A stretch of DNA of 64,000 nucleotides from an uncultured Lentisphaerota bacterium (GTDB lineage Bacteria > Verrucomicrobiota > Kiritimatiellia > RFP12 > UBA1067). Positions 1-64,000 of the stretch are shown here, one piece after another (the stretch's first letter is position 1; every line of letters begins with the position of its first letter). Under the pieces are notes generated by a model, which worked only from the letters and a program-made list of their open reading frames with translations, had not been told where the DNA came from and searched no databases. The stretch spans positions 3,236 through 67,235 of the forward strand of contig ONRL01000002.1 of assembly GCA_900320225.1 (NCBI GenBank), in the 5' to 3' direction. Both the position numbers and the translations under genes were made by a program.

Positions 1-1094
1 TCCATCATCGCGCCCTCCCATGTCGAGCCGGAGCCGACGCGGACGGGAACGTAGTCTAGGACGGGGGTAGAACTTTCCCATATCTTGCAATACTTAAATC
101 CAGAAGCCGTTCGATTTAGCAAACTGCCTTGTCTTGTCCCAAAAAGTATGAGATTGTCACTCGTAGTGAAAGAGTACGAACCTACGGTGTTTGTCCATGC
201 GTCAAGCGATAAAACTCCGCCGGATAGAATTTTTGCAGTATGCCAATTTGTGTCAACTGGGATAGTGCTTCTCAACGCTGCAACACTGCTTGTATTGCCG
301 TAGTTGAAGGCATAATTTCCCGTTGCATAGTTCAAGCTGTATCCCACCTCATTCCATGCTGTTCTTGCTCCAAAAGCAAATCCTGTAACAGACATCTTGA
401 ACTGAAACTCGGAATTAGTGGCACCTGTGGCAGTCACCCCCGTATCAATATACTGCGTCCCGGTGCTCTCGATGTACTCCACTGACACGACGTCCGGCCC
501 GAGCACGAAGTCTCCCGTGCCCGCGTTGCCGAACAGCGCGCCCGACACGCGGTCGTACAGATACCCGACTTGGCCCACGCGAACGGGGATGAAGTCGCGG
601 ACGAGGGTCGCTCCCTCGTAAATCCGGAAGGCGTAGATACGCCCGCTTATATACCCCGAGTTGCGGTATCTAACGCAGATGCAGATTTGCCCCGTATTTT
701 GCGCGAACGATGTGTAGGACGGCGTGGCAACCGTTGTTCCGTCGATAACCACTCCGCCCTTGCTGAAATCTAGCGTGAACACGCGCCCGACGGCGTTTGT
801 CACGGGTACTGTACTCCAGCCCCTACCGCCGCCAAAAAGGTATTCGACGCGGCTGGAACTATAACTGTTGAACACAAAACCGTTTGAACGCTCGGCGCTT
901 CCAGCAATCGAGCCGCCGAACCAGTTTCTGTTGCCTGTGGAAATCGTCATCAAGGTCGCATTTACGCGGGTGTTCTCGGTCGCGTAGACGCCAGTCTCTA
1001 GATACTGCGTCCCTGTGGATTCGATGTACTCCACCTTGGCGTCGTAGGGTAGCCGCTTCCTCGTCATCAGCGCGTTGCGTAGGTTTATCAGCAT
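1..1094 (-). CDS. Tail-fibre / receptor-binding-like protein, N-terminal 364 codons only (runs off the window start)
   Basis: Absent from the ORF track because it is truncated. Manual reverse translation from the ATG (cat at 1092-1094) is stop-free to position 1: MLINLRNALMTRKRLPYDAKVEYIESTGTQYLETG... Two tandem homologous modules each open with VEYIESTGTQY[LI][ED]TG. The start lies 5 nt after the stop of 1099..1614. Confidence 0.6.
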   Translation of the reverse strand, partial: MLINLRNALMTRKRLPYDAKVEYIESTGTQYLETGVYATENTRVNATLMTISTGNRNWFGGSIAGSAERSNGFVFNSYSSSRVEYLFGGGRGWSTVPVTNAVGRVFTLDFSKGGVVIDGTTVATPSYTSFAQNTGQICICVRYRNSGYISGRIYAFRIYEGATLVRDFIPVRVGQVGYLYDRVSGALFGNAGTGDFVLGPDVVSVEYIESTGTQYIDTGVTATGATNSEFQFKMSVTGFAFGARTAWNEVGYSLNYATGNYAFNYGNTSSVAALRSTIPVDTNWHTAKILSGGVLSLDAWTNTVGSYSFTTSDNLILFGTRQGSLLNRTASGFKYCKIWESSTPVLDYVPVRVGSGSTWEGAMM

Positions 1095-1098
1095 GGCG

Positions 1099-1614
1099 TC
1101 AGCCCTCCGTCGGGATGTTCGCAAGGAACGCGTCGATTTCCTCGCGGGTCTTGCCGAGAGCTTGCGCCGCGCCGTCAAGAAGCGCGTTCCACGCCTCTGC
1201 TCCGCCGTAGCCCTCCTCGATGTAGTCGCAGTCCGTGAGGGCTTCCCACGCCGTGTAGCCCGTGGCGATTTCGGTAGACGAGAGGAACTGCCGCGCCGCG
1301 TCGAGCATCTGCGCCTGCGCGAGCGCGGTCTTTATGGACAGGCGGCTCCACCTGCGCGGCGGGGGCGGAGGGTTGTCAACGAGAACGTAGACCCACTTGT
1401 AGCCGTCATCTCCGTTCGGCTCGATCTTGTCCGTGCGCTCGTAGTGCTTGCCCTCGGGCGGGTCTACGGGCCAGTCGGGGGAGAGCGGAAGGTAGCCAGC
1501 AATCTTGCAGTGGACCACCTTCGGGTTGTAGACCTTGCGCCCGTTGATTTCGAGGACGTCCGGCGCAAACTCGGGCGTCATGTCCTCACGCGGCCTTACG
1601 AAATTCCTGTTCAT
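1099..1614 (-). CDS. Hypothetical virion-module protein (171 aa)
   Basis: Intact ORF whose start overlaps the stop of the 951-aa fibre gene at 1614. It contains a PPPPP tract. No recognisable family. Confidence 0.55.
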   Translation of the reverse strand: MNRNFVRPREDMTPEFAPDVLEINGRKVYNPKVVHCKIAGYLPLSPDWPVDPPEGKHYERTDKIEPNGDDGYKWVYVLVDNPPPPPRRWSRLSIKTALAQAQMLDAARQFLSSTEIATGYTAWEALTDCDYIEEGYGGAEAWNALLDGAAQALGKTREEIDAFLANIPTEG

Positions 1615-4469
1615 TATGCTACCTCCTCGACCTGTTCACCCTTGACGACGAATACCCCCGGAGCGGTCTCCGAAAAGTAGAGAAGCGTCACACCCTTTGC
1701 CGTCGCCGTTCCGTCGGCAAGCGCGGGGATCGCGCCGTCGGCGTTTTCTAGCGTTATCGTCTCGCCACTCGGTGCAACGGGGACGAGCGCGGGAGCCGTA
1801 AGCGCGGCGTCGCCAGTGCCGATCTCCACGCGAAGCCCGAAGTCGCGCACCTTGCCGCTTGTCGCGGCGGGGAACGTGATGCGCAGTTCGTCGAGCGGGG
1901 TCGCCGCAGTAACCTGCACGATGTTCGCCGTGCGGTTGGCAAGCGTCGCCGCGCCGTAGTAGACCGTCTCGCCCTCGACGGTTTCCGAGGACGCTGTGTT
2001 GATTACGATTGGGGTGCCGAGGGAGTAGTGAAGGTCGGCGGCTCTCGCCACGTCCTGCACCGCGATGCCGCTGTCATCCAGTGTTGTGCCATCGTCGCCA
2101 ATCCCAAACGCGGCAAGATTGCCGGGGGTTATGAGCAGTGGCGGTTTTATAAGCTTGGTTGTACCCCAGCACGAGGCGTTCCACGTTCCGCCGGTAGTCT
2201 GGACAATGCAAGTGTACACCTTGCCGTTGTAGGTGCAGTGGTCGCCCACGGCGTATATCCTAGCCGCCGACTCCGAGAACGCGGGCGCGGCGGAGGTCGC
2301 GTCGAGCTTGCCCGCGAACCGGCTCGCGCACCAGTCGTATAGCGACGAAAAGCCCGTCGGGAGCGCGGCGAGCGCACCCCAGATCGCCGACCAGATGCCG
2401 CCGCTCTTCACGGGGTTGTTGCTCCCCGCCGTCGGGGTGTTGTCGAAGGTCAGCACATCCTGCTTGCCCTGCCGCAGCGCCTCCGCCTCCGCCTCGCTCG
2501 CCAATATATGGTCCGTATCACTGCCGAGCTGGTAGCCGGGGAGAGCCGTGCGGGTGGCGGAAACTTGATCTCCTGTGTCGCTGATGTAAAACGACAGGCT
2601 TGTCGCGGATTTGTCGGGACTCCCGTCGGCCTTCGCTGGTTCACTCGCAGGCTGGTTCACATACCACCCCGGGCCTCCGAGCGCATGCCATTCGTCGTCT
2701 GTCCAGAAGGGCTGGCCTAGCTCCCAAGGTACATCGTTGAACACGACCTCGCTCGGCGTCAGAGTCCACTCGCTGAACCCGCGCTCCGTGAGCGTCGCGT
2801 CCGCCTTCGTCGCAAGCGTATCCGTCCCCGCCGTCGCCCTCTTCTCCACCACTACCCCAGCAAGCTCGGGATAGCCGGAGCTACCCTCTGCCGTGAACTG
2901 CGTCGCCGCGTTCGCCGCCGCCTCCGTATCGTACATCTCCTCGGATGCGCTCATCGCCGAGCCGTCGCCGGAGATGAACCACTTGTACTTCATGCCGGAC
3001 GCCGAGATATAGGCCCCCACGGCGACACCGATCGTGAGCGACGGATACAGGGCCTGTACCACGGACAGATCCCACGCCGCCGCCCCGTCGTACACCTTAA
3101 GGTCGGTCTTGTCGCGCTTCCCCGCTATCTTGGAATCCACCACCGCCACCGTTGCGGCATTGTCCACCTTCGCCTTGTCCGCGTCCGTGTAGTCGTTGGT
3201 CGAGAGCCCCTTGCCCGCCTCCTTCTGCACGAACCGCGCGTCCACCGCCATCTTGTCGTAGTAGTTTGCAGGATTGAAGATGTCGGTGAGGGGGATGCTT
3301 ATCGGCTGCTTGCCTGCTTCCGTGTTGAAGGTTATGACGAGATTCCCGTCGTCAATCTCCACGTTATCCACCATCCCGTCTATCGCAAACCGCGCCATGT
3401 TCACTTGCGCAACAACGGTATCGCCGTGCTTGAGGTACAGGATGTTTTTGTGGTCGCCCGTGCCCAATGCCGCGCCATCAACAAATTGCATCACCGCCGC
3501 GGGATCCAGTTTGGCGTTCCAATTCAGACGGTCCTGCTTGGACACATGGATCGGATTGCCGGCAACCTCGGTCGCGCCCGACGCATGACTCCGGAGCAGT
3601 CCGACGGCGGTTTCTATGTCGTCGGCGTTTTTCGCTATGCGCTCGGCATTCCGCCCCACCAGATCAGACACTGCGTTTACCGCCGCACCCGTAGACGCCG
3701 CGTCGGCAGCACGTCCGTCCTCAACTTCTTCTTGGGTCAGCGGATCCACCGGAGGCTGTATTGAGTCACGGGCCTCCTCTGCGGCCGTAGCAGCGGCGGA
3801 GGCATTACTTGCAGAGGAGGCTGCTGCGCTTGCAGAGTTCGCGGCAAGGCCCGCCGAGCCCGCTGCTGCATTCGCGCTTCCGGTAGCTGTCGCAGCCGCA
3901 TCCGTTGCTACGGTCTTTGCGGACTGCGCCTGCGCGACGATCCCCGATGCCTCGTCAACCGCTTCCTCTATTGCGGTCTGCGCCGCCGCTATCGCGTCCT
4001 TCGCTTCCTGGACAAAGTCCGGGTAGTCGTCAAGGCTGTACGGCTCGTCCGCCGGACGCATCTTGGGCCACGGCTCCACACGAAACTCGCCGGCGCCGTA
4101 CATCGTATGGTTCACGGGATCGTCCAGTATGCAGAGGCATTCGCCGCCGCAGCGAAGGAGCTTTTCCGCCGGGATGGAGTTGAGGTTCAGTTCGCACGCG
4201 GCATCGGAAGGATCTTCCGGGTCTTCACTCCACTCATCCGTCGGTTCGGACGGATCCGCATCCGGCTGTTCCGGCCTGGGGAACATGGCGACCGTGTGCC
4301 CGCCGAAAAGCACTCGCAGACGAAGCGTCTGGCCTTCCGCGTCTTCGCCTGGCTGTATCCACTCCGCGCCGCCAATCACCCTGACGGACACATGCTCCCC
4401 CGCAGCAACCGTGCCGACGAGCTTCAGTCTCTTCTTGCCGTAGTCGGGTATTATCGTAAGTGCCGTCAT
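1614..4469 (-). CDS. Tail fibre / large structural protein (951 aa)
   Basis: Large ORF at the distal end of the head module. It has a long Ala/Ser/Asn low-complexity stretch (AAATATGSANAAAGSAGLAANSASAAASSASNASAAATAAEEA). It also has a CBM5/12-like motif, YAVGDHCTYNGKVYTCIVQTTGGTWNASCW. Confidence 0.6.
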   Translation of the reverse strand: MTALTIIPDYGKKRLKLVGTVAAGEHVSVRVIGGAEWIQPGEDAEGQTLRLRVLFGGHTVAMFPRPEQPDADPSEPTDEWSEDPEDPSDAACELNLNSIPAEKLLRCGGECLCILDDPVNHTMYGAGEFRVEPWPKMRPADEPYSLDDYPDFVQEAKDAIAAAQTAIEEAVDEASGIVAQAQSAKTVATDAAATATGSANAAAGSAGLAANSASAAASSASNASAAATAAEEARDSIQPPVDPLTQEEVEDGRAADAASTGAAVNAVSDLVGRNAERIAKNADDIETAVGLLRSHASGATEVAGNPIHVSKQDRLNWNAKLDPAAVMQFVDGAALGTGDHKNILYLKHGDTVVAQVNMARFAIDGMVDNVEIDDGNLVITFNTEAGKQPISIPLTDIFNPANYYDKMAVDARFVQKEAGKGLSTNDYTDADKAKVDNAATVAVVDSKIAGKRDKTDLKVYDGAAAWDLSVVQALYPSLTIGVAVGAYISASGMKYKWFISGDGSAMSASEEMYDTEAAANAATQFTAEGSSGYPELAGVVVEKRATAGTDTLATKADATLTERGFSEWTLTPSEVVFNDVPWELGQPFWTDDEWHALGGPGWYVNQPASEPAKADGSPDKSATSLSFYISDTGDQVSATRTALPGYQLGSDTDHILASEAEAEALRQGKQDVLTFDNTPTAGSNNPVKSGGIWSAIWGALAALPTGFSSLYDWCASRFAGKLDATSAAPAFSESAARIYAVGDHCTYNGKVYTCIVQTTGGTWNASCWGTTKLIKPPLLITPGNLAAFGIGDDGTTLDDSGIAVQDVARAADLHYSLGTPIVINTASSETVEGETVYYGAATLANRTANIVQVTAATPLDELRITFPAATSGKVRDFGLRVEIGTGDAALTAPALVPVAPSGETITLENADGAIPALADGTATAKGVTLLYFSETAPGVFVVKGEQVEEVA

Positions 4470-4486
4470 GTAAATCCTCCCGTCTG

Positions 4487-4930
4487 CTATGCTGTCGGCG
4501 CATTAGCCGCGCCACTGTTTTTCGCCTTGGCCGCCTTGATCACGTCCGCACGCTCTATTTCCGTCTGCGCGTTGCGTATCTCCCCGACGACAAGCGCAAG
4601 ATCAGACGCGTGGAAAAGCAGATCCACGGGGCCCTCCGGCCTGATGAGAACGTCAATCTTCATCGGCTCCTTTTCGAGTGCCTTGGAAAAGCCCTGGACG
4701 AAAAGGTCAAACGCGGCGTCGTCGTTCGCGGCGTTCAGAAGTGGACCGACTATCGGGGCAAGCTCCGGCTTCACGTTCACAAGCGCGGTTTCGGCAAGTG
4801 CCGGGTTTGCCTCCGCGGCATACACCGCGCCAAGGCCCATGAGTTTCTTTGGCGACATGGCGGGAAATCTCGGACAGACCTCTTTCCCGTACCATCTTGC
4901 TATGCCCTTCACGATCGCCGCTCTAGTCAT
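4487..4930 (-). CDS. Hypothetical structural-module protein (147 aa)
   Basis: Intact ORF co-oriented within the late operon. No family recognised. Confidence 0.5.
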   Translation of the reverse strand: MTRAAIVKGIARWYGKEVCPRFPAMSPKKLMGLGAVYAAEANPALAETALVNVKPELAPIVGPLLNAANDDAAFDLFVQGFSKALEKEPMKIDVLIRPEGPVDLLFHASDLALVVGEIRNAQTEIERADVIKAAKAKNSGAANAPTA

Positions 4931-5031
4931 TGTATTTCTCCTCTTGCTTTAGGTTTGTGGAATCGTCCGGGTCAAGCCCCCGACACAGGGGCAAGAGGCT
5001 TGGCCCGGACGTGAGCCACAAGCCCGGGCAA

Positions 5032-5679
5032 TTACGAGCCGGAGGCGGCCGGCGCCTTTGCGGACTGCGCGGCCTGAATCTGCGCGTAGACCGCCTGCGA
5101 AGGCGCGAAGGTCTGCGGCGTGATGTAGGTGCCGAGCATGTTGCCGAGCGTAGCCTTGAGGTTCGCGTTCTCCGCCTTGAGCGTCGCGACGTCCGCGGCG
5201 GTCTGCGTGTCGATAAGCTCCTGGCGCTGACGCCACTCGACAAGGGTCTTCACAACGCCGTCGATCTTGTTGTCAGTGTAGATCTGGGCCTTGAGCTGGC
5301 CGTTCTCCCCCTGGAGCGCGCCATTCTCGCGGACAAGCGAAAGCTCGCGCTGCGTGACGAAATCGTCATGGCAGTGGTGGTCGTTGCCAAAGAGGCCGCC
5401 GTTGCGCCCGAGAAGCCCGAGCCCGACAAGTCCGAGCGCGGTAGCGCCGAGAGCCGTGCCCGTGGCGGCAAGTCCGCGCCCCGCGCCGACGTTGATGTTG
5501 CCGCCGAAGCCGCGCATGATGTCGCCGATGCCTCCGCCGAAACCGTAACCGCCGTATGCAGGAACCGCAACAGGATAGCCGTAGCCACCCCATCCGCCGC
5601 CCCACGGTCCGTTCCAGCCATTGTTGTTGGGGTACTGGTTGATTGTGGTCGATCCCTCAGTTGTCTTTTCTTCTGTCAT
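5032..5679 (-). CDS. Gly-rich / transmembrane / coiled-coil protein (215 aa)
   Basis: The N-terminus is Gly/Tyr/Trp-rich (GGGWGGYGYPVAVPAYGGYGFGGGIG). There is one hydrophobic segment (AATGTALGATALGLVGLGLLG). The C-terminus has heptad-like sequence (LKAQIYTDNKIDGVV...TLKAENANLKATLGNMLG). Confidence 0.55.
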   Translation of the reverse strand: MTEEKTTEGSTTINQYPNNNGWNGPWGGGWGGYGYPVAVPAYGGYGFGGGIGDIMRGFGGNINVGAGRGLAATGTALGATALGLVGLGLLGRNGGLFGNDHHCHDDFVTQRELSLVRENGALQGENGQLKAQIYTDNKIDGVVKTLVEWRQRQELIDTQTAADVATLKAENANLKATLGNMLGTYITPQTFAPSQAVYAQIQAAQSAKAPAASGS

Positions 5680-5755
5680 GGTCTTGTTCCTTTCCGTGCA
5701 TTTGCATTTCTGTTACTGCTTGCTTCCCCGCGCCCACCCTGGACACGGGAAATCG

Positions 5756-6271
5756 CTAGTCCATGTCGTCCTCCTCCACCGAACGCGCGGCTTCCCTGGC
5801 GACATCCTCGGTCTCCTTCTCGCAGCATCCCCAACGGCAGTCTATCGCCGCGATGATGGCCTCCGCCGCATCGTCATACGAACGGTTGCGCATAATGAAA
5901 GACAGGGCCTTCTTGAGGGATTCCTTGTCGCCGTTCACCTTCATGCCACCGGAAAGGCGCGTCAGGTCTTCGCCGGCCTCCCTCTTGGTGCTCTCGTACT
6001 TCTCGCGCTTTGCCTTGTGGGCGGCGCGCTTGCGCTCCTTCATTGCCTTGATCTGCTTGGACGCGCCATTGGAGTCATTTTCCTCGCCGCCCGGCTGCAT
6101 CTGCCGGGACACCATCGGAGGCATTCCGCTGCCCTGCACGTTCCCCTGCATTTCCCAGGTGCGGTTCACGCCGCTGCCGTTCATCATGCTGGTGTTCGTG
6201 TTGCCGATCTGCATGCCGGAGCGCACCATGTCGCTGGCACCGCTCTGCCCCATGTTCTGATCTATAGCCAT
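5756..6271 (-). CDS. Hypothetical protein (171 aa), low-complexity N-terminus and basic centre
   Basis: ORF within the late operon. No family recognised. Confidence 0.45.
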   Translation of the reverse strand: MAIDQNMGQSGASDMVRSGMQIGNTNTSMMNGSGVNRTWEMQGNVQGSGMPPMVSRQMQPGGEENDSNGASKQIKAMKERKRAAHKAKREKYESTKREAGEDLTRLSGGMKVNGDKESLKKALSFIMRNRSYDDAAEAIIAAIDCRWGCCEKETEDVAREAARSVEEDDMD

Positions 6272-6335
6272 TTCAGCTTTCCTTTCCGGGCGTTTGCCCT
6301 GTTGTTTCCCCCTCGGCGCACGCCTCGGGAAATCG

Positions 6336-7100
6336 TCATACCATAGTCGTCAAATCGAGCGCAAATCCACGTCCTGGATTTGCAGCAGGGCCCCCTTCCA
6401 TGCCGCGCTGCCGTGCTTCCGAAAGCGCGTTCGTGTAGGCTATGCCGTGCTGACGGGCCTGCTCTGGATCGCTCCAGGGCCTATTGGACATCGAGAAAAG
6501 CCGCACAAGGGCGCCGTCTACAATCGCGTCTCCGTAGCGCTGCAGGAACGCCTTGGGGGCCCGCTCCTCGTTCATGTGAGGCACCTCTACGGCTTCGACC
6601 CACAGGCATTCCGGCATCGGACGGGGCGGTTCGGTGTCGTCTGGGCTCGCTGGGAGCGTGCCGACATTAACGCGAACCTGGACAAGATTCGGATCGTCTC
6701 TACCGACAAAGAAATCGTGAGCCGTAAGATGCGGCAGCGATAGCATCGGGGGAACGCCTCCGAAACGCCATCCACGCACATTCCTGTGCCAGCCCGGTCC
6801 GGCGAGAACAACCTGCGTCACGCTGTCTACCTCGCCGGAAAGTACCGGGGAAACGGCACATCCGAAGTTGGCATACGGGAAACCGCACCTAAAAAGCCCG
6901 GCGACCTCGTCGCGCGGCATCTCCATTCGGCGCCACGTCCTGAGAGCCGCGCTGCGCTTGCAGAAGTCGCGGTAGGACGCCTGAAGCATCTTTCGGACGA
7001 GAATGTCGTCGCAGTCGCGGAGAAGATAGACCATGTTCTCCGCAAGCGACGGCACGGAGTCGAACTCCGGCCTCTCCCATTCTGTCTCGAAGAAGCCCAT
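6336..7100 (-). CDS. Hypothetical head/neck-module protein (254 aa)
   Basis: The track ORF runs 6336..7157. I prefer the start MGFFETEW (cat 7098-7100), which sits 1 nt after the upstream gene's TAA (7102-7104). Confidence 0.5.
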   Translation of the reverse strand: MGFFETEWERPEFDSVPSLAENMVYLLRDCDDILVRKMLQASYRDFCKRSAALRTWRRMEMPRDEVAGLFRCGFPYANFGCAVSPVLSGEVDSVTQVVLAGPGWHRNVRGWRFGGVPPMLSLPHLTAHDFFVGRDDPNLVQVRVNVGTLPASPDDTEPPRPMPECLWVEAVEVPHMNEERAPKAFLQRYGDAIVDGALVRLFSMSNRPWSDPEQARQHGIAYTNALSEARQRGMEGGPAANPGRGFALDLTTMV

Positions 7101-7101
7101 C

Positions 7102-7539
7102 TTAGACGACCACCTTCGGCTTGGCTGCGGCAGGCTTCGCGGGATGCGACAGTCCACCCACGTTCGTGTTGTCTTCGCCCGAAGCCCCGCCGGCGTCGAT
7201 GCGGTTCAGCTCCACAAACGAGACGCTGGGGTTTATGGGCTTCGGCTTGCCGTCGTTGCCGACGCCTGTCACGTCGCTGTCGCTGCTGCCCTTCAGATCG
7301 AACTTCGCCTTGCGGACGTTCAGCCTGTCGCGCAGAAGGTCGTACTGCGACCAGTCGAAATCGGGGTCGTTGTTGCGCTTGGCGCGGACGGCGTTCGCAA
7401 CAACCTTCCAGGTCAGCTTGCCGCTCTTGATCGCAGCGTGGATTTCGTCGTCGATCTCCACGTAGTTGACGTTGGTGCCGACAGCCTCGGAATTGAACAC
7501 AATCCTGCCGTCGTTCAGGTTCATCGCGTATCTGCTCAT
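7102..7539 (-). CDS. Hypothetical head-module protein (145 aa)
   Basis: The track ORF runs 7102..7611. I prefer the start MSRYAMNLNDG (cat 7537-7539), which is preceded on the coding strand by AAAGGAAACATGCA. Confidence 0.5.
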   Translation of the reverse strand: MSRYAMNLNDGRIVFNSEAVGTNVNYVEIDDEIHAAIKSGKLTWKVVANAVRAKRNNDPDFDWSQYDLLRDRLNVRKAKFDLKGSSDSDVTGVGNDGKPKPINPSVSFVELNRIDAGGASGEDNTNVGGLSHPAKPAAAKPKVVV

Positions 7540-7617
7540 TGCATGTTTCCTTTGTTTACTGTGGATAGGTGCATGGCGCGGAGGAGGAACCACCCGCCCT
7601 CCGCGCCACACACGGGG

Positions 7618-8175
7618 CTAGCCGCGGCGAACCGCGGTAAGCTGGTACGGATCCAGGCCCGCGACGTTCGTCTGGGTCTGGGCGATCTCGCGATAGGCGG
7701 GCGCCTCGATGTTGTCGAGGCTGTCGCCGTAGGGCGTGTAGCCGTAGACAACGAGGTTCACCTCGCCCTTCGGGAACGTGGCGCCGCTCGTGGCGGTGGC
7801 CGCCATGTAGACGAGGTCGCCTTCGTTGAGGACGACCGCCGTCGAGAGCTGGGCCGCGCCGCGCGCCTTCACGCTGCCGCCTACGGACGTGGCCGAAAGG
7901 ACGGTCTTGTCCGCGGTGGAGTCGGCAGAGTCGGCAACCTTGAGGGCGATGGTGCCCGGGGTGCAGAACTCGGTCTCCTCGATGAATGCGCCGGTCACGA
8001 CAAACGCCTTCGGAAGCCCGAAGAGCGCGTAGGCCGCGCCGCTTGCGGCTTCGAACGCGGCGAAGTTCACCTTGCGCTTGATGCCGACGAGGCCCGGATG
8101 GAACATCACGGGATCGCCGGCGCCCGGCGCGCCGAACTTCGTCTTGTTAACGGTTGTGGGGGTTTCTCCTGCCAT
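7618..8175 (-). CDS. Putative capsid-associated (decoration-like) protein (185 aa)
   Basis: Lies immediately downstream of the major capsid gene. Ala/Gly/Thr/Val-rich, beta-type composition. The functional call rests on position only. Confidence 0.35.
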   Translation of the reverse strand: MAGETPTTVNKTKFGAPGAGDPVMFHPGLVGIKRKVNFAAFEAASGAAYALFGLPKAFVVTGAFIEETEFCTPGTIALKVADSADSTADKTVLSATSVGGSVKARGAAQLSTAVVLNEGDLVYMAATATSGATFPKGEVNLVVYGYTPYGDSLDNIEAPAYREIAQTQTNVAGLDPYQLTAVRRG

Positions 8176-8193
8176 TTTTTCACGCTCCTTTCA

Positions 8194-9213
8194 TTAGGCG
8201 ATCTTCACGTAGCCGACGCCGAAGCGCTCGGGGTACTGGAGGAACCAGTCGTACACCAGCTTGGAGCGCGCGAAGGTGCCCCAGTAGTCGATGTCCGTGA
8301 GCTGGCGCTCGTCCACCATCATGTCCTCGGTGTACATGATCGCGCTCTTGTCGAGGAAGTACACCGGATAGACCGGGTTGCCGTTGGCGTCGGAGAACAC
8401 CGGAAGCGCGTTCGTGACATACACGTCCGCCCCAGAGATCTTCCCGAGCGAATACACGTCGCCGCGAATGACGCTCTTGGCGTCGCCCATGCCGTCCGCC
8501 TTGCCGAAGCGCTCATCGGCCTGAAGCGCGTCCGCCACCATGACGGGGCACACGATCTTCAGTCCAGCAAGAGTGCTCGCTCCCTTGAACTGGCGCAGCG
8601 AGTTGACGCCGCGCTGGAAGTAGCGCAGGGAGGATGCGACGTACGGATTGGTGCTCGCGTTGTAGGCGGCGTCGGCTGCAGCCTTCGACTCGTAGAGCAC
8701 GACAGGTGCATCGGCCGCTCCGAGCTGGACGCTCTTCGATATGAAGCCCGCCGTGTTGCCCGTGTTGAACGACGCCACCTTGAGGATGATGTCGTTCAGC
8801 AGCTCCGTCTCCTTGTCGTCGTTCATCGCGCTGATGGCTTCCTGCGTAATAGGAGCCTCGACGTCGAACGCGGAGTACCGCTTGTCCTCCAGCTCGAAGT
8901 AAAGTCCCCACGCACGCTCGCGCCCCTTGATGTAGCGCTCGTACGAAGACTTGGGGAGCTGGTACTTGGCCTTGTCGCCCGGCTTGGTGGCATACGTCTC
9001 GATGATGGGAAGCACGGGGATCATGGCCTCCGTGGAGCCCTTCTCGAAGTATATGTCGCCGCTCGTGGTGATCTCGGGGAGAAGCGACTTGTCGCGAAGG
9101 CGCTTCTTGAACTGCCTGGCAATCGTAGTGTGCCGGGTGCCAGGGAAGGATATCTTCTGCCCTTCCACGAACCCGGGCGCATTGTAGCCGAGGGTATTGA
9201 TAAGTATTGGCAT
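8194..9213 (-). CDS. Major capsid protein (339 aa)
   Basis: Fits the TerL-portal-scaffold-capsid gene order. The size is typical of capsid proteins that use a separate scaffold. Start MPILINT is preceded by GGAAAGGAACGGCAAA (the track start at 9234 is less likely). Confidence 0.6.
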   Translation of the reverse strand: MPILINTLGYNAPGFVEGQKISFPGTRHTTIARQFKKRLRDKSLLPEITTSGDIYFEKGSTEAMIPVLPIIETYATKPGDKAKYQLPKSSYERYIKGRERAWGLYFELEDKRYSAFDVEAPITQEAISAMNDDKETELLNDIILKVASFNTGNTAGFISKSVQLGAADAPVVLYESKAAADAAYNASTNPYVASSLRYFQRGVNSLRQFKGASTLAGLKIVCPVMVADALQADERFGKADGMGDAKSVIRGDVYSLGKISGADVYVTNALPVFSDANGNPVYPVYFLDKSAIMYTEDMMVDERQLTDIDYWGTFARSKLVYDWFLQYPERFGVGYVKIA

Positions 9214-9262
9214 TTTGCCGTTCCTTTCCGTCAATCGACCCGGAGAGGACGGACGCGGTCGA

Positions 9263-10081
9263 TTACTTCACGCGCCCTTCCTTCTGGGCCCTTTCAACTT
9301 CGTCCGACAACCGCTTCATCCCCTCCTTGTCGCCGCGGGCGCGAAGAACCTCAATCTCGTCGTAGAGCTTGTCGATCTCGTCCCACGTATAGACTTTTCC
9401 GGGAGTCAGGGCCACGGACATTCCGCCGCCGGTTGCGCTGGGGTCGGGTGCGGCTGCCCCCGTACCGCCAGAAGGAGCGGCTATTCCAAGCTTGGTTGCG
9501 AAGAACTGCTGGATATGCCACGAAAGAACGTCGAAGTCGCCAGTCCTAACCGCCACGTTTATCGACGCGGCGTTAGGGCGCTGGTAGTCCACCCATGCGG
9601 CGTGGTACTTTCCCGCCTCGGATACGGCGTTGGCAAGGAAGCCGGGGAACTCCTGCTCGATCCGCGCCCCGAACTGCTGCCGGGTCACGGCGGCATTGCG
9701 CTGATCGCGCTCCGCCATCTGGGCCTTGAGCTGCGCAAGCTCGGCGTCGCGCGCCGCCATGGCCGCCTCCACCGTCTTCTGCGCAATGAGGGAAGTGCCC
9801 TTTGCGACAGACTCCGGCATGTCGTTCCTGATGTCTTCGGGCAGGGCGCTAAGCGCCTCCTGTGCCCTACCAGAGGCAGACAGCTCGGCGATCTTCGCCT
9901 CGAGCGCCTTCTTCTCTTCGTCCAGCTTCTTCACGCGCCCCTGTTCGACCTGTGCCGAGGCGAACTTGCGTTCCATCTCCTCGTACTTGGCCTTCCAGTC
10001 GGTCGTGTCGCCGCCGGCGTTACCCGTCGGAGACCCCTCGCCCGCGAGCGCGTCCATTGCCTTTTTCATTTCGTCGTTCAT
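9263..10081 (-). CDS. Scaffolding protein (272 aa)
   Basis: Lies between the portal and capsid genes. Highly charged, Ala/Glu/Lys-rich and helical (KAKYEEMERKFASAQVEQGRVKKLDEEKKALEAKIAELS). Confidence 0.55.
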   Translation of the reverse strand: MNDEMKKAMDALAGEGSPTGNAGGDTTDWKAKYEEMERKFASAQVEQGRVKKLDEEKKALEAKIAELSASGRAQEALSALPEDIRNDMPESVAKGTSLIAQKTVEAAMAARDAELAQLKAQMAERDQRNAAVTRQQFGARIEQEFPGFLANAVSEAGKYHAAWVDYQRPNAASINVAVRTGDFDVLSWHIQQFFATKLGIAAPSGGTGAAAPDPSATGGGMSVALTPGKVYTWDEIDKLYDEIEVLRARGDKEGMKRLSDEVERAQKEGRVK

Positions 10082-10173
10082 TTTCCTTTGCTCCTCATCA
10101 AGCCCCTTGCCACAGGGGAGTTGGTGTTGCCTCGCCGAGCCTCAAAACGGGAGGAATCGACGGACGGAATCGC

Positions 10174-10446
10174 CTAGGCAGACACTGAACCTCCTTCCGG
10201 GAATCCTCCGGCGTCCTGGGAGTTGGCTTGCCCCCTCAACGCCGCCAGAGCCCTTCCGGCTTCGTCAGACTTACCTAGACAAAATCTCATTTCCGCTATC
10301 ACGTCGCGCCGCACGTCATCGGGTTCGCCGATGGTGCACAGCCTGTGCGCGACATATAGCGAATGCTCCTTCAGCAGTGCCGAGAAGTCACGCAGACAAC
10401 CGGCCTTGTCGAGCATCGTGTAAAGCTTCATCCAGCCGTCGCTCAT
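10174..10446 (-). CDS. Hypothetical protein (90 aa)
   Basis: Its start has a 4-nt overlap with the portal stop, suggesting translational coupling. Confidence 0.45.
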   Translation of the reverse strand: MSDGWMKLYTMLDKAGCLRDFSALLKEHSLYVAHRLCTIGEPDDVRRDVIAEMRFCLGKSDEAGRALAALRGQANSQDAGGFPEGGSVSA

Positions 10447-12707
10447 GCTACTGACCTCCTTTCGGCCACACTACCGGGCGCGGGCGCGCCTTCGGCCGGC
10501 GGCGCAGCGACACCCTGTTCCTGCTGCATCCCTTCTACAGCCTGCTTCTCCGCGGCCGCCAGAGCGGCCAGTTTATTCATCTGCTCCAGCCACCGCGCGT
10601 GCTCCTCGCTTGGGAAGTCTGCGTCCGCGTTTATGTCGAGCCCCTTCACGATCGGACGCGCTATTGCAAGCGCGAGCTTCGGTCCGAGGAGCTGCATGAG
10701 CTGCGGGTTGGAGGTCATTATCTGGAAGAACTGCATACGCGCGCTGTCGAGCTGCGCCTTTAACATGCGTCCAAACATGCCGACCGGACGAATGTACACG
10801 TCGCCCTTTATCTCCTGGTCGTCGTCGTTCGCGAGGATCCAGTCCGCACAGCGCTGCGCCGTCGGCTTTATGATGCCGTCGTCGAACAGCATGGCGACCA
10901 TCTTCACGACGATCATCATGTGCTCTGTCATCTGGGCGAGTCCGCCGGAGGTGCGCAGCGCTCCCATGGCGCCGGAGGTCTGCCCCTCCGCGAAACGCGG
11001 GATGCCGCTGTCTATGTCCGCCTGCGACTGCCACTCCTCGAACTCGCGGATGAGCTGCGCCGCCTTCGTCGGGATATCGAGAACTCCCATCGGAGCGCCG
11101 TTCGCGCCGGACGGCGCGTACATCTCGTCGCCAAAGCGAAGAAAACCGTACGGGCGCCACCGGAGCGCGTCGGGGCTCTTATCGAGAAGCCGCTGCGCCT
11201 GATTGATCCACACCATCGGACCCGTCGCGCCGAGGTCGAGGAAGAGCGCCTTCGCCGTGTTGTTCTGCATCATCTGCACGAACGCCAGCTTGTCCGCAAT
11301 GCTCTCGCCCCAGAAGGCCCCCGGAAGCTCGTAGAACACACCCTTGGAAATCGGAACATCAAGCCTTGCATCGAGTATCCGGCAGTAGACCACCTTGCTG
11401 TCGATGACAATGGCCTCTACATGGTAGAAGTCGCCGAGAACAATCTTCTTGCCCTTGTTGTCCTGGACGATCCCTATCTCCGCTAGTTCCGAGCCGCGCA
11501 CGGACATGAAGCAACGCACGGCCTCGAACGTGCAGTCCTCCGTATCGCCGGCGCCGCCGTTCATCTCTGCGTCCTTCTTGCGCTGGTCCTCCGGCTCCAT
11601 GTGGAACTTCACGCCGCCGTTGGGATACTTCGCAAGCAAGGCGCGCACAACCTCTTCGTTCCACCCCTCGCCGTTCTTGTCGCGCGTCGCGCCGCCGTTG
11701 GAAAAGCGCCAAAGAGACTCCGCCGTGTACTTTTCGCGGATGCAGAACGGCCCGTCGGCCGGATTCTTCGCGTCGGGCGCAGGGTAGCAGTCCATCGGGT
11801 TGGGGCTCTCGAACACCGGCTTGACCCTGAAATCGCGGACAAACCTGCGGACCGTATCCTCGACGCCGTTCTCGCCCTTCACATTCTCCTCGACGACCTT
11901 GTTGCAGGCGACGACGCGCGGTATCGGGCCAATGACGAAGCACGTCCCGTAGAGGCAGCAGTTCGCGATCGCATTCGAAAGCGCCTTGTCGCCGCCGCCC
12001 TCGACGAACATGTCCCAGATCTTCTCCTGCATACGGCGGGCACGTACGTTCGCATACTCCTTGCGCCTGCCGTATATCTCGTCCCTGCGCTTGGACGGGG
12101 TGCTCTTGATGACCTCCAGGAGCAGCGCCTCCTGCTCCGGCGGTATCGGGTTCCCGCTGCGAGCCGAGGCGATTGCCGAAAAAATCGTGTTGATGTCCCG
12201 CATCATGGAAGCATCGACCTCGCGGTCCACGCTCTCCGGCACTTCCGGCCACGGAGACGGCGCAACCTCGAACAACGGCTCGCGGGCATTGTTCACTACG
12301 TCCACAAAGCGGGATTTTGCGCCGCGGGTCTTGGTGAACGTCAGCGAGGTGAAGAGCTTCTTCGCTATCAGAGGCGGAACGACGGTAGAAAGTGCCGCAA
12401 GCTGCTCGTCCGTGAACCTGTTTGTGTTTGCGTTGAGCGCATACTGAAGCCGTTCGGTGACGCCGGACCTTGCGCGGAACGAGACGTTGCGCCGCATCGC
12501 CGCGTTCACGAGCTCAGCCATCCTCGTCATGGGCTCGGTTTGCGGAACCTCCTCCACGGCCTCGGGCGAAAGCACCTCCGCAGGCGCAGGGGACGCAATG
12601 GCCGCAGCCCCCTGTGGGGCCGTCATATCGCGCGTTTGCGCGTCTAGCGCCGCGCCGAATATCTGTGACACCGCGTCCATGAGTCTGATTCTAAGGGCAC
12701 TTGACAT
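10443..12707 (-). CDS. Portal protein (754 aa)
   Basis: Large ORF directly downstream of TerL and upstream of the scaffold and capsid genes. The call rests on size and synteny. Confidence 0.6.
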   Translation of the reverse strand: MSSALRIRLMDAVSQIFGAALDAQTRDMTAPQGAAAIASPAPAEVLSPEAVEEVPQTEPMTRMAELVNAAMRRNVSFRARSGVTERLQYALNANTNRFTDEQLAALSTVVPPLIAKKLFTSLTFTKTRGAKSRFVDVVNNAREPLFEVAPSPWPEVPESVDREVDASMMRDINTIFSAIASARSGNPIPPEQEALLLEVIKSTPSKRRDEIYGRRKEYANVRARRMQEKIWDMFVEGGGDKALSNAIANCCLYGTCFVIGPIPRVVACNKVVEENVKGENGVEDTVRRFVRDFRVKPVFESPNPMDCYPAPDAKNPADGPFCIREKYTAESLWRFSNGGATRDKNGEGWNEEVVRALLAKYPNGGVKFHMEPEDQRKKDAEMNGGAGDTEDCTFEAVRCFMSVRGSELAEIGIVQDNKGKKIVLGDFYHVEAIVIDSKVVYCRILDARLDVPISKGVFYELPGAFWGESIADKLAFVQMMQNNTAKALFLDLGATGPMVWINQAQRLLDKSPDALRWRPYGFLRFGDEMYAPSGANGAPMGVLDIPTKAAQLIREFEEWQSQADIDSGIPRFAEGQTSGAMGALRTSGGLAQMTEHMMIVVKMVAMLFDDGIIKPTAQRCADWILANDDDQEIKGDVYIRPVGMFGRMLKAQLDSARMQFFQIMTSNPQLMQLLGPKLALAIARPIVKGLDINADADFPSEEHARWLEQMNKLAALAAAEKQAVEGMQQEQGVAAPPAEGAPAPGSVAERRSVA

Positions 12708-12740
12708 CGCTTGACGTCAATATCTCAAAAAAAAAAATTC

Positions 12741-14387
12741 CTAGCAGCCGAAATTACACCCGCCGACCGGCTGATAGGCGTCCTGCGAGAACCCCCGGAG
12801 CCCGCCCGAATACCCTCCGGCCGACATCGAGAACGCCCCGCCCTTCCACCCTGTTGAACCAACCACGACGTACTGGAGCGCGTCGGAGACATGCGAGAAC
12901 TTCGACTCCTTGTCCGGCTTGTCGTCGTACCGCGCCGAACCATCGGCAGCCCGCTTCTTCCGGTAGCAGTACCCGCCGTTCATGGCCTCGCGGAGCGTCT
13001 TGCACCCCTTTCGCGACATCAGGAACATCGGCATCGCCGCCCCGTTCTCGCCCTTGTATATCTGCCGGAGGATCGCGTCTACCGCCGTGATTCGCACGGT
13101 GACGTCGTTGTTCACTAGCTCCGGGATCACGACCTCCAGCCCCTTGCTCTTCAGGTAGTTGTACGCCGAAATGGTGGACATCTCCGTCCGGTTCTGCCCC
13201 GCCGGGTCGATGAACACCGTGCACGGCGTCTGCGGCCAGTTGAAGTCCCGCATCAGCCGCGGGATAAGATTCTCCTCCACGAACGGCGGCACCATCTTGT
13301 TGAACTCCACCTCCTCGCCAAGGACGCGGAACTGCCCGAGGCGCGTCCGCTGGCAAATCACCGCAGCCGGGTTGCCGCCGAGATCCATGCCGACGAACGT
13401 CCGCGTCCCCCGCTCGAACGGCAACTCCTCGTCCGTCGAGTGGATGTTGTCGATGTACCCCGGCCACACCGGAAGCCCCGCCCTGATCTTGCCGTACTCG
13501 TTGAGGAGCCGCCGCTTGATGTAGTCCTCGTCCGCGCCGACAAGCTGCTTCTCATAGTAGTCCCACCCGTCCTGAAGGTTCTCGATGTTCTCGCACGGCC
13601 CGTCCGTGCCGAAGAATTTGTGCCCCGCCTCGTCGTTCCGCACATAGAACACGTCGCCTACCTTCGTGTAGACGCACCCCGACTCCCGCGGCGGCGGCTT
13701 CGTCGTGCGGATCATCGCCGGCGGCTGGATTATCCAGATCATCCTCTCCGGCTTCGTCACCTGCTCAAGCTGGTACCACCACGAGGAGTCCGTCGGCGTG
13801 TTCGTGTCCATCAGGACGCCGAACGAAAGCCCCTTCCACCCCTGCGCCGAAGCCCCAGGCGGCTTGAAGCGCCCGACGCGCTCCTGCACCTTGTGGATCA
13901 TCTCCCAGTCCTGCGCCGCCGCCTCGTTGAAGTACGCCCCCGAAAGCGAAAGGCCGTCGATGTCGTTCACGAACGTCGGCGCCCCGCTCGCGTAGAACTC
14001 AAGTTCGATCCGGACCCAGACATTCTTCCCCTCGTCGTCCACACGCATCGAGGGTATCTCGTACACGCCGTGAATCGGCGGCGCCGTCCACATGCGCATG
14101 TTCGGCCCCTCGGGATGCCAGTCGAGCCAGTCCCTGATCGTCGTCTTCTGCAGCGCCTGGAACGTGTCGCGGAACATCCCCCACCGCGTCCACCGCACCA
14201 TCTTGTTCGTCGCCGGGTCGAAGATCGGCGGCTGCATGTGCGACTTCATCACGATGTCCTGCTGGCATATCACCGTCTTGCCACACCCCGGTACCCCGCG
14301 GATCGCCTTGTACAGGTACGTCCCGGGCGCCGCCGAATGAAACGCCACCCCCGAAGGCGACGCCTTGTACGTGAAGTCCCGGCTCAT
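12741..14387 (-). CDS. terL: Terminase large subunit (548 aa)
   Basis: N-terminal P-loop (GVPGCGKT). C-terminal RNaseH-like nuclease signatures (FVGMDLGG, VFIDPAG, SHVSDALQYVV). Located upstream of the portal gene. Confidence 0.8.
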   Translation of the reverse strand: MSRDFTYKASPSGVAFHSAAPGTYLYKAIRGVPGCGKTVICQQDIVMKSHMQPPIFDPATNKMVRWTRWGMFRDTFQALQKTTIRDWLDWHPEGPNMRMWTAPPIHGVYEIPSMRVDDEGKNVWVRIELEFYASGAPTFVNDIDGLSLSGAYFNEAAAQDWEMIHKVQERVGRFKPPGASAQGWKGLSFGVLMDTNTPTDSSWWYQLEQVTKPERMIWIIQPPAMIRTTKPPPRESGCVYTKVGDVFYVRNDEAGHKFFGTDGPCENIENLQDGWDYYEKQLVGADEDYIKRRLLNEYGKIRAGLPVWPGYIDNIHSTDEELPFERGTRTFVGMDLGGNPAAVICQRTRLGQFRVLGEEVEFNKMVPPFVEENLIPRLMRDFNWPQTPCTVFIDPAGQNRTEMSTISAYNYLKSKGLEVVIPELVNNDVTVRITAVDAILRQIYKGENGAAMPMFLMSRKGCKTLREAMNGGYCYRKKRAADGSARYDDKPDKESKFSHVSDALQYVVVGSTGWKGGAFSMSAGGYSGGLRGFSQDAYQPVGGCNFGC

Positions 14388-15079
14388 ACGTCAACGACCT
14401 CCGCCGCCGGCTTCGCCTCAACCCGCCTAGCCAACTCCGCCGGCGCAACGATCCAGTTCACCGTCATGTTCGGGAAGTTGTACGAGATCCCCTTCTTCGC
14501 GTCCGAACCGCCGCCGGCCTCCTCGCCGTCGCCGTACACGTCCTTCACCGTCGCCTTCAGCGAAAGCTCCACCGCCCGCTGGTTCAGCTCACACCCCTCC
14601 TCCGTCACCAGACGCTCCTGCGCCAGCTGCGCCGCGTAGCCCGTGTCGATCGCCCTCGCCCGCGTCACCTTCTGGCTCGCCCTCGTGATGTACTCGTACA
14701 CCAGCCGAAGCTCTGGGTGGTAGTCCTGCCCAACGAACAGCGCGTCCGTCGTCACCCCGTGCTCCGCGAATATCTTCGAAATCCCCCGCATCCGCTCGGC
14801 GCCGCCGACCCTGTTGCCGTAGTAGTCCACCAGCGCCGCCTTCACTTTCTCCACCGGGAACGAAACCGCAAGCCCCCGCTCCTTCGCCCGCCGCCACTTC
14901 TTCTTCGCCGCCGCCTGGCTCTTCGCCCAGCTCTCCTCGCCCTTCTCGTCCAAATCGAGCTCCGCGTACCCGAACAGCTGCTCCCACGTGACCGACGGCG
15001 AACCTACCGGCGCGGACTCCTCCACGTCGGCCACTCCCGTCAGGCTTCTGGCACACTTCCGTCTCATCGCCGCTATCAT
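14384..15079 (-). CDS. Putative terminase small subunit (by position only)
   Basis: First gene of the late operon, with a 4-nt overlap onto terL. I trimmed the Arg-rich N-terminal extension of the track ORF (to 15211) back to MIAAMRRK. Confidence 0.35.
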   Translation of the reverse strand: MIAAMRRKCARSLTGVADVEESAPVGSPSVTWEQLFGYAELDLDEKGEESWAKSQAAAKKKWRRAKERGLAVSFPVEKVKAALVDYYGNRVGGAERMRGISKIFAEHGVTTDALFVGQDYHPELRLVYEYITRASQKVTRARAIDTGYAAQLAQERLVTEEGCELNQRAVELSLKATVKDVYGDGEEAGGGSDAKKGISYNFPNMTVNWIVAPAELARRVEAKPAAEVVDV

Positions 15080-15392
15080 ACCCCCGCTTGACGCCACTTG
15101 ACATGTCGCCCCGGAATTTTTCGCACACGGGTCCCTCCCTGCGCGCCGGCGACGGGACCCCGCCTCGCCCCCATACCCCAACCGCGCCGCTCCGACGCGA
15201 TCCGCCCACATACAGGGGCCCCCTCATTAGACCTTCTGCCCCCGCCCGCCCGCTGACACCCACACGCGCCCCCACACCCACCCCCGCGCTCGACCGCCTG
15301 GCGCCGGTGATTGGTGTCTGCGAAAGTCGCGCGAAAATCTACGAGAAAATAGGGCATCACGGCGCGTCGTGTGGCGCGTGCTGCGCGGGGAA

Positions 15393-15488
15393 TTGGCGCG
15401 CGCGTTGGGTTTGAAACCCACGGAACACGGCGCGAACCTCTGCCATTTTTGGGATTTCGGCGCAGATTTGGCGCGCGCGTTGGGTTTG
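15393..15488. repeat. Two exact copies of the 21-mer TTGGCGCGCGCGTTGGGTTTG, 75 bp apart
   Basis: The copies lie at 15393-15413 and 15468-15488. The first runs into the hairpin GGGTTTGAAACCC. Confidence 0.85.
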
Positions 15489-15706
15489 CGGCGCGTTTCT
15501 CGCATCGTTCTTACACTCTTTTTCGCTCATGATGAGGGCCGATGGTTAGTCCGTCGCGGCTCGCTTTTCGGCCTGTTGCCGAGGTTGCGCTTGTCTTGGT
15601 GCAGGATTCGGCGCGCTTGTGCCGGTGCTGGCGTGATCCTGGCGCGCTGCGAGGATTGCGCGCGCGCATCCGCGACCGATTTTTTGAAAACGAGACCCGG
15701 CGCCAG

Positions 15707-15967
15707 GGCGAAACGAAGCGCGCGCGAAAGTAGTAAATAGTTTTTTTAATAGTCAATTAAATGGTAGTAATGGTAGTGTACTACGCGCATACGCGCGTAC
15801 ACGCGTACACGCGTGAGCGCATGACACGCGACGCGCTACGCACGCGCACGCGTAGCGCGCGGAGTTGCCGTGAGCCAACGGCGAAAAGGCGAAACGAAAT
15901 AGGGTATACCCCCTTTAGGGGGTACCCTATCATTTCGTTTCGCGTGGGCGGCAACGGGCGAAACGAA
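15707..15967. repeat. Iteron-like GGCGAAACGAA motif, 3 direct copies plus 1 inverted
   Basis: Direct copies at 15707-15717, 15888-15898 and 15957-15967. An inverted 10/11 copy lies at 15934-15943. An AT-rich block (15728-15778) sits between the first copy and the others. Confidence 0.8.
15889..15943. repeat. 55-bp imperfect palindrome / cruciform-capable element
   Basis: GCGAAACGAAATAGGGTATACCCCCT TT AGGGGGTACCCTATCATTTCGTTTCGC. The arms pair apart from two small bulges. Confidence 0.85.
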
Positions 15968-15973
15968 ACAGCA

Positions 15974-16028
15974 GGCGAAATTTCGCCATTTCGCCATTTC
16001 GCCATTTCTCACGCGTGCAGGCGTGCAG
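15974..16028. repeat. 14-bp palindrome, then 3 x 8-bp tandem TTTCGCCA, then 2 x 8-bp tandem GCGTGCAG
   Basis: GGCGAAATTTCGCC at 15974-15987. The TTTCGCCA x3 array spans 15981-16004. GCGTGCAG x2 spans 16013-16028. Confidence 0.85.
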
Positions 16029-16098
16029 GCGTACGCGCGCGAGGGAGAAAAAAAAAACCGAACGCAAATTATTTTTTTATTTCTCTATTATTTCCCTG

Positions 16099-16128
16099 TT
16101 GACGCATTACCCAATTATATGATATCAT
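16099..16128 (+). promoter_or_regulatory. Early promoter candidate (TTGACG, 18 bp spacer, TGaTATCAT extended -10)
   Basis: TTGACG at 16099-16104 and TGATATCAT at 16120-16128. It sits about 50 nt upstream of the first plus-strand gene. Confidence 0.55.
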
Positions 16129-16178
16129 ACTCGACGCCAAGCGGGAATAGGCCCGCGGCGACAACGGAGAAACGAATA

Positions 16179-16526
16179 ATGAAAACAATTATCGAGGAAA
16201 ATATCAAAATCGAAACAGTTGACAGCAACGAATTGTGGCGCATATGGCGCGACAGAGAACCGGACGGCAACAACTATGGCTACCCGGTTAGGGTCAGGAA
16301 CCCAACCAGAGCCGTAGAGGCAGTTCTTCGCGGCCAACTCGTTGGTGTACACCAACGCGGCTCTCATTGCGACGTTTACCTGGTTGATGATGCCACAGGG
16401 ACGAACTCCGTACTGATCGGGACGGTGACAAACGTTGACGAGGCATCCGGCCTATACCTATGCCAACCGATGGGAACGCGCAACTCGCCAAACGAATGCC
16501 GTGCTCGTGTATATTGCTACAACTAA
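16179..16526 (+). CDS. First early protein (115 aa), unknown function
   Basis: ATG at 16179 preceded by GGAGAAACGAATA. I trimmed this from the track ORF 16023..16526. Confidence 0.55.
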   Translation: MKTIIEENIKIETVDSNELWRIWRDREPDGNNYGYPVRVRNPTRAVEAVLRGQLVGVHQRGSHCDVYLVDDATGTNSVLIGTVTNVDEASGLYLCQPMGTRNSPNECRARVYCYN

Positions 16527-16557
16527 ACCACGAACCATAAAACAAGGAGAATAGACA

Positions 16558-16998
16558 ATGGACACGACAACGACGGCGCGCGTGAGGATAGCGGACATCC
16601 GCGCGGACCTGGACAACTACAGCAAAACCTCGACCTGGCGGCGGGGAATCGCAGCGGCGGCGCGCGACCTGTGCGACGATCTAGAGGAGGCGGCGCGCTT
16701 TCGCGGCTGCCCTGGCGAGGTTCCGGCGGCGAATGCGGACGAACTGCGCGCGCTTCTCTTGAACGGCGCGGGCGACTGGCAGCAGTTCAGCGCGGGCGGT
16801 TGCGCGCTCGTGGCAAACGAGGACATAGCCGAGCGGTATTTTCCGCCGTCGCGACGTGATCGGGAGTTTCGCCGGTGCGACGCAAACCCGGTGCACCTCC
16901 TCAACATCCAGGCGTACGCGCTCGCGAACGCTTCCGCGCGGATTGTCGCTTGCTGGCGTTCGCTGGCGCGCCGTGCGGGTATCATTATCACCAAGTAA
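16558..16998 (+). CDS. Early hypothetical protein (146 aa)
   Basis: RBS AAGGAGAATAGACA precedes the ATG. Notable motif: LLNGAGDWQQFSAGGCALVANEDIAERYFPPS. No function assigned. Confidence 0.6.
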   Translation: MDTTTTARVRIADIRADLDNYSKTSTWRRGIAAAARDLCDDLEEAARFRGCPGEVPAANADELRALLLNGAGDWQQFSAGGCALVANEDIAERYFPPSRRDREFRRCDANPVHLLNIQAYALANASARIVACWRSLARRAGIIITK

Positions 16999-17017
16999 CA
17001 CGAAAGGAGCAAAACCA

Positions 17018-17542
17018 ATGAACACCACAGACACCAATACGACCACGGGCCGCCCGGGCCTCACATTCAATCACCCCAACGCCAGAGGGACCGGCGGCGC
17101 GGTACAGTTCGCGCTTCGTCCGGCGCGGATGGCCGAGGGGCACAGGATCGAGGGCGGAATCCACGTATACCTTGCGCCGCAGCGCGGGGAGGGTTTCGAC
17201 TGGGCGCACGCGCTGGAGTTCGACCTTCGCGCGGAGGATGTCGGGCGCGTCCTTGAGCGGCGCGCACGCCGGGCGGAGAGGCGGACGGCGAAACGCCGCG
17301 AGGCGAACGCCGGGCTTTTGCCGTGGCTTCGACGCGACGGGCGGAGCCATGTAGTATGGACAACCACGACGCACAGCAGGAGGGCGAATGCCAAGACCTG
17401 GACGGGGTATTGGTTATTCGAGGACGGCAAGCCGCGCTTTTATTGCGGCACGGGCGACGACTGGCGCGCAACCGCGCGCTTTGCCGCCGGTTATTCGGAA
17501 ATTCTGGTTTGGGACAATCCAGCGGAGGAGGCGGGGAAATGA
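17018..17542 (+). CDS. Early hypothetical protein (174 aa)
   Basis: RBS AAAGGAGCAAAACCA precedes the ATG at 17018. The track ORF begins at 16856. Confidence 0.55.
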   Translation: MNTTDTNTTTGRPGLTFNHPNARGTGGAVQFALRPARMAEGHRIEGGIHVYLAPQRGEGFDWAHALEFDLRAEDVGRVLERRARRAERRTAKRREANAGLLPWLRRDGRSHVVWTTTTHSRRANAKTWTGYWLFEDGKPRFYCGTGDDWRATARFAAGYSEILVWDNPAEEAGK

Positions 17543-17622
17543 GCATATTGGACAATGTTTTATTCTGGCTGGTGCTGGCGATTGCGCCGGTGCTGGTGCT
17601 GATAAACATCCTAGCGGGATGA
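17539..17622 (+). CDS. 27-aa hydrophobic peptide (MSILDNVLFWLVLAIAPVLVLINILAG)
   Basis: ATGA overlap with the upstream stop. It forms a single predicted TM helix. Confidence 0.4.
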   Translation: MSILDNVLFWLVLAIAPVLVLINILAG

Positions 17623-17731
17623 CTGCCGAAACGCGGGCGGGTTCGTTCGTCCGCGTCGTCGTGCGCTGGCTACGCACGGCCTGAAGATGGCAAGCCGACA
17701 GAAGCAAGGCCGCGAGGCCGGAAAGGAACAA

Positions 17732-18121
17732 ATGAAAAACAAACTTGAAAAACTGTTGTCCAACATGTGCTTGCACAAGGGCGGCGACTCGTCCAACTGG
17801 CGCGTATACGACTGCGGCGAAGTTGGCGGATGCTACGAGCTGGAGCAGTGGAGCGACGAGGGCGAGGACGTGATTATCACACTTCGCGGCGCGACGCTTG
17901 CCGAGCTTGCCGCCGATGCGCGGGAGGCATGGGAGAACTTCGACGCGGACGAACACGCGGTGCAAATCTATCTCGCCAAGCGCAACGGCGACGAGAACGC
18001 GCGACGGTTCTACGCCGCCGCGCCGGACTCCCTGCGCGAGCTTCTGGCAGACGCGCGGAACATCAAGGCCATGCACAGGTGGGTTTACAGGACCCTAACA
18101 AAGGCGGCGCGTGCCGCCTAA
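17732..18121 (+). CDS. Early hypothetical acidic protein (129 aa)
   Basis: RBS GAAAGGAACAA precedes the ATG at 17732. Confidence 0.55.
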   Translation: MKNKLEKLLSNMCLHKGGDSSNWRVYDCGEVGGCYELEQWSDEGEDVIITLRGATLAELAADAREAWENFDADEHAVQIYLAKRNGDENARRFYAAAPDSLRELLADARNIKAMHRWVYRTLTKAARAA

Positions 18122-18138
18122 CGAAAGGACAGGACAAA

Positions 18139-18456
18139 ATGAGCAAACAGGAAGCAAGGAACACGGCTGCGGGCATGGTGCGCGATGCGCTTCAGCAGCT
18201 CGCCAACTGGGAGCGGGTGCAGGACTTGCGCCAGTTCGAGAACACGAAGGAGGAGGCCGCGCGCTTGCTCGACATGGCGGAGACGGCGCTCAACTACTTT
18301 GAGTGGCACTATGACTTCCCGCAGGAAGACGCAGAGTCGAAACTCGAGGCGGTGCGGAACGCCATAGACAACACGGGCAACAAGTGGAACATCGAAGTGC
18401 TGGACGCGATACGCGAAATCGTCTTCCCGCAGGAGGAAAGCGAGGTGACTGAATGA
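18139..18456 (+). CDS. Early hypothetical helical protein (105 aa)
   Basis: RBS GAAAGGACAGGACAAA precedes the ATG at 18139. Confidence 0.55.
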   Translation: MSKQEARNTAAGMVRDALQQLANWERVQDLRQFENTKEEAARLLDMAETALNYFEWHYDFPQEDAESKLEAVRNAIDNTGNKWNIEVLDAIREIVFPQEESEVTE

Positions 18457-18707
18457 AACTGTGCACTAGACGCGAAATCCGGTGGCTTCGGCTGCGGTTC
18501 GCCCGCGACTGGCGCAAACTCGCCATCGTGCCGGTGACGACCGCGGCCTGGATCGCCGCCGTGTCGCTGGCGCTGCCGGCGGACGGCGACCTGACGGGCG
18601 TCGAGACGGCGTTCCTGGTGGCGTCGTTCGCTGCGGTGTTCCTTGGAAACCTCATAACGGCCAACTGGCCGAAGAAGAAAGCGGCGGAAGGCGAGGGGCG
18701 GCCATGA
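18453..18707 (+). CDS. Small membrane protein (84 aa, two hydrophobic segments)
   Basis: ATGA-coupled at both ends. Confidence 0.5.
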   Translation: MKLCTRREIRWLRLRFARDWRKLAIVPVTTAAWIAAVSLALPADGDLTGVETAFLVASFAAVFLGNLITANWPKKKAAEGEGRP

Positions 18708-19033
18708 TTGAAGAAACGCCAATGATACGGCAATACAAGCACTTAAAGTGCGAGGCTCCTCTTGGTAGCCTGTTGCTCTTCAGGCTGGGCGACTTCTTCG
18801 AGGCGTTCGGGGATGACGCCGTCCGCTTGTCGGCGGCCTTTGATGTTCCGTGCGGTCTTCGCGGCGGGGTGTCGATGGCGGGTTGCCTATGCGACTCGTT
18901 TTGGGAGTTGGCGCGCCGACTTACGGCGTCCGGCATTGTGTTTGTGATTGCGGAGGAAATGGAATCTCGCGCTGGTTCGCGTCTCCCGCGGCGCGAGATA
19001 GTGCGCACGGTAAAAGGAGGGCCGATAGAATGA
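18704..19033 (+). CDS. Stand-alone MutS domain I (mismatch-recognition domain) homologue, 109 aa
   Basis: TPMIRQYKHLKCEAPLGSLLLFRLGDFFEAFGDDAVRLS...VSMAG...IVFVIAEEM...REIVRTVKGG aligns by eye, colinearly, with E. coli MutS residues ~10-115 ([38 protein letters not shown]...IPMAG...SVAICEQ...RKVVRIVTPG). The F-x-E mismatch-contact motif is kept (F31, E33). Confidence 0.75.
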   Translation: MIEETPMIRQYKHLKCEAPLGSLLLFRLGDFFEAFGDDAVRLSAAFDVPCGLRGGVSMAGCLCDSFWELARRLTASGIVFVIAEEMESRAGSRLPRREIVRTVKGGPIE

Positions 19034-19260
19034 GCAAAACAACCTACTACATCGTACAGGCGACCACGCGCCTCTTCGCCGCACGCGACAATCTCGGCGT
19101 GAGCCTAGCAATGGGCATGGAGAACGCGGCGCGGTTGACGCTGCCGGAGGCACGTCGCGCGCTGCGTGATGTCCGCCAGGACTACGGCGACAACGGCCCG
19201 CGGCGGTTCCCGCGGATCGTCAAGGCGACAATCGAAACGACAACCATAACGGAGGGTTAG
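19030..19260 (+). CDS. Hypothetical protein (76 aa)
   Basis: Its ATG overlaps the upstream stop. Trimmed from the track ORF 18850..19260. Confidence 0.5.
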   Translation: MSKTTYYIVQATTRLFAARDNLGVSLAMGMENAARLTLPEARRALRDVRQDYGDNGPRRFPRIVKATIETTTITEG

Positions 19261-19262
19261 CA

Positions 19263-19544
19263 ATGAACATCACATCAAGCGTGAACGACTACCGGCTTTC
19301 GGAAACGCCGCGCGAGGTCACGATTGTTACCTACGTCGCCGCATCCGGCAGCATCTGGCCGAGCGTGTACATCGACTACAAGCGCGGCAAGGACGCTGTG
19401 GCGCAATTCCTACGCGAACGGCGCAGGCGAGGTGAGCGCTGGCGTACCGTCGAATGGCACGGCGCATGGGCGAACGACAAGGGCGACCGGCTAGACAGGG
19501 TGATTTGCGACGAGTCATCCGATAATCCCGGAGTTTACGAGTAA
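19263..19544 (+). CDS. Hypothetical protein (93 aa)
   Basis: Intact ORF that starts 2 nt after the previous stop. Confidence 0.5.
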   Translation: MNITSSVNDYRLSETPREVTIVTYVAASGSIWPSVYIDYKRGKDAVAQFLRERRRRGERWRTVEWHGAWANDKGDRLDRVICDESSDNPGVYE

Positions 19545-19602
19545 CTAGACAACACCAATTAACGGCTGGACAAAAAACATAAAGCAACGAAAGGAACACA
19601 CC

Positions 19603-19755
19603 ATGAAAACCTACATCGTATCGACACACCTGGGCGACTTCGAGACTACGGCCTCATCGCCGGAGAAGGCCATCAGCAACATCCGTTTCCGCATCTTCGG
19701 ACGGAGTCCGGCGGCTGCGCGGTTCGTGCAGGGCTGGACGGTTTGCGAAGCGTAA
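19603..19755 (+). CDS. Hypothetical protein (50 aa, MKTYIVSTHLGDFETTASSPEKAISNIRFRIFG...)
   Basis: Below the track's size cut-off. RBS GAAAGGAACACACC precedes the ATG. Confidence 0.4.
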   Translation: MKTYIVSTHLGDFETTASSPEKAISNIRFRIFGRSPAAARFVQGWTVCEA

Positions 19756-19841
19756 TGACAACAACAACAACTTCGCGCGGTAGTGGGGGCTTGACCGCCG
19801 CCGTGCTTTATGGCAAAATCCACAACAACCGAAAGGACACC

Positions 19842-20171
19842 ATGGACAACACACTTGTAAAACTCGGCTTCATCCTTCATTCGTCGCCTGCGTTCGACTT
19901 TTACCACGACGCAACGGGCCTGGTGCTGCCGAAAATGCCGGAGGGCAAAAACACCCTTGTGACTCCGTTTGTCGTGAAGGACGAGAACGGCATCGACCGC
20001 GCCGCCGCGCTTGTGCATCAAACGGGATTCGCGGAAACGCCGGAGGAAACGGCGAACGGCGACGAGGCATCAGGCCTGGGCGTGATCGTCGCAATGGATG
20101 TGCCCCTCGAACAAGGCCGGAATGCCATCGACGCATACCTCGACAAGACACTCCGCGGCAAGGAAGGCTGA
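19842..20171 (+). CDS. Hypothetical protein (109 aa)
   Basis: RBS GAAAGGACACC precedes the ATG at 19842. Confidence 0.5.
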   Translation: MDNTLVKLGFILHSSPAFDFYHDATGLVLPKMPEGKNTLVTPFVVKDENGIDRAAALVHQTGFAETPEETANGDEASGLGVIVAMDVPLEQGRNAIDAYLDKTLRGKEG

Positions 20172-20174
20172 TAT

Positions 20175-20387
20175 ATGGGACGCAACGCCGAACACATGAC
20201 ACCCCGCGCGCTTGACCTTCTCGCCAAGGCCACGCCGGACAAGCCCCGCAAACCGAAAACGCCGCAGACTCTACGCATCCCTGGCATCGGCAAGTGCCGC
20301 ATCACCGCCCGCAACGGTGAATGGCTGCGCCTCGCCGCGTCCGACGGTGAGCCGTTCGTGCGGCATATTTCGGAGATCAGGCAATGA
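20175..20387 (+). CDS. Hypothetical protein (70 aa)
   Basis: Intact ORF co-oriented with its neighbours. Confidence 0.45.
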   Translation: MGRNAEHMTPRALDLLAKATPDKPRKPKTPQTLRIPGIGKCRITARNGEWLRLAASDGEPFVRHISEIRQ

Positions 20388-20596
20388 GCTTGCTAGGCCT
20401 CTTCAGGAGTAAGCCGAAGCGCTGCCCGCACTGGAAGCGCGACCTGTCCGTCATCGGAGACCGGCACGAGGGGTGCCGGACCTGCAAGCGCCGCATCGGC
20501 AAATGGCCGTGCTCGCTGATCGCCGTGCGCGGCGTCCCGACGATACCCGACGTGCCGTATCCCGACGCGCCGTATCCCGACGCGCCGAAAATTTAG
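20384..20596 (+). CDS. Hypothetical Cys-containing protein (70 aa) with a PDVPYPDAPYPDAP tail
   Basis: ATGA-coupled to the upstream gene. Confidence 0.45.
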   Translation: MSLLGLFRSKPKRCPHWKRDLSVIGDRHEGCRTCKRRIGKWPCSLIAVRGVPTIPDVPYPDAPYPDAPKI

Positions 20597-20601
20597 TACC
20601 A

Positions 20602-20643
20602 CTGTTGCCGCAACATTTTTGCTATAATCTACTGCGGCAACAG
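20602..20643 (+). promoter_or_regulatory. Perfect 11-bp inverted repeat bracketing an extended -10 (TGcTATAAT)
   Basis: CTGTTGCCGCA at 20602-20612 and TGCGGCAACAG at 20633-20643. TGCTATAAT sits at 20620-20628, inside the 20-nt spacer. The element is about 30 nt upstream of the 20673 gene. Confidence 0.55.
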
Positions 20644-20672
20644 AAATTACAATTTTAACAGGGAGACAGAAA

Positions 20673-21008
20673 ATGCCGTATGTCAAAGGTGTGGGGTATG
20701 TCCGCAAGACCAAAAGCAAGGAAGAGTTGTCAGCCCTGCGATCCCAACTGGGAAAGCAAGGCGGCGCCAAGCGCAAGGCGATGGGCTATGCTGGAGTGGG
20801 CCGCAAAAAAGGCTGGACTAAGGATCCGGCGCTAAGGGCTATCCCGTCGAAGACGCTGACGGTGAGGGAGCCGGACTACAATGTGTTCGTCCGCCTGGCG
20901 AGCGTCCAGGGCGTCGCAATCGTCGAGTTCATGCACATCGTCGCGGAGAGCCTGCGCGGGAAGAACGCGGAGCTGTTCGCGCCGGACGCGCCGCGGGTCA
21001 CGGTGTAG
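20673..21008 (+). CDS. Basic N-terminus plus RHH-like DNA-binding protein (111 aa)
   Basis: RBS GGGAGACAGAAA precedes the ATG. The C-terminal segment KTLTVREPDYNVFVRLASVQGVAIVEFMHIVAESL has a strand-helix-helix pattern. Confidence 0.45.
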   Translation: MPYVKGVGYVRKTKSKEELSALRSQLGKQGGAKRKAMGYAGVGRKKGWTKDPALRAIPSKTLTVREPDYNVFVRLASVQGVAIVEFMHIVAESLRGKNAELFAPDAPRVTV

Positions 21009-21016
21009 GCAAGCCG

Positions 21017-21229
21017 CTAGCCGTACCAGGGGGCGTCGTCGTAGCCGTCGCTGTGCGACCGAGACGACACCATTAGACAAAACGTCCACACGAGGTATGC
21101 CACAAATGCTACCCTAACACACCATTTTACGACAGGATAGACAGTTTTGTTTTCGGCGTCGTCGCTGTGAAGCCAGCCAAATGCGGCGATAAACAGCGCA
21201 AGCGCAATAAGTATCGTCGCCAGTTTCAT
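21017..21229 (-). CDS. Small two-TM membrane protein (70 aa), operonic with the Mrr-like gene
   Basis: Its start has a 4-nt ATGA overlap with the upstream gene's stop. Hydrophobic segments are LATILIALALFIAAFGWL and VAFVAYLVWTFCLMV. Confidence 0.5.
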   Translation of the reverse strand: MKLATILIALALFIAAFGWLHSDDAENKTVYPVVKWCVRVAFVAYLVWTFCLMVSSRSHSDGYDDAPWYG

Positions 21230-22416
21230 GTGTTTTGTGGTTGTTTGGGGTGGTCGTAGGCGTCAATCAATCGCGCAGCTTCTGATAAGATTCCCCAGAG
21301 TTTTTCTGGCGAAATGGCCTCTGTTGAAATACGGTAGGGTTGAATGTCGGATTGGGTCACACCAAACGCAAGCTTGGAACGATGGCGAAACATCCGGGCG
21401 ATTTCATCAGGTAAAACCAGCTTTGTCCTGTACGCCGCTATGAAACGAAGCAACATCCATAGTTGACTGTGTCTGTTGCGCAATCGCGAATTGTTTTTCA
21501 ATCGCCTAATCACTGTGTCACCAGCGCGATTGATTAGCTCTTGTCTCGCTTCGGCGGACATAATGTTTTCGGGGTCACCATACATTCTCCATAGCTGCCT
21601 CACGACCAGAAAAAGTCCATCTTCGTTTTGTGTATGTCTCTTGCTGGGCTTGGTTGTTTCTGGCTCGACGCCGTAATTGCCATACCTGAAAGAGACTTCG
21701 ACGCCTCCAAAATTGGACCCGTAGTCATCTAGCTCTTGGAGCGCCTTCTCGTAAGTGTCTGCTGAGATGATGCTGACGCCTGCTTTTTGGGAGTATGTAT
21801 TAACCACCCTGATCGGCGGTGTATCACAGACCAGCCAGGCGTCCTGACACGACAGCACCGACGCGGCGGCGCTTATGGCCTGTATGGCGCGGACGATACC
21901 TACCGTGCTGTGATACGCAGATACGGCGATGCGCTTGTCGCCAGATTCCAGGACGAAGTCGCAGCCAGGAACAAAGCGGGTGTCTGTTCTTTCGATATGA
22001 TCATAGGCCCATGTATACGTGGTGAGGCTGCGAACGGTGGCCTCACGTATGGCGCGCGCCTGGTTCTCGATCAGCGCTTTCAGCTGGCTATAGTGAAGTA
22101 ATTGCACCTTGGCCTTATTGGCTAGTTCGTATGCGGACTTAGAAAAGCGTGTGTTGGAAACTACAGCGGCATCGTCGCAATCCCAGAATATTTTTCCCGC
22201 CACCACTTGTTGAACCGCATCATTGCCGACCAAGTTCTCTGAATAAAATTTACACTGTATGGCAATTTTCTTGTTGCCTACATAAGCGATCGCATCTACC
22301 CCCTGATCCCCACTTTCAGGTGTAAGTTTGCATTTGAAGCCGCACGACTCAACCATCGCCAACACGGCTTTCTCGAAGTCGATTCCGTTGTTTACGATGT
22401 AGATTTGCTGTTTCAC
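21226..22416 (-). CDS. Mrr-cat (PD-(D/E)xK restriction-endonuclease-fold) protein with a degenerate second copy and a helical C-terminal domain (396 aa)
   Basis: The N-terminal FEKAVLAMVESCGF...GDQGVDAIAY...KIAIQCKFY...VVSNTRFSKSAYELA matches the Mrr_cat pattern (D ... QxK). Residues ~150-235 repeat the fold without the Lys (DFVLESGDKRIAVSAYHS). It uses a GTG start, and its GC content is visibly lower than the flanks. Confidence 0.65.
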   Translation of the reverse strand: MKQQIYIVNNGIDFEKAVLAMVESCGFKCKLTPESGDQGVDAIAYVGNKKIAIQCKFYSENLVGNDAVQQVVAGKIFWDCDDAAVVSNTRFSKSAYELANKAKVQLLHYSQLKALIENQARAIREATVRSLTTYTWAYDHIERTDTRFVPGCDFVLESGDKRIAVSAYHSTVGIVRAIQAISAAASVLSCQDAWLVCDTPPIRVVNTYSQKAGVSIISADTYEKALQELDDYGSNFGGVEVSFRYGNYGVEPETTKPSKRHTQNEDGLFLVVRQLWRMYGDPENIMSAEARQELINRAGDTVIRRLKNNSRLRNRHSQLWMLLRFIAAYRTKLVLPDEIARMFRHRSKLAFGVTQSDIQPYRISTEAISPEKLWGILSEAARLIDAYDHPKQPQNT

Positions 22417-22423
22417 ATTGCGA

Positions 22424-22432
22424 ATTATACCA
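22424..22432 (-). promoter_or_regulatory. Extended -10 (TGgTATAAT on the minus strand) just upstream of the Mrr-like gene
   Basis: The reverse complement of 22424-22432 reads TGGTATAAT. Only 7 nt separate it from the GTG start, implying a leaderless or near-leaderless mRNA. Confidence 0.4.
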
Positions 22433-22492
22433 CTTCCCCGCCGCCCCTTGTAGGTGCTTGTAAAAAAAAATCAAAATTTTACAGGATTGTGC

Positions 22493-22522
22493 TTGCATAG
22501 TGTCGCGACACTATGATATTAT
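22493..22522 (+). promoter_or_regulatory. Promoter (TTGCAT, 18 bp spacer, TGaTATTAT) with operator O1 in the spacer
   Basis: O1 is the 16-bp perfect palindrome TAGTGTCGCGACACTA at 22498-22513, lying between the -35 (22493-22498) and the -10 (22517-22522). Confidence 0.6.
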
Positions 22523-22560
22523 ATCCGCGCAACCCCCAAATAGGGGAAAGGAACCACATC

Positions 22561-22836
22561 ATGCCAAGTCGAATGGGAAAACATAAAGAAGGAAAATCAA
22601 GTATCGGCTTGTATGTCGATGACGATTTTCGCGCCCTTCTCGCGTTTTTGGTGGATCAGACAGGTGAGACAGCTACTGATATCATCATGGATGGAGTACG
22701 GGCACGGGCCACGGCCTTGGGAATTATGCGCAACGACCAGATATTGCCCGAATACCTACCAGCAATAGCTGTCATCAAAGAGGCTTTTACAGCAAAGAGG
22801 GTAATGCGCCACGCGCAGAAGGGAGTCAAAAAGTGA
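22561..22836 (+). CDS. RHH (CopG/Arc-like) regulator (91 aa)
   Basis: RBS GGGGAAAGGAACCACATC precedes the ATG. SSIGLYVDDDFRALLAFLVDQTGETATDIIMDGV has a strand-helix-helix pattern. Confidence 0.5.
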   Translation: MPSRMGKHKEGKSSIGLYVDDDFRALLAFLVDQTGETATDIIMDGVRARATALGIMRNDQILPEYLPAIAVIKEAFTAKRVMRHAQKGVKK

Positions 22837-23000
22837 AGTCAAAATACTCGGACAAGTTCAGAGCAGCCGCAAAGGCATCAAAACTTTCGCCCGCAAAATT
22901 CGCAATGAAAGTACGCGATCTTCTTTCGCCAACGAAGTGTCGCGACACTAAACGACTTTTTTCTGCTCGCACCATGCAGGCCATTTCTTGTCAAGCATAA
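22833..23000 (+). CDS. Possible 55-aa ORF (GTG start, VKSKYSDKFRAAAKASKLSPAKFAMKVRDLL...)
   Basis: GTGA overlap with the upstream stop. It spans operator O2 and ends at O3. Support is weak. Confidence 0.25.
   Translation: MKSKYSDKFRAAAKASKLSPAKFAMKVRDLLSPTKCRDTKRLFSARTMQAISCQA
22936..22949. promoter_or_regulatory. Operator O2 (AGTGTCGCGACACT)
   Basis: The same 14-bp perfect palindrome core as O1 and O3. Confidence 0.6.
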
Positions 23001-23018
23001 GTGTCGCGACACTATAAG
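22988..23018 (+). promoter_or_regulatory. Promoter-like element (TTGTCA ... TATAAG) with operator O3 in the spacer
   Basis: O3 is AGTGTCGCGACACT at 23000-23013. The local context GCATAAGTGTCGCGACACTAT mirrors that of O1 (GCATAGTGTCGCGACACTAT). Confidence 0.5.
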
Positions 23019-23035
23019 CTAACCTAGGTGATACC

Positions 23036-23206
23036 ATGAAAGCCACTCCACCCAAGGACGAATACATCAACACCCCGGTCAGGCCGGAGGTCAAAGCTGC
23101 ACTGCGCGAACGTGCCGCGGAGAACGGGCGCGCCATAGGGCGCGAGGCATCGCTGATCCTGACGAAGGCCGTAATGCGCGGCAAGACACAGGAGAACCAG
23201 CCATGA
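23036..23206 (+). CDS. RHH-type small regulator (56 aa)
   Basis: MKATPPKDEYINTPVRPEVKAALRERAAENGRAIGREASLILTKAV. Below the track's size cut-off. Confidence 0.45.
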   Translation: MKATPPKDEYINTPVRPEVKAALRERAAENGRAIGREASLILTKAVMRGKTQENQP

Positions 23207-23388
23207 ACAAACCGAAGGAACTGAAGCTCGTCGAACGTCAAAAGCCGGAGTCGTACTCCGAAACGCTCGCGGTGCGCGTGAAGCCGTCCGAGAAGGCGGT
23301 GGTCCGCGAGTACGCCGAGAAGCACGGCGCCACCCTCGATACGGTTATGCGCTCCGCGCTCGTCGCCGCGGGCATACTTGCAGCATAG
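23203..23388 (+). CDS. RHH-type small regulator (61 aa)
   Basis: ATGA-coupled to the upstream gene. Key segment: ETLAVRVKPSEKAVVREYAEKHGATLDTVMRSALV. Confidence 0.45.
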   Translation: MNKPKELKLVERQKPESYSETLAVRVKPSEKAVVREYAEKHGATLDTVMRSALVAAGILAA

Positions 23389-23390
23389 GG

Positions 23391-23789
23391 GTGCTCCACA
23401 GCTCAACCATGACGCACTACCTCCCAAGAGAGTTCGTGAACGAGAGATTGAGACTCACCGTCCCGACCTCGTACCGCATACTCGGCGACGCACGCCACTA
23501 CGGCGCGCGCATCTCGTCCGACTGGGTGGTGGAGTTGCTGAACCGCGCGCGCCGCGGGTACGCCGCCGGAGACGCACTGCGGGGCATCCCTTCTGACCTT
23601 CTGACCGGCGAGGAGCTGGCCTCGGAGATGGCGGAGAGCCACATCACGGCGCACGATCTCCTCAACTGGTCCAGCCGGAAGAAGAACATCGTGCCGCACT
23701 TCCGCCTCACGTCGCACACGCGCCTCTACCGGCGCGAGGACGTCGAGCGTTGGCTGGAGACGCGCTGCGTATCAAGGAGGACCGCATGA
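23391..23789 (+). CDS. Excisionase/MerR-type HTH protein (132 aa)
   Basis: C-terminal segment LTGEELASEMAESHITAHDLLNWSSRKKNIVPHFRLTSHTRLYRREDVERWLE. The start is GTG at 23391 or ATG at 23409. Confidence 0.4.
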   Translation: MLHSSTMTHYLPREFVNERLRLTVPTSYRILGDARHYGARISSDWVVELLNRARRGYAAGDALRGIPSDLLTGEELASEMAESHITAHDLLNWSSRKKNIVPHFRLTSHTRLYRREDVERWLETRCVSRRTA

Positions 23790-24193
23790 CACCGGAACTT
23801 GAACGTCGCGCAATCTCGTTCATTCGCACGATTGCGAACCGCTGCGAGCGCTGCCTGCGCAGGACGCCGGAGAACTGCCGCAACTGCCCTTCGGCGTGGG
23901 CGAACGAGATCATGGCCGACTACGAGAACGACGGTCGGCCGCCCGCCGTGGACTACACGCTTGCGGCCCGTGAACTGCGGATCCTCGAGGCGCTGCGAAC
24001 CTCGGGACGTCCGCTCTCGGCGACGGAGATCGACCTGTCGGACATTTGCTCGCGGGCGCTCAAGCACTGGACCCTTTGCAGAATGGTGCGGACGGGGCGC
24101 CTGGTCCGCCAGAAGATCAGCGACCATGAGGGCCGCAAGGGCAGGTATCTCTATTTTATCCCAAACAACAAAAACAAAGGAACCACAAAATGA
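23786..24193 (+). CDS. Cys-cluster plus winged-helix protein (135 aa)
   Basis: RBS AAGGAGGACCGC precedes the ATG at 23786. The winged-helix-like segment is RELRILEALRTSGRPLSATEIDLSDICSRALKHWTLCRMVRTGRLVRQK. Confidence 0.4.
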   Translation: MTPELERRAISFIRTIANRCERCLRRTPENCRNCPSAWANEIMADYENDGRPPAVDYTLAARELRILEALRTSGRPLSATEIDLSDICSRALKHWTLCRMVRTGRLVRQKISDHEGRKGRYLYFIPNNKNKGTTK

Positions 24194-25467
24194 AAATCGT
24201 CTCTCTTGAGATGGCGAACGTGAAGCGCATAAAGGCGCTGCGGCTTGAGCCCACCGAAAACGGGCTCACGATAATCGGAGGGAAGAACGGGCAGGGGAAG
24301 ACGTCCGTTCTCGACGCGATAGCCTATGCGCTAGGCGGCGAGAACTACGCGCCAAGCTCGCTGAAGCGCGACGGCGCAGTGGGCGACACGTTCATCCACA
24401 TCGAGACAGACGACGGCCTCGTCATAGAACGCAAGGGGAAGAACGCCAACCTCACCGTAACCGACTCAACCGGCAAGCGTGAGGGCCAGAGGCTCCTCAA
24501 TTCCCTGCTGTCCAAGCTTGCAATCGACCTTCCGAAGTTCCTCAACGCCAACGACAAGGAAAAGGCCGACATTCTACTGCAGATACTCGGCATCGGAGAC
24601 CAGCTCGCCGCCATCGACCGCGACATAAAGGCGAAGTACGACCAGCGGCGCGCCGTAGGGCAGCTTGCCGACCAGAAGGAGAAGGCCGCCGCAGATATGC
24701 CCTGGCACGAGGACGCGCCAAAGGAGAAGGTGTCTGTGAAGGAACTCATAGACAAGCAGCAGGAGATACTGGCTCGAAACGGAATCAAAGAAGAGCACCG
24801 TCGGAAGTACGAATCCAACAAGGCGGAACTATTGCGCGTCAGCGGAGAAATCGACCGTCTGCGTCAGCGTCAGAAAGAATTGTCGGAAGAGGTGCGTTCG
24901 GCTGAATCCGAGGATTTCACGCTTGAATCCACAACTGAACTTGAAAAGCAGATCGCCAACTTCGAGGAGACGAACCGCAGGGTCGCGGAGAACGAGGACC
25001 GCACTCGCCGGATGGAGGAGGCGTCCGCCATGCGAGAACAGTACGACTCGCTTACCGCGGAGATCGAGGATGCCCGTGCAAAGCGCCTCGCCCTTCTCGA
25101 CGGAGCGGATTTGCCCCTTCCCGGATTGTCAGTCGAAGACGGAGTGCTGATGCTGAACGGCAAGGCGTGGGACTGCCTCTCGGGGTCCCAGCAACTGATC
25201 GTCGGGGCCTCTATTGCCTCCAGGCTCAACCCCAACTGCAAGTTCGTCCTCATCGACAAGCTTGAACAGCTCGACCTCGACAGCCTCGGGGACTTCGACT
25301 CCTGGCTGAAGGAGCAAGGGCTCCAGTGCATCGGCACGCGCGTTTCCACGGGTGGCGAATGCTCGATCGTGATAGAGGACGGCGAGGCTGAGGTACCGGA
25401 CGGCACCGTCATTGTGCCCAAGACCAAGGCAGACCCCGCCCCGCTGGGCGACCTGGACGATTTGTAG
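24190..25467 (+). CDS. SMC/SbcC/RecF-like recombination ATPase (425 aa)
   Basis: Walker A GKNGQGKTSVLDAIAYALGG, a long central coiled coil, an LSGSQQ signature-like motif and FVLIDKLEQLD. Confidence 0.6.
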   Translation: MKIVSLEMANVKRIKALRLEPTENGLTIIGGKNGQGKTSVLDAIAYALGGENYAPSSLKRDGAVGDTFIHIETDDGLVIERKGKNANLTVTDSTGKREGQRLLNSLLSKLAIDLPKFLNANDKEKADILLQILGIGDQLAAIDRDIKAKYDQRRAVGQLADQKEKAAADMPWHEDAPKEKVSVKELIDKQQEILARNGIKEEHRRKYESNKAELLRVSGEIDRLRQRQKELSEEVRSAESEDFTLESTTELEKQIANFEETNRRVAENEDRTRRMEEASAMREQYDSLTAEIEDARAKRLALLDGADLPLPGLSVEDGVLMLNGKAWDCLSGSQQLIVGASIASRLNPNCKFVLIDKLEQLDLDSLGDFDSWLKEQGLQCIGTRVSTGGECSIVIEDGEAEVPDGTVIVPKTKADPAPLGDLDDL

Positions 25468-25553
25468 TCCAAAATTCCCGAAGTTGCGGGTAGCGGCTAA
25501 ATGGTATGCCGGGGAGCATTTTTTTCTAAAACCTCAACTAAAGGAAAACCAAC

Positions 25554-26618
25554 ATGAAGATCATCAAGGGTAAGACAAAGCCCAAGGGCCTGCGCATCGT
25601 CGTGTACGGCCCACACGGGCTGGGCAAGACAACTCTTGCCAGCAAACTGCCGGATGCGCTGTTCTTCGACTACGAAAACGGGACGCACGGCATAGATGTG
25701 GCGAAAGTTGACGAATCGGACCTTCCCCGCTCGTATGCGGCGGTAAGGGGTGCGCTCGACGAACTGAAGCGCAACCCGCAGGGGTTCAAGAACCTCGTGA
25801 TCGACTCCGCCGACAAGCTCGAGGAGGCTCTGGACAAGACCTTCTCCGCGGAAAAGGGAATCGAAAGCGTGTTTGCGGTCAACGACTACGGGCGCACGAT
25901 CGCAGGTCACAAGCAGCAGATGGCCGCAATAATCGACAAGGCCGCAGATCTTGCGAATGCAGGAGTGAATGTCATCTGGATAGCCCATGAGACGCCGCGC
26001 AAGGTGGAGGTCCTTGAAGGACAGGGGGCATACGACCACCACGAAATGAAGCTCTCCAAGACGGTCACGCCGCTCTTCATGGAATCGGCTGACGTCGTGA
26101 TCTTCTGTTCCTACAAGACATTCATGGTTGCCGCCAACAAGCAAGCCGGCGAGACAAAAGGACATGTCGAAGGAGGAAAGCGCTGGTGCTGGACGACTCC
26201 GCACAACGAATGGGACGCCAAGCACCGCGCCTGCATCGAGCTTCCCGACGACTGTTCCCTTGACAAAATGGCGGAACTGCTGCCAAAGGCCCTGGCTGCC
26301 GCCACTTCTAGGAGCGAAAGCGTGGCTGTTGTTGAGGCGAAACAAGCAACTGTTTCTGCACCCGCCCCCACCCCTAAGGCGGAAGACTCGCATTCTTCCG
26401 ACAAGCCGGCGCTGGCGGAGCTCAGGCGGCTCCTCGGCAACTACGGCGTGTCGGAGGACCAGATACGCACCTTCGCGGACGCGCAGCCGAAGCTCAAGGG
26501 GCGCTACGGGACGGACTTCTCCTTTGCAACCGCAAGGATGGCAGACTGGCCCGACGAGGCGCTGCAGTGGCTTTCGCGGAACATGGAAAAGATCGCAGCA
26601 AAAATCAAGGACAACTAA
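25554..26618 (+). CDS. Sak4-like / AAA_24 RecA-fold ATPase with a C-terminal extension (354 aa)
   Basis: The N-terminus KPKGLRIVVYGPHGLGKTTLASKLPDALFFDYENG is typical of AAA_24. It is followed by a DUF669 gene, the usual partner. Confidence 0.6.
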   Translation: MKIIKGKTKPKGLRIVVYGPHGLGKTTLASKLPDALFFDYENGTHGIDVAKVDESDLPRSYAAVRGALDELKRNPQGFKNLVIDSADKLEEALDKTFSAEKGIESVFAVNDYGRTIAGHKQQMAAIIDKAADLANAGVNVIWIAHETPRKVEVLEGQGAYDHHEMKLSKTVTPLFMESADVVIFCSYKTFMVAANKQAGETKGHVEGGKRWCWTTPHNEWDAKHRACIELPDDCSLDKMAELLPKALAAATSRSESVAVVEAKQATVSAPAPTPKAEDSHSSDKPALAELRRLLGNYGVSEDQIRTFADAQPKLKGRYGTDFSFATARMADWPDEALQWLSRNMEKIAAKIKDN

Positions 26619-26633
26619 CAAAGGAACAAGGCA

Positions 26634-26901
26634 ATGTCACTCACATCGGAATCAACGCTGACGGCAGATAAAGAGAATCGCCGGAAAAGAGCTATTCAAG
26701 CAGCTATCCGCCGGCAATATAAAGCCGGAGATCAAAGAACAGATAAACCACTTCGAAACGGCGTTCGTCGTTTTGAAGCCAGGTACAGACGAGGTCATCT
26801 GCTACTGCAATACGCAAAAGGATGCAGACATGGTGGCCCTGTCGATAAAAATGTCGAATGACATGGCGATAGGGTTCTTGGTTGACAAAATCGTAAGCTG
26901 A
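26634..26901 (+). CDS. Small gene with a probable frame problem (frame A start, frame +1 body)
   Basis: Frame A (track ORF 26634..26861) becomes Arg-rich after codon ~17. The +1 frame from about 26674 reads plausibly: ...GKELFKQLSAGNIKPEIKEQINHFETAFVVLKPGTDEVICYCNTQKDADMVALSIKMSNDMAIGFLVDKIVS. That frame stops at 26899-26901 but has no start codon of its own. The frames meet at an A4 run (26685-26688). Confidence 0.3.
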
Positions 26902-26915
26902 AAAGGAGTAAGAAC

Positions 26916-27413
26916 ATGGCAAACGAAAACGGTGCAATCGGCTGGGACGACGACGTCTCCGAATCTGAAGTCAAGGGCGGCGGCAAACGCGAAGATTTCG
27001 TGGTTCTGCCGGACGGCGAATATCCCTTCGCCGTCGCGAAGGTAGAGCGCGGAACGTTCGCGGGATCGAAGAAGGTCCCGCCCTGCAACAAGGTGGATGT
27101 AGGGGTTATCATCGACGGCGGCGACAAGGGTCGCTCCTACGTCACCAAGATGTTCCTCATGCACACAACGACGCTTGGGTTCATCTACGAGTTCCTGACC
27201 TCGCTGGGGCTGCACAAGAAAGGCGAGGGGGCGGGCCCTATCCCCTGGGGCAAGGTCCAGAACGGCATGGAGGGCCGCTGCAAGGTCTCCTCCAGGACGT
27301 ACACCACGCGCGACGGCGAGAGCCGCACGTCGAACGAGGTGAAGAAATGGCTCGCGCCGGCTGCTGCATCGGAACAGTCGGGATTGTCCGACGATCTGGA
27401 CGACCTGAAATGA
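26916..27413 (+). CDS. DUF669-family (phage SSB-like) protein (165 aa)
   Basis: RBS AAAAGGAGTAAGAAC precedes the ATG. It sits beside a Sak4-like ATPase and has an acidic C-terminal tail (SDDLDDLK). Confidence 0.55.
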   Translation: MANENGAIGWDDDVSESEVKGGGKREDFVVLPDGEYPFAVAKVERGTFAGSKKVPPCNKVDVGVIIDGGDKGRSYVTKMFLMHTTTLGFIYEFLTSLGLHKKGEGAGPIPWGKVQNGMEGRCKVSSRTYTTRDGESRTSNEVKKWLAPAAASEQSGLSDDLDDLK

Positions 27414-30070
27414 CACTGCGTCCGTATCAGAAAAAGGCCGTCGAGGCAGTGGAGGCGGAGTTCGGCAAACCGGACATCCGCTCCACCCTCATTGTCCTCG
27501 CGACGGGGTGCCACGCCATTGGCGAGAAAGTGCTTCTCGCCAATGGCGACTCGGCAAGCGTAGAGAACGTCCATGCCGGAGATTTTTTGCTCGGCATGGA
27601 CGGAACGCCGCGTCGCGTACTTGCCGTCCATCATGGCCATAAGCCATGCTATGAAATATCGCCAATCAAAGGCAAGCAGTTTGTCGTCACGGAAGACCAC
27701 ATGCTTTCGCTCGTGAAAACATCCATACGCCGAAACGGATTTCCGTCGCAGATTGGCGGCGATGTCGTTGACCTTACGGTAAAAGAATATATCGGCAAAT
27801 CAAAAACGTACAAGCATCAGCACAAGCTCTTTCGTGCGCCGATGATTGCATTCCCCGTGAAGGAGACACCCCTGCCGATACCCCCGTACATTGTCGGCGT
27901 CATGCTTGGGGACGGCGGACTAAAGTACAGCATAAACGTTACCACAGCAGAGCCGGAAGTGCTCGAGGCGTTGAGTTCGTATGCAAGATCGCTTGGCTAT
28001 ACGCTACGACCTGAACCTGCCGGTCTTGCAAATACGTGGATATTTCAGACTGGCGAAATCGGCTGCAACGGATCGCGTTTGCGCGGGATGCTCGCTCGTT
28101 TGGGGCTTTGGGGTTGCGGTAGCGGAGAAAAGCGCATACCGCGACAGTATCTGACGTCTTCAATCAAGGACAGGCTAGAGCTGCTTGCCGGTCTCATTGA
28201 CACAGACGGCTCAAAATCAAGCAATGGAAGTTGTGACTACATAACAAAGTCGCCGCGTCTGGCAGACGACATTTGTTTCGTGTGTAGATCGCTTGGTCTT
28301 GCGGCATACTCAAGCGTCTGCAAAAAATCAATTAAAAGCATTGGGTTCGTTGGTACGTATTACCGGATATCGGTTAGCGGAGACTTGTCTGTGATTCCAA
28401 CGCGAGTGCCTCGCCGCAAGTTTGACGTTAGGCGTCAGAAGAAATCAGTTTTGCGTACAGGTTTTTCAATACGGCCAGTCGGCGTGAAAGAATACTTCGG
28501 CTTTACAGTTGACGGCGACAACCGCTATTTGCTTGACGATTTCACCGTCACGCACAACTGCGGGAAGACCATCATCTTCTCGCACCTCGCCCAGCGCGAA
28601 GTGATGCGGGGCGGACGTGTCCTTATCCTCGCACACCGCGGCGAACTCCTCCAGCAGGCAATCGACAAGCTCTACAAGGCCACTGGGATAGAAGCCGGGC
28701 TTGAGAAGGCCGAGGAGACGAGCGAAGTCTCAAGCTTCGATCTGCCGTATACGGTGGTCGTCGGATCCGTCCAGTCGATGAAATCGCAGAGACGGCTTGA
28801 CCGATTCCGCAGCGACGAGTTTTCGCTTATCGTGATCGACGAGTGCCACCATGCGCTTACCAGCACTTATCGTGCTGTTATAGACCATTTTCCCCATGCG
28901 CGCCTCCTCGGCGTCACCGCCACACCGGACCGCGGCGACCTGCGCGACCTCTCCGAGGTGTTCCAGACGATTTCCTACGAGTATTCGATAGTGGACGCCA
29001 TCCGCGACGGCTACCTGTGCCCGATACAGGCGCAGACAGTGCCTCTAAGGATTGACCTCACCCAGGTCTCCAAGCAGGGCGGCGACTACCAGGCCTCATC
29101 CCTCGGCAATGCGCTCGACCCGTATCTGAGGCAGATTTGCCGCGAAATAAAGGAACGCTGCCATGACAGAAAGACGATTGTTTTTACTCCTCTTATCGCG
29201 ACCTCGCGAAAGATGTTGCAGATTTTTGTGGAAGAGGGCGTACAGGAAGTGCGCGAAGTTAACGGAGAAAGTACAGACCGAGCCGATATCCTTGACTGGT
29301 TCTCTCAGGCTCCGGCAGGCTGCGTACTTCTCAATTCTATGCTTCTCACGGAAGGATATGACGAGCCGTCTGTTGATTGCATTGTTGTTCTTCGGGCAAC
29401 GAAGGTTCGCGCCCTATTTGTCCAGATGGTTGGGCGTGGAACCCGCCTCTCGCCTTCCACCGGAAAGCAGAATCTGCTTCTTCTCGATTTTCTGTGGCTT
29501 ACATCGACGCACGACCTGTGCCGTCCTGCTTGTCTCCTGTCTGACGATCCAGAGGTGTGCGAGACGATAACAAAGAAGCAGGAAAGCAAGGACGGCCAGG
29601 CGGCGCTCGACCTGACGGCGGAAACTCTGGAATCGGCGGAATCCGAGACCGTGAAGAAACGGGAGGACGCGCTGGCGAAGAAGCTCCGCGAACAGGCACA
29701 CAAAAAGGGGAAGCTGATAGACCCGCTTGCCTATGCCTCGATGATCGGCTCCGAAGACCTCACGAAGGCTATTCCGGCATCACTCGACCAGTCGAACCGC
29801 CCCACGATGGAACAGCTGGACCGGCTTGAACGCCTCGGGTTTGCCTGCCCCGGCTCCGCATCCGCCGCCGATGCGTTATTGACAGCCTATCAACAGCGTG
29901 TTGACAGCGGGCTTTCCACCCCGCGCCAGATCAAGTTTCTGTCGTCGCGCGGCTTCCGCAACGTGGAGACGTGGCCCATGCAGGCCGCGCAGAAGCTCAT
30001 CAACCGCTTTGCGGCCTGCGGGTGGAACCGCATTCCCGCCGGAATCAATCCGGAGACCTACACGCCATGA
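27410..30070 (+). CDS. SF2 DEAH-box helicase (ResIII/Helicase_C type) interrupted by an intein (886 aa precursor)
   Basis: The P-loop is split as LATG | intein | CGKT. Other helicase motifs are VIDECHH (motif II), GVTATPDR (III) and TEGYDEPSVDCIVVLRATKVRALFVQMVGRGTR (V-VI). The start MTLRPYQ is ATGA-coupled. Confidence 0.8.
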   Translation: MTLRPYQKKAVEAVEAEFGKPDIRSTLIVLATGCHAIGEKVLLANGDSASVENVHAGDFLLGMDGTPRRVLAVHHGHKPCYEISPIKGKQFVVTEDHMLSLVKTSIRRNGFPSQIGGDVVDLTVKEYIGKSKTYKHQHKLFRAPMIAFPVKETPLPIPPYIVGVMLGDGGLKYSINVTTAEPEVLEALSSYARSLGYTLRPEPAGLANTWIFQTGEIGCNGSRLRGMLARLGLWGCGSGEKRIPRQYLTSSIKDRLELLAGLIDTDGSKSSNGSCDYITKSPRLADDICFVCRSLGLAAYSSVCKKSIKSIGFVGTYYRISVSGDLSVIPTRVPRRKFDVRRQKKSVLRTGFSIRPVGVKEYFGFTVDGDNRYLLDDFTVTHNCGKTIIFSHLAQREVMRGGRVLILAHRGELLQQAIDKLYKATGIEAGLEKAEETSEVSSFDLPYTVVVGSVQSMKSQRRLDRFRSDEFSLIVIDECHHALTSTYRAVIDHFPHARLLGVTATPDRGDLRDLSEVFQTISYEYSIVDAIRDGYLCPIQAQTVPLRIDLTQVSKQGGDYQASSLGNALDPYLRQICREIKERCHDRKTIVFTPLIATSRKMLQIFVEEGVQEVREVNGESTDRADILDWFSQAPAGCVLLNSMLLTEGYDEPSVDCIVVLRATKVRALFVQMVGRGTRLSPSTGKQNLLLLDFLWLTSTHDLCRPACLLSDDPEVCETITKKQESKDGQAALDLTAETLESAESETVKKREDALAKKLREQAHKKGKLIDPLAYASMIGSEDLTKAIPASLDQSNRPTMEQLDRLERLGFACPGSASAADALLTAYQQRVDSGLSTPRQIKFLSSRGFRNVETWPMQAAQKLINRFAACGWNRIPAGINPETYTP
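27509..28558 (+). mobile_element. Intein (350 aa) with a LAGLIDADG homing-endonuclease domain
   Basis: It begins with Cys (CHAIGEKVLLANG) and has block B VTEDHMLSL. The LAGLIDADG motifs are YIVGVMLGDGGL and LELLAGLIDTDGS. It ends ...DDFTVTHN, followed by a +1 Cys (CGKT). Its GC content is lower than that of the exteins. Confidence 0.85.
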
Positions 30071-32307
30071 GCGAATACAGCGACTACGGCATGATCGAGC
30101 AGAAGCTCCGCGAAGGCATGTATGTCGGCAACAGGCACAAGTGCCGCCGCGACGTAGGCCGCATCGCCGGCGGGTGCCTGGCGTCTGGCCGCATTTCCGA
30201 AGAGGAGTCCGTCGCGCTGCGCAAACTTGCCTTGTCGTTGTCGTCCGACGGCGAGCGCCTGGGTGCCCGCGAATGGGACGAGGCTGTAGCCTATGGATGC
30301 CGACAGCCTCTTGAGAAGAGCGCCCCAGTGCCTACTGGCACATCGCATGCCGTCGGCTGGGACGAAGTTGTAAATCCCGACGACTACAGGATAGTGGACC
30401 GCAACTGGCTGGAGCACGAGACCGTGGCGGCCCCGTCCGAATGGAATCCGTGTCGTGAGCTGTCCGAGTACCTTTCGGCGCTGTTCAGGCCGGAGGAACA
30501 TGTCGCGTACCTTACGAATCCGCCGAACATCGGCGGCGAATACCGCTGCGTCGGAGGCGTGTGGTCCAAGACGGTTGCCGAGATACAGAAATCCCTCGCC
30601 AAGGGGACGGACGACGGTTTTGCCGAGGCTGTCGGCACGCCGAACCCCGAATCCGGCGCGTGGATTGTAGTCAATCCCGTTGACGGCCAAGGCCGCAAGG
30701 ACGCAAACATCGTCGCATTCCGTCATGCGCTCATCGAATGCGACACCATTCCCGTCAACGAGCAGGTTGCGATCTACAGGAAGCTTGAGCTGCCGTGTTC
30801 GGTCATCGTGCACTCCGGCGGCAAATCCGCACATGCGATCGTGCGCATCGACGCCGCCGACATTTCCGAATACCGCAAGCGGGTGGACTTCCTGTTCACG
30901 GTCTGCGAACAGAACGGGCTGGCGTTCGACAAGCAGAACCGCAATCCGTCACGTTTTACGCGTATGCCGGGCTTTATCCGCGGCGAAGGCAAGCAATACA
31001 TAATCTCCCGCGCCTGCGGCAAGAAGTCGTGGGAGGAATGGGAGTCGTGGATAAAGGAGCAGAACGACAGCCTCCCAGACTTCGAGACGCTTACGGAAGC
31101 CGAGATCGAGAATCCGCCTGCCCCGTTGCCGGAGCTGGTGGAGGGCATTCTCTCGATCTCATCCAAGATGATAATAGCCGGTCCGTCGAAAGCCGGCAAG
31201 TCGTTCCTGCTCATCGAACTGGCGATCGCCATCGCGGAAGGAGGTCTTTGGGTCGGGCGCCGCTGCCGGCAAGGTCGCGTCCTCTATGTCAACCTGGAGC
31301 TGCACAAGGATTCGTGCACACGCCGCTTCTCGGCAGTCTACAAGGCCCTTTTCCCGACAGGGCGCCACGTCTCGTTCATCGACAGGTGGAACCTCCGCGG
31401 GTGCGCGGAGCCGATGGATACGCTCGCCCCAAAGCTCATCAGGCGCGCAAAGGACCGCGGCTACGCGCTGATAATCGTAGACCCGATATACAAGGTGCTT
31501 ACCGGCGACGAGAACAATGCGCGCGACATGGCCGAGTTCATGCGCTACTTCGACCGCATCGCCTACGAATGCGGCTGCGCCGTCGCGTTCTGCCACCATC
31601 ACTCCAAGGGGTTCCAGGGCGACAAGAACTCGCTCGACCGCGCCTCCGGATCCGGCGTTTTCGTGCGCGACACGGATGCGCTCATCGACATGACTCAGCT
31701 CGACGCGGAGAACGCGCGCGCGCAGCTCCAGAACCGCTACGAGTGCGAGGCGATGCTGGAGGTCGCCCGGCGCGTGGCGATAGACACGTCGTGGGAGCAG
31801 GGCGTGTCGGCCGACGACAAGCTCGTCGCAAATCGGCTGGCTGGGATTCTTCCTGCTTTCTTCTCCGCCGAGGACATGTCGGACATCCTGGCCGCACGAG
31901 ACGCCGCGGCAAAAAGGTGCGAGTCGATTACGGCGTGGCGGCTGTCGTACACGCTCCGCGACTTTGCGACGCCAAAGCCACTCGGCACCTGGTTCCTCCA
32001 CCCATATCACATGCTGGACGAGGAGGACCTGCTCACGGATGCAACGCCACAGGGCGCCCCCGTCCCCAAGTGGCAGGCCGCCAAGAACGCAAAAAAGGCC
32101 GCCTCCGAGAAGCCAGACAAGGCGCGGACCATGGTGAACCTTGTCAAGTTCGACCCCAAGAGGAGCTGGACTACATCCGAACTGGCGTCGCAGCTGGGGG
32201 TGTCGCAACGTCGCATACAGCAGTATTGCAAAACCCTCGGCTGGACGATCGAGAAAGGCACTGTCGTGCCAAAGGAGGAAAACGACGATGAATGCCCCCC
32301 GTTTTAA
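30067..32307 (+). CDS. Primase(-polymerase)-like N-terminal domain fused to an AAA_25/RepA-DnaB-type P-loop domain, with a C-terminal HTH (746 aa)
   Basis: ATGA-coupled start MSEYSDYG. The AEP/prim-pol-like region includes FRHALIECD...VIVHSGGKSAHAIVRI. The P-loop is IIAGPSKAGKSFLLIELAIA, with Walker-B-like ALIIVDPIYK. The C-terminal HTH is WTTSELASQLGVSQRRIQQYCKTLGW. Confidence 0.55.
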   Translation: MSEYSDYGMIEQKLREGMYVGNRHKCRRDVGRIAGGCLASGRISEEESVALRKLALSLSSDGERLGAREWDEAVAYGCRQPLEKSAPVPTGTSHAVGWDEVVNPDDYRIVDRNWLEHETVAAPSEWNPCRELSEYLSALFRPEEHVAYLTNPPNIGGEYRCVGGVWSKTVAEIQKSLAKGTDDGFAEAVGTPNPESGAWIVVNPVDGQGRKDANIVAFRHALIECDTIPVNEQVAIYRKLELPCSVIVHSGGKSAHAIVRIDAADISEYRKRVDFLFTVCEQNGLAFDKQNRNPSRFTRMPGFIRGEGKQYIISRACGKKSWEEWESWIKEQNDSLPDFETLTEAEIENPPAPLPELVEGILSISSKMIIAGPSKAGKSFLLIELAIAIAEGGLWVGRRCRQGRVLYVNLELHKDSCTRRFSAVYKALFPTGRHVSFIDRWNLRGCAEPMDTLAPKLIRRAKDRGYALIIVDPIYKVLTGDENNARDMAEFMRYFDRIAYECGCAVAFCHHHSKGFQGDKNSLDRASGSGVFVRDTDALIDMTQLDAENARAQLQNRYECEAMLEVARRVAIDTSWEQGVSADDKLVANRLAGILPAFFSAEDMSDILAARDAAAKRCESITAWRLSYTLRDFATPKPLGTWFLHPYHMLDEEDLLTDATPQGAPVPKWQAAKNAKKAASEKPDKARTMVNLVKFDPKRSWTTSELASQLGVSQRRIQQYCKTLGWTIEKGTVVPKEENDDECPPF

Positions 32308-32719
32308 CAAGTGCATATCCATGAGGCTGGAGCCGGACATACCCCGGCTCACGCATCAGAACGGCGTCAAGGTTGTTGTGCAGAACGGCAGGCCGCGCGT
32401 ATACAAGACCCCCGCCCTTCGCGACCTTGAGGCAAAATACTGCACCCTTCTCAAGCCCCATGCGCCGCCTTCGCCGCTCGACGGGCCGATATGCCTCCGC
32501 GTCGCATACTATTTCCGCAGCTCCGCGGCTTGCACAACGTGGAAGACAACAAAGCCCGACACGGACAATCTCCTCAAGACACTCAAGGACTGCCTGACGC
32601 ACTGCGGCTTCTGGAAGGACGACGCCCAGGTTTGCAGCGAAAGCGTAGTGAAGTTCTTGTCCGGCGAGGACTGGCACGGAATAGTCGTGAACATTCAACA
32701 GCTGGACGGAACGCCATGA
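32288..32719 (+). CDS. rusA: RusA-family Holliday-junction resolvase (143 aa)
   Basis: The segment KPDTDNLLKTLKDCLTHCGFWKDDAQVCSESVVKF matches the RusA core pattern (KPDxDNllK...D.l...g...DD.qv). Confidence 0.7.
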   Translation: MNAPRFNKCISMRLEPDIPRLTHQNGVKVVVQNGRPRVYKTPALRDLEAKYCTLLKPHAPPSPLDGPICLRVAYYFRSSAACTTWKTTKPDTDNLLKTLKDCLTHCGFWKDDAQVCSESVVKFLSGEDWHGIVVNIQQLDGTP

Positions 32720-32886
32720 TCCCCAAAGAAATGCAATCCTGCCACAACTGCATCCACTACGAGGACGATCCGCAGCCGAAGCCGTACTCTAGTGACTGTA
32801 AGACCCGTCACGCTGCATGGTATCCCCAGCGCGGCTATGGGCCGTGCCCACACTACAGCGAAATACCGCTTACCGACGAAATCTGA
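32716..32886 (+). CDS. Small Cys/His-rich protein (56 aa)
   Basis: ATGA-coupled. Sequence begins MIPKEMQSCHNCIHYEDDPQPKPYSSDCKTRHAAWYPQRGYGPCPHY. Confidence 0.4.
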   Translation: MIPKEMQSCHNCIHYEDDPQPKPYSSDCKTRHAAWYPQRGYGPCPHYSEIPLTDEI

Positions 32887-32899
32887 AAGGAGCCCCGAC

Positions 32900-33046
32900 A
32901 TGGCAGAGACATTGGCACACCTGTGTTTCGAATGCCCGACCCGCGACGAGTGCCGCAGGGCGTTCGGGAGATACTACCTGGACAAGTCGCGCAACGGCCG
33001 CGGCTGCAACCATCCCTACCCGCCGCCCAAGAAGGAGGACAAGTAA
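32900..33046 (+). CDS. Small Cys-rich protein (48 aa)
   Basis: RBS AAAGGAGCCCCGAC precedes the ATG. Sequence begins MAETLAHLCFECPTRDECRRAFGRYY... Confidence 0.4.
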   Translation: MAETLAHLCFECPTRDECRRAFGRYYLDKSRNGRGCNHPYPPPKKEDK

Positions 33047-33047
33047 C

Positions 33048-33218
33048 ATGGCAGATACGATCATAAAGTTCGTGTTCGCCGGCGCGCTGTGTGTCAGCGT
33101 CGTGGTCGTGATGATAGTCGCGGTCTGCGAACTCATAGACTTCACACGCAAGGTCGAGGACCCTATCGGGAGCCTCGCAGATGAAGAGCAGGAGAAGGAG
33201 GACGGCAATGACAACTGA
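33048..33218 (+). CDS. Small membrane protein with an acidic tail (56 aa)
   Basis: One TM helix (FVFAGALCVSVVVVMIVAVC). RBS GAAGGAGGACAAGTAAC. Confidence 0.4.
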   Translation: MADTIIKFVFAGALCVSVVVVMIVAVCELIDFTRKVEDPIGSLADEEQEKEDGNDN

Positions 33219-33432
33219 AGGCATGGTGTCCGAAATGTGCGAGTACGCCGACGGGATCGCAAACCCGATGATAAGCGACCGCATCAAAGAATACGGCGAC
33301 CTCATCCTCGCCGCCGTTGAAGCAGAGCGAAAGGAATGGCAGAAGGAGCGGCTGACTTGGGAGCGGCGCGTGAAGATGGCCGCGAGTGTGGCTAAGGCAA
33401 AAGGCGGCAAAGTTGTGGAGGCGGGGAAATGA
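33208..33432 (+). CDS. Hypothetical protein (74 aa)
   Basis: RBS GGAGAAGGAGGACGGCA precedes the ATG at 33208. Confidence 0.45.
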   Translation: MTTEGMVSEMCEYADGIANPMISDRIKEYGDLILAAVEAERKEWQKERLTWERRVKMAASVAKAKGGKVVEAGK

Positions 33433-35096
33433 GGACCTTGAACACAGTAGACCTTTTCTGCGGCGCAGGCGGCGCATCCACAGGCATGGAGGACGCCTTG
33501 CACCGCATGAAACTGCACCACAAGGGGCTTGCAATAAATCATTGGGCCGTGGCCGTGGACACAATGCGCGCAAACCACCCCGACATTGACACCAAGCGCA
33601 TGAGCATTGAAGAAGCGGTGCCGGCCGACCTCGTTCCGGGCGGCGAGGTTGACTTGCTCTGGGCGTCCCCGTCCTGCACACACCATAGCCGCGCCAAAGG
33701 CGGCAAGCCGCGCAGCAACCAACTGCGCGCACAGCCGGAGCTTGTGCTGACATGGCTCGATCAGCTTTTTGTGCGCCGTATCATCATTGAGAACGTCCCC
33801 GAATTTGTGGATTGGGGGCCACTCTCGAAGGACGGCAAGCCGATTGAGAAATTAAAAGGGTCATGCTTTAGGGCTTGGGTCGCGGCTATCGAGGCGCGCA
33901 ATTACGCCGTTGAATGGCGCGTAGTGAATTGCGCCGACTACGGCGACGCAACGAGCCGCCGCCGATTTTTCCTTAAGGCCGTCCGGCGCGGGTGCGGAAG
34001 GATATGCTGGCCGGAGCCTACTCACGCCGAGAACCCGCAGCCGGATTTATTCCGCAAGCTGAAGCCGTGGCGCGGCGTCCGCGAGTGCCTTGACCTATCC
34101 GACACGGGCCGGAGTATTTTCAACCGCAAGAAGCCATTGGCAAAGAATACCCTCCGCCGAATTGCTGTCGGCTTGCGTAAGTTTTGCGGGCTTGATTTTC
34201 AGATGGATATGCTGGGTGCGGGCGAGAACGACGAAACGCGGGTATTGCCGACGACCGCGCCGTTGCGGACACAGCACACGGCGAACCGCACGGCCATCGT
34301 GCGCCAGTTTGTGGTGCGCATGAACAGGAACTGCGACGCCGAGAGCGTGGACGCGCCGCTTTCCACTACGACGACGAAGGAACACCACGCCTTGTGTTCG
34401 CCGCTCATTCTGGATCACTTCAAGAACGGCGAGGCACAGAGCGTGGACGCGCCTATTGGAACGCAGACGACGCACGACCGTTTCAGCATGGTTACGCCGT
34501 ATCTCATAACAGAGCAGACGAACAACGCGCCGCGAGGGATCGACAAGCCGCTCCGGACGCAGACGATGGTGTGCAAAGACTACCTCTGCACTCCGCTAAT
34601 TTTGGGGCAACAGGGTGGCGCGGCTTGCCGACCGATTGACGAGCCATGCCCGACGATTGCGACTGGCGGCGCGGTGCGGATGATTACGCCGCTTGTTTTG
34701 GGGCGCGACGCTTGCGCACAATGCCGCCCGGTGACGAAGCCCATGCCGACCCTTACTTGCGGCGGCGCGATGCGCGTAATCACGCCGCTGATCCTTGACA
34801 TGAGCCGACCAGGAGGAGCCGATGGCGGACACATCCGCACGGCGGACAAACCGATTCAGACCTTGACGACGTGTGACAACGTGCAGGGCGTTTTCCCCGT
34901 GTTGGAAGACGGGCGCGTGATCGACATCCGCATCCGTATGCTGAAGCCGTCCGAACTTGCGGCGGCGCACAGCTTCCCGAAGGACTACGTGCTTACGGGC
35001 AACCGTGGTGAACAGGTGAAGCAGATCGGGAACAGCGTACCAGTTATGACAGCCGCCGCCATGTGCGAGGCAGACTTTCGGGAGATGGCATCATGA
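33429..35096 (+). CDS. DNA (cytosine-5)-methyltransferase with a 7-fold tandem module array in the variable region (555 aa)
   Basis: Motif I DLFCGAGGAS, motif IV ASPSCTHHS, motif VI ENVPEF, motif VIII SRRRFF, motif X QIGNSVPV. Between motifs VIII and IX lie seven modules of about 32 aa (residues ~271-492), each with xP[LIMC]xT[QTLI][TA]. Confidence 0.85.
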   Translation: MRTLNTVDLFCGAGGASTGMEDALHRMKLHHKGLAINHWAVAVDTMRANHPDIDTKRMSIEEAVPADLVPGGEVDLLWASPSCTHHSRAKGGKPRSNQLRAQPELVLTWLDQLFVRRIIIENVPEFVDWGPLSKDGKPIEKLKGSCFRAWVAAIEARNYAVEWRVVNCADYGDATSRRRFFLKAVRRGCGRICWPEPTHAENPQPDLFRKLKPWRGVRECLDLSDTGRSIFNRKKPLAKNTLRRIAVGLRKFCGLDFQMDMLGAGENDETRVLPTTAPLRTQHTANRTAIVRQFVVRMNRNCDAESVDAPLSTTTTKEHHALCSPLILDHFKNGEAQSVDAPIGTQTTHDRFSMVTPYLITEQTNNAPRGIDKPLRTQTMVCKDYLCTPLILGQQGGAACRPIDEPCPTIATGGAVRMITPLVLGRDACAQCRPVTKPMPTLTCGGAMRVITPLILDMSRPGGADGGHIRTADKPIQTLTTCDNVQGVFPVLEDGRVIDIRIRMLKPSELAAAHSFPKDYVLTGNRGEQVKQIGNSVPVMTAAAMCEADFREMAS

Positions 35097-35254
35097 CGCC
35101 CGGCGATATCCCCTGCAACGCGCCATGCTCGTGGCGGTGGTGCCTCTTCTGGAGCGACGGGCACTGCACGGATAACGAGACGTGCGAGAAGCAGACGCAG
35201 ACGGATTTGGGCGAACCCGATGAACGGGACTACGGAGAGGCGGACGATGAATAG
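35093..35254 (+). CDS. Small Cys-rich acidic protein (53 aa)
   Basis: ATGA-coupled to the upstream gene. Confidence 0.4.
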   Translation: MTPGDIPCNAPCSWRWCLFWSDGHCTDNETCEKQTQTDLGEPDERDYGEADDE

Positions 35255-35531
35255 AAGCTACAACATGAACATTGACACGGGCGAAAAGACTTGGCTCACG
35301 CCGCGCTACATCATCGACGCACTCGGGCCGTTCGACCTCGACCCGTGTTGTCCGCCCAAAATGCCGTGGCGGACTGCGGCGGAGATGGTATGCCGCCCCG
35401 CCGACGGGCTCGCCGTGGACTGGCGCGGGACTTTGGCCCGTCTGCGCGAAAGCGGGCTTGTAGGGGCTTTGGTGCGGCTTAGAAGCGGCACAGACACAGA
35501 CAACAACAGTGAAACGGAGGACAACCAATGA
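35247..35531 (+). pseudogene. N-terminal fragment of a phage Dam-family N6-adenine MTase (motif IV and everything after it missing)
   Basis: WLTPRYIIDALGPFDLDPCCPP...ADGLAVDWRG matches the family's N-terminus (W.TP...f.lD...DGL..W.G). The sequence then diverges with no NPPY/DPPY motif in any frame. It ends at the RBS of the next gene. Confidence 0.5.
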
Positions 35532-36235
35532 GCAAAAAATACGAGTTCACAGGCGAGACGAAGGAGTGGTGTGGATGCACCCTGCACCGTATTCGCGCCG
35601 TCGTCTCGTTCGCCTATATCAAAGAGGGCGAGATGGGCGGATGGATCGAGACAGAAAGCAACCTATCCCATGACGGTAACGCGTGGGTCTCCGGCGACGC
35701 GAGTGTCTCCGGCAACGCGGAGGTCTCCGGCAACGCGAGGGTCTACGGCAACGCGTGGGTCTACGGCAACGCGGAGGTCTACGGCAACGCGTGGGTCTCC
35801 GGCGACGCGAGTGTCTCCGGCAACGCGGAGGTCTCCGGCAACGCGAGGGTCTCCGGCAACGTGAGAGTCTACGGCAACGCGGAGGTCTACGGCAACGCGG
35901 AGGTCTACGGCAACGCGTGGGTCTACGGCAACGCGAGGGTCTCCGGCAACGCGAGAGTCTCCGGCAACGCGAGAGTCTACGGCAACGCGGAGGTCTCCGG
36001 CGACGCGAGTGTCTCCGGCAACGCGGACTATGTTGTCTTTAAGAACTGCTGGTCGTCGATGCGGTGGTTTACCTATACGCGCTCCAACAAAAAGTGGAAA
36101 GTTGGGTGCTTCTACGGCACGGGCGAAGAGCTGATAAAGAAGGCGTACGCCGATTCCGAAAAGAGCGGCAAATGCTATGAGGCGATAGTCCGCGCGATGG
36201 AAACTATCGAGGCGGCGATAACCAAGGAGGACTAA
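35528..36235 (+). CDS. Hexapeptide-repeat (probable beta-helix) protein (235 aa)
   Basis: About 20 consecutive V-[SY]-G-[ND]-A-x hexads are flanked by unique N- and C-terminal domains (N: ...GGWIETESNLSHDGNAWV; C: ...YVVFKNCWSSMRWFTYTRSNKKWKVGCFYGTGEEL). Confidence 0.7.
   Translation: MSKKYEFTGETKEWCGCTLHRIRAVVSFAYIKEGEMGGWIETESNLSHDGNAWVSGDASVSGNAEVSGNARVYGNAWVYGNAEVYGNAWVSGDASVSGNAEVSGNARVSGNVRVYGNAEVYGNAEVYGNAWVYGNARVSGNARVSGNARVYGNAEVSGDASVSGNADYVVFKNCWSSMRWFTYTRSNKKWKVGCFYGTGEELIKKAYADSEKSGKCYEAIVRAMETIEAAITKED
35687..36028 (+). repeat. 19 tandem 18-bp repeats (consensus GTCTMCGGCAACGCGNRG), all in frame within the CDS
   Basis: Read directly from the sequence. The units differ at only 1-4 positions. 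A degenerate unit precedes the array at ~35669. Confidence 0.9.
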
Positions 36236-36237
36236 CA

Positions 36238-36825
36238 ATGGCTGAAACACAAGAGACAATCGCGGACATCATCGCGGAGATGCATAGATTCGCAAAGCAA
36301 CATGAGTATGACCATCCTGACATGGATACAAATGCTTGTGGCATAGAAGATTACGCCGACCGCCTGGAGGCGGCGTACGAGCGCGAGAAGGCCGCGATAG
36401 AGGCTGACGCGCTCGCTGTCGGCGGAGTCGTAGAGGCGGCGCACAGGCGCGAGCTTGCGGAGCGCGGCGACGCGGCGAAACTGCGCGAGGCGCTGCTGTC
36501 AATTAAAGAGCTTAACTTCGAGCACGAGGAGGACTGGTATGACTTTTATCGAATAATTGAGACCGCCCTTGCCGCGCCGCCGCGCAACTGCGAGTCTTTG
36601 GACGCGCCGAAAGATTGCAACGATAAAGCCATTCACGTATCAGACAGAGTCCACATGCTCAATACTGATTCTAGCGGCGACCACGAGTGGGATGACGAGG
36701 TTTGCTCGCTTGAGTTTGTGGGCGAAGGCGGTGGTGACACGTGGCTCGTTCATGGGCGCGAAGGAGCGGCGTGGGCGTGCGAGTGCGAGGTATTGAAGCA
36801 GGAAGGAGCCACCGATGCAGACTGA
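36238..36825 (+). CDS. Acidic hypothetical protein (195 aa)
   Basis: Intact ORF rich in Asp/Glu. Contains an APPRNCESLDAPKDC motif. Confidence 0.55.
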   Translation: MAETQETIADIIAEMHRFAKQHEYDHPDMDTNACGIEDYADRLEAAYEREKAAIEADALAVGGVVEAAHRRELAERGDAAKLREALLSIKELNFEHEEDWYDFYRIIETALAAPPRNCESLDAPKDCNDKAIHVSDRVHMLNTDSSGDHEWDDEVCSLEFVGEGGGDTWLVHGREGAAWACECEVLKQEGATDAD

Positions 36826-37192
36826 AATCGAGAGCGCGAGGGACGCGCTAGAGAAGTGCTACGAAATCGCCCTACAGTGGGAGGCCGACGAGCTGGCTGG
36901 CGTCGCCGGAACGACCGACAAGCCCGAGGCGCTGAGCGCAAGCGAGGCGTTGCTGGAGGTAGAGCGGCTGTGTAAAAGCGCGCTTGCCTTGCCCCGCCTC
37001 AACTGCGAGGTGGGGACGGCGGAGGAGCAGGCTGTGCGGTTTGGAAAGTTGTGCGACAAATACTACAACGAAGAGGAGTCGTGCAACAAGGAATGTCCGC
37101 TTGCGTCGCTTTCCATGATACCCGGATTCCCTCGATGCCACGCATACTGGGCGCAGATGCCCTATGAGGAAAAGGAAGGAGGAGAGGAATGA
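36815..37192 (+). CDS. Hypothetical protein (125 aa) with an LPRLNCEVGTAEEQAVRFGKLC motif
   Basis: Intact ORF with an 11-nt overlap onto the upstream gene. Confidence 0.5.
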   Translation: MQTEIESARDALEKCYEIALQWEADELAGVAGTTDKPEALSASEALLEVERLCKSALALPRLNCEVGTAEEQAVRFGKLCDKYYNEEESCNKECPLASLSMIPGFPRCHAYWAQMPYEEKEGGEE

Positions 37193-37644
37193 ATAGTTGT
37201 GTCAATATCGGCGGAAACGCCGTCAGTATTATGGGCCGCGAAAGCATAAACAAGCAATGCTACGAGTGTGCCAACTGCAAAGAGCCGACTACGGGCTGGG
37301 ACGGAAGCAAATTCCGATGCGCATTTCTCGGCAAAGACTTCGGCACATGGCACTATGATGTTCCAAATGAATGCCCATGCAAAGGAAAGGGATGGAAGCC
37401 CGAGAAGAAGGAAGAAAGGAGGCGAGAAATGAGCGAAGAGGTCATCGTGACGGGCGAGTTCGTCAAGAACGCGAAGCACCTATACCGCACGGCACTCCGC
37501 TTTGCAAAGGCGCAATACAACTGCTCTTGGGGGGCGACGATGGAGGAATGCGAAAAAATCGCAAGGAACCTCCGCCTGCTCCGCAAAGCGTTGACGCGCT
37601 TCAACCACGGCGTTGACCCGCTGACGGAAGGAGGCGCGAAGTGA
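37189..37644 (+). CDS. Cys-rich (zinc-ribbon-like) protein (151 aa)
   Basis: ATGA-coupled. Contains CYECANCKEP...FRCAFLG...NECPCKG and later YNCSWGATMEECEKI. Confidence 0.5.
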   Translation: MNSCVNIGGNAVSIMGRESINKQCYECANCKEPTTGWDGSKFRCAFLGKDFGTWHYDVPNECPCKGKGWKPEKKEERRREMSEEVIVTGEFVKNAKHLYRTALRFAKAQYNCSWGATMEECEKIARNLRLLRKALTRFNHGVDPLTEGGAK

Positions 37645-37958
37645 ATGACCCGACAATAGACATTTGCGACAACACCTACACGCGCAACACGACAACCGAC
37701 ATAGACAAGCGCCGAGAGTTCGGGCGGCTTGAGGGCCATACATCGAATACCGTAGGCCATCACTATTTGCGCTTAACGATGTCCGAGCCGCGAACACGCA
37801 CAGAATGGCGGTGGGGAGAGATTGCCAGGACAATAGGAGCGGACAAGGCAATCACTACCCGCGTCGGCATCCGCCTTCACGCAGGCCAGGTCAAGCAGTT
37901 GCGCGACTTCCTCAACAAGTGGCTGCAGTGCCACTATAAGGAAGGAGCCACAAAGTGA
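37641..37958 (+). CDS. Hypothetical protein (105 aa)
   Basis: GTG start with a GTGA overlap onto the upstream stop. Confidence 0.45.
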   Translation: MNDPTIDICDNTYTRNTTTDIDKRREFGRLEGHTSNTVGHHYLRLTMSEPRTRTEWRWGEIARTIGADKAITTRVGIRLHAGQVKQLRDFLNKWLQCHYKEGATK

Positions 37959-38848
37959 ACCCCGACATCGAATACGACTGGGCGGCGCACGACGCCCGCA
38001 TACGCGAGCACTACGCACACGCGAGGGAGAAGCACCCGTACTTCTGCGATATTATCGGAGACGACGGCTCGTCGTTTGACTTTGCGGGATGGCGACTTGG
38101 AGACTGCCGCAGGCGTCTGGTCCACGCAATAGAGGCAAACGTTGTTAGATGGGACGAGTTGCTGGATTGCGAGAAGTACGAAGCGATGGTGGAGATTCAG
38201 AACGGCCACGCCGCCGCCGCCGTGGAAGAGCTCTACGACTGCGTTGCGGTCCTCCTCCGCACAATCGATGTGCTGGAGGGCAGGCAGAAACTCGGGAAAC
38301 CAGGAAACGAAAAGGGTAGAGAAATGGAAAAGGGTAGAGAAATGAAACCAATACTTGATGCCTGCTGTGGCGGGCGAATGATGTACTTCGACAAGCACGA
38401 TCCCCGTGTGGTTGGGCAAGACATCCGCGTTGTTCCACGCCATAAGGTCGAAAGCAACGGCTCTTATTTTGAGGTATCCCCAGACGTTGTTGGCGACTTT
38501 CGCAAGATGGATTTCCCCGACAACTCCTTTTCGATGGTGATATTTGATCCACCGCACCTCAAGTGCGGCGAGACGTCGTTCATGTTCCACAAATACGGTT
38601 CGCTTGGCGCAACTTGGGAAGACGATCTCAAGAGGGGCTTCGCAGAGTGTTTTAGAGTGCTTAAGCCAAACGGCACACTCGTATTCAAGTGGTGTGACAG
38701 CTTTCGTTCTCTTGATATGGTCCTCGAATTGTCTCCGGAGAGGCCGGTAATCTCTCACAAGACCATTTCTCGCTCCGGCTCCAAGTACACTTATTTTGTC
38801 ATATTCATCAAATCGCCACAAGCCGAAACGAAAGGAGAAGCGAAATGA
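37955..38848 (+). CDS. All-alpha N-terminal domain fused in frame to a small class-I SAM-dependent DNA MTase (motif I ILDACCGG, motif IV VIFDPPH)
   Basis: GTG start after AAGGAAGGAGCCACAAA. The MTase half begins at MKPILDACCGGRMMYFD (internal ATGs at 38324 and 38342, each with its own RBS-like AAAGGG). No stop codon separates the two halves. Confidence 0.6.
   Translation: MNPDIEYDWAAHDARIREHYAHAREKHPYFCDIIGDDGSSFDFAGWRLGDCRRRLVHAIEANVVRWDELLDCEKYEAMVEIQNGHAAAAVEELYDCVAVLLRTIDVLEGRQKLGKPGNEKGREMEKGREMKPILDACCGGRMMYFDKHDPRVVGQDIRVVPRHKVESNGSYFEVSPDVVGDFRKMDFPDNSFSMVIFDPPHLKCGETSFMFHKYGSLGATWEDDLKRGFAECFRVLKPNGTLVFKWCDSFRSLDMVLELSPERPVISHKTISRSGSKYTYFVIFIKSPQAETKGEAK
38309..38344 (+). repeat. 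Perfect 18-bp tandem duplication GAAAAGGGTAGAGAAATG x2
   Basis: Copies at 38309-38326 and 38327-38344. The duplication encodes EKGREM-EKGREM and duplicates an RBS-plus-ATG unit at the domain junction. Confidence 0.9.
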
Positions 38849-39021
38849 TACTACGACTGATTGTAGCGTTCACGCGCTGGGCATGGGGCATCAGCCCCGC
38901 GTTCGTTACGGCGGATTCGGAAACGTGGTACATAGCCATGTATTTCGGCGCGCTCGTTGACGTTGCCGTTGTCACTATACTGATTGTCGTACTCGTAAAT
39001 TGGATGCAGGAAAGGAGGTAG
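38845..39021 (+). CDS. Small membrane protein (58 aa)
   Basis: ATGA-coupled. Sequence begins MILRLIVAFTRWAWGISPAFV...ALVDVAVVTILIVVLVNW. Confidence 0.4.
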   Translation: MILRLIVAFTRWAWGISPAFVTADSETWYIAMYFGALVDVAVVTILIVVLVNWMQERR

Positions 39022-39022
39022 C

Positions 39023-39151
39023 ATGAGGATTTATATTTCTGGTTGTATGACGGACCATCCCGACATCAACTGCCCCGCGTTCAGCGCGGAGGAGTTCGTG
39101 CCGACGCCGCATCCGAAGCCGAGGTTCCAGCAGGAGGAGCTGTTCAAATGA
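39023..39151 (+). pseudogene. 42-codon remnant resembling the N-terminus of a DUF4406 (deoxyribosyltransferase-like) protein
   Basis: MRIYISGCMTDHPDINCPAFSA matches the family's opening (M.IYI.GPMtG.p..N.paF.a). The rest of the fold is absent. Confidence 0.35.
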
Positions 39152-40680
39152 GTACACTATTCCTTGGCGATTGCCTCGACGTGATGCACCATCTCGCCGA
39201 CAACTCAATCGACTCCATCGTTACCGACCCACCGTATGGCCTCGGTTTTATGGGCAAGGACTGGGATCACGGCGTCCCAGGTGTTGCCTTCTGGCAGGAG
39301 GCCCTGCGCGTCGCAAAGCCCGGGGCGCACCTACTCGCGTTCGGCGGGACGCGCACATACCACCGCCTCGCCTGCGCCATAGAGGACGCGGGGTGGGAGA
39401 TACGCGACTGTATCATGTGGGTATACGGAAGCGGCTTCCCGAAGTCTATGGACGTCGCAAAAGCCATCGACAAGATGCGTGGCAACAGCCAAAGATTCCA
39501 GCGCATGTATGCAGAGGCAGTTCGCGAATCAGGGCTAAATCACGCAGACATCGACCGTAGGCTCGGGATAAAATCATCGTCATGCTATTGGGTTAGGGAA
39601 GATGACCGCAAGAGTTTCCCGACGAAAGAAAACTGGGAAAATCTTAAGACCTTTCTTCCGCTCCCTGATAATGCCGATGAAATTTACGAAGAAGCCGCGC
39701 GAAAAGACAGGGAGGTTTCCGATGTGGGGGCAAACAGGGTGTTCCAACCTTCTCAAACGGTAATCAACCCCGGCACGCCCGCCACTCACGAAGCCGCCGC
39801 GTGGAACGGCTGGGGCACTTGCCTTAAGCCCGCACTAGAGCCCATCGTCGTCGCCCGCAAGCCCCTCGAAGGGACCGTCGCCGCCAACGTCCTCAAATAC
39901 GGCACGGGCACAATCAACATCGACGCCTGCAGGGTGCCGACGGAAGAGACTTGGACACATGGAGCAACACCAACAAAGCCGCGTGGAGAGTTCGACGGAA
40001 ACTGGAAGCGCATTGAACAGTCCTCCAACGGTAAGGGCCGCTTCCCCGCGAACCTCGTCCACGACGGCTCTCCCGAAGCCCTCGCCGCATTCCCCGATAG
40101 CAAAGGTCAGTGCGGAGCAATTAAAGGCACTGAGCCGAGCGAATCAACGCGCGGCATCTACGGCGAATTTTCGGGCAACCGCGTCCCGAACACGCCTCGA
40201 GGCGACACGGGCTCCGCATCGAAGAACACAACGTCATTACACCCCTTTCCGGCAATCCCGCCGGGAACTAGGAAACCAAACAACAAAGGAAAAACTACAA
40301 TGAGCAAGAAAAAGACAAACCCGCTCGACCATGTGTTCGGCGGCACCGAATACCTCAAGGCCAAGTTCGACGACATCGACGAGGCCGTAGTCTCGAAAAA
40401 GTCGAAACAGGCCAAGGACGTCAAGGCGCTCGTAAAGAGGCTTGCGACCGACAAGGACAGGATGTACGCCTATGCAGTCATCAAGACGGCTGGCAAGGCC
40501 GATGGCAAGCCTGTCTCTGGCTACGTTGTCCACGTCGCGATGGGGCTCAACGGCCCGGGAATGGGCTCCGACTACGCCGCCGCACTGAAACGCCTGCTCG
40601 ACACCGGCAAGTTCTGTCTGCTCGATGCGTGGATCGACGCCGTTGACGACCTCTGGGACTTCATCCTGTCCGTCAAGTAA
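39148..40680 (+). CDS. N6/N4 DNA MTase (beta-class, DPPY first) lacking its C-terminal AdoMet-binding part, read through in frame into an unrelated 126-aa module
   Basis: LGDCLDVMHHLADNSIDSIVTDPPYG, FGGTRTYHR, GSGFPKS, EPIVVARKP, GRFPANLVHD and GDTGSAS are all present. The expected ...RFFY...HPTxKP...DPFxGSGTT tail is missing. An internal ATG at 40300 with RBS AACAAAGGAAAAACTACA looks like an independent gene start. Confidence 0.55.
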   Translation: MSTLFLGDCLDVMHHLADNSIDSIVTDPPYGLGFMGKDWDHGVPGVAFWQEALRVAKPGAHLLAFGGTRTYHRLACAIEDAGWEIRDCIMWVYGSGFPKSMDVAKAIDKMRGNSQRFQRMYAEAVRESGLNHADIDRRLGIKSSSCYWVREDDRKSFPTKENWENLKTFLPLPDNADEIYEEAARKDREVSDVGANRVFQPSQTVINPGTPATHEAAAWNGWGTCLKPALEPIVVARKPLEGTVAANVLKYGTGTINIDACRVPTEETWTHGATPTKPRGEFDGNWKRIEQSSNGKGRFPANLVHDGSPEALAAFPDSKGQCGAIKGTEPSESTRGIYGEFSGNRVPNTPRGDTGSASKNTTSLHPFPAIPPGTRKPNNKGKTTMSKKKTNPLDHVFGGTEYLKAKFDDIDEAVVSKKSKQAKDVKALVKRLATDKDRMYAYAVIKTAGKADGKPVSGYVVHVAMGLNGPGMGSDYAAALKRLLDTGKFCLLDAWIDAVDDLWDFILSVK

Positions 40681-40704
40681 CACACAGCACAAAGGAGAAC
40701 AGCA

Positions 40705-41610
40705 ATGCAAAAGTACATACGATGCCACATGGTCGAAGCCGAGCCGATGACGCGCGGAGACTATAACATCTCTCGCGGCGAGCCGTGCAATCTGAACGGA
40801 GCGCCAGAAGACGAGGGCTACCATGTCGTCCATCCCGACGGCTACGAGTCGTGGTGCCCCAAGGCGCAGTTCGAAGCCGCAGGCCGTCCAATCGACAGCA
40901 TGACGTTCGGCATGGCGATCGAAGCCATGAAGAAAGGCGCGAAGGTCGCCCGTCGCGGCTGGAACGGCAAGGGTATGTTCCTGTGGCTGAAACCAGCGAC
41001 AAGCATCAAGGCGGAGTGGTGCAAGGATGAAACGCTGAAAGGTCTCGTCGAAGCCAACGGCGGCGAAATCCTCGGCCTCGGCACCATCTGCATGTACACG
41101 CACGACGCCACGGGCCGCAAGGCAATTCTTACGGGTTGGCTCGCTTCGCAGTCCGATATGCTCTACGAAGATTGGGTTGTCGTGGAGAATGCCGCCGCCA
41201 ACACCATCCGCATCGAGGCCGGCGTCCGCTATCCAGAAGACGGCAACATCAACTGCATTGCCGACGACAACGACAACCCAAAGATGCCATTCCTTGTGCC
41301 AGATCCCGACAGCAAAGGCGAATGGCGCTGGAACCTCGACGTCAACATCGACACCGGCGAGGTCTCCGACTGGCCGAAGGGCGTTGTTGCCGATGTCCAC
41401 TACAAGGTCTGCGACTGCTGCCGCATTAAGTACGGCGACAAGAATTACGAGAACTACGTCCCGGACTTCCTGTCTATCAACGACGAAGGTTATGGGGACT
41501 ATGTGATACTCACCGTAGAAGACGGACGAATAAAGAACTGGGACGCCGCCAAATGCCGTGGCTTCATCAATGATTATCTCGCCATAACCGACACACAGAA
41601 GGAGGACTAA
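40705..41610 (+). CDS. Three-domain protein with a central DUF2829 (Tad2-like) domain (301 aa)
   Basis: The centre, MTFGMAIEAMKKGAKVARRGWNGKGMFLWL...WLASQSDMLYEDWVVVE, matches the DUF2829 pattern. The N-terminal ~60 aa include GYHVVHPDGYESWCPKAQFEAA. The C-terminal ~140 aa are unassigned. Confidence 0.65.
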   Translation: MQKYIRCHMVEAEPMTRGDYNISRGEPCNLNGAPEDEGYHVVHPDGYESWCPKAQFEAAGRPIDSMTFGMAIEAMKKGAKVARRGWNGKGMFLWLKPATSIKAEWCKDETLKGLVEANGGEILGLGTICMYTHDATGRKAILTGWLASQSDMLYEDWVVVENAAANTIRIEAGVRYPEDGNINCIADDNDNPKMPFLVPDPDSKGEWRWNLDVNIDTGEVSDWPKGVVADVHYKVCDCCRIKYGDKNYENYVPDFLSINDEGYGDYVILTVEDGRIKNWDAAKCRGFINDYLAITDTQKED

Positions 41611-41613
41611 GCC

Positions 41614-41763
41614 ATGAAGTACCCTCGCACACGACAGGGCATGGCGCGCCGCAAGGCCGAAGGCCTCAACCCGCGCTCGCAGTTCAACCCGCACAACGGC
41701 GAACCCCACACTAAGCGGTGGCTCGACGCGGAGCGCAAGCTGGGGCTGCGCAGGATGCGGTAG
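41614..41763 (+). CDS. Small basic protein (49 aa)
   Basis: Sequence begins MKYPRTRQGMARRKAEGLNPRSQFNPHNGEPHTKRWLDAERKLGLRRMR. Below the track's size cut-off. Confidence 0.35.
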   Translation: MKYPRTRQGMARRKAEGLNPRSQFNPHNGEPHTKRWLDAERKLGLRRMR

Positions 41764-41772
41764 GCCAACCAC

Positions 41773-41800
41773 GGGCAGCGGGCCGTCGCGCCCGCTGCCC
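41773..41800 (+). terminator. Strong GC hairpin (11-bp perfect stem, 6-nt loop), no U-tract
   Basis: GGGCAGCGGGC cgtcgc GCCCGCTGCCC. It lies between the 49-aa gene and lemA. Confidence 0.35.
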
Positions 41801-41824
41801 CAACAACCCTAAAGGAGCATGCAA

Positions 41825-42367
41825 ATGAAACAAGCACTAATAATACTCGCCGCATTTGTCGGCATAACACTAATCGCCGTCTGCGCCGTTTTCTCGTCGA
41901 AGAATGCGGCCGTCTCGCTGGAGGAAACCGTCAACGCGGCGAAGTCCGGCATAGACGTGCAGCTCACAAACCGCTTCAACAAGTTCCACGAACTCGCGGC
42001 GTGCGTCAAGAAATACGACGAACACGAGTACAAGACGCTCGTGGACGTCATCGAGCGCCGCGGTCGGAACATGAGCGGAGCGGAGGCAAAGCAGTGCATT
42101 GCGGCGTTCTCGCGCGTGGAGGAGCGCTACCCAGACCTCAAGTCGCAGGCCAACTACAAACAGCTGATGACCGAGGTCGCGCTCACGGAAAACCACCTGG
42201 CACAACACAAGAAGGCGTACAACGAATCCGTGCGTGACTACCGCTACCACTGCCGCAAGTTCCCCACATCCATCTTCCTCGGATGGACGGGCTACGAGGT
42301 GCAGACCTACGAGATGTACGCAGCGGACGAGGCCGTGAAGGACTCAAAACCCCTCGACCTGTTCTGA
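41825..42367 (+). CDS. lemA: LemA-family membrane protein (180 aa)
   Basis: N-terminal TM helix. GIDVQLTNRFNKFHELAACVKKYDEHEYKTLVDVIERR...RYPDLKSQANYKQLMTEVALTENHLAQHKKAYNESVRDYR matches the LemA pattern. RBS AAAGGAGC. Confidence 0.75.
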   Translation: MKQALIILAAFVGITLIAVCAVFSSKNAAVSLEETVNAAKSGIDVQLTNRFNKFHELAACVKKYDEHEYKTLVDVIERRGRNMSGAEAKQCIAAFSRVEERYPDLKSQANYKQLMTEVALTENHLAQHKKAYNESVRDYRYHCRKFPTSIFLGWTGYEVQTYEMYAADEAVKDSKPLDLF

Positions 42368-42382
42368 CGGGAGCCCTCCGCT

Positions 42383-43159
42383 ATGCCCATCTTTCCATAC
42401 AAAAGGAGATCCGGCCTCTCTTCGGCGGCGCACTCGTTCGAGGTTACGCCGAGGGAGGTCGTGTTCTCGGTTCTGATCGTCGGCGTGCTCTACGCCATCG
42501 GGTTTCTCGTCGCCGGTGCGATAGAGAAGCACGTCGCCGAGCGCTGCCTCAAGTACCGTCAGGCCGTCCAGATGAAGGACACCGGCGTTGAGCTGGCCTA
42601 TGCCTGCAAGACGGACGTCGGGGATGCATTCGTCGAAGGCGACTTCAGGACCGTAGACCCCGTTTCGTGGGACGGGCTCGCTGGTGTGCACCTCTGCATC
42701 CGCAGGGACAAGGAGCGGTACACGATGCACACGCGGACGGTCCACTACACGGACAGCAAGGGGCGCACGCGAACGCGAACGGAGCACTACTGGACATGGG
42801 ACGTGGTGGCGAGTGACAGCCGTAGAGCCACCAGGATTTCCTTCTGCGGGAATGTCTACGCCGTTGGCACGTTCGACTACGATGGGATTGGCTCTTCTCG
42901 CCACGTTCAGGGCACGGGGTTCCACACCCGGAACGTGTTCTACTACAAGCCCAAGGACTTCCGCGGCACCGTCTTCGCGGAACTGCGGCATGGAAAAATA
43001 CTCGGACACCCATATGTCTACGCGGGCATGAACCTGGCTAAGACGTATGAATTCTTCACCACGTCGCATGCGACAACGATCTTCTGGACGCTGTGGCTAG
43101 CGTTCACGGCGGCGTGCGTATGTGCGTTTTATGCACACGAGAACGGATGGCTTGAGTGA
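42383..43159 (+). CDS. Two-TM protein with a beta-rich central domain, LemA partner (258 aa)
   Basis: TM helices near residues 27-47 and 232-252, with His/Thr/Arg-rich beta-type sequence between them. The architecture resembles the GIDE/DUF3137-type genes that often follow lemA (tentative). Confidence 0.5.
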   Translation: MPIFPYKRRSGLSSAAHSFEVTPREVVFSVLIVGVLYAIGFLVAGAIEKHVAERCLKYRQAVQMKDTGVELAYACKTDVGDAFVEGDFRTVDPVSWDGLAGVHLCIRRDKERYTMHTRTVHYTDSKGRTRTRTEHYWTWDVVASDSRRATRISFCGNVYAVGTFDYDGIGSSRHVQGTGFHTRNVFYYKPKDFRGTVFAELRHGKILGHPYVYAGMNLAKTYEFFTTSHATTIFWTLWLAFTAACVCAFYAHENGWLE

Positions 43160-43205
43160 ACGTACAGGACAAAGACTAACATTCAGACAACAAAGGAGCA
43201 AACTG

Positions 43206-43754
43206 ATGAACGCACGCAAGATACTTATGGACTACGACAAGTGGCACTACCACAGACCCAAGCTTCCCACGGAATACCTGCGGCATCCCCGTTGGCTGTT
43301 CTGCCGCTGGGCGTGGGACCGCTACACCTGGCCGAGCTACGGCTCGTTCTTCTGCGAATGGCTGGAGAACATCTTCGTGTTTCTCACGCCGTGGTGCCGT
43401 CCGGCTCGCCGCCTGCTCAACGTGTTCGCCAACAGGAACGACACGAAGCTCCTCCACCAGACCCCCGCCGCCGTCGGAGTGCGGACGCGCGGCGAGTCGC
43501 AGGCGTACTACGACCTCCGTTGCGGGTTTTTCCTTGCGACGCTTGAGCGGACGCTCTACGTTGACCGCGAGACGGGCAAGGGCGCGAACATGTTCGGCGC
43601 GGCGATCTGCGGGCGAAGCGAAAAAGATTTTGACATACGGCACGAGCGCGTCCTCTCCGGCCCCTGCATGACTACCGCCCAGTGCGCCAGACTCCTTGAG
43701 CGGATCGTGGCGGCGACGCCGGACTGCGAATGGTGCGGGCTGGACGAAGAGTGA
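43206..43754 (+). CDS. Trp/Cys-rich hypothetical protein (182 aa)
   Basis: RBS CAAAGGAGCAAACTG precedes the ATG at 43206. It is the last gene of the plus-strand arm. Confidence 0.5.
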   Translation: MNARKILMDYDKWHYHRPKLPTEYLRHPRWLFCRWAWDRYTWPSYGSFFCEWLENIFVFLTPWCRPARRLLNVFANRNDTKLLHQTPAAVGVRTRGESQAYYDLRCGFFLATLERTLYVDRETGKGANMFGAAICGRSEKDFDIRHERVLSGPCMTTAQCARLLERIVAATPDCEWCGLDEE

Positions 43755-43776
43755 GAAACTGTGTAAGAAAATTCCT

Positions 43777-43807
43777 TCTGTGGGTGCGAATCCCATCAGT
43801 GTTTTCT
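43777..43807 (+). terminator. Rho-independent terminator candidate for the early arm
   Basis: The hairpin CTGTGGG tgcgaat CCCAtCAG has one bulge. It is followed by TGTTTTCTT. Confidence 0.4.
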
Positions 43808-43924
43808 TACAAAATTCTTACAAAGAAAACGCCCCGTTTTGAGAAATTGAACCGAGTTTTGAAAACACAATCTCAACGAAACTTCGGTTTTAGCGAATAA
43901 ATCGCAAATAATCCAAGTTATGAA

Positions 43925-43956
43925 TGGAGCGGGCGATGGGAATCGAACCCACCACA
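43925..43956 (-). other. tRNA 3'-end fragment (T-arm, acceptor 3' strand and CCA only), the putative att core
   Basis: The reverse complement reads GTGGTGGGTTCGATTCCCATCGCCCGCTCCA. The sequence 5' of it (AACATTATCACATTT) has no D-arm or anticodon arm. It most resembles tRNA-Gly 3' ends (from memory). Confidence 0.7.
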
Positions 43957-44092
43957 AATGTGATAATGTTTATTTTTCACTCGTTTTATCTGCGTTTTTA
44001 GTGAAGTTCATTTTATTCTTGCACCATTCTTACAAGTTTTGATACCATACTGCCCGTCATCCAGAAGCCGATTTCAAAACGACTGAAACACA

Positions 44093-45325
44093 ATGGAGTT
44101 AGCCATGTTTCGTTCAAAACGCGAGGTCCTTTCATCCATCAGGGAACACAAGTTCACCAAGGGCGGGAAAGAGTATACCATATTCTCGGCCTTCTTGGGA
44201 AGGGATCCGATATCGAACAAAGGCAAGCGCGTCGCTCGCTCCGACAAGAACGAGCTCAGGCAGTACATCTCAGACTTTTACACCCGGCTCGACAAGGGTG
44301 GAGACAACGCCGTGCAGCTGGATCATGCGCAGTCCGCGGACGCCCACGCCGCATACGGGCTCATGGCGCAGTTCGGGCTGCAGATGACCCTTGCCGACGT
44401 GGTGCGCGCATACGCGACGCAGAAGGCGTACGGCGAACTTAAAGGCGACTGCAAGACGTCCGTGGGCGAAGCCTGGCACAGATACTCCGGCACTCTGTGG
44501 ACCAAGAGCGAGGCCTACCGCAAGTGCGTGACGAGCCGAATAGGCGCCTGGGTGCATTGCTTCGGCGAGAACCGGCTCCTGTCCGAAGTCTCAGCCTCGG
44601 AGCTGAAGGAATACCTCATGGACAAAGTCTTCCGACCGGAAAAGCCGGACACGGCGAAGACCTACAACAACGTCCTTGGCGACATCAAGACGTTCATCCA
44701 CTGGTGCTGCGCGAAGGAACAGGACCTTCTGGCGGTCGATCCTCTCGACGGCATGAAGAAGATGGAAATCGGGTACCGCCAGCCGGAATACATGAAGGCG
44801 GCGGATGTGGAGAAGTTGTTCCGCGTACTCGAGGCGCGCAAGGAGAAGCGGCCGGAAAACCTGGCCGACGCGATCCTGTCGTTCTTCTGCGGCGTCAGGC
44901 AGTGCGAGATAGCGCGCGTCCGAGAAGGCGAGAGCGCAGTGAAAATCAGCCTGGAGGACCACTTCATCCGCATAGTGAAGGTCAAGGGCTCGCTCCGCGG
45001 CATCCGCCCCCGCGCGTTCAAGATACCAGCGCAGGCCGAGGCATGGATGCGCTCGTTCGACTTCATGGCCGCAGTGCAGATCCCCAACACGGCGTTCCGC
45101 TACCACCTGAACATGGCCGCGAAGAAAGCCGGTATAAAGATGCCGAAGAACGCCGGGCGCCACACCTTCATAACGATGTACGAGGCGGCACACCACGACA
45201 CCAATGCGCTCTCCGGCATAGTCGGCAACACCGAAGGCGTCCGGTCGCGCTCCTACAACGGCGTCGAGCTGGAGCGCGAGGGACGGGCCTACTTCGAGAT
45301 TATGCCTACTTCTTCGGCCTCATGA
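44093..45325 (+). CDS. int: Tyrosine recombinase / phage integrase (410 aa)
   Basis: Catalytic-domain signatures are FFCGVRQCEI (Arg I), VKVKGS (Lys), NAGRHTFITMY (H/R box) and GVRSRSYNGV (Tyr). It adjoins the att-like site. An alternative start lies at 44105. Confidence 0.8.
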   Translation: MELAMFRSKREVLSSIREHKFTKGGKEYTIFSAFLGRDPISNKGKRVARSDKNELRQYISDFYTRLDKGGDNAVQLDHAQSADAHAAYGLMAQFGLQMTLADVVRAYATQKAYGELKGDCKTSVGEAWHRYSGTLWTKSEAYRKCVTSRIGAWVHCFGENRLLSEVSASELKEYLMDKVFRPEKPDTAKTYNNVLGDIKTFIHWCCAKEQDLLAVDPLDGMKKMEIGYRQPEYMKAADVEKLFRVLEARKEKRPENLADAILSFFCGVRQCEIARVREGESAVKISLEDHFIRIVKVKGSLRGIRPRAFKIPAQAEAWMRSFDFMAAVQIPNTAFRYHLNMAAKKAGIKMPKNAGRHTFITMYEAAHHDTNALSGIVGNTEGVRSRSYNGVELEREGRAYFEIMPTSSAS

Positions 45326-48300
45326 GGTCTATGACCTGCTGCTGGTAGCGAAGGCGCGTCTTCTCGTACTTCTTCTTGGTGGCCTCCGAGGGGTTGCGCT
45401 TCCTCACCCAGCGGCCGCCTTCGCGCTCTTCGCCGTCCTCCCAGTGGCGCAGCGTCCTGATGTCGTTCAGGAGCTTCCTGATCTTCTCGTCGCGGCGCGA
45501 GCCGGCCTTGATCGTGCCATCGGCGCGGTCCACCTTGTAGCGGCGCTCCGCCTCGTAGAAGTTGTGCGCATTGTCCGGTACGTCGCGCACATAGTCGCGC
45601 CAGAAGGGGATATGCGAATTGTCGAGGTCCTTGCCCTCCTTCAGGTCCGTCACGAAGTCCGACACAGTCGTTATGTCGCGGCCCAGGTTCTTCAACGCCG
45701 AGTCCACTACGAACTTGTAGTTCTCGGGGGAGTAGTCAAACCACCCACGGCGCCTCTCGTTGCCGCCCGTGAGCTTGTTCATCCCGCGCGCCATGGACTT
45801 CCAGACGTCGCCGGTCTGCTTGCGCCCGTTCTCGGAGTACGGTTTCGTCTCTGAGAACATCTGCTTGCGGATCGGACGCCCGGCGTAGTCCTCGTTGCCC
45901 TTCAGCTGATAGAACGGCACCAGAAGCGTCGGAAGGAGCGACTGTACAGGCGTATCGCTGTTGAAGTCTCCAGTGCCGGTGAAGTGCATCCCGGAGTCAA
46001 GCGCCTCCTTGCCGATATGCTTTGCCGCATCCGCCCCGGAAATGTCACCGAGCGCCGCCCGCGCCGCGAGGTTGCCGGCGTACTTCAACACCGAGAACGG
46101 CCCAGCGTGGAACGGCACGCGGATGAACTTGTCCCCCATGCGGAAGTAGAGGGAGTTCGCCCGCTGGAACTCCGTCATGGTCTCGCCCGACGGCTCGCCG
46201 CTCTTCCTGGCCTTCTTGTCGTCGTCTGCGTTGAAGAAGTGCTCGGCCATCGCCTCCATGACGCCGTAGGTGAAAAGCGCCATAGCCAACTGGCGGCCAT
46301 GCTTGCCCGTGGCAAGGGACGCCGTCTGGCGGATCGCGCCGCCTATGACCGAGCCGGAGAACATCCATGCCGAGTTCATCCAGCGCTGGTTGCCGTACTT
46401 GTTGAAGTCGGTCGAGTATTCGCGCGAACGCATCGCCGCCTCGCCGTCCGAGGCGCCGCCGTCAATGTAGTCCTTGAACACAGCAAGGCGCGTCGCAAGC
46501 TCGCCCTGCTTGTTGATCTCGGAGATGCCGCGCCCGACGAACCGCAGTACGTCCATGACGCCGTGTTTGCCCGAGGCCACCTTGCCGAGGTCGTTCTTCA
46601 GCTCCGTGTAGCCCTCGTTGCCCATGCCGCCAATCGACGCGCCCGACTCGACGTAGCGGCGCATGACGTCGGCATAAGGCCCCTCGAACTTGCCGGTCTT
46701 GATGTACTTGCGGATCGTCCCCGCCATACGCACAGCGTTCGCGACGTTCCTCACGGCGGACACGCCGCCGCGGATGACACCCTTGTCGGCCATCGTATTC
46801 AGGGACGCCTCGAGCATGTCGGCGGCGAAGTTGCGCCCAAGGAACGCCGGCGAAAGCTCCGTCGCCGTGGAAGCGTAGCCGCGGGTAAAAGCCGCCACGG
46901 GTTTCCACATATTCTGGACCCCGCGTCCAATGACGGCCTCCGCAACGCGCTCGCCCTGTTTGCCGTTCAGCTCGATCATGTAGAGGTTGCCGCCCTCCTT
47001 GAATGCCACGAGGTTCGGACGCCCCGAGCCGCCCTTCACGGTCTGCTCGTGGTAGTTGGGATCCGGGAAGTCCTCGATCTGCTTGTGCGTGAAGCTCCAT
47101 GCCTTGCCGCGGCGGACACCCTTGCGTACCTTGCCTACGCCCGGCGTGGAGCGCACGAAGTCCGCCAGGACGCGACGGGCCTCGTTGATGTTCGAGCCAT
47201 ACATCGCGTCCTGGTACTCCTTGAACATGAACTCCACGGGGTTGTCTGGCAGCGTGTAGCGCCCGTTCGCCTCCTTGAAGTCGCTTCTGCGCCACTGCCG
47301 CGTGGAGCGGTTGTATTCGCCGCCCTCGTCGGAGAGGTCGTCGCGCATCGGGACGTGGAACGGCTCCTCCTTGCGCCACTGGTCCGCCGTCTCGCGGGCG
47401 ACGCGCCCGGATTCGACGCGGCGCTCCATGCCCTCGTCCTGCATCTTCCAGAGGAAATTAGCCATCTCCTCGATCTTGGCAACCTTGTCGGCACCGAGAT
47501 GCGAACGGAGGTCGGAGAGTATCTTCGCCGCGTCGGCGTCCGAAAGGCCCGCGCCGTCAAGCGTGCCCGAGCGCTCCATCACCTTGCGATTGCGGTCTTT
47601 CGCATTCGTGGCGATCATGTACATGCCGACGTCGTCAACGGTCGCGCCGGACTTGCGGAGCATGTCCTCGAAGGGGCGCTTCCATATCTTCTCGTAGCGC
47701 TGGCGCGCCGCCTCGTTGTGGCCGTGCAGAAGACGCATGGCGTTGTACGGCGAGTTCTCGGCGTACAGGTCCTTCTTGTCGCGTCTGCCGGTGGCGATTT
47801 CCATCTTCTTGATGGGGTCGTAGCGGTCGGCGAGTTCCGTTTTCGCCTTCTCCGCGATGGTCGTCTTGCGGTCCGCCGCGGGGGCGACGGGCTCCGGCTC
47901 CTTCGGCTCGCCGTCGGGGCGGATGCGCGCGCGGTTCGCGTCGTCGATCTGCGTCATGTCCTCGGCGACGTTGTGGCGGTCGGCGGTCTCCCAGGGGGCC
48001 GTCTTGCCGCGCTCCTCGGCGGACATCCTGGCGCGCGTGGCGGCCTGGCGGGCCTCCCACTCGCCGTGTTCCTGCGTGTAGCGCCCGAACGACTTGCCGT
48101 CGGTGTTCGTGCCGCCGGCCATGCCGGACGCCGCCTGTATGCGGTGCTGGAGCTCGTGGTTCAGCGTCTCGGCGGTCGTGCCGCGCTCGTAGAGGTGTAT
48201 CTTCCCCTTCGTCGCGTAGCCGAGCGTGCCGTCCTTCGGCTGCTCCGCCTTGCGGTCAACCTCGATCGTCTCCTTGCCGAGCCTCGGGTAGGCGGCGAGG

Positions 48301-51300
48301 AGTGTCTTGACGGAATCCGGCAGGCGCTCGCCCTTCGCCTTCATCGCGGCCTCAAGGTCGTTGAGCGTGAAGGAGTAGGTGTTCGCCCTGTCCCTGTCGT
48401 AGAACTTGCCGGACGCAAGCGCGAAGTCGAGCATGCGCTTCGTGTCGGCGTCGCTGATGCCGGCGATCTCGTAGCGCCACTTGCCGTCCTTCGCCCTCCA
48501 CCAGCCGGTCTTCTCCCAGATTTCGCGGCGCCCCGCTCCGGCGCCCTCCATGCGCTCCGCCTCGTCGCGGCCCTTCGCGTGGACGCGCCGCCCGGCCTCC
48601 TCGTCGATGTTGAAGAACCGAAGGTTGCCCGTGTCGCCGATCTTCTCGTCGTCGCGGTAGAGGTTTGCCGGGTGCTTCTCGATGATCTTCCGCAGTTTCG
48701 CCGCGTCGGGCTCCATGAAGATGCGCTTCTTGGAGACCTCGCCCCCGAGCTCCTTTGCCACGGCGTCTATTTGCCCCGGCTCCACTCCGCGCACCATCAC
48801 CTTCTTCGCGCCGTCACGCGGCACCTGCTTGAGCGTCCAGCCATTCACAAGGTCAACCGTGCGGTTGTTCAGCACCTCGCGAACCTTGCCGTCGATCACC
48901 ATGTCCCGCGCCTCCTGGGCCTTGCCGAAGCGCCCGAAGACGGCGGGTATCTCGTCCGTGTCGATCTTCGCGCCGATGTACTCTGGCGCGTCGCCCGCCT
49001 TGACGCGGAACGTTCGCGGTGGCTTGGAGCCGAGGACGTCGTTCCAGTGCTTCAGGAGGTCTCCCGTCGCGTAGAAGCCGTCGTCCGCCCTCTCCTCGGG
49101 TATGACGCCGTACTCCGCGTCCCAGAGCTCCTTCGCCTTCGCCGTATCAAGTTTCTCGTATGCGGCATTCGGCTTCTCCGTATCGAGTATGGACGCCTTC
49201 ATGCGCTTCTTCGTGCCGTCCACGGCAAAGCGCATCGCGGCAGGCTCCTGGCGCTTGCCCATCTTGCCGTCGGCGCGGACGGCGAACGTCTCGCCGGTGC
49301 GCTTGTTGCGGACGTATGTCAGGAACTCCGCCGCATGGTCGCGCGCGAAGTCGTCGAACGGGACCTTGTCGGTCTTGAACCACGAGTTGACGTGCTGCAC
49401 GTCCATGTCGTCGGCGAGCTTCACCGAGCGAACGGCGTCGTTGTGCGTGGAGCCGATGTCCTGGAGCCCGATGTCGTACTCGCCGTCCTCCTTCGCCCAG
49501 CGGATGTTCTGGTCGAGGAGGTTCTTGAACGCCGTGAACATGCCGTCCTGCTTCTTCGGGTCCAGCATGAGAAGCCGGTTGAGGAATCGCTTGGCGGAGA
49601 CGTCGGGGACGGTTGCCCCGCTCTTGTCGCGCTTGAGCATCCCGTTCACCTCAACCACGGAGCCGTCGGGGCGCTGCACGCGCTTCACAAAGTTCATGTC
49701 GCGCGCGATGTCGTCGAGCTTGCCCATCTTGTGGAGCATGGCGATAATCTGATCCACGGCCTGCTGCGCGTACTTCGTTTCGAAGTTGTCGCCTTCGCTC
49801 GTTATGCCGTTGCCGGTCGCGGCGCGGTCGCCTGTCGTAAGCGCCTTCATCTGGCCGCGGCGGCGCTCCACCGAGGAGTAGAAGCGCCTCTCTCCCGGGA
49901 GGTCCGTCGTGCTCGTCACGTATATCGGCGCATTCGCCTGGTTGTTGCGGTGGACGCGCCCGAGGGTCTGCTCAAGCTCGTCAGCGCGGTAGCCCAGCTG
50001 AAGCGGGAACGCCACGCGGCGCGCTTGGTTCTTGTACTTGCGGTCGGACGAGAACGTGTATCCCGTGTTCGCCACGCCGGAGAAGACAAGCACCTTCTTG
50101 TCGCCGTTCTGGAACGCGCGGTAGTCCTCGGCCATGCCGCCCTTGTTGAGCCCGGTGAGGTTCGCCACGTTGTCCTTGCCAAAGGCGTCGATTATCATGT
50201 TGATCGGGTTGCCGAAGGTGTCCGGCAGCTTCTCCACCTCGCGGACGAGCCGCCTGCGGATGCCGTCGGCAATCGGGTCGCGCTCGAACCCCACGACTTC
50301 ACCGCTCTGGTCCTTGACCGGCTTCATCGTCGGGAACTGGTAGTCCTTGTACGCACCCTCCTGCTTCTGGTAGGTCTTGTCCCCCTCCTTCGTGAGGAAG
50401 TCCAGGAGAATCTGCTTCGGGCCGAAGTTGACTTCGTCCATGCCGAGCTGACGCCCCTCTTCGAGCGCCTTGGCAACCTCGCGCGTCGATCCCGCCTCGT
50501 TCGTGTTGACGAGCGAGAACACCGGCGCGTTGCCCTTGGCGAGCTCCTTCTTGGCGCGTTCGATGAGCGCCGGGATCTTGAGCGCCGTCACCATTGAGTA
50601 GTGGAGTCGCTGCTGCATACCGTGGAGCGACGACGGCGGCACGGTGTAGTCCAGCCGCCCGAGGACCTCAAGCGCGTCGTACACGCCCCGGTAGACGTCC
50701 GAGAGCGCGTGATTGTACTCCGTATAGGTCCGCTTCTGCGCTTCCGTCGTGGGTACGGCGACATGGTCGAACTCAACACCCTCCTTCGAGAGGTTTGCCG
50801 AGAGGTACTGCCCGCGGCGCTTCAGCGTCTGGGCGACCATCTCCATTGCGGAGACGCCCTTGCCCTCGACCTTCTTCTTGAAGTCCTCGAAGTCCTTGAA
50901 CGGCGTGCCCTCGCCCCAAAGCCCGAGGCGCGTGGCGTAGCCGAGGTTGCCGACGTCCGTTGCGCCGGTCGCCGACATGTAGATTACGCGCGCCTTCGGC
51001 AGAAGCTCCTGGAGCTTCACTACGGCGTCCTGCGTGCGCCCGCCCTCCGTCTTGGCGCGGTGAATCTCGTCGAACGCGATGACGCCGTCGAAGTCCTTGC
51101 CGAGCTCATTGGCGATCTTCTCGACAACGCCTTCGTTGCGGATGTCGGAGTAGGTCGTGAATCCGATGCCGTCCTTCGGCATGGGCTTGTCGCCGATGTC
51201 CTCCACCAGCCCTTCCATGCCGAACGGCTTCACCTCGCTGCGGACGTCGTCGATGAGGCCGCGCTGCGTGGTTATCCACAGCGCCCTCTTGCGCCCGCGC

Positions 51301-54300
51301 CAGCGGTTGTCCAGGATGGTGCCCGCGATCATGCGGCTCTTGCCGGCGCCCGTGCCGTACCCGCCCATCATGCCGAGCGGCGAGCCGTTTGCGTCCTTCA
51401 TCCCGTGGGCACGCCCCGCGTAGCCGACGAACTCGAGCTGGTGCTCCTGCAGGTCGCCGTTCTTGATGTGCTTCTCGGGGATCATCAGCTTGTACTTGTT
51501 GTCCGGCGGCTCCGTCGCCCGGAGCGCAGGCGGCTCCTCAAGGAGCGTGCGGCTCTTCACCGCGCCCGGCACCTTGTACTTCGCTGGGGCATACTGGCGC
51601 TTGTCGAAGTCTCCCGCCTCCTCGGCCTTGTCGAAGAAGCGCGTGCCCTGATCGGCCTCTCCCGCGCGGATCGCGTCCCGCTCCGCCTGTGTGAGCCCGC
51701 GGTTGACTAGGCCCTCGTCGTGGAGCGCCGAAAGCGACATCTTCATGTCCTCGACCTTGGTCGGGGCGTAGCGGTTCGCGCCCGGCGTCTTCACGCGCAC
51801 GGTGGCCGTGCCGTCGCCGTTGTCCTGCAGGAACGTAGCCTCGCGCATGTTGCCGGCGGCGTTCTTGAACATGACGACCTGACCGCGCTCGAAGGCGGGT
51901 TTCGCCGGAGCCGCTTCCGTCGCGGGGATGGTCCTGTTGAACAGGTCCTCGCCCTCCGCTCCGCCGAGATCGAGCAGCCCCTGCCCCGTCTCCATGCTGC
52001 CGCCCTTCAGAGGCGCGTCCATGCGGCGCTGAAGCGCCTCGCGCTCACGCAGCCTCCGGGCTTCGTCGTTTATCTGGCCTTGCGTCACGCTCTCCAGCGC
52101 GAAGTCAGGCCGTGCGGGAGTCTCGCCTTCCTTCGGCGCGGACGGCTCCATGCCGAGGTCCTTCTCCATCTGCGCCCGCAGGTCGGGGTCGAGGTTGATG
52201 GACTCCCAGCGCATCTTTTCGAGTGTGGCCTTGTCGATGGCCTTCTGGAGCTCCGCCTCCTTCGCCTTGCCGCCTTCCGCGATCTTGCGCTCGTTGATGC
52301 CGAGGGCGCGCATGTCCTCGCGGAGTATCTTCTTCTTCACAAGGTCGTTCTCGCGCGAACGCTGGACCTCGCGGAGGCTCTTGGCAAGCCGCGAATACTT
52401 CGCCGCCTGTTCCGAGCGGTACTTCTCGGCCTTCTCGGCCGCCTTCTCCACGGTGTCGTCGCCAAAGAAGTCGAACGCCATCTGCTCGACGCCGTCCGCC
52501 TCCCTCTTCATGGCCGCCAGGTGCTTGGCCTCGCTGGCCTTGATGCCGAGGTCGCGCCTGTCCAAGGTGGGGTCGCGCAGGACGGACTTCAACAAATAAC
52601 GCTGGAGGTCGGCGTTCGCCTTCCCTTCGCCGATCGGCGCAATCTCCGCTATCGCGGCCGCCTGTTCCGGCTTTATCTTGCCCTCTACGCGCCCGCCCTC
52701 GAAGTTGACGGAGGCGCGAAGGTCTTCCGTGGCGTCGTTGGCGATGGCGTATGCCTGCCGCGCTTCCTTCGATCCGAGGAAGCCCTCGCGCTCCGCCTCG
52801 GCGCGCGGAATCTTGACGTCGCCGAAGAACGCCACGTAGTCCTCTGTCGAGCCCTTGCTGTCCTGGATGTTGTCCAAGGCGTCGAGGAGCCGGATTTTCG
52901 TGAAGTCGTAGGTGCCGTCGGGCTTCTTCGTCACCCAGCCATCGGCCTCGCGCACGCGGCGCATGGGTATGTCCATGCCGTAGCGCTCGTAAAGCTCCTT
53001 CCTGTGCCGCCCGGTGCCGACGGACACCGTGCCGTCCTCGAACTCCACGCCGAGGATCGGCTTGGAGAGAAGCGAACGGGGACGTCCCTTCAGCTCGTTC
53101 CCGGGGACGATGCCCGTCTTCGGGTCGGCCGCAAGCTTGGTGTTGGGCACGCGGGCGTCGCTGCTGTCCAGCTTCGCCGCCGGGTACATCTCCACGTCGA
53201 TGTCCTGAAGCGCCGCCTGGAGCGCGTTGATGCCGGAAATGTCCCGCACGTTGCGCCCCTCGTCCGCGCTCCTGATGGCGTCCCGCGCCTCGTAGTCGCC
53301 CACGCGGTCGAAAAGGCCCGTGGTCTCCGCGGCGTAATTCCACAGGCGGCGCAGTCCGTCCTTCTGCTCGGCGTACCAGGCGGGGTTCGCCGCCTTGAAC
53401 ATCTTGGCAAAGTCGTAGAATCCGCGGATCTTCTTCTGGTCGTACAGGGCGGCAATGTCCCGCACCAACTCCCAGTTCTTGTCGCGGCGGTCCGAGCCCA
53501 GTTCCTCGTTCACGTCGAAGAACTTCGCCGAGGGGTCCGTAAGCCCCCAGCGGCTCATTATGTCGCGGATATCCCGAGACTCGCCGCCAGACGGCGAATT
53601 TCGACCCTCCGCGCCCTCCGCGCGTTCGGGACGGGTCATCGCACCCTCCGCGCCAGCCTCGCTCCTAGGGGCTTCTACAGGCGTTTCCTGGGGCATGTCG
53701 CCAAAAAGGCCTGCAAGCGCGTCCTCCGCAGCCCTTACGCCGTCGCCCAAGCGCCCTTCGTTGGCGTGGTGGACTACCACTCCCTCGCTCGGCGCTTCTG
53801 CTCCCTCCGGCTCTGCTTCCACAGGTCGCGGCGCTTCCCCGCCTTCCTGTCGCCCAGAAGCCCCTTGTTCGGGTTGCGCCGGTGCTTCATCGGCTCTACG
53901 CCCTGCCTCATCTGCGGTCTCCTTTCTTGCCTGCTCCTCGACCCGGACGAGTTCAGCCTCCATAGCCTTCTCCGCCTCCTTGCCGTAGGGCAGTCCAAAA
54001 TGGTCGTGTATCTGGCGCCGCACGGCACGGATAGCGGCCATGCCGTCCTTCTTTGGCTTCGTGGTGGACGCAATAAGCGTCTCCGTGCCGTCGTTTGCGA
54101 CTGCGTTGACATCCCAGCCAATGACCTTGCCGTTGCCGTCGGTGACGCGCCGGGCGACGATCTGGTTGCCGTTCGGTCCGTAGCTGGCCCGAAGGACATC
54201 GCCTTGCGATGAAGTGCGTTCCTTGCCCTGGGGCGCCTCCGGCTCCACGGCTATGCGCGGAAGGACGCTTGCGTTGTCCTCGGCCTCACGGCGCTTCCGC

Positions 54301-57300
54301 TCCTCCTCGGCGCGGTCGAACTTCTCGGCCCTCCTTGCGTCGTCCTCGCGAAGCGCCTCCTTGACGGCGTTTTTGCGGTCTAGGCGCGCCTGTGCGTCCG
54401 CCGCCTCATAGCCCGCCCTCCTCTGCGCCTCGCGCTCCTGGGCCCGATTTTCGCGCTCCTGCGCCGCGCGAACTGCCTCCGCTTCGGCGTTCTCCTTGGC
54501 TATCGCCCTCTCCCGCGCCCTGCGCTCGGTGATTTCGCGGCGGCGGCGCTGGTACTCCTCGCGCTTCGCCATGTCGGACTCGCGCTCCTCGGCGTCGATG
54601 AGCTGCTGGAGCTCCGCCTCGTCCCGCGCGTCCTGCTCCTCCCTGCGCTCGCGCTCGATACGCTGGCGCTCCTGCTCTTCGTAGTCTGCAGCTTCCTGGC
54701 GCTGCCTTGCTCGCTCTTCTTGGCCTCTGCGGGTTGCCGCGCGGCGGTCGCGCTCTTCGCCGATCTGATCCGCGAACTCTTTTTCAGCCGCCCTGAATCC
54801 AACCCTGTGACCCGTGCGGGCAGCGTCAACTTCGCCCTGCAATCGTTCGGCGCTCGCGCTGTCAGGAAGTGCGCGGAGCGTCGGCGTCGGGGGATTCGGC
54901 GGCTCGGGCTCGTAGTAGAAGTTCCCGCCAGTCTGCTCGGCAAGCTTGTTCATCGCGCCCCGGTACACCTCCTCCGCCTCCGAGCGGCTGTACGAGAGAC
55001 CATTGAACACCTTGCGGAGATTGCGCCGCAGGACGTTCACATGCTCGTCCCACCAGCCGGGCTCATCCGGGACGTCTTCGCGGTCAAAGAGGTGCGCGTA
55101 CACTTCCTCCAGCGCGTTGGCGTGGAGATAGTTGCCATCCTTGTCGCGCTTGAATATCTCCTCGGGGCGCTCGATTTCGCCACGCGCCATCCGCGCCCCG
55201 ACGATGCGGTTCAACTGATTCTGCACAACGGGGTCCCCGCTACGAGCAAGCCCCGCGACGAAGCCGATCTTGTCGGCAGGCGTTTCAAATGCCACATCAA
55301 GTCCGCGATGACGCCCCGCCTCGTGTAGGACGTTGCGTTTCATCTGCTGCGGCGTCTCCATTCGGTCGAGGCAGTACACTGTCGTACCGTCAGGAAGCGT
55401 AACGGCTTGTTCGCCGGGCGACGACCTGTGGGGTCTGCCAGTACCCTCGGAAACAATCTTGTCGAACTCCGCCCCGTCCTTCGCGGCATAGAAGTCCACT
55501 CCTCCGAGCCTGTACTGGTCGCGAAAGTTCTTGAGAGCCGCCGCCTTGGCATCGCGCTCCGAGGCGGTCTTCTGTCCGAGTCTGCTCATGGCGTTCGCTG
55601 CCTCAAAGGCATCCTCCGCGCCGTAGCGGGTCGCCCTGCGCCCGTTGCCGTCCTCCACGAGGTATATGCTCCTCCCGTCGGCCTTCGACGCGTCCAGCGG
55701 CCACTTCGTGACGGATATGCCAGTGTTGGCGTCCGTGAAGGTCTTGCCTGCTATGCTCACTCCGTCGCCAACAGGAATTTCCACGTCCTGCCATGCCACT
55801 TCGCTTGTAGTCCGCATCTTGCCGTTTTCGTCCGGCTTGCCGAGCGTCAAGGTTCTGGGAACCCTGAACTGCGACTGGAACGATCCCGCATTGGAGCGTT
55901 CCCATCCCGCCGAGTTGTCAAACTGGAGGGCATACTTCCCGGCCTGCTCGAACGCCTGGCCGGCCTCCATGCCAAGCTTCTTGCCAACTTTGTCGCACCA
56001 ATTGCGCAGACGCTCCTCGAAGGTCCCCTTCTCCGTGACCTCTCCATTGACGACGCGAACCCTGTCGTACCGTTCGCCCTTGAAGTTTCTGCCGTGCTGT
56101 TGCTCGCGGCGCAGCGTCCTTGCGCCGTCCACGTCGCCGCCAAAGGCATCCTCGCCGCTGTACAGCCTGTCGCCGATGCGAACAAGCCAGCGCTTTAGGT
56201 CCGGATTCATCTGGTCCAACTGCTCCTGTGGTATCTTGAACGCCCCCTGGAGCCGACGGTCGTATGAGGCCTTTTGGGCGCGAGCGTCGCGCCAGGTCCT
56301 CATGCCCGCAGTTCCGGCCTGGAAGAGCATCACGCCGAGCGCGCCGACAAACAGGTCAGTCTGTCCCTTGAGCGAGAGCACGCCAGGGACGTGCGTCCCA
56401 TCCGGCAGATCCTCGCCGTTGGTGAACTTATCCCACTCCTTCGAAAGCCCCTCGTACTCGGAGTCCTTCTTGCCGTAGCCGAGCACCTGGTCCTTGAAGG
56501 TGTTGAGGTCCATGAGGGCGAGCATCTGCGGCTGTCCGCGCAGACCCGTGAGCTGTCCGTACTTCACATAGTTCTCGTACAGCCCCTTCACGGCAGGAGC
56601 GGCCTTCCGCGCCCATGCGGCATCCGCCCCGCGGAGACCCTTTATAGACTTGCCGATTACGCCGGGCGCCCAGCCGAACGCCGCCTCGCCGATTGGAAGC
56701 GAGAATATCGCCGCCTCGCCGAAACCGCCCTTCGCCGCCTTGGCGAGAGCCTTCTCGGGATCGTCGCCCGGAATCACCTCCAACTCACCTGTTTCGGGGT
56801 TCTGATGGTATTCCGGCGCCGTCAGCTCCTTGTAGCGGCGGCGCGTCATCTCGGCGCCCATAACCGGCGTCATCCACGCGGAATGCGCCAGCCCCGCAAC
56901 CACGCGTCCGCGCCATGTAGCCTGAACCGCCTTGGCGCCGATGCCGAGGGCCTTGCCCGCCGCGCCGGTAAGAGCGAACTCCTCCATCATCGGGATCATG
57001 CCGAGGGTGCCGCCGCCGACCTTGCCCCAGAAACCCTCTTCGCCGGCCGCGGCCATGCGCCTCTGCGCCTCGCCCTTCTTCGCCGCGCGCTCGCCGAACC
57101 TGGCGCGTGCGATGTTGGCGAAGTATTCGTTCATCTTCTCGGCGTCGCCCTGCGAGTATTCGCGGGCCTTCTCGATGTCCGCTTCGCTTATGCGGGCGTC
57201 GCGCGCGTAGTTCTCCAGCACGTCCGTCATGTACTCGGCGGTCGCCATCCGCGCAGCGCCGCGCACGCCCTCCACGGCAAGACCGACAACCGGAAGATTC

Positions 57301-57734
57301 GTGGCCACGGCGGACGCCCGGCTTGTGTCCTCTGCGCTGGCGTCCTTGGCCTTGTAGCCCCGTAGCATGTAGTTCGTCTGGAGGAGACGCCTGTCCTCGG
57401 CGTCGCGCAGCGCGGAGCGATCCAGAAATGCGGCAAGGTTCCTATCCTCGGTGAGGTCCATGCCCTCTCGCGTGGCTCGGACGCCGGGGAGCAGGCCTTC
57501 CGCATAGACTTGCCCTGCCGACGCGTCACGGCCCGTCCGCGCCGTGATCTCGTCCTGCCGGCGCTCCGTGAAGCCGTAGTTGGAGTCAGAATTTTGCCTA
57601 TTTGCGCCGTCCGTGGCGTCGCTGCGTTCTGCCTCGTCGGCAAAAAGTGAAGTGTAGCCATCGCCGATCGCGGAACGAATACCAGTATCAACGGGTTCCG
57701 CCTCGTCGGCAAAGAGCGAAGAATACTCTGCCAT
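45306..57734 (-). CDS. Giant polyvalent protein (4,142 aa), probably virion-associated
   Basis: A single uninterrupted 12.4-kb ORF, the last gene of the late operon. Its 3' end overlaps the int stop by 20 nt (convergent). Motif-level domain calls are listed as separate features. Confidence 0.85.
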   Translation of the reverse strand: MAEYSSLFADEAEPVDTGIRSAIGDGYTSLFADEAERSDATDGANRQNSDSNYGFTERRQDEITARTGRDASAGQVYAEGLLPGVRATREGMDLTEDRNLAAFLDRSALRDAEDRRLLQTNYMLRGYKAKDASAEDTSRASAVATNLPVVGLAVEGVRGAARMATAEYMTDVLENYARDARISEADIEKAREYSQGDAEKMNEYFANIARARFGERAAKKGEAQRRMAAAGEEGFWGKVGGGTLGMIPMMEEFALTGAAGKALGIGAKAVQATWRGRVVAGLAHSAWMTPVMGAEMTRRRYKELTAPEYHQNPETGELEVIPGDDPEKALAKAAKGGFGEAAIFSLPIGEAAFGWAPGVIGKSIKGLRGADAAWARKAAPAVKGLYENYVKYGQLTGLRGQPQMLALMDLNTFKDQVLGYGKKDSEYEGLSKEWDKFTNGEDLPDGTHVPGVLSLKGQTDLFVGALGVMLFQAGTAGMRTWRDARAQKASYDRRLQGAFKIPQEQLDQMNPDLKRWLVRIGDRLYSGEDAFGGDVDGARTLRREQQHGRNFKGERYDRVRVVNGEVTEKGTFEERLRNWCDKVGKKLGMEAGQAFEQAGKYALQFDNSAGWERSNAGSFQSQFRVPRTLTLGKPDENGKMRTTSEVAWQDVEIPVGDGVSIAGKTFTDANTGISVTKWPLDASKADGRSIYLVEDGNGRRATRYGAEDAFEAANAMSRLGQKTASERDAKAAALKNFRDQYRLGGVDFYAAKDGAEFDKIVSEGTGRPHRSSPGEQAVTLPDGTTVYCLDRMETPQQMKRNVLHEAGRHRGLDVAFETPADKIGFVAGLARSGDPVVQNQLNRIVGARMARGEIERPEEIFKRDKDGNYLHANALEEVYAHLFDREDVPDEPGWWDEHVNVLRRNLRKVFNGLSYSRSEAEEVYRGAMNKLAEQTGGNFYYEPEPPNPPTPTLRALPDSASAERLQGEVDAARTGHRVGFRAAEKEFADQIGEERDRRAATRRGQEERARQRQEAADYEEQERQRIERERREEQDARDEAELQQLIDAEERESDMAKREEYQRRRREITERRARERAIAKENAEAEAVRAAQERENRAQEREAQRRAGYEAADAQARLDRKNAVKEALREDDARRAEKFDRAEEERKRREAEDNASVLPRIAVEPEAPQGKERTSSQGDVLRASYGPNGNQIVARRVTDGNGKVIGWDVNAVANDGTETLIASTTKPKKDGMAAIRAVRRQIHDHFGLPYGKEAEKAMEAELVRVEEQARKETADEAGRRADEAPAQPEQGASGRQEGGEAPRPVEAEPEGAEAPSEGVVVHHANEGRLGDGVRAAEDALAGLFGDMPQETPVEAPRSEAGAEGAMTRPERAEGAEGRNSPSGGESRDIRDIMSRWGLTDPSAKFFDVNEELGSDRRDKNWELVRDIAALYDQKKIRGFYDFAKMFKAANPAWYAEQKDGLRRLWNYAAETTGLFDRVGDYEARDAIRSADEGRNVRDISGINALQAALQDIDVEMYPAAKLDSSDARVPNTKLAADPKTGIVPGNELKGRPRSLLSKPILGVEFEDGTVSVGTGRHRKELYERYGMDIPMRRVREADGWVTKKPDGTYDFTKIRLLDALDNIQDSKGSTEDYVAFFGDVKIPRAEAEREGFLGSKEARQAYAIANDATEDLRASVNFEGGRVEGKIKPEQAAAIAEIAPIGEGKANADLQRYLLKSVLRDPTLDRRDLGIKASEAKHLAAMKREADGVEQMAFDFFGDDTVEKAAEKAEKYRSEQAAKYSRLAKSLREVQRSRENDLVKKKILREDMRALGINERKIAEGGKAKEAELQKAIDKATLEKMRWESINLDPDLRAQMEKDLGMEPSAPKEGETPARPDFALESVTQGQINDEARRLREREALQRRMDAPLKGGSMETGQGLLDLGGAEGEDLFNRTIPATEAAPAKPAFERGQVVMFKNAAGNMREATFLQDNGDGTATVRVKTPGANRYAPTKVEDMKMSLSALHDEGLVNRGLTQAERDAIRAGEADQGTRFFDKAEEAGDFDKRQYAPAKYKVPGAVKSRTLLEEPPALRATEPPDNKYKLMIPEKHIKNGDLQEHQLEFVGYAGRAHGMKDANGSPLGMMGGYGTGAGKSRMIAGTILDNRWRGRKRALWITTQRGLIDDVRSEVKPFGMEGLVEDIGDKPMPKDGIGFTTYSDIRNEGVVEKIANELGKDFDGVIAFDEIHRAKTEGGRTQDAVVKLQELLPKARVIYMSATGATDVGNLGYATRLGLWGEGTPFKDFEDFKKKVEGKGVSAMEMVAQTLKRRGQYLSANLSKEGVEFDHVAVPTTEAQKRTYTEYNHALSDVYRGVYDALEVLGRLDYTVPPSSLHGMQQRLHYSMVTALKIPALIERAKKELAKGNAPVFSLVNTNEAGSTREVAKALEEGRQLGMDEVNFGPKQILLDFLTKEGDKTYQKQEGAYKDYQFPTMKPVKDQSGEVVGFERDPIADGIRRRLVREVEKLPDTFGNPINMIIDAFGKDNVANLTGLNKGGMAEDYRAFQNGDKKVLVFSGVANTGYTFSSDRKYKNQARRVAFPLQLGYRADELEQTLGRVHRNNQANAPIYVTSTTDLPGERRFYSSVERRRGQMKALTTGDRAATGNGITSEGDNFETKYAQQAVDQIIAMLHKMGKLDDIARDMNFVKRVQRPDGSVVEVNGMLKRDKSGATVPDVSAKRFLNRLLMLDPKKQDGMFTAFKNLLDQNIRWAKEDGEYDIGLQDIGSTHNDAVRSVKLADDMDVQHVNSWFKTDKVPFDDFARDHAAEFLTYVRNKRTGETFAVRADGKMGKRQEPAAMRFAVDGTKKRMKASILDTEKPNAAYEKLDTAKAKELWDAEYGVIPEERADDGFYATGDLLKHWNDVLGSKPPRTFRVKAGDAPEYIGAKIDTDEIPAVFGRFGKAQEARDMVIDGKVREVLNNRTVDLVNGWTLKQVPRDGAKKVMVRGVEPGQIDAVAKELGGEVSKKRIFMEPDAAKLRKIIEKHPANLYRDDEKIGDTGNLRFFNIDEEAGRRVHAKGRDEAERMEGAGAGRREIWEKTGWWRAKDGKWRYEIAGISDADTKRMLDFALASGKFYDRDRANTYSFTLNDLEAAMKAKGERLPDSVKTLLAAYPRLGKETIEVDRKAEQPKDGTLGYATKGKIHLYERGTTAETLNHELQHRIQAASGMAGGTNTDGKSFGRYTQEHGEWEARQAATRARMSAEERGKTAPWETADRHNVAEDMTQIDDANRARIRPDGEPKEPEPVAPAADRKTTIAEKAKTELADRYDPIKKMEIATGRRDKKDLYAENSPYNAMRLLHGHNEAARQRYEKIWKRPFEDMLRKSGATVDDVGMYMIATNAKDRNRKVMERSGTLDGAGLSDADAAKILSDLRSHLGADKVAKIEEMANFLWKMQDEGMERRVESGRVARETADQWRKEEPFHVPMRDDLSDEGGEYNRSTRQWRRSDFKEANGRYTLPDNPVEFMFKEYQDAMYGSNINEARRVLADFVRSTPGVGKVRKGVRRGKAWSFTHKQIEDFPDPNYHEQTVKGGSGRPNLVAFKEGGNLYMIELNGKQGERVAEAVIGRGVQNMWKPVAAFTRGYASTATELSPAFLGRNFAADMLEASLNTMADKGVIRGGVSAVRNVANAVRMAGTIRKYIKTGKFEGPYADVMRRYVESGASIGGMGNEGYTELKNDLGKVASGKHGVMDVLRFVGRGISEINKQGELATRLAVFKDYIDGGASDGEAAMRSREYSTDFNKYGNQRWMNSAWMFSGSVIGGAIRQTASLATGKHGRQLAMALFTYGVMEAMAEHFFNADDDKKARKSGEPSGETMTEFQRANSLYFRMGDKFIRVPFHAGPFSVLKYAGNLAARAALGDISGADAAKHIGKEALDSGMHFTGTGDFNSDTPVQSLLPTLLVPFYQLKGNEDYAGRPIRKQMFSETKPYSENGRKQTGDVWKSMARGMNKLTGGNERRRGWFDYSPENYKFVVDSALKNLGRDITTVSDFVTDLKEGKDLDNSHIPFWRDYVRDVPDNAHNFYEAERRYKVDRADGTIKAGSRRDEKIRKLLNDIRTLRHWEDGEEREGGRWVRKRNPSEATKKKYEKTRLRYQQQVIDLMRPKK
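47985..48524 (-). other. HExxH zincin-like metallopeptidase module within the giant protein (about residues 3071-3250)
   Basis: EIWEKTGWWRAKDGKWRYEI...GKIHLYERGTTAETLNHELQHRIQAASG...HGEWEARQAA. The HELQH motif lies at residues 3193-3197 (nt 48135-48164). Confidence 0.5.
49785..51467 (-). other. Strawberry-notch-type (AAA_34 + Helicase_C_4) SF2 helicase module within the giant protein (about residues 2090-2650)
   Basis: Walker A GYGTGAGKSR (residues 2125-2134), motif II AFDEIHRAK and MSATGATDVGNLGYATRLGLWG. LGRVHRNNQANAPIYVTSTTDLPGERRFYSSVERRRGQMKALTTGDRA (from residue 2591) parallels the SBNO consensus ...GRTHRSNQ..P.Y....T.L.GE.RF.S.VAKRL..LGALT.GDR. Confidence 0.7.
52860..53147 (-). other. 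ParB/sulfiredoxin-like domain within the giant protein (about residues 1530-1625)
   Basis: ...SKPILGVEFEDGTVSVGTGRHRKELYERYGMDIPMRRV. The GxGRHR box (residues 1573-1578, nt 52992-53018) resembles the ParB N-terminal-domain DGxHR motif. Confidence 0.45.
54215..54770 (-). other. Glu/Arg/Ala-rich low-complexity helical spacer within the giant protein (about residues 990-1170)
   Basis: RRGQEERARQRQEAADYEEQERQRIERERREEQDARDEAELQQLIDAEERE...EERKRREAEDNAS. Confidence 0.7.
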
Positions 57735-57793
57735 CTGCCCTACCTCCTTGTTCGATGTCGATGAAACTCGGTTTGCTCGCCGTGCCTACGGCA

Positions 57794-59647
57794 TCAGAAT
57801 GGGATCGTTATCTGGTTTGTGTCCCGCAGCTCCGCGTCTTTTCGTTCGCGGATCATCTGCGGGTCGTTTTTCATCCGCCAAGCCCGCTCGGCATTTGCCA
57901 GTTGCCTATTGATTCGCGTCGGCGTCCAGCCACGCTTCTTCCAGTCGGCTTCCAGCCTAGCCGCCTCCGCTTTCCACTTGTCGTCGATCTTCTTCTTCCC
58001 GATATTGGCTTCTTCCTGGAGCTGCGCCACCTTCTCCATGTCCAGATAGGAGTCGTCGGTTTCCTTCATGTACTGTCTCACCTGCTTCTTTACCGCTTCA
58101 GGCAGATAGTCGAAGTTCCTTATGCGAATCTTGCGCAGGCCAGTATCCTCGTCCTCCGAGTATTCGCCGCCAGCCGCCACGAAACGCGAGCTCGCATCCG
58201 AAGAATCATCGGCGGTCTTGTTCTTGCCATCCAGAGAACCTGTGTCTGCGCCTGCATTTCCAGTGTCGCCAGTGTTTGCATTTTGCTGGCTTGCCGAAGC
58301 CTGTGCCTGCTGCGGGACATAGGCCCATCTCTTCTGCTCCGGAACCCATCCCCATCTGTAAGTCTTGCCGTTGTGTTCAAAGACATCCTTCCCGTCTGGT
58401 GGCGCTACTGGACGATCTTCCGACTGTCCGGAGTTGTTTCCGTCCGCCTCCCCGCTGCCAAAACCGCGACGCCTGTCGCGCTCAGCCTGTAGTGCGTCGT
58501 ACTTCTTTTTCTCGGCCTCAGAAAGTTCTTCGTACTTGCGCCCGTCAAGAAGTTCCATCTGGTCCTGCTTGATGGACGCGTCGATGTCCTTGTTCCACTG
58601 CCGTGTATCGTCCTTCGCCGCACCATTCGCCTCGGCGATGTCGAGGCCGCGCTCCTTCAGCATGGCCGAAACGTCGATGCCGTACTTCTTGAGGACGTTC
58701 GCGGCCTCGGCAAGGTCGCGCCGCGTGTCGGACTTGTCCCGCTGGATCGCCTCGCGGGAGGCGTTGTTCATCGCCGCGATGCGCTCCTTCTCGGACGTGC
58801 CGCGCACGACGCTCTCGATGGACGAGCCGTCCGGGACGGATATGACCTCGCCGGTCTCGCTGTTCTCGTAGCGGCGAACCTGGCGCTGGCCTGACGGGTC
58901 GTTCGGGTCAGGGCCGACCGAAAGCACCTTCCACTGCGCACCGGCGTCGTTCGACTCCATCACCGGCTGGAAACCCGTCTCGGGTCCAGAGTACGAGCGG
59001 AGCGTGTACCCCTTGCCATTCGTGTAGAACATGCTGCCGCCGCGCTTCTCGGGGCCGAGGATGGGCGCGCCGAGCCTCTGCGCCGTGCCGCCGCCCATTG
59101 TCACCGCAGGCCCCGTCGGCGAAGGCGCGTCGGGATCCTCGATGCCGTACTTCGCAAGAGTGTCCGCCGAGTTGCGCCCGCGGAGGACGCCGTAGATTTC
59201 GCGGCGCATGTCGGGCCCCATCTTCGCGCGCTGGAGTACGAGAAGCTGCTGCGCCGGGGACGCCACGGCAAGCGGGGTGAACTGTGCCTGCCCGTCCTGG
59301 CCTTGCGACATGCTGTACAGCATGAAGTTGCCGTTCTTGTCGTAGTTGCCGCCTGCAATCGGAATACCCATTCTCTGCGACGCCTCGCCGAGAATCGCCT
59401 TGGGAATGAAGCCCCTGTTGTTCCTCGCCTGGATCATCAGGGCGCCGAGCGTGGCGTTGCGGCGGTTCGTGGCCTCGGTCTGCGCGGCGTTGTCCCGCGC
59501 CACCAGGTCGTCGAAGTCGGCCATCGTCTGCTTGCCAAGACTTTCGATTCCCGCGTCCTGCGCGTTTTCCTGCTCGCGCTGCTGGTTCTGCATCAGCTTG
59601 TTCCAGTCGTTGTTGTAGTCGCCGGTGAACATCGTTTCCGTAGCCAT
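57794..59647 (-). CDS. Internal-virion/ejection-type protein candidate (617 aa)
   Basis: The track ORF extends to 60160, but that Arg-rich extension overlaps the upstream gene. The true start MATETMFTGDY (cat 59645-59647) follows AGGGAGGTGCCAC. Low-complexity, Gln/Asp/Lys-rich, no family recognised. Confidence 0.6.
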   Translation of the reverse strand: MATETMFTGDYNNDWNKLMQNQQREQENAQDAGIESLGKQTMADFDDLVARDNAAQTEATNRRNATLGALMIQARNNRGFIPKAILGEASQRMGIPIAGGNYDKNGNFMLYSMSQGQDGQAQFTPLAVASPAQQLLVLQRAKMGPDMRREIYGVLRGRNSADTLAKYGIEDPDAPSPTGPAVTMGGGTAQRLGAPILGPEKRGGSMFYTNGKGYTLRSYSGPETGFQPVMESNDAGAQWKVLSVGPDPNDPSGQRQVRRYENSETGEVISVPDGSSIESVVRGTSEKERIAAMNNASREAIQRDKSDTRRDLAEAANVLKKYGIDVSAMLKERGLDIAEANGAAKDDTRQWNKDIDASIKQDQMELLDGRKYEELSEAEKKKYDALQAERDRRRGFGSGEADGNNSGQSEDRPVAPPDGKDVFEHNGKTYRWGWVPEQKRWAYVPQQAQASASQQNANTGDTGNAGADTGSLDGKNKTADDSSDASSRFVAAGGEYSEDEDTGLRKIRIRNFDYLPEAVKKQVRQYMKETDDSYLDMEKVAQLQEEANIGKKKIDDKWKAEAARLEADWKKRGWTPTRINRQLANAERAWRMKNDPQMIRERKDAELRDTNQITIPF

Positions 59648-59664
59648 GTGGCACCTCCCTTTGG

Positions 59665-60762
59665 TTAGTCCGCCTTGCCGTTCGCGCGAGCGAGCCAGTC
59701 GGCGTAGTGGTCCGTGTGGTCGATGATGTTCACTCCGCCGCCGCCACCGCCGCTTGCCTGCGCCCTCGCTACGTTGAGATAGTAGTTGGCCGCCGATTCG
59801 TAGGCGGACTCCAGCGCCTGGTACGCGCTCTGCGTGAGCCGCCCCGCGTCGATCTCCAGCCCGCCGGCGTTGCCGAACAGGTTCCCCGCCGCCGCGAACA
59901 GCTGCCCGACATTGGCGCGGAGCTGACCGGCGTCCTGAAGCAGGGCTCCCTGCTGGGTGACGATCCCCGCGGCGTTCCTCGCCATGTCGCCGGCGTCCTT
60001 GAGCGCGGCCTCGCCCGCCTGCCCCTGCTTGAGGCCCATGTTGTAGAGCGTGTCGGCGGCGCTCGTCATGTCGCCCAGGAATCCCCTCTGCTCCTTCTCG
60101 CCCTTGTCCCACGCAATGGACTTGTTCGCCGCAAGGGCGGTCGCCAGCGCGCGGTTCCACTGCTGCATGAGCGCGGACGAAGCGCCGCTGCCCGGCGAGA
60201 CCCCGCGGCGCGCTAGCTGTCGCTCCTGCTGGGCGAGCGCGTTGTCGTAGGACGCCTGCGTGTCGCTTGCCGCACGGCCCACGTACTTGTCCGGCGATAG
60301 GAGCAAGTAGTGCCCGAGGTATTCCGCCGCAAGCCCGCCTGCGGACGGATCCATAGTGACTAGCGCCCTGCCCTGTCCGAACATGTCCTTCTGCTCGCCG
60401 AGGTACATCTGCGCCAGCTTCGCGAGGTCGTCGCCGTAGCCGCCGAGCTTGTCCTTGTACGGATCGAGTTGCGGGACGAGCGCCGCGAGCGCGTCGGCAT
60501 CCCTGTTGATGGCATTGCCCTGCGTGTTAACGAGCTGCGCCTGCCCACGCATACTGGCCGCGTCGCCGCGTGCCGCACCCGCCGAGCTCTGCGCAGCGCC
60601 GAGTCCTGCGTTCGCCATCGAAATGGCGGCGCTCACATTGCCCAATCCCGCCCTGGCGGTCTCTATTCCCGTGTTTCCGATTCCGCCCGTGCCCGCAGTT
60701 GAGCCGGTGCTGAATGTTGCAAGCAAATCCCTTCTGGGGTTTATTCCGAAGGAGTTTCCCAT
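59665..60762 (-). CDS. Internal-virion/ejection-type protein candidate (365 aa), Ala/Gly/Gln-rich
   Basis: RBS AAAGGAGGGAAAC precedes the ATG. It contains repetitive (A/G)xxQ-type helical sequence and a GGGGGG tract near the C-terminus. Confidence 0.6.
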   Translation of the reverse strand: MGNSFGINPRRDLLATFSTGSTAGTGGIGNTGIETARAGLGNVSAAISMANAGLGAAQSSAGAARGDAASMRGQAQLVNTQGNAINRDADALAALVPQLDPYKDKLGGYGDDLAKLAQMYLGEQKDMFGQGRALVTMDPSAGGLAAEYLGHYLLLSPDKYVGRAASDTQASYDNALAQQERQLARRGVSPGSGASSALMQQWNRALATALAANKSIAWDKGEKEQRGFLGDMTSAADTLYNMGLKQGQAGEAALKDAGDMARNAAGIVTQQGALLQDAGQLRANVGQLFAAAGNLFGNAGGLEIDAGRLTQSAYQALESAYESAANYYLNVARAQASGGGGGGVNIIDHTDHYADWLARANGKAD

Positions 60763-60932
60763 GTTTCCCTCCTTTGCAGCTCAAGCACGGCTTTCTGCGC
60801 TTCCGCGAGCTGCTTACTTAGCGAAAGCACATTTTCGTTCAGTTTCATGAAGGCGTCACGCATGGTCATGTCCGCGATATGGTGATACGGGACGCTCCCG
60901 TGCGGAAGCGGTTTTATGATAATTGTCGTCAT
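60741..60932 (-). CDS. Hypothetical protein (63 aa)
   Basis: ATGA-coupled to the stop of the 989-aa gene. It overlaps the next gene's start by 22 nt. Confidence 0.4.
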   Translation of the reverse strand: MTTIIIKPLPHGSVPYHHIADMTMRDAFMKLNENVLSLSKQLAEAQKAVLELQRRETWETPSE

Positions 60933-63898
60933 ACCACAAGCCCTCCCATTGAAGTGCCCACGAGGAGCGCGTCAACTTCCGAGTCGGCCACGACCTCCAC
61001 CTGCATGTACCGCTCCATGCGCCGTACCGGGAGACGCCGCGCGTCCTGGTCGGCGATGTTGGAGAGCGTGACGTGCGCCGTAGGGCGGGCGTCGGCGTCA
61101 GGCGCGGAGAACATGTCCACCGTAAGGTCAAGAAGCCTGGCAGGGCGGTATCCGCGCGCGTCCACTCGGCAAGCGGACGGGTTGAACGGCTTGGACGCCT
61201 CGTAGGTCTTCGAGCGCCACACCATCGTCTTGTTCTCGTCCGAGCCCTCCCACTCGCAGATGGCGTTGCGGTCGAGAACGAAGCGCGCGTAGTACGCCGT
61301 CTCGCCGTAGACCGTGAAGGTGAAGCTCTCGCTTGTGGAGATGGGTATAAACACGGTCGGATTCTGCGAGTCGTACCAGCCGTCGAACCTGTAGCCGTTG
61401 CGAGCGCGCGCGTGGACGGTGACATCGGAGCCTAACGGAACGCTCGTAAGCGCCGTAGTGGTCTCACCGCCTATGACCGTGTCTCCACTGATCCTCGTTA
61501 TCCACACGTTACCCGAATGCTCTCCGCTGTCGTTCGTGGCGTCCACCGTGACGTCCACTTCGCCGTCCTCCACATAGCGGACAAAGAACACCTTGTTCTC
61601 GTTCGTCAGGATGTCCAGCGCCAAGGCCTGCGAAAGCGGATTTGCCGCGGGATGGTATGTTACGACATTGTTGTTTACTTCCTTGATGGCTTCAAACCAT
61701 CCGTAGAAATAGAGTGTGCCGTCGTTTGTCTCGACGGTGTTCTGCGCGGTGGCGCGCACCGTCTTGGTGCCGACAAAGTGCTCTTCGCAGGTGTTGCCTG
61801 GCTCCTCCTCGGCTTCCGGCTGCGCGCCGCCGCCAAGCTCTGATGCGCTCGCCGCCTGCTGCTCTGCTTCCCCTATAAAGGTTATGAAGTCGTCGCCGAT
61901 GTTCAGCGGGGTGTCCCCTGTCGAACCGCTCAGGGCATGGACCGTTATTTTGCGATCCAATGCGGAGTCCGCCAGTATCGTCGCCGTCGCGGTTACTGCC
62001 GCATCCACGTAGATTGTCCCTTTGGTGCTGAGCGGAAGTATCGTCGCGCCGGACCTCCACGCATCTAGCCCGTAGCCGCCGTCTATCGCCAGTTCGTAGG
62101 CGATGGTCGTGCCGACCACAAGCGTCTCGTTGTACACGCCGCCCGCGCACTCCGTGCCGTCCACGAACAGCGCGGCGTGGTCCGTGCTGTTCAAGGACAG
62201 GCTCACCGCCGCCGCCGCCTTCGCGACGAGGGAGATCGGCGCGGTGACGTTGGATACGGCGTATTCGGCGTTTGACGAAACGAAGTTGTCCTCGGTATCG
62301 TACCACCCTGCGAAAGAGTAGCCCGCGGCGGGAACAGCGGTAAAAGTCACGCTGCCGCCGTATGCCACGCTCGCCGGAGAGACGGAAGAAGATGTTATCG
62401 CGGTCGCGCTCGCTGCGTCCTTCACCGCAGTGCAGGCAAACGTCTGCGTGGACACGACGGGGACGATGACCGTATCGCCCGTCACGACAAGCTCAAAGGT
62501 GCACGGCTCGGACGGCGTGTCGTTCGTGAAGCCGCCCTGGCTCACGCCGTTTACCGATATGCCGCCGCCGTCGAGGAGCTTTCCGGCGCGCGGCGTCGCC
62601 GTCACCGCGACGTGCGTCCCGTAGGTCCAGTACGCGACCTCGCCGATCGTCGTCGCCGCCGCTGGTTCAACCGAGAGGTCCACCACGTCCGCGCCGCCGA
62701 CCTGCGCCGCCGTTATGGTGTGCAGAGTCCGCCACTGCGCGTACAGGGTGACTGTCGCACCGTCCTCCGCCGTGAGGTTGATGACCGTCGCGCCGTCAGC
62801 GTATGCCGTCCCCAAGCCGTCCGCCGCGGTGTTCCAGCCGACGAACAGGCTTCCCGTCTTGGCGTAAGTACAGGCGGGAAGCGAAGCGGAAACGTCGTAT
62901 GTCGCGGAGACGGACTGCATCGCCGCCCCCGTTCCGGTGTTGGCGCCGAACGCGATCGTGTAGGAGTTTGCGGACCACTGCGCGTAGACAGTGGCGTTCG
63001 CGGAGGGATTGATGGTGTCGCCGGCCCCGCCGACACGCGTACCGCCCGACCGCGCCGTGTACCAGCCGAGGAACGTGTAGCCCGTGCGGACAGGAAGGGG
63101 CAGCACCACGGCGGCTTCCACGCCGCCGCTCGCAGAGTCGGGCGAGACCGTGCCGCCATTGGCATCAAAGGTGTATGTGTACAGAATTTCCTCGTACGCT
63201 GCCTCCGCCTCCACGTCCTGCCTATAGCCTGTCTTGACATATAGACACCGATTGTCAGCACCTGCCACATATACGCTGTCGCTGGACGATGTAGACGTGA
63301 CCTTGCTTCCGTTTACATACCATCCCGCAAACCTATATCCGCTCTTCGGCGGCGAAGCCCAGATGGAGCTCTGCGTATTGGCTCCGTGGACATTATAAAC
63401 TATAGCGCTGGTGTTTGAGTAAAAATAATTCGACTCGAATACGAGCGACGTGGTTCCGTAGTCCCACCGCGAAGGCTTAGCGAAAGATATGGTGCCATAA
63501 CTAGGGTTGTTTGTGCTTGCGCTGCGCGTCCAGTAGTCGCACGAGACTTGGCTGGTGCCGAACGTCTGGCTTGTGTTGCTCACGCCGCCATAATAATAGG
63601 AGTCACCGGAAACGGCCGCCCTCTTCCAAACGCCATGTCCGACAAGCGCACTCGCCTGTGCCGCCGTTTGCGGCGACTCGGACGGGCGACCTTCTCCGAT
63701 GTAGAAACATTCGTTTCCCTTTAAATTTGCAAACTGTCCGCCTTCGGCATCGAGGCAGTTCGTTGTAACGTTGTGGCCTGCGCCGTCATTCCAGGTCAGC
63801 GAAGACGGATTCAGGACGTAATCCCAGCGGCAGTACGAAGTATAGCCTGTAGTACCCGTGCGCTGTATAAAAGTGCCGTATACCGTTACGCTCTCCAT
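60929..63898 (-). CDS. Large tail/receptor-binding protein with Listeria-Bacteroides (Flg_new) repeats (989 aa)
   Basis: At least five repeats of the G[YS]xFxGW(Y/N) type, for example TGYTFLGWYTARSGGTRVGGAGDTINPSANATVYAQW and GSLFVGWNTAADGLGTAYADGATVINLTAEDGATVTLYAQW. RBS GGAGGTGAGGTAGG. Confidence 0.7.
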   Translation of the reverse strand: MESVTVYGTFIQRTGTTGYTSYCRWDYVLNPSSLTWNDGAGHNVTTNCLDAEGGQFANLKGNECFYIGEGRPSESPQTAAQASALVGHGVWKRAAVSGDSYYYGGVSNTSQTFGTSQVSCDYWTRSASTNNPSYGTISFAKPSRWDYGTTSLVFESNYFYSNTSAIVYNVHGANTQSSIWASPPKSGYRFAGWYVNGSKVTSTSSSDSVYVAGADNRCLYVKTGYRQDVEAEAAYEEILYTYTFDANGGTVSPDSASGGVEAAVVLPLPVRTGYTFLGWYTARSGGTRVGGAGDTINPSANATVYAQWSANSYTIAFGANTGTGAAMQSVSATYDVSASLPACTYAKTGSLFVGWNTAADGLGTAYADGATVINLTAEDGATVTLYAQWRTLHTITAAQVGGADVVDLSVEPAAATTIGEVAYWTYGTHVAVTATPRAGKLLDGGGISVNGVSQGGFTNDTPSEPCTFELVVTGDTVIVPVVSTQTFACTAVKDAASATAITSSSVSPASVAYGGSVTFTAVPAAGYSFAGWYDTEDNFVSSNAEYAVSNVTAPISLVAKAAAAVSLSLNSTDHAALFVDGTECAGGVYNETLVVGTTIAYELAIDGGYGLDAWRSGATILPLSTKGTIYVDAAVTATATILADSALDRKITVHALSGSTGDTPLNIGDDFITFIGEAEQQAASASELGGGAQPEAEEEPGNTCEEHFVGTKTVRATAQNTVETNDGTLYFYGWFEAIKEVNNNVVTYHPAANPLSQALALDILTNENKVFFVRYVEDGEVDVTVDATNDSGEHSGNVWITRISGDTVIGGETTTALTSVPLGSDVTVHARARNGYRFDGWYDSQNPTVFIPISTSESFTFTVYGETAYYARFVLDRNAICEWEGSDENKTMVWRSKTYEASKPFNPSACRVDARGYRPARLLDLTVDMFSAPDADARPTAHVTLSNIADQDARRLPVRRMERYMQVEVVADSEVDALLVGTSMGGLVV

Positions 63899-63899
63899 C

Positions 63900-64000
63900 C
63901 TACCTCACCTCCCTCACGTAGTACATCCTGTCCTCGGCGTTGTCCGTGCAGAGGCACCGCGCCGCCTCGTCGTGCGTGGTGACGGCTATCGTCGGCCCGT
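63900..64000 (-). CDS. C-terminal 32 codons of an upstream late gene (runs off the window end)
   Basis: Manual translation gives ...GPTIAVTTHDEAARCLCTDNAEDRMYYVREVR, with TAG at 63900-63902. That stop lies 1 nt before the ATG of the 989-aa gene. Confidence 0.45.
   Translation of the reverse strand, partial: GPTIAVTTHDEAARCLCTDNAEDRMYYVREVR

Follow-up and report, generated by a model that had tools for sequence, protein, structure and literature searches.

A stand-alone MutS domain I gene with a conserved mismatch-wedge motif in a temperate phage that infects bacteria of the rumen or gut

The domain by which MutS recognises mismatches (domain I, MutS-I) has been reported from polyvalent proteins that phages and conjugative elements encode, which were the first place where this domain was noticed outside MutS and were regarded as the only one (Iyer, Burroughs, Anand, de Souza, Aravind 2017, PMC5512222). 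It has also been described in the Msl (MutS-like) proteins, i.e., MutS-I-only accessory proteins of diversity-generating retroelements (DGRs) with a length of 112-283 aa (Wu et al. 2018, PMC5758913). At DGRs, host MutS restricts the mismatch-rich heteroduplex intermediates by a factor of 5-10 (Macadangdang et al. 2024 preprint, bioRxiv 10.1101/2024.11.15.621889). Within the domain, Phe-x-Glu is the mismatch-contact motif of the mismatch-binding subunit (PMC3848065).

Recombination between diverged sequences is held back to a large extent by host mismatch repair (MMR). Yet, in lytically growing phages, recombination shows an odd insensitivity to MMR, and whether phages titrate or inhibit it was raised as a question by De Paepe et al. 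(2014). A conserved, wedge-retaining and signalling-dead MutS domain in phage early regions would be a concrete candidate for blunting host MMR. In this work, we have analysed a 109-aa gene of this domain, which belongs to a temperate phage from bacteria of the rumen or gut and is carried on a stretch of 64,000 nucleotides (the window). An earlier sequence-only reading had known of no characterised phage protein of this kind; the kind itself is not wholly new, as MutS-I outside MutS was already known from the polyvalent and Msl proteins.

The gene and its product

Two features define the gene.

18704-19033, plus strand: stand-alone MutS domain I gene, 109 aa (Pfam, phmmer on PDB sequences, AlphaFold2 and Foldseek)
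18791-18802, plus strand: codons of D30-F31-F32-E33, the Phe-x-Glu mismatch wedge (E. coli D35-F36-Y37-E38, by alignment)

The product matches the Pfam profile MutS_I (PF01624) with 53.2 bits (E 4e-14, gathering cut-off 20.6 bits), covering profile positions 1-104 of 113. In a phmmer search of PDB sequences, residues 4-108 are colinear with residues 10-119 of E. coli MutS (E 3e-9), and F31-F32-E33 align with F36-Y37-E38. The AlphaFold2 model (pLDDT 91.7, pTM 0.82) has the domain I fold, a mixed beta-sheet with three helices. A Foldseek search of the PDB matched it to MutS domain I of E. coli, Taq and human MSH3 (TM 0.81-0.84, rmsd ~2 A, 107-109 columns), with the E. coli domain superposing at TM 0.83. 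The 109-aa frame, its colinearity with the MutS N-terminus and the Phe-x-Glu pair had all been read from the sequence before, and they are borne out here. All the sequence blocks named at that time are found as well (TPMIRQYKHLK, LLLFRLGDFFEAFGDDA, SMAG and IVRTV), and the profile search and superposition that had been proposed as checks gave the significant matches above. The product is thus domain I of MutS in isolated form, and it carries the wedge motif.

The ORF ends at residue 109, before the connector, core/lever and clamp domains II-IV. The NCBIfam MutS models are matched at positions 2-109 only, at scores far below the equivalog level (59.3 bits vs a cut-off of 480 for NF003810, and 53.4 bits vs 641.7 for TIGR01070), and ATPase domain V is not among the matched parts. 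When two full-length MutS proteins were compared with the whole window by tblastn, only residues ~4-115 found a match, at 18698-19027, and neither Pfam nor PHROG gave a match in the ORFs neighbouring the gene. These searches agree with the earlier statement that no later MutS domain follows, and no other part of MutS was found anywhere in the phage genome. The missing connector, clamp and ATPase domains are those which turn mismatch binding into MutL recruitment. In addition, the clade of the window copy is without the PYH (72-74) and TPGT (115-118) motifs near the connector-domain junction, and has K at the position of E. coli L18 in the QQYLRL stretch.

The identical protein occurs on 9-12 metagenome contigs, the longest being 67.7 kb. 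As these contigs are also 100% identical in DNA, they provide no polymorphism data.

Gene neighbourhood and related copies

The gene is one of a run of small ORFs that are coupled in translation; this run starts opposite the packaging genes. The features of this run that matter here are as follows.

16099-16128, plus strand: weakly supported match to a sigma-70-like promoter, heading the small-ORF run
18453-18707, plus strand: upstream ORF of 84 aa with hydrophobic stretches, GC3 0.84, no family match
19030-19260, plus strand: downstream ORF of 76 aa, a possible partner of the MutS_I protein, no family match
19603-19755, plus strand: ORF of 50 aa in the same conserved block, conserved in the related phage loci L003, L065 and L066

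The start codon of the MutS_I gene (18704-18706) overlaps the TGA of the upstream ORF (18705-18707), and its own TGA (19031-19033) overlaps the ATG of the downstream ORF (19030-19032). Both junctions thus read ATGA, so the ATGA coupling claimed before can be read directly from the DNA. The promoter match has 10 of 12 hexamer bases and an extended TG, in a scan which gave 3 sites vs 1.7 expected by chance. From its position, its strand and this promoter-like site only, we infer that the run is an early operon.

In six related phages (the window, L003, L004, L065, L066 and L070), the MutS_I gene has kept its place within a strand-coherent series of small ORFs. The 76-aa ORF is found by tblastn in L066 and L003 at 39-41% identity with the order kept, and its alignment contains the motifs TYYIVQ, EAR and RRFPRIIK. 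It is absent from L065, L068, L070 and more distant loci, and a single-sequence AlphaFold2 model of its product is unusable (pLDDT 63). The 50-aa ORF is 58-72% identical in L003, L065 and L066, where it lies downstream of their MutS_I genes. Beyond such close relatives, an all-against-all comparison of 14 stand-alone loci revealed no conserved neighbour besides MutS_I itself. MutS_I is more conserved than the terminase only in the comparisons with L003, L004, L066 and L070. With L065, which is the closest relative, the reverse holds, the terminase being 79% and MutS_I 56% identical.

Overall, the gene is part of a widespread mobile-element protein family, as judged from sequence. There are at least 48 stand-alone copies, all intact and of consistent length (about 90-125 aa), in contigs of phages and integrative elements. 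The wedge is the best-conserved element among these 48 homologues: the preceding G is kept in all 48, its F in 46 (the other two have Y) and its E in 45, and it is also retained in the five fused phage copies. For the pair L003 and L065 we obtained a dN/dS of 0.13 at a dS of 0.43; this is the only informative pair, as the window gene is saturated against its relatives (dS >1.5). These values indicate that the family is under purifying selection.

The stand-alone copies are 43% to 72% identical to a Kiritimatiellae MutS N-terminus, and the nearest named cellular relatives are two Kiritimatiellae MutS fragments (P0312 and P0372); the host lineage thus has a MutS. The gene was probably captured from the MutS of this lineage (Kiritimatiellae/PVC), and PVC/Kiritimatiellae is also the probable host of the phage. 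A word-indexed search with the window protein returned only itself and P0002, and the latter was rejected as a stand-alone relative, being a contig-end fragment of a Myxococcaceae MutS. Among INPHARED phages, megablast with 20 kb gave no match, and the tblastn matches were rejected, being full-length mutS genes (H4, 876 aa; H8, 895 aa) whose records are host-contaminated or UNVERIFIED. A close stand-alone copy in a cultured phage did not turn up in this collection.

The contexts of the copies in other elements are diverse. Some adjoin recombination genes: a YqaJ exonuclease lies immediately downstream in L044 and L059, a Sak4-like gene is near the copy in L046, and RecT is near the copy in L068. 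A weak ArdA match is also near this L068 copy. In L064 and L070, the MutS_I gene and free-standing ArdcN or ArdcN+MPTase genes are 1-2 kb apart, and in L071 and L072 it belongs to integrase-DUF3846-MutS_I-PcfJ clusters. Fused copies are joined to ART-PolyVal (L022), to ParB_N+HTH_ParB (L051 and L054), or lie inside a 4997-aa protein (L019). The ArdC-N, conjugative-type and ParB contexts are about as frequent as the recombination-gene context. The recombination setting proposed earlier is seen in some copies, but the ArdC-N and integrase-DUF3846-PcfJ settings are at least as frequent.

In the window phage itself, the following genes are relevant.

24190-25467, plus strand: SbcC-like AAA_15/AAA_23 ATPase (phrog_1499, phrog_77; Pfam)
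25554-26618, plus strand: Sak4-like single-strand annealing protein (phrog_124, E 2e-38)
45306-57734, minus strand: polyvalent protein of 4142 aa (LPD38, LPD23 and Sno-type helicase; Pfam)

The SbcC-like ATPase and the Sak4-like protein form a recombination module 5-7 kb downstream of the MutS_I gene, and RusA is also encoded in the window. Of the Sak4/SSB module that the sequence-only reading had named, the Sak4-like part stands, but no SSB was found; the ORF at 26916-27413 is without a family match. Further counter-defence genes are the polyvalent protein, in which Pfam gave no MutS_I match, Tad2-like proteins and two large methyltransferases. No ArdcN match was found among the genes of the phage genome with Pfam data, and a divergent ArdC-N may be present among the orphan ORFs.

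Possible roles of the isolated domain

Our main reading, with a probability of roughly 0.35, is that the protein caps phage DNA where it is mismatched or distorted, without signalling, which would keep host MutS off recombination heteroduplexes. The protein would be made early in infection and would insert its wedge where bases of phage DNA are mispaired, unpaired or destabilised in another way, the main candidate targets being heteroduplexes from the Sak4-type annealing and recombination module. As it would be unable to signal, it could act as a non-productive cap competing with host MutS, and phage recombination intermediates would then escape MutS/MutL-dependent rejection or excision, giving relaxed (homeologous) recombination. 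Shielding of mismatches or titration of the host pathway had been suggested before; this remains conjecture, and it is strengthened by the family size, the purifying selection, the conserved wedge, the recombination neighbours and the Msl precedent. Direct poisoning of MutS or MutL, on the other hand, has gained no support from any analysis run.

Several observations speak against the cap. MutS holds DNA by the clamp domains of both subunits, so an isolated domain I may bind weakly, and the present protein is not basic (pI 5.9). The association with recombination genes is not universal among the loci. In addition, the lower identity of MutS_I than of the terminase in L065 is a divergence more typical of contact with a host protein than of a plain DNA binder.

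The main rival to the cap reading is that the domain shields the DNA of its own element shortly after entry: it would bind single-stranded or distorted stretches beside ArdC-N-type factors, against host nucleases and with no role for mismatch repair as a target. We find it rather unlikely. It follows the proposal made for polyvalent MutS-I, which occurs with ArdC-N in ~80% of cases and is predicted to recognise ssDNA features of the element as it enters or replicates (Iyer 2017, PMC5512222), and it fits the ArdcN neighbours, the weak ArdA match, the integrase-DUF3846-MutS_I-PcfJ clusters and the fusions described above, as well as the other counter-defence genes aboard the window phage. This phage, however, has no ArdcN match; a tailed phage injects dsDNA, which makes an argument from ssDNA less strong here than with conjugative elements; and the strict retention of Phe-x-Glu is not obviously required for generic ssDNA binding. 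The faster divergence of MutS_I in L065, as in arms-race proteins, and the seemingly host-derived sequence would suit instead a protein decoy, in which the free domain would bind a host protein in place of DNA (the connector or clamp surfaces of MutS against which domain I normally packs, MutL, or the beta clamp), with repair disabled or the partner hijacked as a result; an N-terminal beta-clamp-binding site in E. coli MutS is reportedly known, which would count in its favour. Such a decoy is nevertheless improbable, as the free domain must compete with the tethered one, the most conserved residues are those of the DNA wedge and form no surface patch, and the clade has K in place of L18 and has lost PYH and TPGT near the connector junction. 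In the solved MutS-MutL complex, moreover, the MutL interfaces are on the connector and ATPase domains, i.e., outside domain I, which is disordered (PMC4521584).

Still less probable, in our view, is a targeting module, that is, a polyvalent protein split into genes, in which MutS_I would recognise distorted DNA and recruit or regulate a small phage protein such as the 76-aa product of 19030-19260. The ATGA coupling of both junctions, the order of MutS_I, 76-aa and 50-aa genes kept in L003 and L066 despite ~30% terminase identity, and the fact that elsewhere the domain is always one piece of a multi-domain protein argue for it, while the patchy distribution of the 76-aa ORF and its lack of a recognisable family or usable model argue against it. 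We give very little credit to an Msl-type accessory factor of a DGR, which is largely refuted here: Pfam gave no RVT match in the scanned larger ORFs, Avd was likewise not found, the repeat search revealed no TR/VR-like direct repeat pair, and the scan for an RT motif was negative in the window, in the remaining 3.5 kb that close the circle of the 67.5-kb genome and in all the stand-alone loci fetched. Equally hard to believe is a functionless remnant of a captured host mutS. Although the gene is a fragment of a cellular gene and its neighbours are orphan ORFs, the low dN/dS, the number of intact copies of similar length with a conserved wedge, the position kept in six phages and the translational coupling of both start and stop all oppose it, and the rest of mutS has left no trace in the tblastn search.

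If the cap reading is extended to the whole family, MutS_I may be the first inhibitor of mismatch repair that a virus naturally encodes, a minimal 'headless' sensor that would occupy mismatches without signalling, by which mobile elements, including DGRs via Msl, would protect their heteroduplexes and raise recombination-driven mosaicism. We put this forward tentatively and regard it as somewhat doubtful. A function found here would extend to polyvalent MutS-I and DGR Msl, both of which have been known from sequence since 2017-2018. An MMR inhibitor would offer a portable and transient MMR-off switch for recombineering, entry-phase protection would add a new class to the anti-restriction toolkit, and a 12-kDa blocker of either MMR or nucleases could aid genome engineering.

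Comparison with known systems

One of the closest described systems is the MutS-I module of polyvalent proteins. Both concern the same domain on a mobile element outside MutS, with a predicted origin from cellular MutS and a predicted binding of unusual DNA for the benefit of the element. Moreover, the window phage encodes a polyvalent protein, and in its relatives the stand-alone gene adjoins ArdC-N. They differ in that the present domain is a separate 109-aa gene, whereas the polyvalent form is a module in a polypeptide of 2-15 domains. The typical co-occurrence with ArdC-N is seen in L064 and L070 but not in the window phage, and a PVC/Kiritimatiellae host is probable here, in place of Bacteroidetes or Firmicutes.

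Msl, which we compared by its description, is likewise a small protein with the mismatch-recognition domain only, carried on mobile or phage-associated elements, and the biology of its element creates mismatched heteroduplexes. The window phage, unlike the Msl elements, has no DGR cassette (RT, Avd, template/variable repeat). As no reverse transcriptase was found in the phage genome and the window copy stands unfused, this copy is set apart from both the Msl and the polyvalent forms.

Compared with domain I of bacterial MutS (E. coli 1E3M, Taq 1EWQ), the protein shares 36% identity, a TM of 0.83, the order of secondary structures and Phe-x-Glu, but it has no domains II-V and hence no ATPase, clamp, dimerisation or MutL interface. 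It resembles the N-terminal domain of ArdC in being a predicted non-catalytic DNA-binding module of the first-expressed regions of mobile elements, and the two co-occur both as fusions and as neighbours. Their folds and families are unrelated, and the binding of ssDNA and the anti-restriction activity of ArdC have experimental support, whereas the role of MutS-I is read from sequence. Finally, the proposed effect is like that of the dominant-negative MutL E32K used in recombineering and DGR engineering, i.e., a transient suppression of MMR by which mismatched annealing products would survive; MutL E32K, however, is an engineered mutant of a host protein that acts at the MutL step, and is neither a natural viral protein nor a mismatch binder.

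Identity and predicted fold of the MutS_I gene

The sequence-only reading had described an ATGA-coupled 109-aa ORF that is colinear with the N-terminal ~105 residues of MutS, retains the Phe-x-Glu mismatch-contact pair and is followed by no connector, core, clamp or ATPase domain, and this description is correct in all details open to checking.

18704-19033, + strand: MutS_I gene, 109 residues, ATGA overlaps at both ends

Its start codon (ATG at 18704) shares bases with the TGA (18705-18707) that ends an 84-aa ORF upstream, and its own TGA (19031-19033) does so with the ATG at 19030 of the 76-aa ORF that follows. In a phmmer search against PDB sequences, residues 4-108 are colinear with residues 10-119 of E. 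coli MutS (E 3e-9). The Phe-x-Glu pair, which in MutS stacks on and hydrogen-bonds to the mismatched base (PMC3848065), is found as F31-F32-E33, and a tblastn comparison of two full-length MutS with the window matched only their residues ~4-115, at 18698-19027. Two of the checks proposed with that reading, a profile search and a structural superposition, agree with it. The Pfam MutS_I profile (PF01624) is matched over positions 1-104 of 113 with an E-value of 4e-14 and 53.2 bits, above the gathering score of 20.6 bits, and in a Foldseek comparison the AlphaFold2 model (13 sequences; pLDDT 91.7, pTM 0.82) superposes on the domain I structures of human MSH3 and of MutS from E. coli, Taq and Neisseria (TM 0.81-0.84, rmsd ~2 A). 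Overall, the gene is a MutS domain I and nothing else. The sole PHROG match is the N-terminus of a full-length MutS family, and since NCBIfam gives only partial MutS matches below threshold (59 bits against a cut-off of 480), there is no dedicated family for such proteins. Family searches with the neighbouring ORFs gave no match.

The phage genome and the neighbourhood of the gene

The window covers 64 kb of a ~67.5-kb genome that closes to a circle; the 3.5 kb separating its two ends was recovered, and an identical MutS_I protein is found on contigs of 67,647 and 67,669 bp. A long + strand run of small, mostly orphan ORFs begins after a ~1.3-kb gap, followed farther along by genes for an SbcC-like ATPase, a Sak4-like annealing protein, an intein-bearing helicase, a primase and RusA, and the same strand carries two large DNA methyltransferases, a Tad2-like protein and a tyrosine integrase. 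From this content and layout, the replicon is a temperate tailed phage.

Features of the phage genome
1-15211, -: packaging and structural genes (terminase, portal, major head)
15212-16550: ~1.3-kb gap between the divergent packaging and early blocks, no convincing ORF; possible site of regulatory, origin or packaging signals
16099-16128: tentative sigma-70-like, promoter-like site inside this gap (weak evidence)
21017-22416, -: Mrr_cat-type restriction-like nuclease (396 aa) and 70-aa ORF, inside the + strand early region
27347-30070, +: SNF2/DEAD-type helicase with Hint/homing-endonuclease (intein) matches
33429-35096, +: DNA methyltransferase, ~550 aa, PHROG matches split by large insertions
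35528-36235, +: beta-solenoid protein (YdcK repeat, bactofilin-like) in the replication/methylase region, encoded by ~26 tandem 18-nt units (35620-36087)
37955-38848: third SAM-methyltransferase-like ORF
39043-40680, +: DNA methyltransferase, ~550 aa, PHROG matches split by large insertions
40705-41610, +: Tad2-like protein, 301 aa, extra sequence around the domain
45306-57734, -: polyvalent protein, 4142 aa, with Sno-type helicase (AAA_34, Helicase_C_4), LPD23 and LPD38
L073 12107-12409: Tad2-like protein, 100 aa, in the 3.5 kb outside the window

The PHROG "terminase" matches to the N-terminal part of the 27347-30070 helicase are spurious, being accounted for by its intein matches. The lower GC3 at 21017-22416 (0.57-0.63 versus ~0.8) suggests a recently acquired moron, and the three methyltransferase or methyltransferase-like ORFs suggest a heavy investment in self-methylation. 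The polyvalent protein, with no recognised domain over about half its length, is probably a virion-delivered counter-defence protein; the phage also has two proteins with Tad2-like (Thoeris anti-defence 2) domains. As for the host, a Kiritimatiellae MAG obtained from cattle rumen contains a terminase 63% identical to that of the window, the names of records (STEW18, XIEF21) point to ruminant gut metagenomes, and among named cellular MutS fragments the nearest come from Kiritimatiellae and Lentisphaeria; the host is likely a member of the PVC group.

In related phages (contigs L065, L003, L004, L066 and L070), MutS_I is placed alike, within a coupled run of small ORFs opposite the packaging genes and often overlap-coupled; in L003 and L066, homologues of the 76-aa ORF and of a 50-aa ORF come after it. 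Their terminases are 79% (L065) or ~30% (the other four) identical to that of the window. Compared with L065, MutS_I (56% identical) diverges faster than the terminase, whereas in distant relatives it is the better conserved of the two, and therefore it is a persistent but fast-evolving early gene, possibly subject to exchange.

No conserved neighbour was found outside this phage group. Two themes recur near MutS_I. One is recombination and replication: Sak4-like genes in the window and L046, a YqaJ exonuclease immediately 3' of MutS_I in L044 and L059, RecT in L068 and a helicase in L049. The other is first-in, counter-defence functions, including ArdcN+MPTase in L064, a stand-alone ArdcN with DUF3560 in L070, a weak ArdA match in L068, integrase-DUF3846-MutS_I-PcfJ clusters in L071 and L072, and ParB, either encoded next to MutS_I (L060) or fused to it.

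Loci of the counter-defence theme
L064 5842-8083 and L070 6823-9372 (two unrelated phage contigs): stand-alone ArdC-N genes, with or without MPTase domain, 1-2 kb upstream of stand-alone MutS_I
L060 7977-9825: stand-alone MutS_I directly upstream of a ParB-like gene
L051 7134-8309 and L054 3362-4540, also L053 and L055 (viral): ParB_N and HTH_ParB fused to C-terminal MutS_I

In L064 and L070, the two domains that polyvalent proteins combine, ArdC-N and MutS-I, thus look as if divided between neighbouring genes.

A recurrent family of stand-alone MutS_I proteins

Stand-alone MutS_I proteins are recurrent and form a large family. Searched exhaustively with HMMER, 1.84 billion representatives gave 2633 matches at E <= 1e-3, the best of which are short proteins (105-123 aa) stopping just past the last strand of domain I. 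The identity of these short matches to the window protein reaches 54%, compared with 45% for the best full-length MutS. A profile of the window clade added at least 17 further clusters (108-119 aa, 50-56% identical) and more distant ones. Our scan of IMG/VR turned up 13 short MutS_I ORFs lying inside viral contigs. In other cases there, the domain is part of a giant ORF (L019, 4997 aa; L022, together with ART-PolyVal) or of the ParB_N+HTH_ParB+MutS_I proteins of ~392 aa, an architecture that we did not find described in the literature examined. BFVD also holds small uncultured-phage proteins auto-annotated "MutS domain I".

The wedge motif is retained and selected, and the gene is under purifying selection. 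The columns best conserved among 48 stand-alone sequences belong to the wedge: G29 in all 48, F31 in 46 (Tyr in the remaining 2), E33 in 45 and D30 in 41. For L003 and L065, the one unsaturated orthologue pair (89% amino-acid identity), dS is 0.43 and dN 0.06, i.e. a ratio of 0.13.

Identity of the stand-alone copies to a Kiritimatiellae MutS N-terminus ranges from 72% down to 43% (the window clade), which fits a gene taken from the host lineage that later diverged, or one captured several times. In the window clade, the two motifs flanking the connector-domain junction, PYH and TPGT, are lost, and we infer that intramolecular constraints were relaxed. In some stand-alone copies the domain is extended, either by a charged helical tail of ~100 aa or by ~90 aa at the N-terminus (P0127, 213 aa; L004 8001-8702; P0141, 205 aa); these extensions have no family match and may bind partners.

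Possible functions and relation to known MutS-I proteins

While the structural reading is correct, the functional one is plausible but unproven. We tentatively favour, at a probability of about 0.35, a cap that sits on mismatches in the phage's heteroduplex DNA, gives no signal and keeps host MutS away. The protein lacks all MutS parts for DNA clamping, ATP hydrolysis, dimerisation and MutL recruitment; it would be made early in infection, bind mispaired or destabilised DNA and compete with host factors. We prefer the cap because it fits the only known specificity of the domain, the precedent set by Msl proteins of DGRs, and the recombination genes found near MutS_I; it also bears on the open question of why mismatch repair (MMR) affects recombination in phage lytic growth so little (De Paepe 2014). 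Against it, domain I on its own may be a weak DNA binder, the protein has a pI of 5.9 and so is not basic, and the association with recombination genes is not universal.

The chief rival, rather unlikely in itself, is protection of the element's DNA during entry, beside ArdC-N-type factors, for which the ArdC-N, PcfJ and polyvalent contexts speak. A decoy that acts at the protein level, on MutS, MutL or the clamp, is improbable, since in the MutS-MutL structure (PMC4521584) the MutL interfaces lie on other domains, and the conserved residues are those of the DNA wedge. That MutS_I serves the conserved 76-aa neighbour as a targeting module is about as improbable. A role in a diversity-generating retroelement (DGR) is very improbable, as a search of the phage genome for RT, Avd and a TR/VR pair found none, and a dead remnant, set beside the purifying selection, is hardly credible.

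To a specialist, MutS-I on a mobile element is no great surprise. A large family with a clearly selected wedge makes the long-standing question of phage interference with MMR testable by simple assays.

Iyer et al. 2017 reported MutS-I in polyvalent proteins encoded by phages and conjugative elements, ~80% of them also with ArdC-N, called these the only site of MutS-I outside MutS, and predicted that it binds ssDNA features of the element during entry or replication. The Msl group was defined by Wu et al. 2018 from small accessory proteins, MutS-like, in 16 DGR cassettes, and is described by Macadangdang et al. 2024 as homologous to the mismatch-recognition domain; in the latter study, deletion of host mutS raised DGR retrohoming 5-10-fold, and MMR therefore restricts DGR heteroduplex intermediates. 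The sequence-only reading knew of no characterised phage protein of this kind; we likewise found no experimental test of polyvalent MutS-I, Msl or stand-alone MutS-I in the literature, but MutS-I on mobile elements had been described (Iyer et al. 2017; Wu et al. 2018). The window gene shares the domain with both groups. However, its phage has no RT, Avd or TR/VR, unlike Msl cassettes, and the gene is unfused, unlike polyvalent MutS-I, which places it outside the defining context of either. MutS-I on mobile elements has thus been noted already in comparative genomics, though uncharacterised; what is novel here is its stand-alone, non-DGR form in a phage early region.

What the first reader, a model, noticed from the sequence alone, without database searches (positions are those of the whole stretch)
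21017..22416. Low-GC, opposite-strand two-gene insert: tandem Mrr-cat nuclease-fold protein plus a coupled 2-TM peptide (candidate exclusion/defence system)
Seen in sequence:
- Inside an otherwise uniform plus-strand, GC-rich early arm sit two minus-strand genes of visibly lower GC, joined by an ATGA overlap.
- The 396-aa protein opens with an intact Mrr-cat PD-(D/E)xK module (GDQGVDAIAY...IAIQCKFY).
- This is followed by a second copy of the same fold that has lost the catalytic Lys (DFVLESGDKRIAVSAYHS), and then by a ~150-aa helical domain with no match I recognise.
- The downstream gene encodes a 70-aa two-TM protein.
- The operon has its own TGgTATAAT element only 7 nt from a GTG start, and it abuts the operator-controlled switch region.

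Established knowledge: morons of this type in temperate phages are frequently lysogen-expressed anti-phage systems, and Mrr-cat domains are common effectors in them.

Inference: this is a two-component nuclease/membrane exclusion system of undescribed architecture.
Basis: partly seen in the sequence, partly recalled or inferred. Interest (0 to 1): 0.7.

Follow-up and report, generated by a model that had tools for sequence, protein, structure and literature searches.

The report
Phage nuclease plus membrane-peptide accessory cassette
An uncultivated gut phage carries a small, separately promoted two-gene insert: a DNA-cutting enzyme of the Mrr restriction-nuclease type followed by a tiny membrane protein. 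It is most likely a weapon against competing DNA, and it is a rare variant of a known theme rather than a new kind of system.

Summary
All sequence-level observations hold.

**The two genes**
- Two overlapping minus-strand genes (396 aa and 70 aa, ATGA overlap) form the lowest-GC stretch of the window.
- They are the only minus-strand genes in the plus-strand early arm.

**The 396-aa protein**
- An intact N-terminal Mrr_cat nuclease domain (E=2.9e-20).
- A degenerate second copy of the same fold, with the catalytic Q and K lost (hhalign 96.7%).
- A disordered linker.
- An orphan helical C-terminal domain.

**Other features**
- The 70-aa product has two hydrophobic segments.
- TGgTATAAT lies 7 nt before the GTG start and is conserved in a 49%-identical homologue. 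This suggests a leaderless mRNA.
- Three palindromic operators flank the neighbouring gene.

**Comparative findings**
- Only three lineages of the long protein turned up in billions of sequences.
- The 2-TM peptide always follows the nuclease; one lineage has a different small partner.
- Related phages carry other cargo at the same site.
- Operators co-vary with the adjacent small plus-strand gene, not with island proteins.
- No integrase was found in the circular 67.5-kb genome, so "lysogen-expressed moron" is unsupported.
- Mrr_cat relatives are often fused to TM anchors. One is a prophage moron, and the Epona defence protein is such a fusion.

**Verdict**
This is probably a membrane-coupled exclusion/defence nuclease: a new variant of a known kind, with function untested.

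The parts
21226..22416 (-). Gene for the 396-aa protein (GTG start at 22416, stop at 21226-21228)
   Evidence: ORF. An identical protein is on 9-10 contigs of about 67.6 kb. A full-length homologue, P0054, has 49% identity.
22063..22416 (-). N-terminal active Mrr_cat PD-(D/E)xK nuclease domain (residues 1-118; E15, D41, Q54, K56)
   Evidence: Pfam PF04471, E=2.9e-20. Catalytic residues are conserved in 44 sequences. AF2 pLDDT is above 90, and Foldseek hits are AF1548, MspJI and Hjc. Identity to P0054 is about 75% in this domain.
21721..22056 (-). Degenerate second Mrr_cat-like fold (residues ~121-232; D153 kept, catalytic Q and K replaced)
   Evidence: hhalign against the N-domain profile: 96.7%, P=3.4e-10. 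AF2 gives the same strand-helix order, at low confidence.
21562..21720 (-). Poorly conserved, probably disordered linker (residues 233-285)
   Evidence: pLDDT is below 50. Conservation against P0054 is low, with indels.
21253..21561 (-). Orphan helical C-terminal domain (residues 286-388; conserved R..H..LW, P, F, A.G, I.PY, AI, KLW)
   Evidence: It is found only in the three lineages of this protein. pLDDT is 65-84 and the domain is helical. There is no family or structure match.
21017..21229 (-). Gene for the 70-aa two-TM peptide; its ATG overlaps the upstream stop (ATGA)
   Evidence: ORF. TM segments are at residues 3-21 and 33-51. Homologues follow the nuclease gene with the same overlap in L007, L004 and L015.
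22424..22432 (-). Extended -10 element TGGTATAAT, 7 nt upstream of the GTG start (implies a leaderless or near-leaderless mRNA)
   Evidence: Sequence. It is conserved, with 9-nt spacing to the start codon, in L007. There is no Shine-Dalgarno sequence at a usable distance.
22461..22480 (-). A/T tract at about -38 to -56, in the UP-element position, conserved in L007
22496..22515 (.). Operator O1, a perfect 20-bp palindrome CATAGTGTCGCGACACTATG. It fills the spacer of the divergent plus-strand promoter (TTGCAT 22493-22498; TGaTATTAT 22514-22522).
22561..22836 (+). First plus-strand gene (91 aa, RHH-like by sequence pattern only). It is the likely operator-binding regulator and part of the same low-GC module (GC 0.486).
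   Evidence: Gene call in L001 and GC. Operators co-vary with this gene across phages. No family match was found.
22935..22950 (.). Operator O2 (AAGTGTCGCGACACTA)
22999..23014 (.). Operator O3 (AAGTGTCGCGACACTA), in the spacer of the promoter before the 56-aa RHH gene at 23036
   Evidence: The 56-aa protein matches FitA-like_RHH.

Best explanation
**What it is.** The cassette is an accessory two-gene operon acquired by exchange. It sits in a hypervariable, opposite-strand island of a family of uncultivated gut phages. These have an SU10-like portal and a 67.5-kb circular assembly, and the host is possibly Faecalibacterium.

**Expression (inferred).** Host RNA polymerase transcribes it from an extended -10 promoter whose start site falls on or next to the GTG. 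The mRNA would then be leaderless. The second gene would be translated by coupling through the ATGA overlap.

**The protein (anatomy shown, mechanism inferred).** The 396-aa product is a DNA endonuclease built as an internal pseudo-dimer of one active and one dead Mrr_cat fold. A flexible linker joins this to a private helical domain that probably supplies target recognition or sensing.

**The peptide (inferred).** The 70-aa two-TM peptide holds or gates the nuclease at the cytoplasmic membrane.

**Most likely role (inferred).** Cutting incoming foreign DNA, from competing phages or mobile elements, at or near the entry site. That is superinfection exclusion or defence. It would act during infection or in a carrier state rather than from an integrated prophage.

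**Status.** Shown: gene reality, domain anatomy, promoter conservation, co-occurrence and hot-spot location. Inferred: nuclease activity, membrane coupling and the exclusion role.
For: - Mrr_cat match with all catalytic residues.
- The N-domain is about 75% identical between lineages, against about 40% for the rest, so it is under the strongest constraint.
- The degenerate second fold is supported by hhalign.
- The ATGA-overlapping 2-TM peptide is conserved with the nuclease in window, L007, L004 and L015. In 5.8 billion clusters the peptide family has only three clusters. Every member whose context was read follows the nuclease gene.
- TGGTATAAT plus the A/T tract are conserved at a fixed distance from the start codon.
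- The cassette is the lowest-GC segment and has a GC3 deficit. The same holds for islands of relatives.
- The same site holds different minus-strand cargo in L005, L009 and L012.
- 31 of 48 nearest Mrr_cat relatives have predicted TM segments.
- P0026 (2 TM + Mrr_cat) is an opposite-strand single-gene insert in the early region of an integrated prophage.
- P0002 lies beside MmeI-type remnants, cpYpsA and DUF4268.
- Epona, an experimentally active anti-phage protein, is Mrr_cat fused to a 2-TM holin-like domain (bioRxiv 10.1101/2024.07.02.601686).
Against: - There are no functional data.
- PADLOC gives only domain-level hits to the nuclease ends of ZorD, PDC-S02 and mREase_IV, and nothing for the peptide.
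- No integrase or other lysogeny gene was found in the whole circular genome. The classical setting of prophage-encoded defence is therefore missing.
- In lineage L002/L003 the partner is an unrelated 86-aa protein, so the peptide is not obligatory.
- No sequence similarity links the peptide to the TM parts of fused relatives.
- The family is extremely rare, with three lineages, so the co-occurrence statistics are thin.
- GTG-initiated leaderless translation is inefficient in some bacteria (my own knowledge).
Confidence: 0.45

Rival explanations
1. Host-takeover nuclease. This would be an early phage enzyme that degrades unmodified host, or rival, DNA. The phage genome would be protected by its own C5 and N6/N4 DNA methyltransferases. 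The peptide would only localise or time the activity.
For: - The promoter is of the type read by host polymerase, so early expression is expected.
- The phage encodes two DNA methyltransferases.
- No lysogeny genes were found, so expression would occur during lytic growth.
Against: - Related phages with the same backbone lack the nuclease altogether and carry other cargo at the site. It is therefore not a core takeover function.
- The methyltransferase genes lie 11-18 kb away in other operons.
- The Mrr family is better known for cutting modified DNA (my own knowledge).
Confidence: 0.2
2. Regulatory or immunity protein. The 396-aa protein would occupy the cI-like position: divergent from the early operon and leaderless like lambda cI, with a membrane partner like rexB. 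Its C-terminal domain would bind DNA to control the switch.
For: - It lies next to a three-operator region.
- The transcript is of leaderless type.
- Relatives carry an XRE HTH protein in the equivalent island, and no XRE homologue exists elsewhere in the window phage.
- The C-domain is helical with an HTH-like helix pattern (weak).
Against: - Operators co-vary with the first plus-strand gene, not with island proteins. L005 and L009 have near-identical XRE proteins (by reading the two translations) but different operators, GGTTCAACCAACC against GGGTGGGACTTAT.
- The C-domain matches no DNA-binding family.
- The most conserved part is an intact nuclease, which a repressor would not need.
- No lysogeny module was found.
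Confidence: 0.1
3. Selfish free-standing homing-type endonuclease gene that spreads between related phages by cutting nuclease-less genomes at this site. The small downstream gene would be a passenger.
For: - Patchy presence at one conserved site among related phages, with lower GC and its own promoter.
- This phage group hosts other selfish elements. The helicase carries an intein. L012 has a 213-aa ORF that looks like an HNH/AP2-type endonuclease by eye; I did not test it.
Against: - The site holds varied multi-gene cargo rather than empty versus occupied alleles.
- The peptide is conserved and translationally coupled.
- Mrr_cat is not a recognised homing-endonuclease family (my own knowledge).
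Confidence: 0.07
4. Lysis-related pair. The two-TM peptide would be a class II-type holin, and the nuclease would act late.
For: - The size and two-TM topology resemble small holins.
- The TM part of Epona was described as holin-like.
Against: - The pair lies in the early arm, far from the structural and late genes, with no endolysin next to it.
- The C-terminal tail is acidic, not basic.
- There is no holin family match.
Confidence: 0.05

Closest known systems
Epona (single-protein anti-phage system from the Vibrio cholerae chromosomal integron; bioRxiv 10.1101/2024.07.02.601686)
   Same: It combines an Mrr_cat nuclease with a two-TM, holin-like membrane element in a compact mobile cassette.
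   Different: - Epona is one polypeptide. Here the membrane element is a separate, translationally coupled gene.
- The nuclease protein here also has a dead second nuclease fold and an orphan C-terminal domain.
- The carrier is a phage, not an integron.
TM-anchored Mrr_cat 'restriction endonuclease' proteins of bacteria and prophages (e.g. P0026 in locus L018)
   Same: - Same GDQGVD...IAIQCK Mrr_cat subfamily, 39-55% identity over the domain.
- Membrane association.
- P0026 is likewise an opposite-strand insert in a phage early region.
   Different: - They are fusions with N-terminal TM helices and no second fold or C-domain.
- Their TM parts show no similarity to the 70-aa peptide.
- Their function is not established.
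Mrr / Type IV modification-dependent restriction enzymes (PADLOC mREase_IV; MspJI, AspBHI structures)
   Same: Same catalytic fold and motif.
   Different: - The domain order is reversed, with the catalytic domain first.
- There is no recognisable N-terminal winged-helix or SRA-type reader.
- The match is confined to about 110 residues.
- Modification dependence is unknown.
Tandem active/inactive nuclease-fold enzymes such as Sau3AI, and heterodimeric R.BspD6I (recalled from my own knowledge; R.BspD6I small subunit appeared)
   Same: One catalytic and one non-catalytic copy of a restriction-nuclease fold work as a pseudo-dimer.
   Different: - There is no sequence relationship.
- Whether the dead copy here binds DNA, pairs with the active copy or mediates oligomerisation is unknown.
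Lambda cI-rexA-rexB arrangement (my own knowledge)
   Same: - An opposite-strand operon beside the operator region with a leaderless first cistron.
- A soluble nucleic-acid-related protein plus a small membrane protein implicated in exclusion.
   Different: - No repressor gene is in the operon.
- There is no homology to RexA or RexB.
- The phage has no detectable lysogeny genes.
- Operators track another gene.

Membership tests
Mrr_cat (PF04471) PD-(D/E)xK nuclease domain | Profile match above the curated cut-off | tested here: met
   73 bits against a cut-off of 21, E=2.9e-20, residues 11-116.
Mrr_cat (PF04471) PD-(D/E)xK nuclease domain | Catalytic residues present (helix Glu, Asp, Q/E-x-K) | tested here: met
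   E15, D41, Q54 and K56 are present. D41 and K56 are invariant in 44 sequences.
Mrr_cat (PF04471) PD-(D/E)xK nuclease domain | Metal-dependent DNA cleavage | not testable with these tools
   This needs biochemistry.
Type IV restriction enzyme of the Mrr type | N-terminal DNA-reader domain followed by a C-terminal catalytic domain | tested here: not met
   The catalytic domain is at residues 1-118. The PADLOC mREase_IV match covers only model positions 415-525. No reader domain was found.
Type IV restriction enzyme of the Mrr type | Cleavage depends on DNA modification | not testable with these tools
   This needs an assay on methylated and unmethylated DNA.
Epona defence system | Mrr_cat and two TM helices in one polypeptide | tested here: not met
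   The two elements are on separate, overlapping genes.
Epona defence system | Sequence homology to the Epona protein | not tested
   The sequence is not in the libraries at hand; a supplement search found nothing.
Epona defence system | Protects cells against phage | not testable with these tools
   This needs a phage challenge.
Known PADLOC systems (Zorya ZorD, PDC-S02, Lamassu LmuA) | Full-length match to the system protein and presence of partner genes | tested here: not met
   Only the ~110-residue nuclease portion aligns. Neither a helicase nor an SMC partner is nearby, and the peptide has no hit.
Temperate-phage moron | Own promoter and atypical composition, inserted between backbone genes | tested here: met
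   A conserved extended -10 element. GC 0.509 against 0.609. Variable cargo at the same site in relatives.
Temperate-phage moron | Own terminator | tested here: not met
   Only 8 nt separate the convergent stop codons, and no terminator-like site lies there.
Temperate-phage moron | Carrier phage is temperate (integrase or other lysogeny module) | tested here: not met
   The precomputed Pfam hits for the called genes across the whole 67.5-kb circle show no integrase, recombinase or partition hit. No prophage copy with host flanks was found.
Class II holin | Small protein with two TM helices | tested here: met
   Hydrophobic segments at residues 3-21 and 33-51.
Class II holin | Basic C-terminal tail and adjacency to an endolysin or lysis genes | tested here: not met
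   The tail SRSHSDGYDDAPWYG is acidic. The neighbours are early genes.

The most novel reading that the evidence does not exclude
The roughly 2-kb low-GC block 21017-23035 would be a swappable 'regulator-plus-weapon' module of non-integrating gut phages. It comprises the peptide, the nuclease, the divergent promoters, the private regulator and its three operators. Its nuclease-peptide pair would found a new family of membrane-coupled, pseudo-dimeric exclusion nucleases. These would be deployed by a lytic or carrier-state phage against competitors, and the orphan C-terminal domain would act as a new sensor of invading DNA or proteins.
Probability: 0.2. Interest if true: 0.6.

Novelty: new variant of a known kind. 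Interest (0 to 1): 0.4.

Why it matters
If the pair does exclude competing DNA, three things would follow.
- It would add a split, two-gene form to the membrane-linked Mrr_cat effectors, of which Epona is the only tested example.
- It would show such weapons carried by phages with no detectable lysogeny genes.
- It would supply a new C-terminal domain that may be a sensor.

The conserved hot spot, with a private regulator and operators that change from phage to phage, also offers a compact natural system for studying how gut phages swap regulatory and conflict modules. As it stands, this is a well-documented but functionally untested accessory cassette of very narrow distribution.

Tried and rejected
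1. **Stand-alone C-domain proteins.** P0050 (89 aa) and P0051 (159 aa) first looked like stand-alone proteins. Both are ORFs cut by contig ends. I withdrew the idea that the core is C-domain plus peptide.
2. **P0052.** This 2822-aa protein scored E=2.6e-10 against the middle domain. The score is the sum of nine weak matches to Listeria-Bacteroides-type repeats, so I judged it spurious.
3. **Fold searches for the middle and C-terminal parts.** The model was poor (mean pLDDT 53.6) and gave no hit below E=0.67. The BFVD search returned only N-domain matches.
4. **Profile of the C-domain against PDB sequences.** Only chance coiled-coil matches at E about 0.4.
5. **More relatives.** Nothing was found in GTDB genomes, IMG/VR or JGI metagenomes using N-terminal or C-domain patterns. 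The phage and plasmid collections gave N-domain-only hits. Megablast of the locus against phages found nothing.
6. **Peptide against TM regions of fused relatives.** No similarity.
7. **Rfam on 20500-23500.** No RNA family.
8. **The consensus sigma-70 scan missed the minus-strand promoter.** It lacks a -35 hexamer. I identified it by eye and by conservation.
9. **Synonymous versus non-synonymous counts among the close L007, L004 and L015 copies.** Too few changes to be informative.
10. **Family assignment of the 91-aa regulator.** No hit in Pfam, PHROGs or NCBIfam. 'RHH-like' rests on sequence pattern only.
Full report
**Observation**

The two ORFs are as described. One is 22416..21226 (396 aa, GTG start) and the other is 21229..21017 (70 aa). 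Both are on the minus strand and are joined by an ATGA overlap.

Gene calls on identical public contigs show that every other gene from 16023 to 45325 is on the plus strand.

The cassette has GC 0.509 against 0.609 for the window. The fifteen lowest-GC 1400-bp windows of the whole 64 kb start at 21051-21751. GC3 is 0.57-0.63 against 0.74-0.90 in 18 of 19 other genes. The exception is the adjacent 91-aa gene at 0.49.

The low-GC block extends over the intergenic region (0.438), the next plus-strand gene at 22561..22836 (0.486) and the following intergenic region (0.467). The unit of exchange is therefore about 2 kb, 21017-23035.

**The large protein**

- *N-terminal domain.* Residues 11-116 match Pfam Mrr_cat at E=2.9e-20. 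In an alignment with 43 relatives, D41 and K56 are invariant and E15 and Q54 nearly so. AlphaFold2 models this domain at pLDDT above 90. Foldseek finds AF1548, MspJI, AspBHI and archaeal Hjc.
- *Second fold copy.* I ran a local profile-profile comparison (hhalign) of residues 121-245, aligned with the homologue P0054, against the N-domain profile. It gives 96.7% probability, P=3.4e-10, over 104 columns. The Asp is retained (D153), but the Q-x-K positions read S-A-Y in the window and F-A-Q in P0054. AF2 gives the same order of strands and helices there, but at low confidence.
- *Linker.* Residues 233-285 are poorly conserved and modelled as disordered.
- *C-terminal domain.* Residues 286-388 form a helical domain (pLDDT 65-84). 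It has no match in Pfam, NCBIfam, PHROGs, PADLOC, PDB sequences or Foldseek.

**Distribution**

- The word-indexed search of 5.8 billion clusters found only the identical protein at full length. It is on 9-10 contigs of about 67.6 kb. The search also found 48 proteins sharing only the N-domain.
- An exhaustive HMMER search of 1.84 billion representatives with residues 121-396 found P0050 and P0051, plus one repeat-driven spurious hit, P0052.
- P0050 and P0051 are not small proteins. Both ORFs run off the contig end.
- P0050's 90% cluster hides a full-length 395-aa homologue, P0054. It is 49% identical overall, about 75% in the nuclease domain and about 40% elsewhere.

There are thus three lineages: the window phage, L007/L004/L015, and L002/L003. 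Pattern scans of GTDB genomes, IMG/VR and JGI metagenomes, and tblastn against the phage and plasmid collections, found no further full-length relatives.

**The small protein**

It has two hydrophobic segments, residues 3-21 and 33-51, and an acidic tail.

Homologues of 88 aa (39-41% identity, shared W-L-x-D-D...K...Y-P-x-V-K and S...D-D-x-P-x-Y motifs) follow the nuclease gene with the same four-base overlap in L007, L004 and L015.

A profile search found only these three clusters. Every known member of the peptide family therefore sits behind this nuclease.

In L002/L003 the downstream overlapping gene encodes an unrelated 86-aa protein.

**Expression signals**

TGGTATAAT lies at 22432..22424. 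It is followed by 7 nt and then the GTG. There is no Shine-Dalgarno sequence at a usable distance.

In L007 the same nonamer lies 9 nt before the ATG of the conserved MK(P/Q)QIYIV N-terminus. An A/T tract occupies the UP-element position in both phages, while the rest of the spacer has diverged.

Protein conservation starts at residue 2, so translation must start there. A leaderless or near-leaderless mRNA is the simplest reading; this is an inference.

The cassette converges on the 111-aa plus-strand gene with only 8 nt between stop codons and no terminator-like site.

**The switch region**

AGTGTCGCGACACT occurs three times, at 22499, 22936 and 23000, against 0.19 expected by chance. O1 fills the 18-nt spacer between TTGCAT and TGaTATTAT of the divergent plus-strand promoter. 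O3 fills the spacer of the promoter before the 56-aa RHH gene. O2 lies 64 bp upstream of O3.

The same one-plus-two layout recurs with other sequences:
- TGGTGGACTCCACCA in L007
- GGTTCAACCAACC in L005
- GGGTGGGACTTAT in L009

.

L005 and L009 have near-identical island XRE proteins (by reading the two translations) but unrelated first plus-strand genes and different operators. The operators therefore track that small gene, not the island proteins. This argues against the nuclease protein being the operator-binding repressor.

**Genomic setting**

Tiling the public contig shows the window is 64,000 of 67,506 bp of a circle. The contig is 67,647 bp with a 141-bp k-mer overlap.

Genes identified:
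- TerL and an SU10-like portal.
- Two DNA methyltransferases.
- A helicase with an intein.
- A 4142-aa polyvalent protein.

No integrase, recombinase or partition gene is seen. Relatives in genome collections are short MAG contigs, one binned with Faecalibacterium. A temperate lifestyle is therefore not supported.

Related phages carry other minus-strand cargo at the same site, all of lower GC than their flanks:
- L009: XRE HTH plus a TM protein.
- L005: XRE plus three other genes.
- L012: XRE plus 230-aa and 77-aa proteins.

The site is a hot spot for exchangeable cargo.

**What the relatives of the nuclease domain say**

- Of the 48 closest Mrr_cat relatives, 31 have at least one hydropathy-predicted TM segment. 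This is usually one or two N-terminal helices. One relative, P0013, has an N-terminal nuclease and a C-terminal anchor.
- P0026 (two TM plus Mrr_cat) is an opposite-strand single-gene insert between pRha and SSB genes of an integrated prophage.
- P0002 lies beside MmeI-type remnants, cpYpsA and DUF4268.
- A preprint describes Epona, an active anti-phage protein made of Mrr_cat fused to a two-TM holin-like domain.

Membrane-linked Mrr_cat nucleases are thus a recurrent conflict-associated theme. The window shows a split version of it.

**Conclusion**

The best reading (confidence 0.45) is an exchangeable accessory operon encoding a pseudo-dimeric Mrr-type endonuclease. It carries a private targeting or sensing domain and a coupled membrane peptide. 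It most likely excludes or destroys competing incoming DNA, and it is expressed from a host-type promoter during infection rather than from a prophage.

| Rival | Confidence |
|---|---|
| Host-takeover nuclease working with the phage methyltransferases | 0.2 |
| Regulatory or immunity role | 0.1 |
| Selfish homing-type gene | 0.07 |
| Lysis function | 0.05 |

It is not a member of any defined defence system in PADLOC. It fails the architecture test for Mrr-type Type IV enzymes and for Epona. I file it as a new variant of a known kind. The function is untested and the distribution is very narrow, so interest is moderate.

Noticed in passing
window 22496-22515, 22935-22950, 22999-23014; L007 5904-5918, 5969-5982, 6418-6432; L005 ~4031-4050, 4439-4455, 4496-4514; L009 8882-8898, 9340-9356, 9419-9435: A one-plus-two operator layout is conserved across at least four related phages. 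One operator lies in the divergent promoter, and two lie 57-79 bp apart before the second small gene. The operator sequence differs in each phage and co-varies with the first small plus-strand gene. This looks like a family of exchangeable regulator/operator specificities.
   Followed up: partly
window 45306-57734 (-): A 4142-aa 'polyvalent' protein. It has a Strawberry-notch-type helicase (AAA_34, Helicase_C_4; residues 2065-2759) and the LPD23 and LPD38 domains. Proteins of this type are thought to be injected with the DNA.
   Followed up: partly
window 27413-30070 (+): A DEAD/ResIII helicase (886 aa) carries Hint/Hom_end intein domains, according to precomputed Pfam hits.
   Followed up: no
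window 40705-41610 (+); L013:14962-15264 (outside the window): Two proteins with a Tad2-like (anti-Thoeris) domain. The 301-aa one scores E=1.6e-20.
   Followed up: no
window 18710-19033 (+): A stand-alone MutS domain I protein of about 107 aa (E=3.8e-14). It is also present in the relative L007.
   Followed up: no
window 33429-35096 (+) and ~39150-40680 (+): A C5 cytosine DNA methyltransferase and an N6/N4 DNA methyltransferase. They are relevant to whether the phage's own nuclease spares its DNA.
   Followed up: no
window 22416-22426 and 22897-22907: An exact 11-nt inverted repeat. The sequence around the nuclease start codon (AATTCGCAATG) recurs in the plus-strand orientation in the next intergenic region, again followed by AAA. 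About 0.06 such matches are expected by chance. Its meaning is unknown.
   Followed up: no
window 21009-21016: Only 8 nt separate the stop codons of the convergent 111-aa gene and the 2-TM gene, and there is no terminator. Plus-strand early transcription and cassette transcription should collide or produce antisense RNA.
   Followed up: no
L018:6001-6960: A two-TM plus Mrr_cat fusion protein (P0026). It is the only opposite-strand gene in the early region of an integrated prophage with integrase, pRha, SSB and ERF genes. This is a parallel to the window cassette.
   Followed up: partly
L012:8955-9596: A 213-aa ORF that looks like an HNH/AP2-type homing endonuclease is inserted next to the regulatory genes of a related phage. 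This was judged by eye only.
   Followed up: no
window 60929-63898 (-): A 989-aa structural-arm protein with Listeria-Bacteroides repeat domains (Flg_new, E=1.2e-32). It hints at a Gram-positive gut host, in line with the Faecalibacterium MAG contig L008.
   Followed up: no

Follow-up and report, generated by a model that had tools for sequence, protein, structure and literature searches.

The window analyzed in this study, a stretch of 64,000 nucleotides, carries the gene of a C5-cytosine DNA methyltransferase in which seven consecutive units of about 32 residues are inserted between two parts of the catalytic domain. Arrays of such units occur throughout the phage family phrog_116, cassettes have been gained and lost among the homologues of the enzyme, and the protein is homologous to phage methyltransferases that have been reported to possess relaxed specificity. 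The favored reading, to which we give a probability of about one half, is that of an orphan methylase that counters restriction and in which the cassettes are alternative readers of target sites; we infer that every cassette reads its own target independently and that the window gene is active. By profile comparison the window protein is an ordinary member of the huge family phrog_116, and the value of the finding lies in the pattern of the family rather than in the window locus.

Catalytic core and seven-unit array

The 555-residue protein matched Pfam PF00145 with E=2.9e-23 (83 bits, cutoff 22) and the phrog_116 'DNA methyltransferase' profile over aa 1-548 with E=1.1e-67, and its TIGR00675 dcm score of 75 bits was under the cutoff of 100.65. 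Motifs I, IV, VI, VIII and X follow one another in the conserved order (Table 1), and the core motifs and the family assignment of the open reading frame are secure. The PDB matches of aa 1-270 were the cores of DNMT1, M.HaeIII and DNMT2, and AlphaFold2 gave this part a pLDDT mostly of 85-97; the region of motifs IX-X aligned to 8yf3_A and DNMT1. The target-recognition domains (TRDs) of C5-methyltransferases are located between motifs VIII and IX. The first-pass annotation had described a C5-methyltransferase with seven consecutive units of about 32 residues at this place; all motifs quoted there were located, the position of the array was confirmed, and the eight-residue strings quoted for the units were correct throughout.

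Table 1. Positions of the methyltransferase gene, its motifs and the units of the array in the window
Feature	Residues (aa)	Nucleotides	Strand	Remarks
Complete ORF, C5-cytosine DNA methyltransferase	555 plus stop	33429..35096	+	Pfam PF00145, phrog_116
Catalytic large-domain part	1-270	33429..34238	+	motifs I, IV, ENV, VIII
Motif I, FCGAGG	10-15	33456-33473		
Motif IV, SPSCTHHS	80-87	33666-33689		
Motif VI, ENV	121-123	33789-33797		
Motif VIII, RRRFF	177-181	33957-33971		
Unit 1, PTTAPLRTQHTANRTAIVRQFVVRMNRNCDAE	274-305	34248..34343	+	marginal; leave-one-out 8.3 bits, shuffled maximum 7.1
Unit 2, SVDAPLSTTTTKEHHALCSPLILDHFKNGEAQ	306-337	34344..34439	+	leave-one-out 23.7 bits
Unit 3, SVDAPIGTQTTHDRFSMVTPYLITEQTNNAPR	338-369	34440..34535	+	leave-one-out 26.8 bits
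Unit 4, GIDKPLRTQTMVCKDYLCTPLILGQQGGAACR	370-401	34536..34631	+	leave-one-out 23.4 bits
Unit 5, PIDEPCPTIATGGAVRMITPLVLGRDACAQCR	402-433	34632..34727	+	leave-one-out 24.8 bits
Unit 6, PVTKPMPTLTCGGAMRVITPLILDMSRPGGAD	434-470	34728..34838	+	plus 5-residue longer linker; leave-one-out 32.2 bits
Unit 7, TADKPIQTLTTCDNVQGVFPVLEDGRVIDIRI	471-502	34839..34934	+	directly before motif IX; leave-one-out 10.9 bits
Motif IX (RMLKPSE, 34935-34955) to motif X and C-terminus		34935..35093	+	AlphaFold2 pLDDT 83-95
Motif X, QIGNSVP	532-538	35022-35042		

The P[LIMC].T core of the units recurs at aa 278, 310, 342, 374, 406, 438 and 475, with spacings of 32, 32, 32, 32, 32 and 37 residues, and chance is far from explaining this regularity. 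At lag 32, the BLOSUM62 autocorrelation of aa 270-505 was +170, the next best lags being 64 and 96, whereas the best lag in 1000 shuffles of the same segment averaged -82 +/- 14 and was at most -22. Moreover, BLASTP of aa 271-401 against aa 402-505 returned four alignments in a staggered series, with shifts of about 32 residues (E 1e-7 to 3e-4). In leave-one-out HMM searches, the best of 2000 shuffled 32-mers reached 7-9 bits and units 2-6 reached 23-32 bits, whereas units 1 and 7 (8.3 and 10.9 bits) barely exceeded the shuffled background, which indicated that the array consists of five strong units and two marginal flanking ones. By their divergence the repeats are old, with pairwise identities between units of 12-41% for amino acids and 34-54% for nucleotides. 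A recent duplication or a phase-variable DNA repeat was ruled out, as Tandem Repeats Finder detected no DNA-level tandem repeat within the array. The same result, together with the G+C content of about 60% and the many spurious overlapping ORFs of the window, would agree with apparent repeats that arose by chance or from the composition of a G+C-rich reading frame; this explanation is already refuted by the autocorrelation, by the leave-one-out scores of units 2-6 and by the presence of the same array in thousands of homologues from unrelated hosts.

The neighborhood of the gene encodes RusA, two further DNA methyltransferases, a Tad2-like protein and an integrase, and no restriction endonuclease is adjacent to the methyltransferase gene. 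The gene is prophage-encoded and stands among the genes for replication and counter-defence of a temperate phage, the host of which is probably a gut member of the Kiritimatiellia.

Unit number and cassette exchange in the phrog_116 family

A tblastn search with the 555-residue query found 355 phage records, 294 of which covered at least 80% of the query. In 150 diverse representatives of phrog_116, proteins had between 2 and 13 units, most often 7, and the commonest spacing was 32; arrays of this range are maintained in thousands of proteins from phages of bacteria and archaea. The window protein, with seven units spaced 32-37 residues apart, falls within the definition used for family arrays (at least two units, about 31-43 residues apart), and its unit number, which had been taken to be unusually high, is the most common one in the family. 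A comparison of repeat number among homologues had been proposed in the first-pass annotation; with counts from an iterated HMM, 120 homologues of 56-90% identity had 5-10 units each, and protein length tracked the unit number.

The suggestion of modular evolution was borne out by these homologues, which show many combinations of presence and absence of units, such as 1-2-3-4-6-7, 1-2-4-5-6-7 and 1-2-3-4-6-6-7. Unit 3 is missing from P0020 and P0023, unit 6 is present in two copies in P0028 and P0032 and missing from P0022 and P0038, and P0008 has a fusion of the unit 5 N-half with the unit 6 C-half. The order of units is largely colinear among close homologues, and the type of unit 1 occurs only at position 1. 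Units 1 and 7, which are weak and positionally fixed, may belong to the framework rather than to the readers.

The deletion joins among the homologues are located in the turn after the T.TT strand, which indicated that the exchanged cassette comprises a strand, the long loop, the T.TT strand and the turn. Furthermore, the adjusted mutual information between the C-half of a unit and the N-half of the following unit was 0.84 (49 distinct pairs), a tighter link than that between the two halves of the same unit (0.70; 67 pairs), so that loop, Thr strand and turn are inherited together as a cassette. In M.HhaI, the TL strand has these elements on its flanks. The exchanged cassette is therefore offset by half a unit from the boundaries that had been drawn at first.

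Unit types were labelled by the nearest query unit and by average-linkage clustering, since single-linkage clustering at 50% identity placed nearly everything in one cluster. The loop positions are highly variable between types (2-3 bits), whereas within a type they carry about 0.5-0.7 bit and are conserved about like the catalytic core (0.46 bit), a measure that is partly circular because the types were themselves defined by sequence clustering. In addition, the same N-half types, at 69-88% identity, stand in different ordinal positions in backbones that are only about 40-64% identical. For example, in P0175, a distant representative, the unit at position 9 is 75% identical to the N-half of unit 2, and counterparts of the unit 3 N-half with 75% identity occur in distant representatives at positions 4, 8 and 10.

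Bacillus-phage and ordinary C5-methyltransferases

Temperate phages of Bacillus array multiple TRDs in one polypeptide and are thereby protected against many restriction-modification systems (review PMC12707154). Their multispecific enzymes follow the plan of the window protein, in which several tandem segments that resemble TRDs and contain the Thr are inserted into one catalytic core, between motifs VIII and IX. The window protein has seven T-x-[TA] cores in register, SPR-type sequences show repeated sPT[LI]T cores, and at the level of sequence the architecture is the same. Like the family of the window protein, the Bacillus-phage enzymes are phage-borne orphans whose module number differs between relatives. 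However, they have fewer modules, which by their sequences lie about 27-50 residues apart in comparison with the regular 32 residues found here, their motif IV reads PCQ.FS instead of PSCTHHS, and the specificities of their individual TRDs have been mapped by experiment. Their TRDs are reportedly 38-54 residues long, in work attributed to Trautner et al. from 1996, and the shorter units of 32 residues count in this respect against a function as readers. A multi-specific prophage methyltransferase, M.BceSV, is also present in B. cereus.

The first-pass annotation had implied kinship with the enzymes of SPR, phi3T and rho11s. BLASTP of M.SPRI, M.Phi3TI, M.Rho11sI and M.H2I against the window protein gave E values of 0.4-3.5, which were not significant, and the unit HMM scored the TRDs of SPR, rho11s, H2 and phi3T at -2 to -4 bits, with only the P-T-[LI]-T core aligned. 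Homology to the classic TRDs at the level of units is therefore not demonstrable, and the likeness is one of architecture.

The ordinary enzymes M.HhaI, M.HaeIII and the Dcm type share the ten-motif framework of the window protein and possess one Thr-containing TRD strand, after which a turn and a hydrophobic strand lead into motif IX; in a weak alignment, unit 7 takes this position. The Thr-strand element is thus present once in ordinary C5-methyltransferases, seven times in the window protein and 2-13 times in the phrog_116 family. In a phmmer comparison, residues 257-308 of M.HhaI matched aa 487-539 weakly (E=0.37), and the T.TT strand of unit 7 may lie opposite the T250-L251 region of HhaI.

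Bacillus-phage enzymes are known to include inactive 'pseudo' TRDs, and it is conceivable that the window enzyme is monospecific, with unit 7 alone reading DNA and units 1-6 representing decayed duplicates or a structural spacer. Unit 7 stands at the canonical place of the ordinary single D.PsPTItT element, as in M_MAGs_10 (PMC11954522), and units 1 and 7 behave unlike units 2-6, both of which would agree with such an enzyme. We nevertheless regard it as improbable: no other copies of the repeat are as well conserved as the internal units 2-6, whose conservation within their types is about that of the catalytic core, the arrays are maintained throughout the family, and the relatives that have been tested protect many sites.

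Function of the array and assayed relatives

In the preferred reading, that of alternative target readers, a single catalytic domain (motifs I-VIII plus IX-X) would be split by seven hairpin-like cassettes. Each cassette would be a repeat of the conserved Thr-containing strand element of the TRD of ordinary C5-methyltransferases, with flanking loops of its own: D.P..T.TT is preceded by a long polar loop and followed by a turn of 5 residues. The cassettes would most likely serve one active site as alternative readers, so that several short sequences are methylated and the phage DNA is shielded from several host restriction systems together. Unequal recombination between cassettes could add, remove and recombine readers and would thus retune the repertoire. 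A wider proposal, which we advance tentatively and at a little short of even odds, is that phrog_116 constitutes a second lineage of multispecific C5-methyltransferases, separate from the Bacillus-phage enzymes and far larger. The 32-residue cassette would then be the minimal swappable reader, hundreds of cassette types would be shuffled by phages of bacteria and archaea, with up to 13 per enzyme, in a manner that tracks host restriction, and the window protein would methylate about 5-7 distinct motifs.

SMRT sequencing detects m5C badly, and the m5C methylation of phages is for this reason poorly mapped. In the literature searched, no paper on tandem TRD arrays in the phrog_116 family was found, which is no proof that none exists. 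If the cassettes are independent readers, one common phage gene family would explain why many temperate phages broadly resist Type II restriction, and the restriction systems that a phage evades could be predicted from the cassette content of its sequence. Moreover, the minimal target reader of a C5-methyltransferase would shrink to about 32 residues, and phrog_116 would offer a large natural library of parts for programmable multi-target m5C writers and multi-site methylases.

Several relatives have been cloned and assayed. ARM81mr_p29 of Aeromonas phage phiARM81mr is a member of the same family (BLASTP over aa 6-555, E=1e-70; 31-32% identity, taken together with ARM81ld_p31), and ARM81ld_p31 of phiARM81ld aligned end to end with the window protein (E=5e-67). 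RHXG_00060 of Rhizobium phage RR1-A aligned in part (window aa 34-488, 30% identity, E=4e-52). Tandem D.P..T.T units are common to all of these proteins, with 5 units in each of the ARM81 enzymes, at least 8 in that of RR1-A and 7 in the window protein. In addition, the window protein and the ARM81-type relatives have in common the motif IV variant SP.C.H[HF]S and a location in a phage replication module without a cognate endonuclease, and they differ in unit types and in host lineage, the window protein coming from Kiritimatiellia-like MAGs.

In a secondary account (PMC5537653), ARM81mr_p29 and ARM81ld_p31 are described as 'm5C MTases with relaxed specificity', the activity of the relatives is summarised as modification of C within a CC motif, Sinorhizobium Phi2LM21_p23, by report another relative, is listed as inactive in E. 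coli, and RR1-A is named as a homologue of the Paracoccus enzymes of roughly 700 residues. The latter, JCM7686_0772 and JCM7686_2655 from prophages of Paracoccus aminophilus, are counted here as family members by report, on the identities quoted in PMC5537653 and with RR1-A as a proxy. Both were active when cloned and conferred partial protection against 16 enzymes, including AluI (AGCT), BsuRI (GGCC), Hin6I (GCGC), HpaII/MspI (CCGG), EcoRII (CCWGG), TaiI (ACGT) and XhoI, and gave no protection at CGCG, ACGCGT, TCGCGA, CCATGG, GATC and other sites (PMC3925955). Some restriction enzymes differ in which m5C position blocks them, and the pattern has to be read with this in mind. The tested relatives protect many unrelated sites, and relaxed or multiple target specificity is reported for relatives only.

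The array might also form a single composite DNA-binding domain of relaxed specificity, in which hairpins stacked into one extended beta structure grip DNA with little sequence selectivity, a C in a short degenerate context is methylated and the number of units sets affinity or processivity instead of the number of discrete targets. The units are short, at 32 residues; open repeat folds commonly tolerate a change in copy number, and the order of units is largely colinear among close homologues. The authors of the functional assays themselves report 'relaxed substrate specificity', partial protection and a C in CC. The array lacks a counterpart among solved structures: searches of PDB sequences with the unit profile gave chance matches only (UL34, E=0.095; enoyl-CoA hydratase), and the whole-protein profile matched only catalytic cores, with the array covered by no structure. 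With an alignment of 85 sequences, AlphaFold2 returned a confident catalytic core and a pLDDT below 50 for aa 293-502, and with a cleaner alignment (exclusively 7-unit proteins, plus 21 representatives at 35-42% identity) the pLDDT of the array was 25-40. The two runs thus lend no structural support to independent modules, and the possibility of one composite domain stays live; if it is correct, a very abundant phage enzyme still contains an unsolved fold.

We consider a composite domain less likely than alternative readers, and the sites protected in the Paracoccus relatives speak for alternative readers. GCGC was protected and CGCG and ACGCGT were not, ACGT was protected and TCGCGA was not, and CCGG and CCNGG were protected whereas CCWWGG and CCATGG were not. 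One dinucleotide rule fits this poorly, and neither a GC rule nor a CC rule by itself accounts for the discrete pattern. Furthermore, the loop residues are specific to each cassette type and conserved within it, which would be unexpected for a generic non-specific binder, and cassette types recur at other positions in distant backbones.

Identity of the methyltransferase and reality of the repeat

The C5-cytosine methyltransferase (C5-MTase) ORF is the sole long sensible frame over its stretch of the window, and its 555-aa translation contains all of the motifs named in the first-pass annotation (FCGAGG, PSC, ENV, RRRFF and QIGNSVP). The protein matched Pfam PF00145 (C-5 cytosine DNA methylase; E=2.9e-23) and, over aa 1-548, phrog_116 'DNA methyltransferase' (E=1.1e-67); the NCBIfam dcm superfamily model also matched, with a score under its cutoff. 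The gene belongs to a phage MTase family that is very large, has been annotated before and includes some cloned members; within this family it is ordinary.

The region between motifs VIII and IX had been described as seven units about 32 residues apart, and this was borne out by seven P[LIMC].T cores at aa 278, 310, 342, 374, 406, 438 and 475, successive cores being exactly 32 residues apart in the first five intervals and 37 in the last. Moreover, lag 32 was the peak of the BLOSUM62 autocorrelation over aa 270-505 (+170), followed by lags 64 and 96, whereas the best lag in 1000 shuffles averaged -82 and never rose above -22. When the two halves of the array were compared by BLASTP, four alignments staggered by ~32 residues were obtained (E 1e-7 to 3e-4). 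Under leave-one-out HMM scoring, units 2-6 reached 23-32 bits and units 1 and 7 just 8.3 and 10.9 bits, the highest score among 2000 shuffled 32-mers being 7-9 bits. The array accordingly comprises five unambiguous units and two divergent flanking ones. Periodicity by chance was excluded by the autocorrelation, the comparison of halves and the HMM test. The unit copies share 12-41% amino-acid and 34-54% nucleotide identity, and no DNA-level tandem repeat was found in the array; judged by their sequences, the copies are ancient.

A likeness to the SPR, phi3T and rho11s enzymes of Bacillus phages had also been proposed. Comparison with the actual sequences of M.SPRI, M.Rho11sI, M.H2I and M.Phi3TI upheld the architectural part of this proposal, in that repeated sPT[LI]T cores lie between motifs VIII and IX in all four, but not family membership. 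BLASTP against the four gave no significant match (E>=0.4) and the unit HMM scored negatively on them, which places the window protein outside that family. By analogy, it may at most function as these multispecific enzymes do.

Prophage setting

The C5-MTase gene sits in a prophage, the relevant features of which are collected in the table. Upstream are encoded an SMC-like ATPase, an AAA_24 protein, the ResIII/SNF2 helicase, an AAA_25 primase-helicase-like protein and RusA, and a virion protein is also encoded downstream. The C5-MTase, the two further methyltransferases and the Tad2-like protein form a prophage counter-defence cluster. The scan of neighbouring ORFs revealed no restriction endonuclease partner, and the C5-MTase is thus regarded as an orphan within a module for replication and counter-defence. 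The integrase probably marks the prophage end. The closest genomic relatives (loci L013-L018; 63-83% identity) occur in gut or rumen Kiritimatiellia MAGs (from human, Hadza and roe deer omasum) and in one bin labelled Faecalibacterium sp. CAG:74; their occurrence in Kiritimatiellia suggests a host of this group.

Features of the C5-MTase and its surroundings (nucleotide positions in the window unless marked aa)
Feature	Position	Strand	Basis or remark
ResIII/SNF2-type helicase, 907 aa, intein-interrupted	27347-30067	+	domain matches
C5-MTase, 555 aa	33429-35096	+
FCGAGG	aa 10-15		C5-MTase
SPSCTHHS	aa 80-87		C5-MTase
ENV	aa 121-123		C5-MTase
RRRFF	aa 177-181		C5-MTase
QIGNSVP	aa 532-538		C5-MTase
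YdcK/bactofilin-type beta-solenoid protein, 235 aa	35528-36232	+	YdcK and bactofilin Pfam families, phrog_7964 (unknown function); directly downstream of C5-MTase
Two further DNA methyltransferases	37955-38845, 39043-40677	+	phrog and domain matches
Tad2-like (anti-Thoeris) protein	40705-41607	+	after both further methyltransferases
Integrase-like protein	44093-45322	+	phrog_1 and phrog_216
Giant ORF, 4142 aa	45306-57734	-	adjoins integrase; stretch of higher G+C (~65%)

In the intein of the helicase ORF, a Hom_end-associated Hint domain (aa 55-122) and a LAGLIDADG homing-endonuclease domain (aa 264-344) both lie N-terminal to the helicase motifs. The beta-solenoid protein carries GNA[EWR]V[SY]G-type heptad repeats over nearly its whole length. 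One further methyltransferase matched phrog_954 and has a DPPH motif, and the other matched N6_N4_Mtase and phrog_67.

Spread of the array and exchange of cassettes

Repeat number was compared among homologues with an HMM built from the seven window units and then iterated. A word-indexed protein search returned 5051 relatives, the best 120 of which (56-90% identity, 464-661 aa) hold 5 to 10 units, with length following unit number. An exhaustive search of 50%-identity representatives gave 7960 relatives at E<=1e-3, of which 2091 reached E<=1e-30; the best 150 of the 7960 contain 2-13 units (mode 7) at a spacing of 31-43 residues (mode 32). Seven units is therefore typical, and the first-pass description of the enzyme as unusually multispecific found no support. 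Furthermore, 355 phage records had a tblastn match, 294 of them at >=80% coverage, including phages of Gordonia, Mycobacterium, Pseudomonas, Arthrobacter, Vibrio, Microcystis, Bradyrhizobium and Burkholderia as well as Myxococcus Mx4 and Halobacterium phiH, and several that were inspected directly had 3 to 7 units apiece. An unannotated 3-unit member with a 462-aa open frame lies at 601-1890 of KY197768.1 (L010, labelled Bacillus phage phi105), the annotation of which covers CwlH alone.

Assigning each homologue unit to its closest counterpart in the window protein yielded architectures such as 1-2-3-4-6-7, 1-2-4-5-6-7, 1-x-3-4-5-7 and 1-2-3-4-6-6-7, and longer ones held novel units. The proposed modular evolution is thus seen in units gained and lost in many combinations among homologues of 5-10 units. 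By explicit alignment, the joins map to the turn that follows the T.TT strand. In P0008, a homologue lacking part of the array, PIDEPCPTIATVGAV (N-half, unit 5) is fused to RVITPLILDMSRP (C-half, unit 6), and in P0020, another such homologue, ...TTHDRFSI (unit 3) is fused to CTPLILGQQ... (unit 4). The C-half of unit n had an adjusted mutual information (AMI) of 0.84 with the N-half of unit n+1 (49 distinct pairs) and a weaker one of 0.70 with its own N-half (67 pairs). Join positions and AMI together indicate that the heritable cassette consists of a hydrophobic strand, a long polar loop, the D.P..T.TT strand and a 5-residue turn, so that the real cassette is shifted by half a unit from the phase first assigned. 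No account of this half-unit-phased shuffling, or of the family-wide tandem architecture of 2-13 units, was found in the literature searched.

Unit types are marked by the turns HDRFS, VRKDY, GGAVR, CDNVQ, KEHHA and ANRTA. Between types, the variation at loop positions is 2-3 bits; within a type it is ~0.5-0.7 bit, similar to that of the catalytic core (0.46 bit), a within-type measure that is partly circular because the types were defined by clustering. In representatives with an overall identity of ~40-64%, counterparts of the N-halves of units 2, 3 and 5 are found at different ordinal positions with 75-88% identity, and ~228 N-half types (50% clustering) were present in just 150 representatives.

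Specificity of relatives and the reading of targets

Ordinary C5-MTases have one Thr-containing strand of the target-recognition domain just ahead of motif IX, and in M.HhaI two recognition loops flank the strand bearing T250-L251. M.HhaI 257-308 and residues 487-539 of the window protein aligned weakly (E=0.37), which would bring the T.TT strand of unit 7 into register with the TL dipeptide of HhaI. Each cassette repeats a loop, a Thr strand and a turn, the parts that would set target choice, and the cassettes would present themselves alternately to a single active site. In two AlphaFold2 runs the catalytic lobes were modelled with confidence but pLDDT in the array was 25-40; no solved structure covering such an array was found.

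The Aeromonas phage methylases ARM81mr_p29 and ARM81ld_p31, with five units each against seven, align end to end with the window protein (E=1e-70 and 5e-67) and are termed 'm5C MTases with relaxed specificity' in PMC5537653. Identities quoted there link them at 34% to Phi2LM21_p23, and the latter at 44% to the Paracoccus aminophilus prophage enzymes JCM7686_0772 and _2655, which are thereby tied to the family of the window protein. The Paracoccus enzymes, described as having 'relaxed substrate specificity', partially protected against AluI, BglI, Bme1390I, BsuRI, CaiI, EcoO109I, EcoRII, Hin6I, HpaII, HpyF10VI, MspI, NciI, PauI, PvuII, TaiI and XhoI, and not against Bsh1236I (CGCG), Bsp68I, Bsp143I, BspLI, Eco130I, FspBI, Hin1II, HinfI, MbiI, MluI, NcoI or PamDI (PMC3925955). 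The pattern is discrete: GCGC was protected and CGCG not, ACGT and not ACGCGT, and CCGG and CCNGG and not CCATGG.

This discrete multi-site protection, together with cassette-level gain and loss and the type-specific conserved loops, makes a multi-reader enzyme with cassettes alternating at one active site the best-supported reading, to which we give a probability of about 0.5. That the array instead acts as a single composite DNA-binding domain of relaxed specificity is a less likely reading, with which the authors' term 'relaxed', the partial protection, the shortness of the units and their mostly colinear order are all consistent. A monospecific enzyme carrying pseudo-domains is improbable, since the internal units are strongly conserved and the protection by relatives is broad. 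If the cassettes of a multi-reader enzyme were independent readers, the family would constitute a second, much larger lineage of multispecific C5-MTases.

The Rhizobium phage RR1-A enzyme (L036), named in PMC5537653 as a homologue of the ~700-aa Paracoccus enzymes, has at least eight units and an extra ~50-aa insert before motif IX. Its annotated 697-aa 'DNA cytosine methyltransferase' (41579-43672) opens at ...AINHNP, past motif I, so that its start was probably annotated too far downstream.
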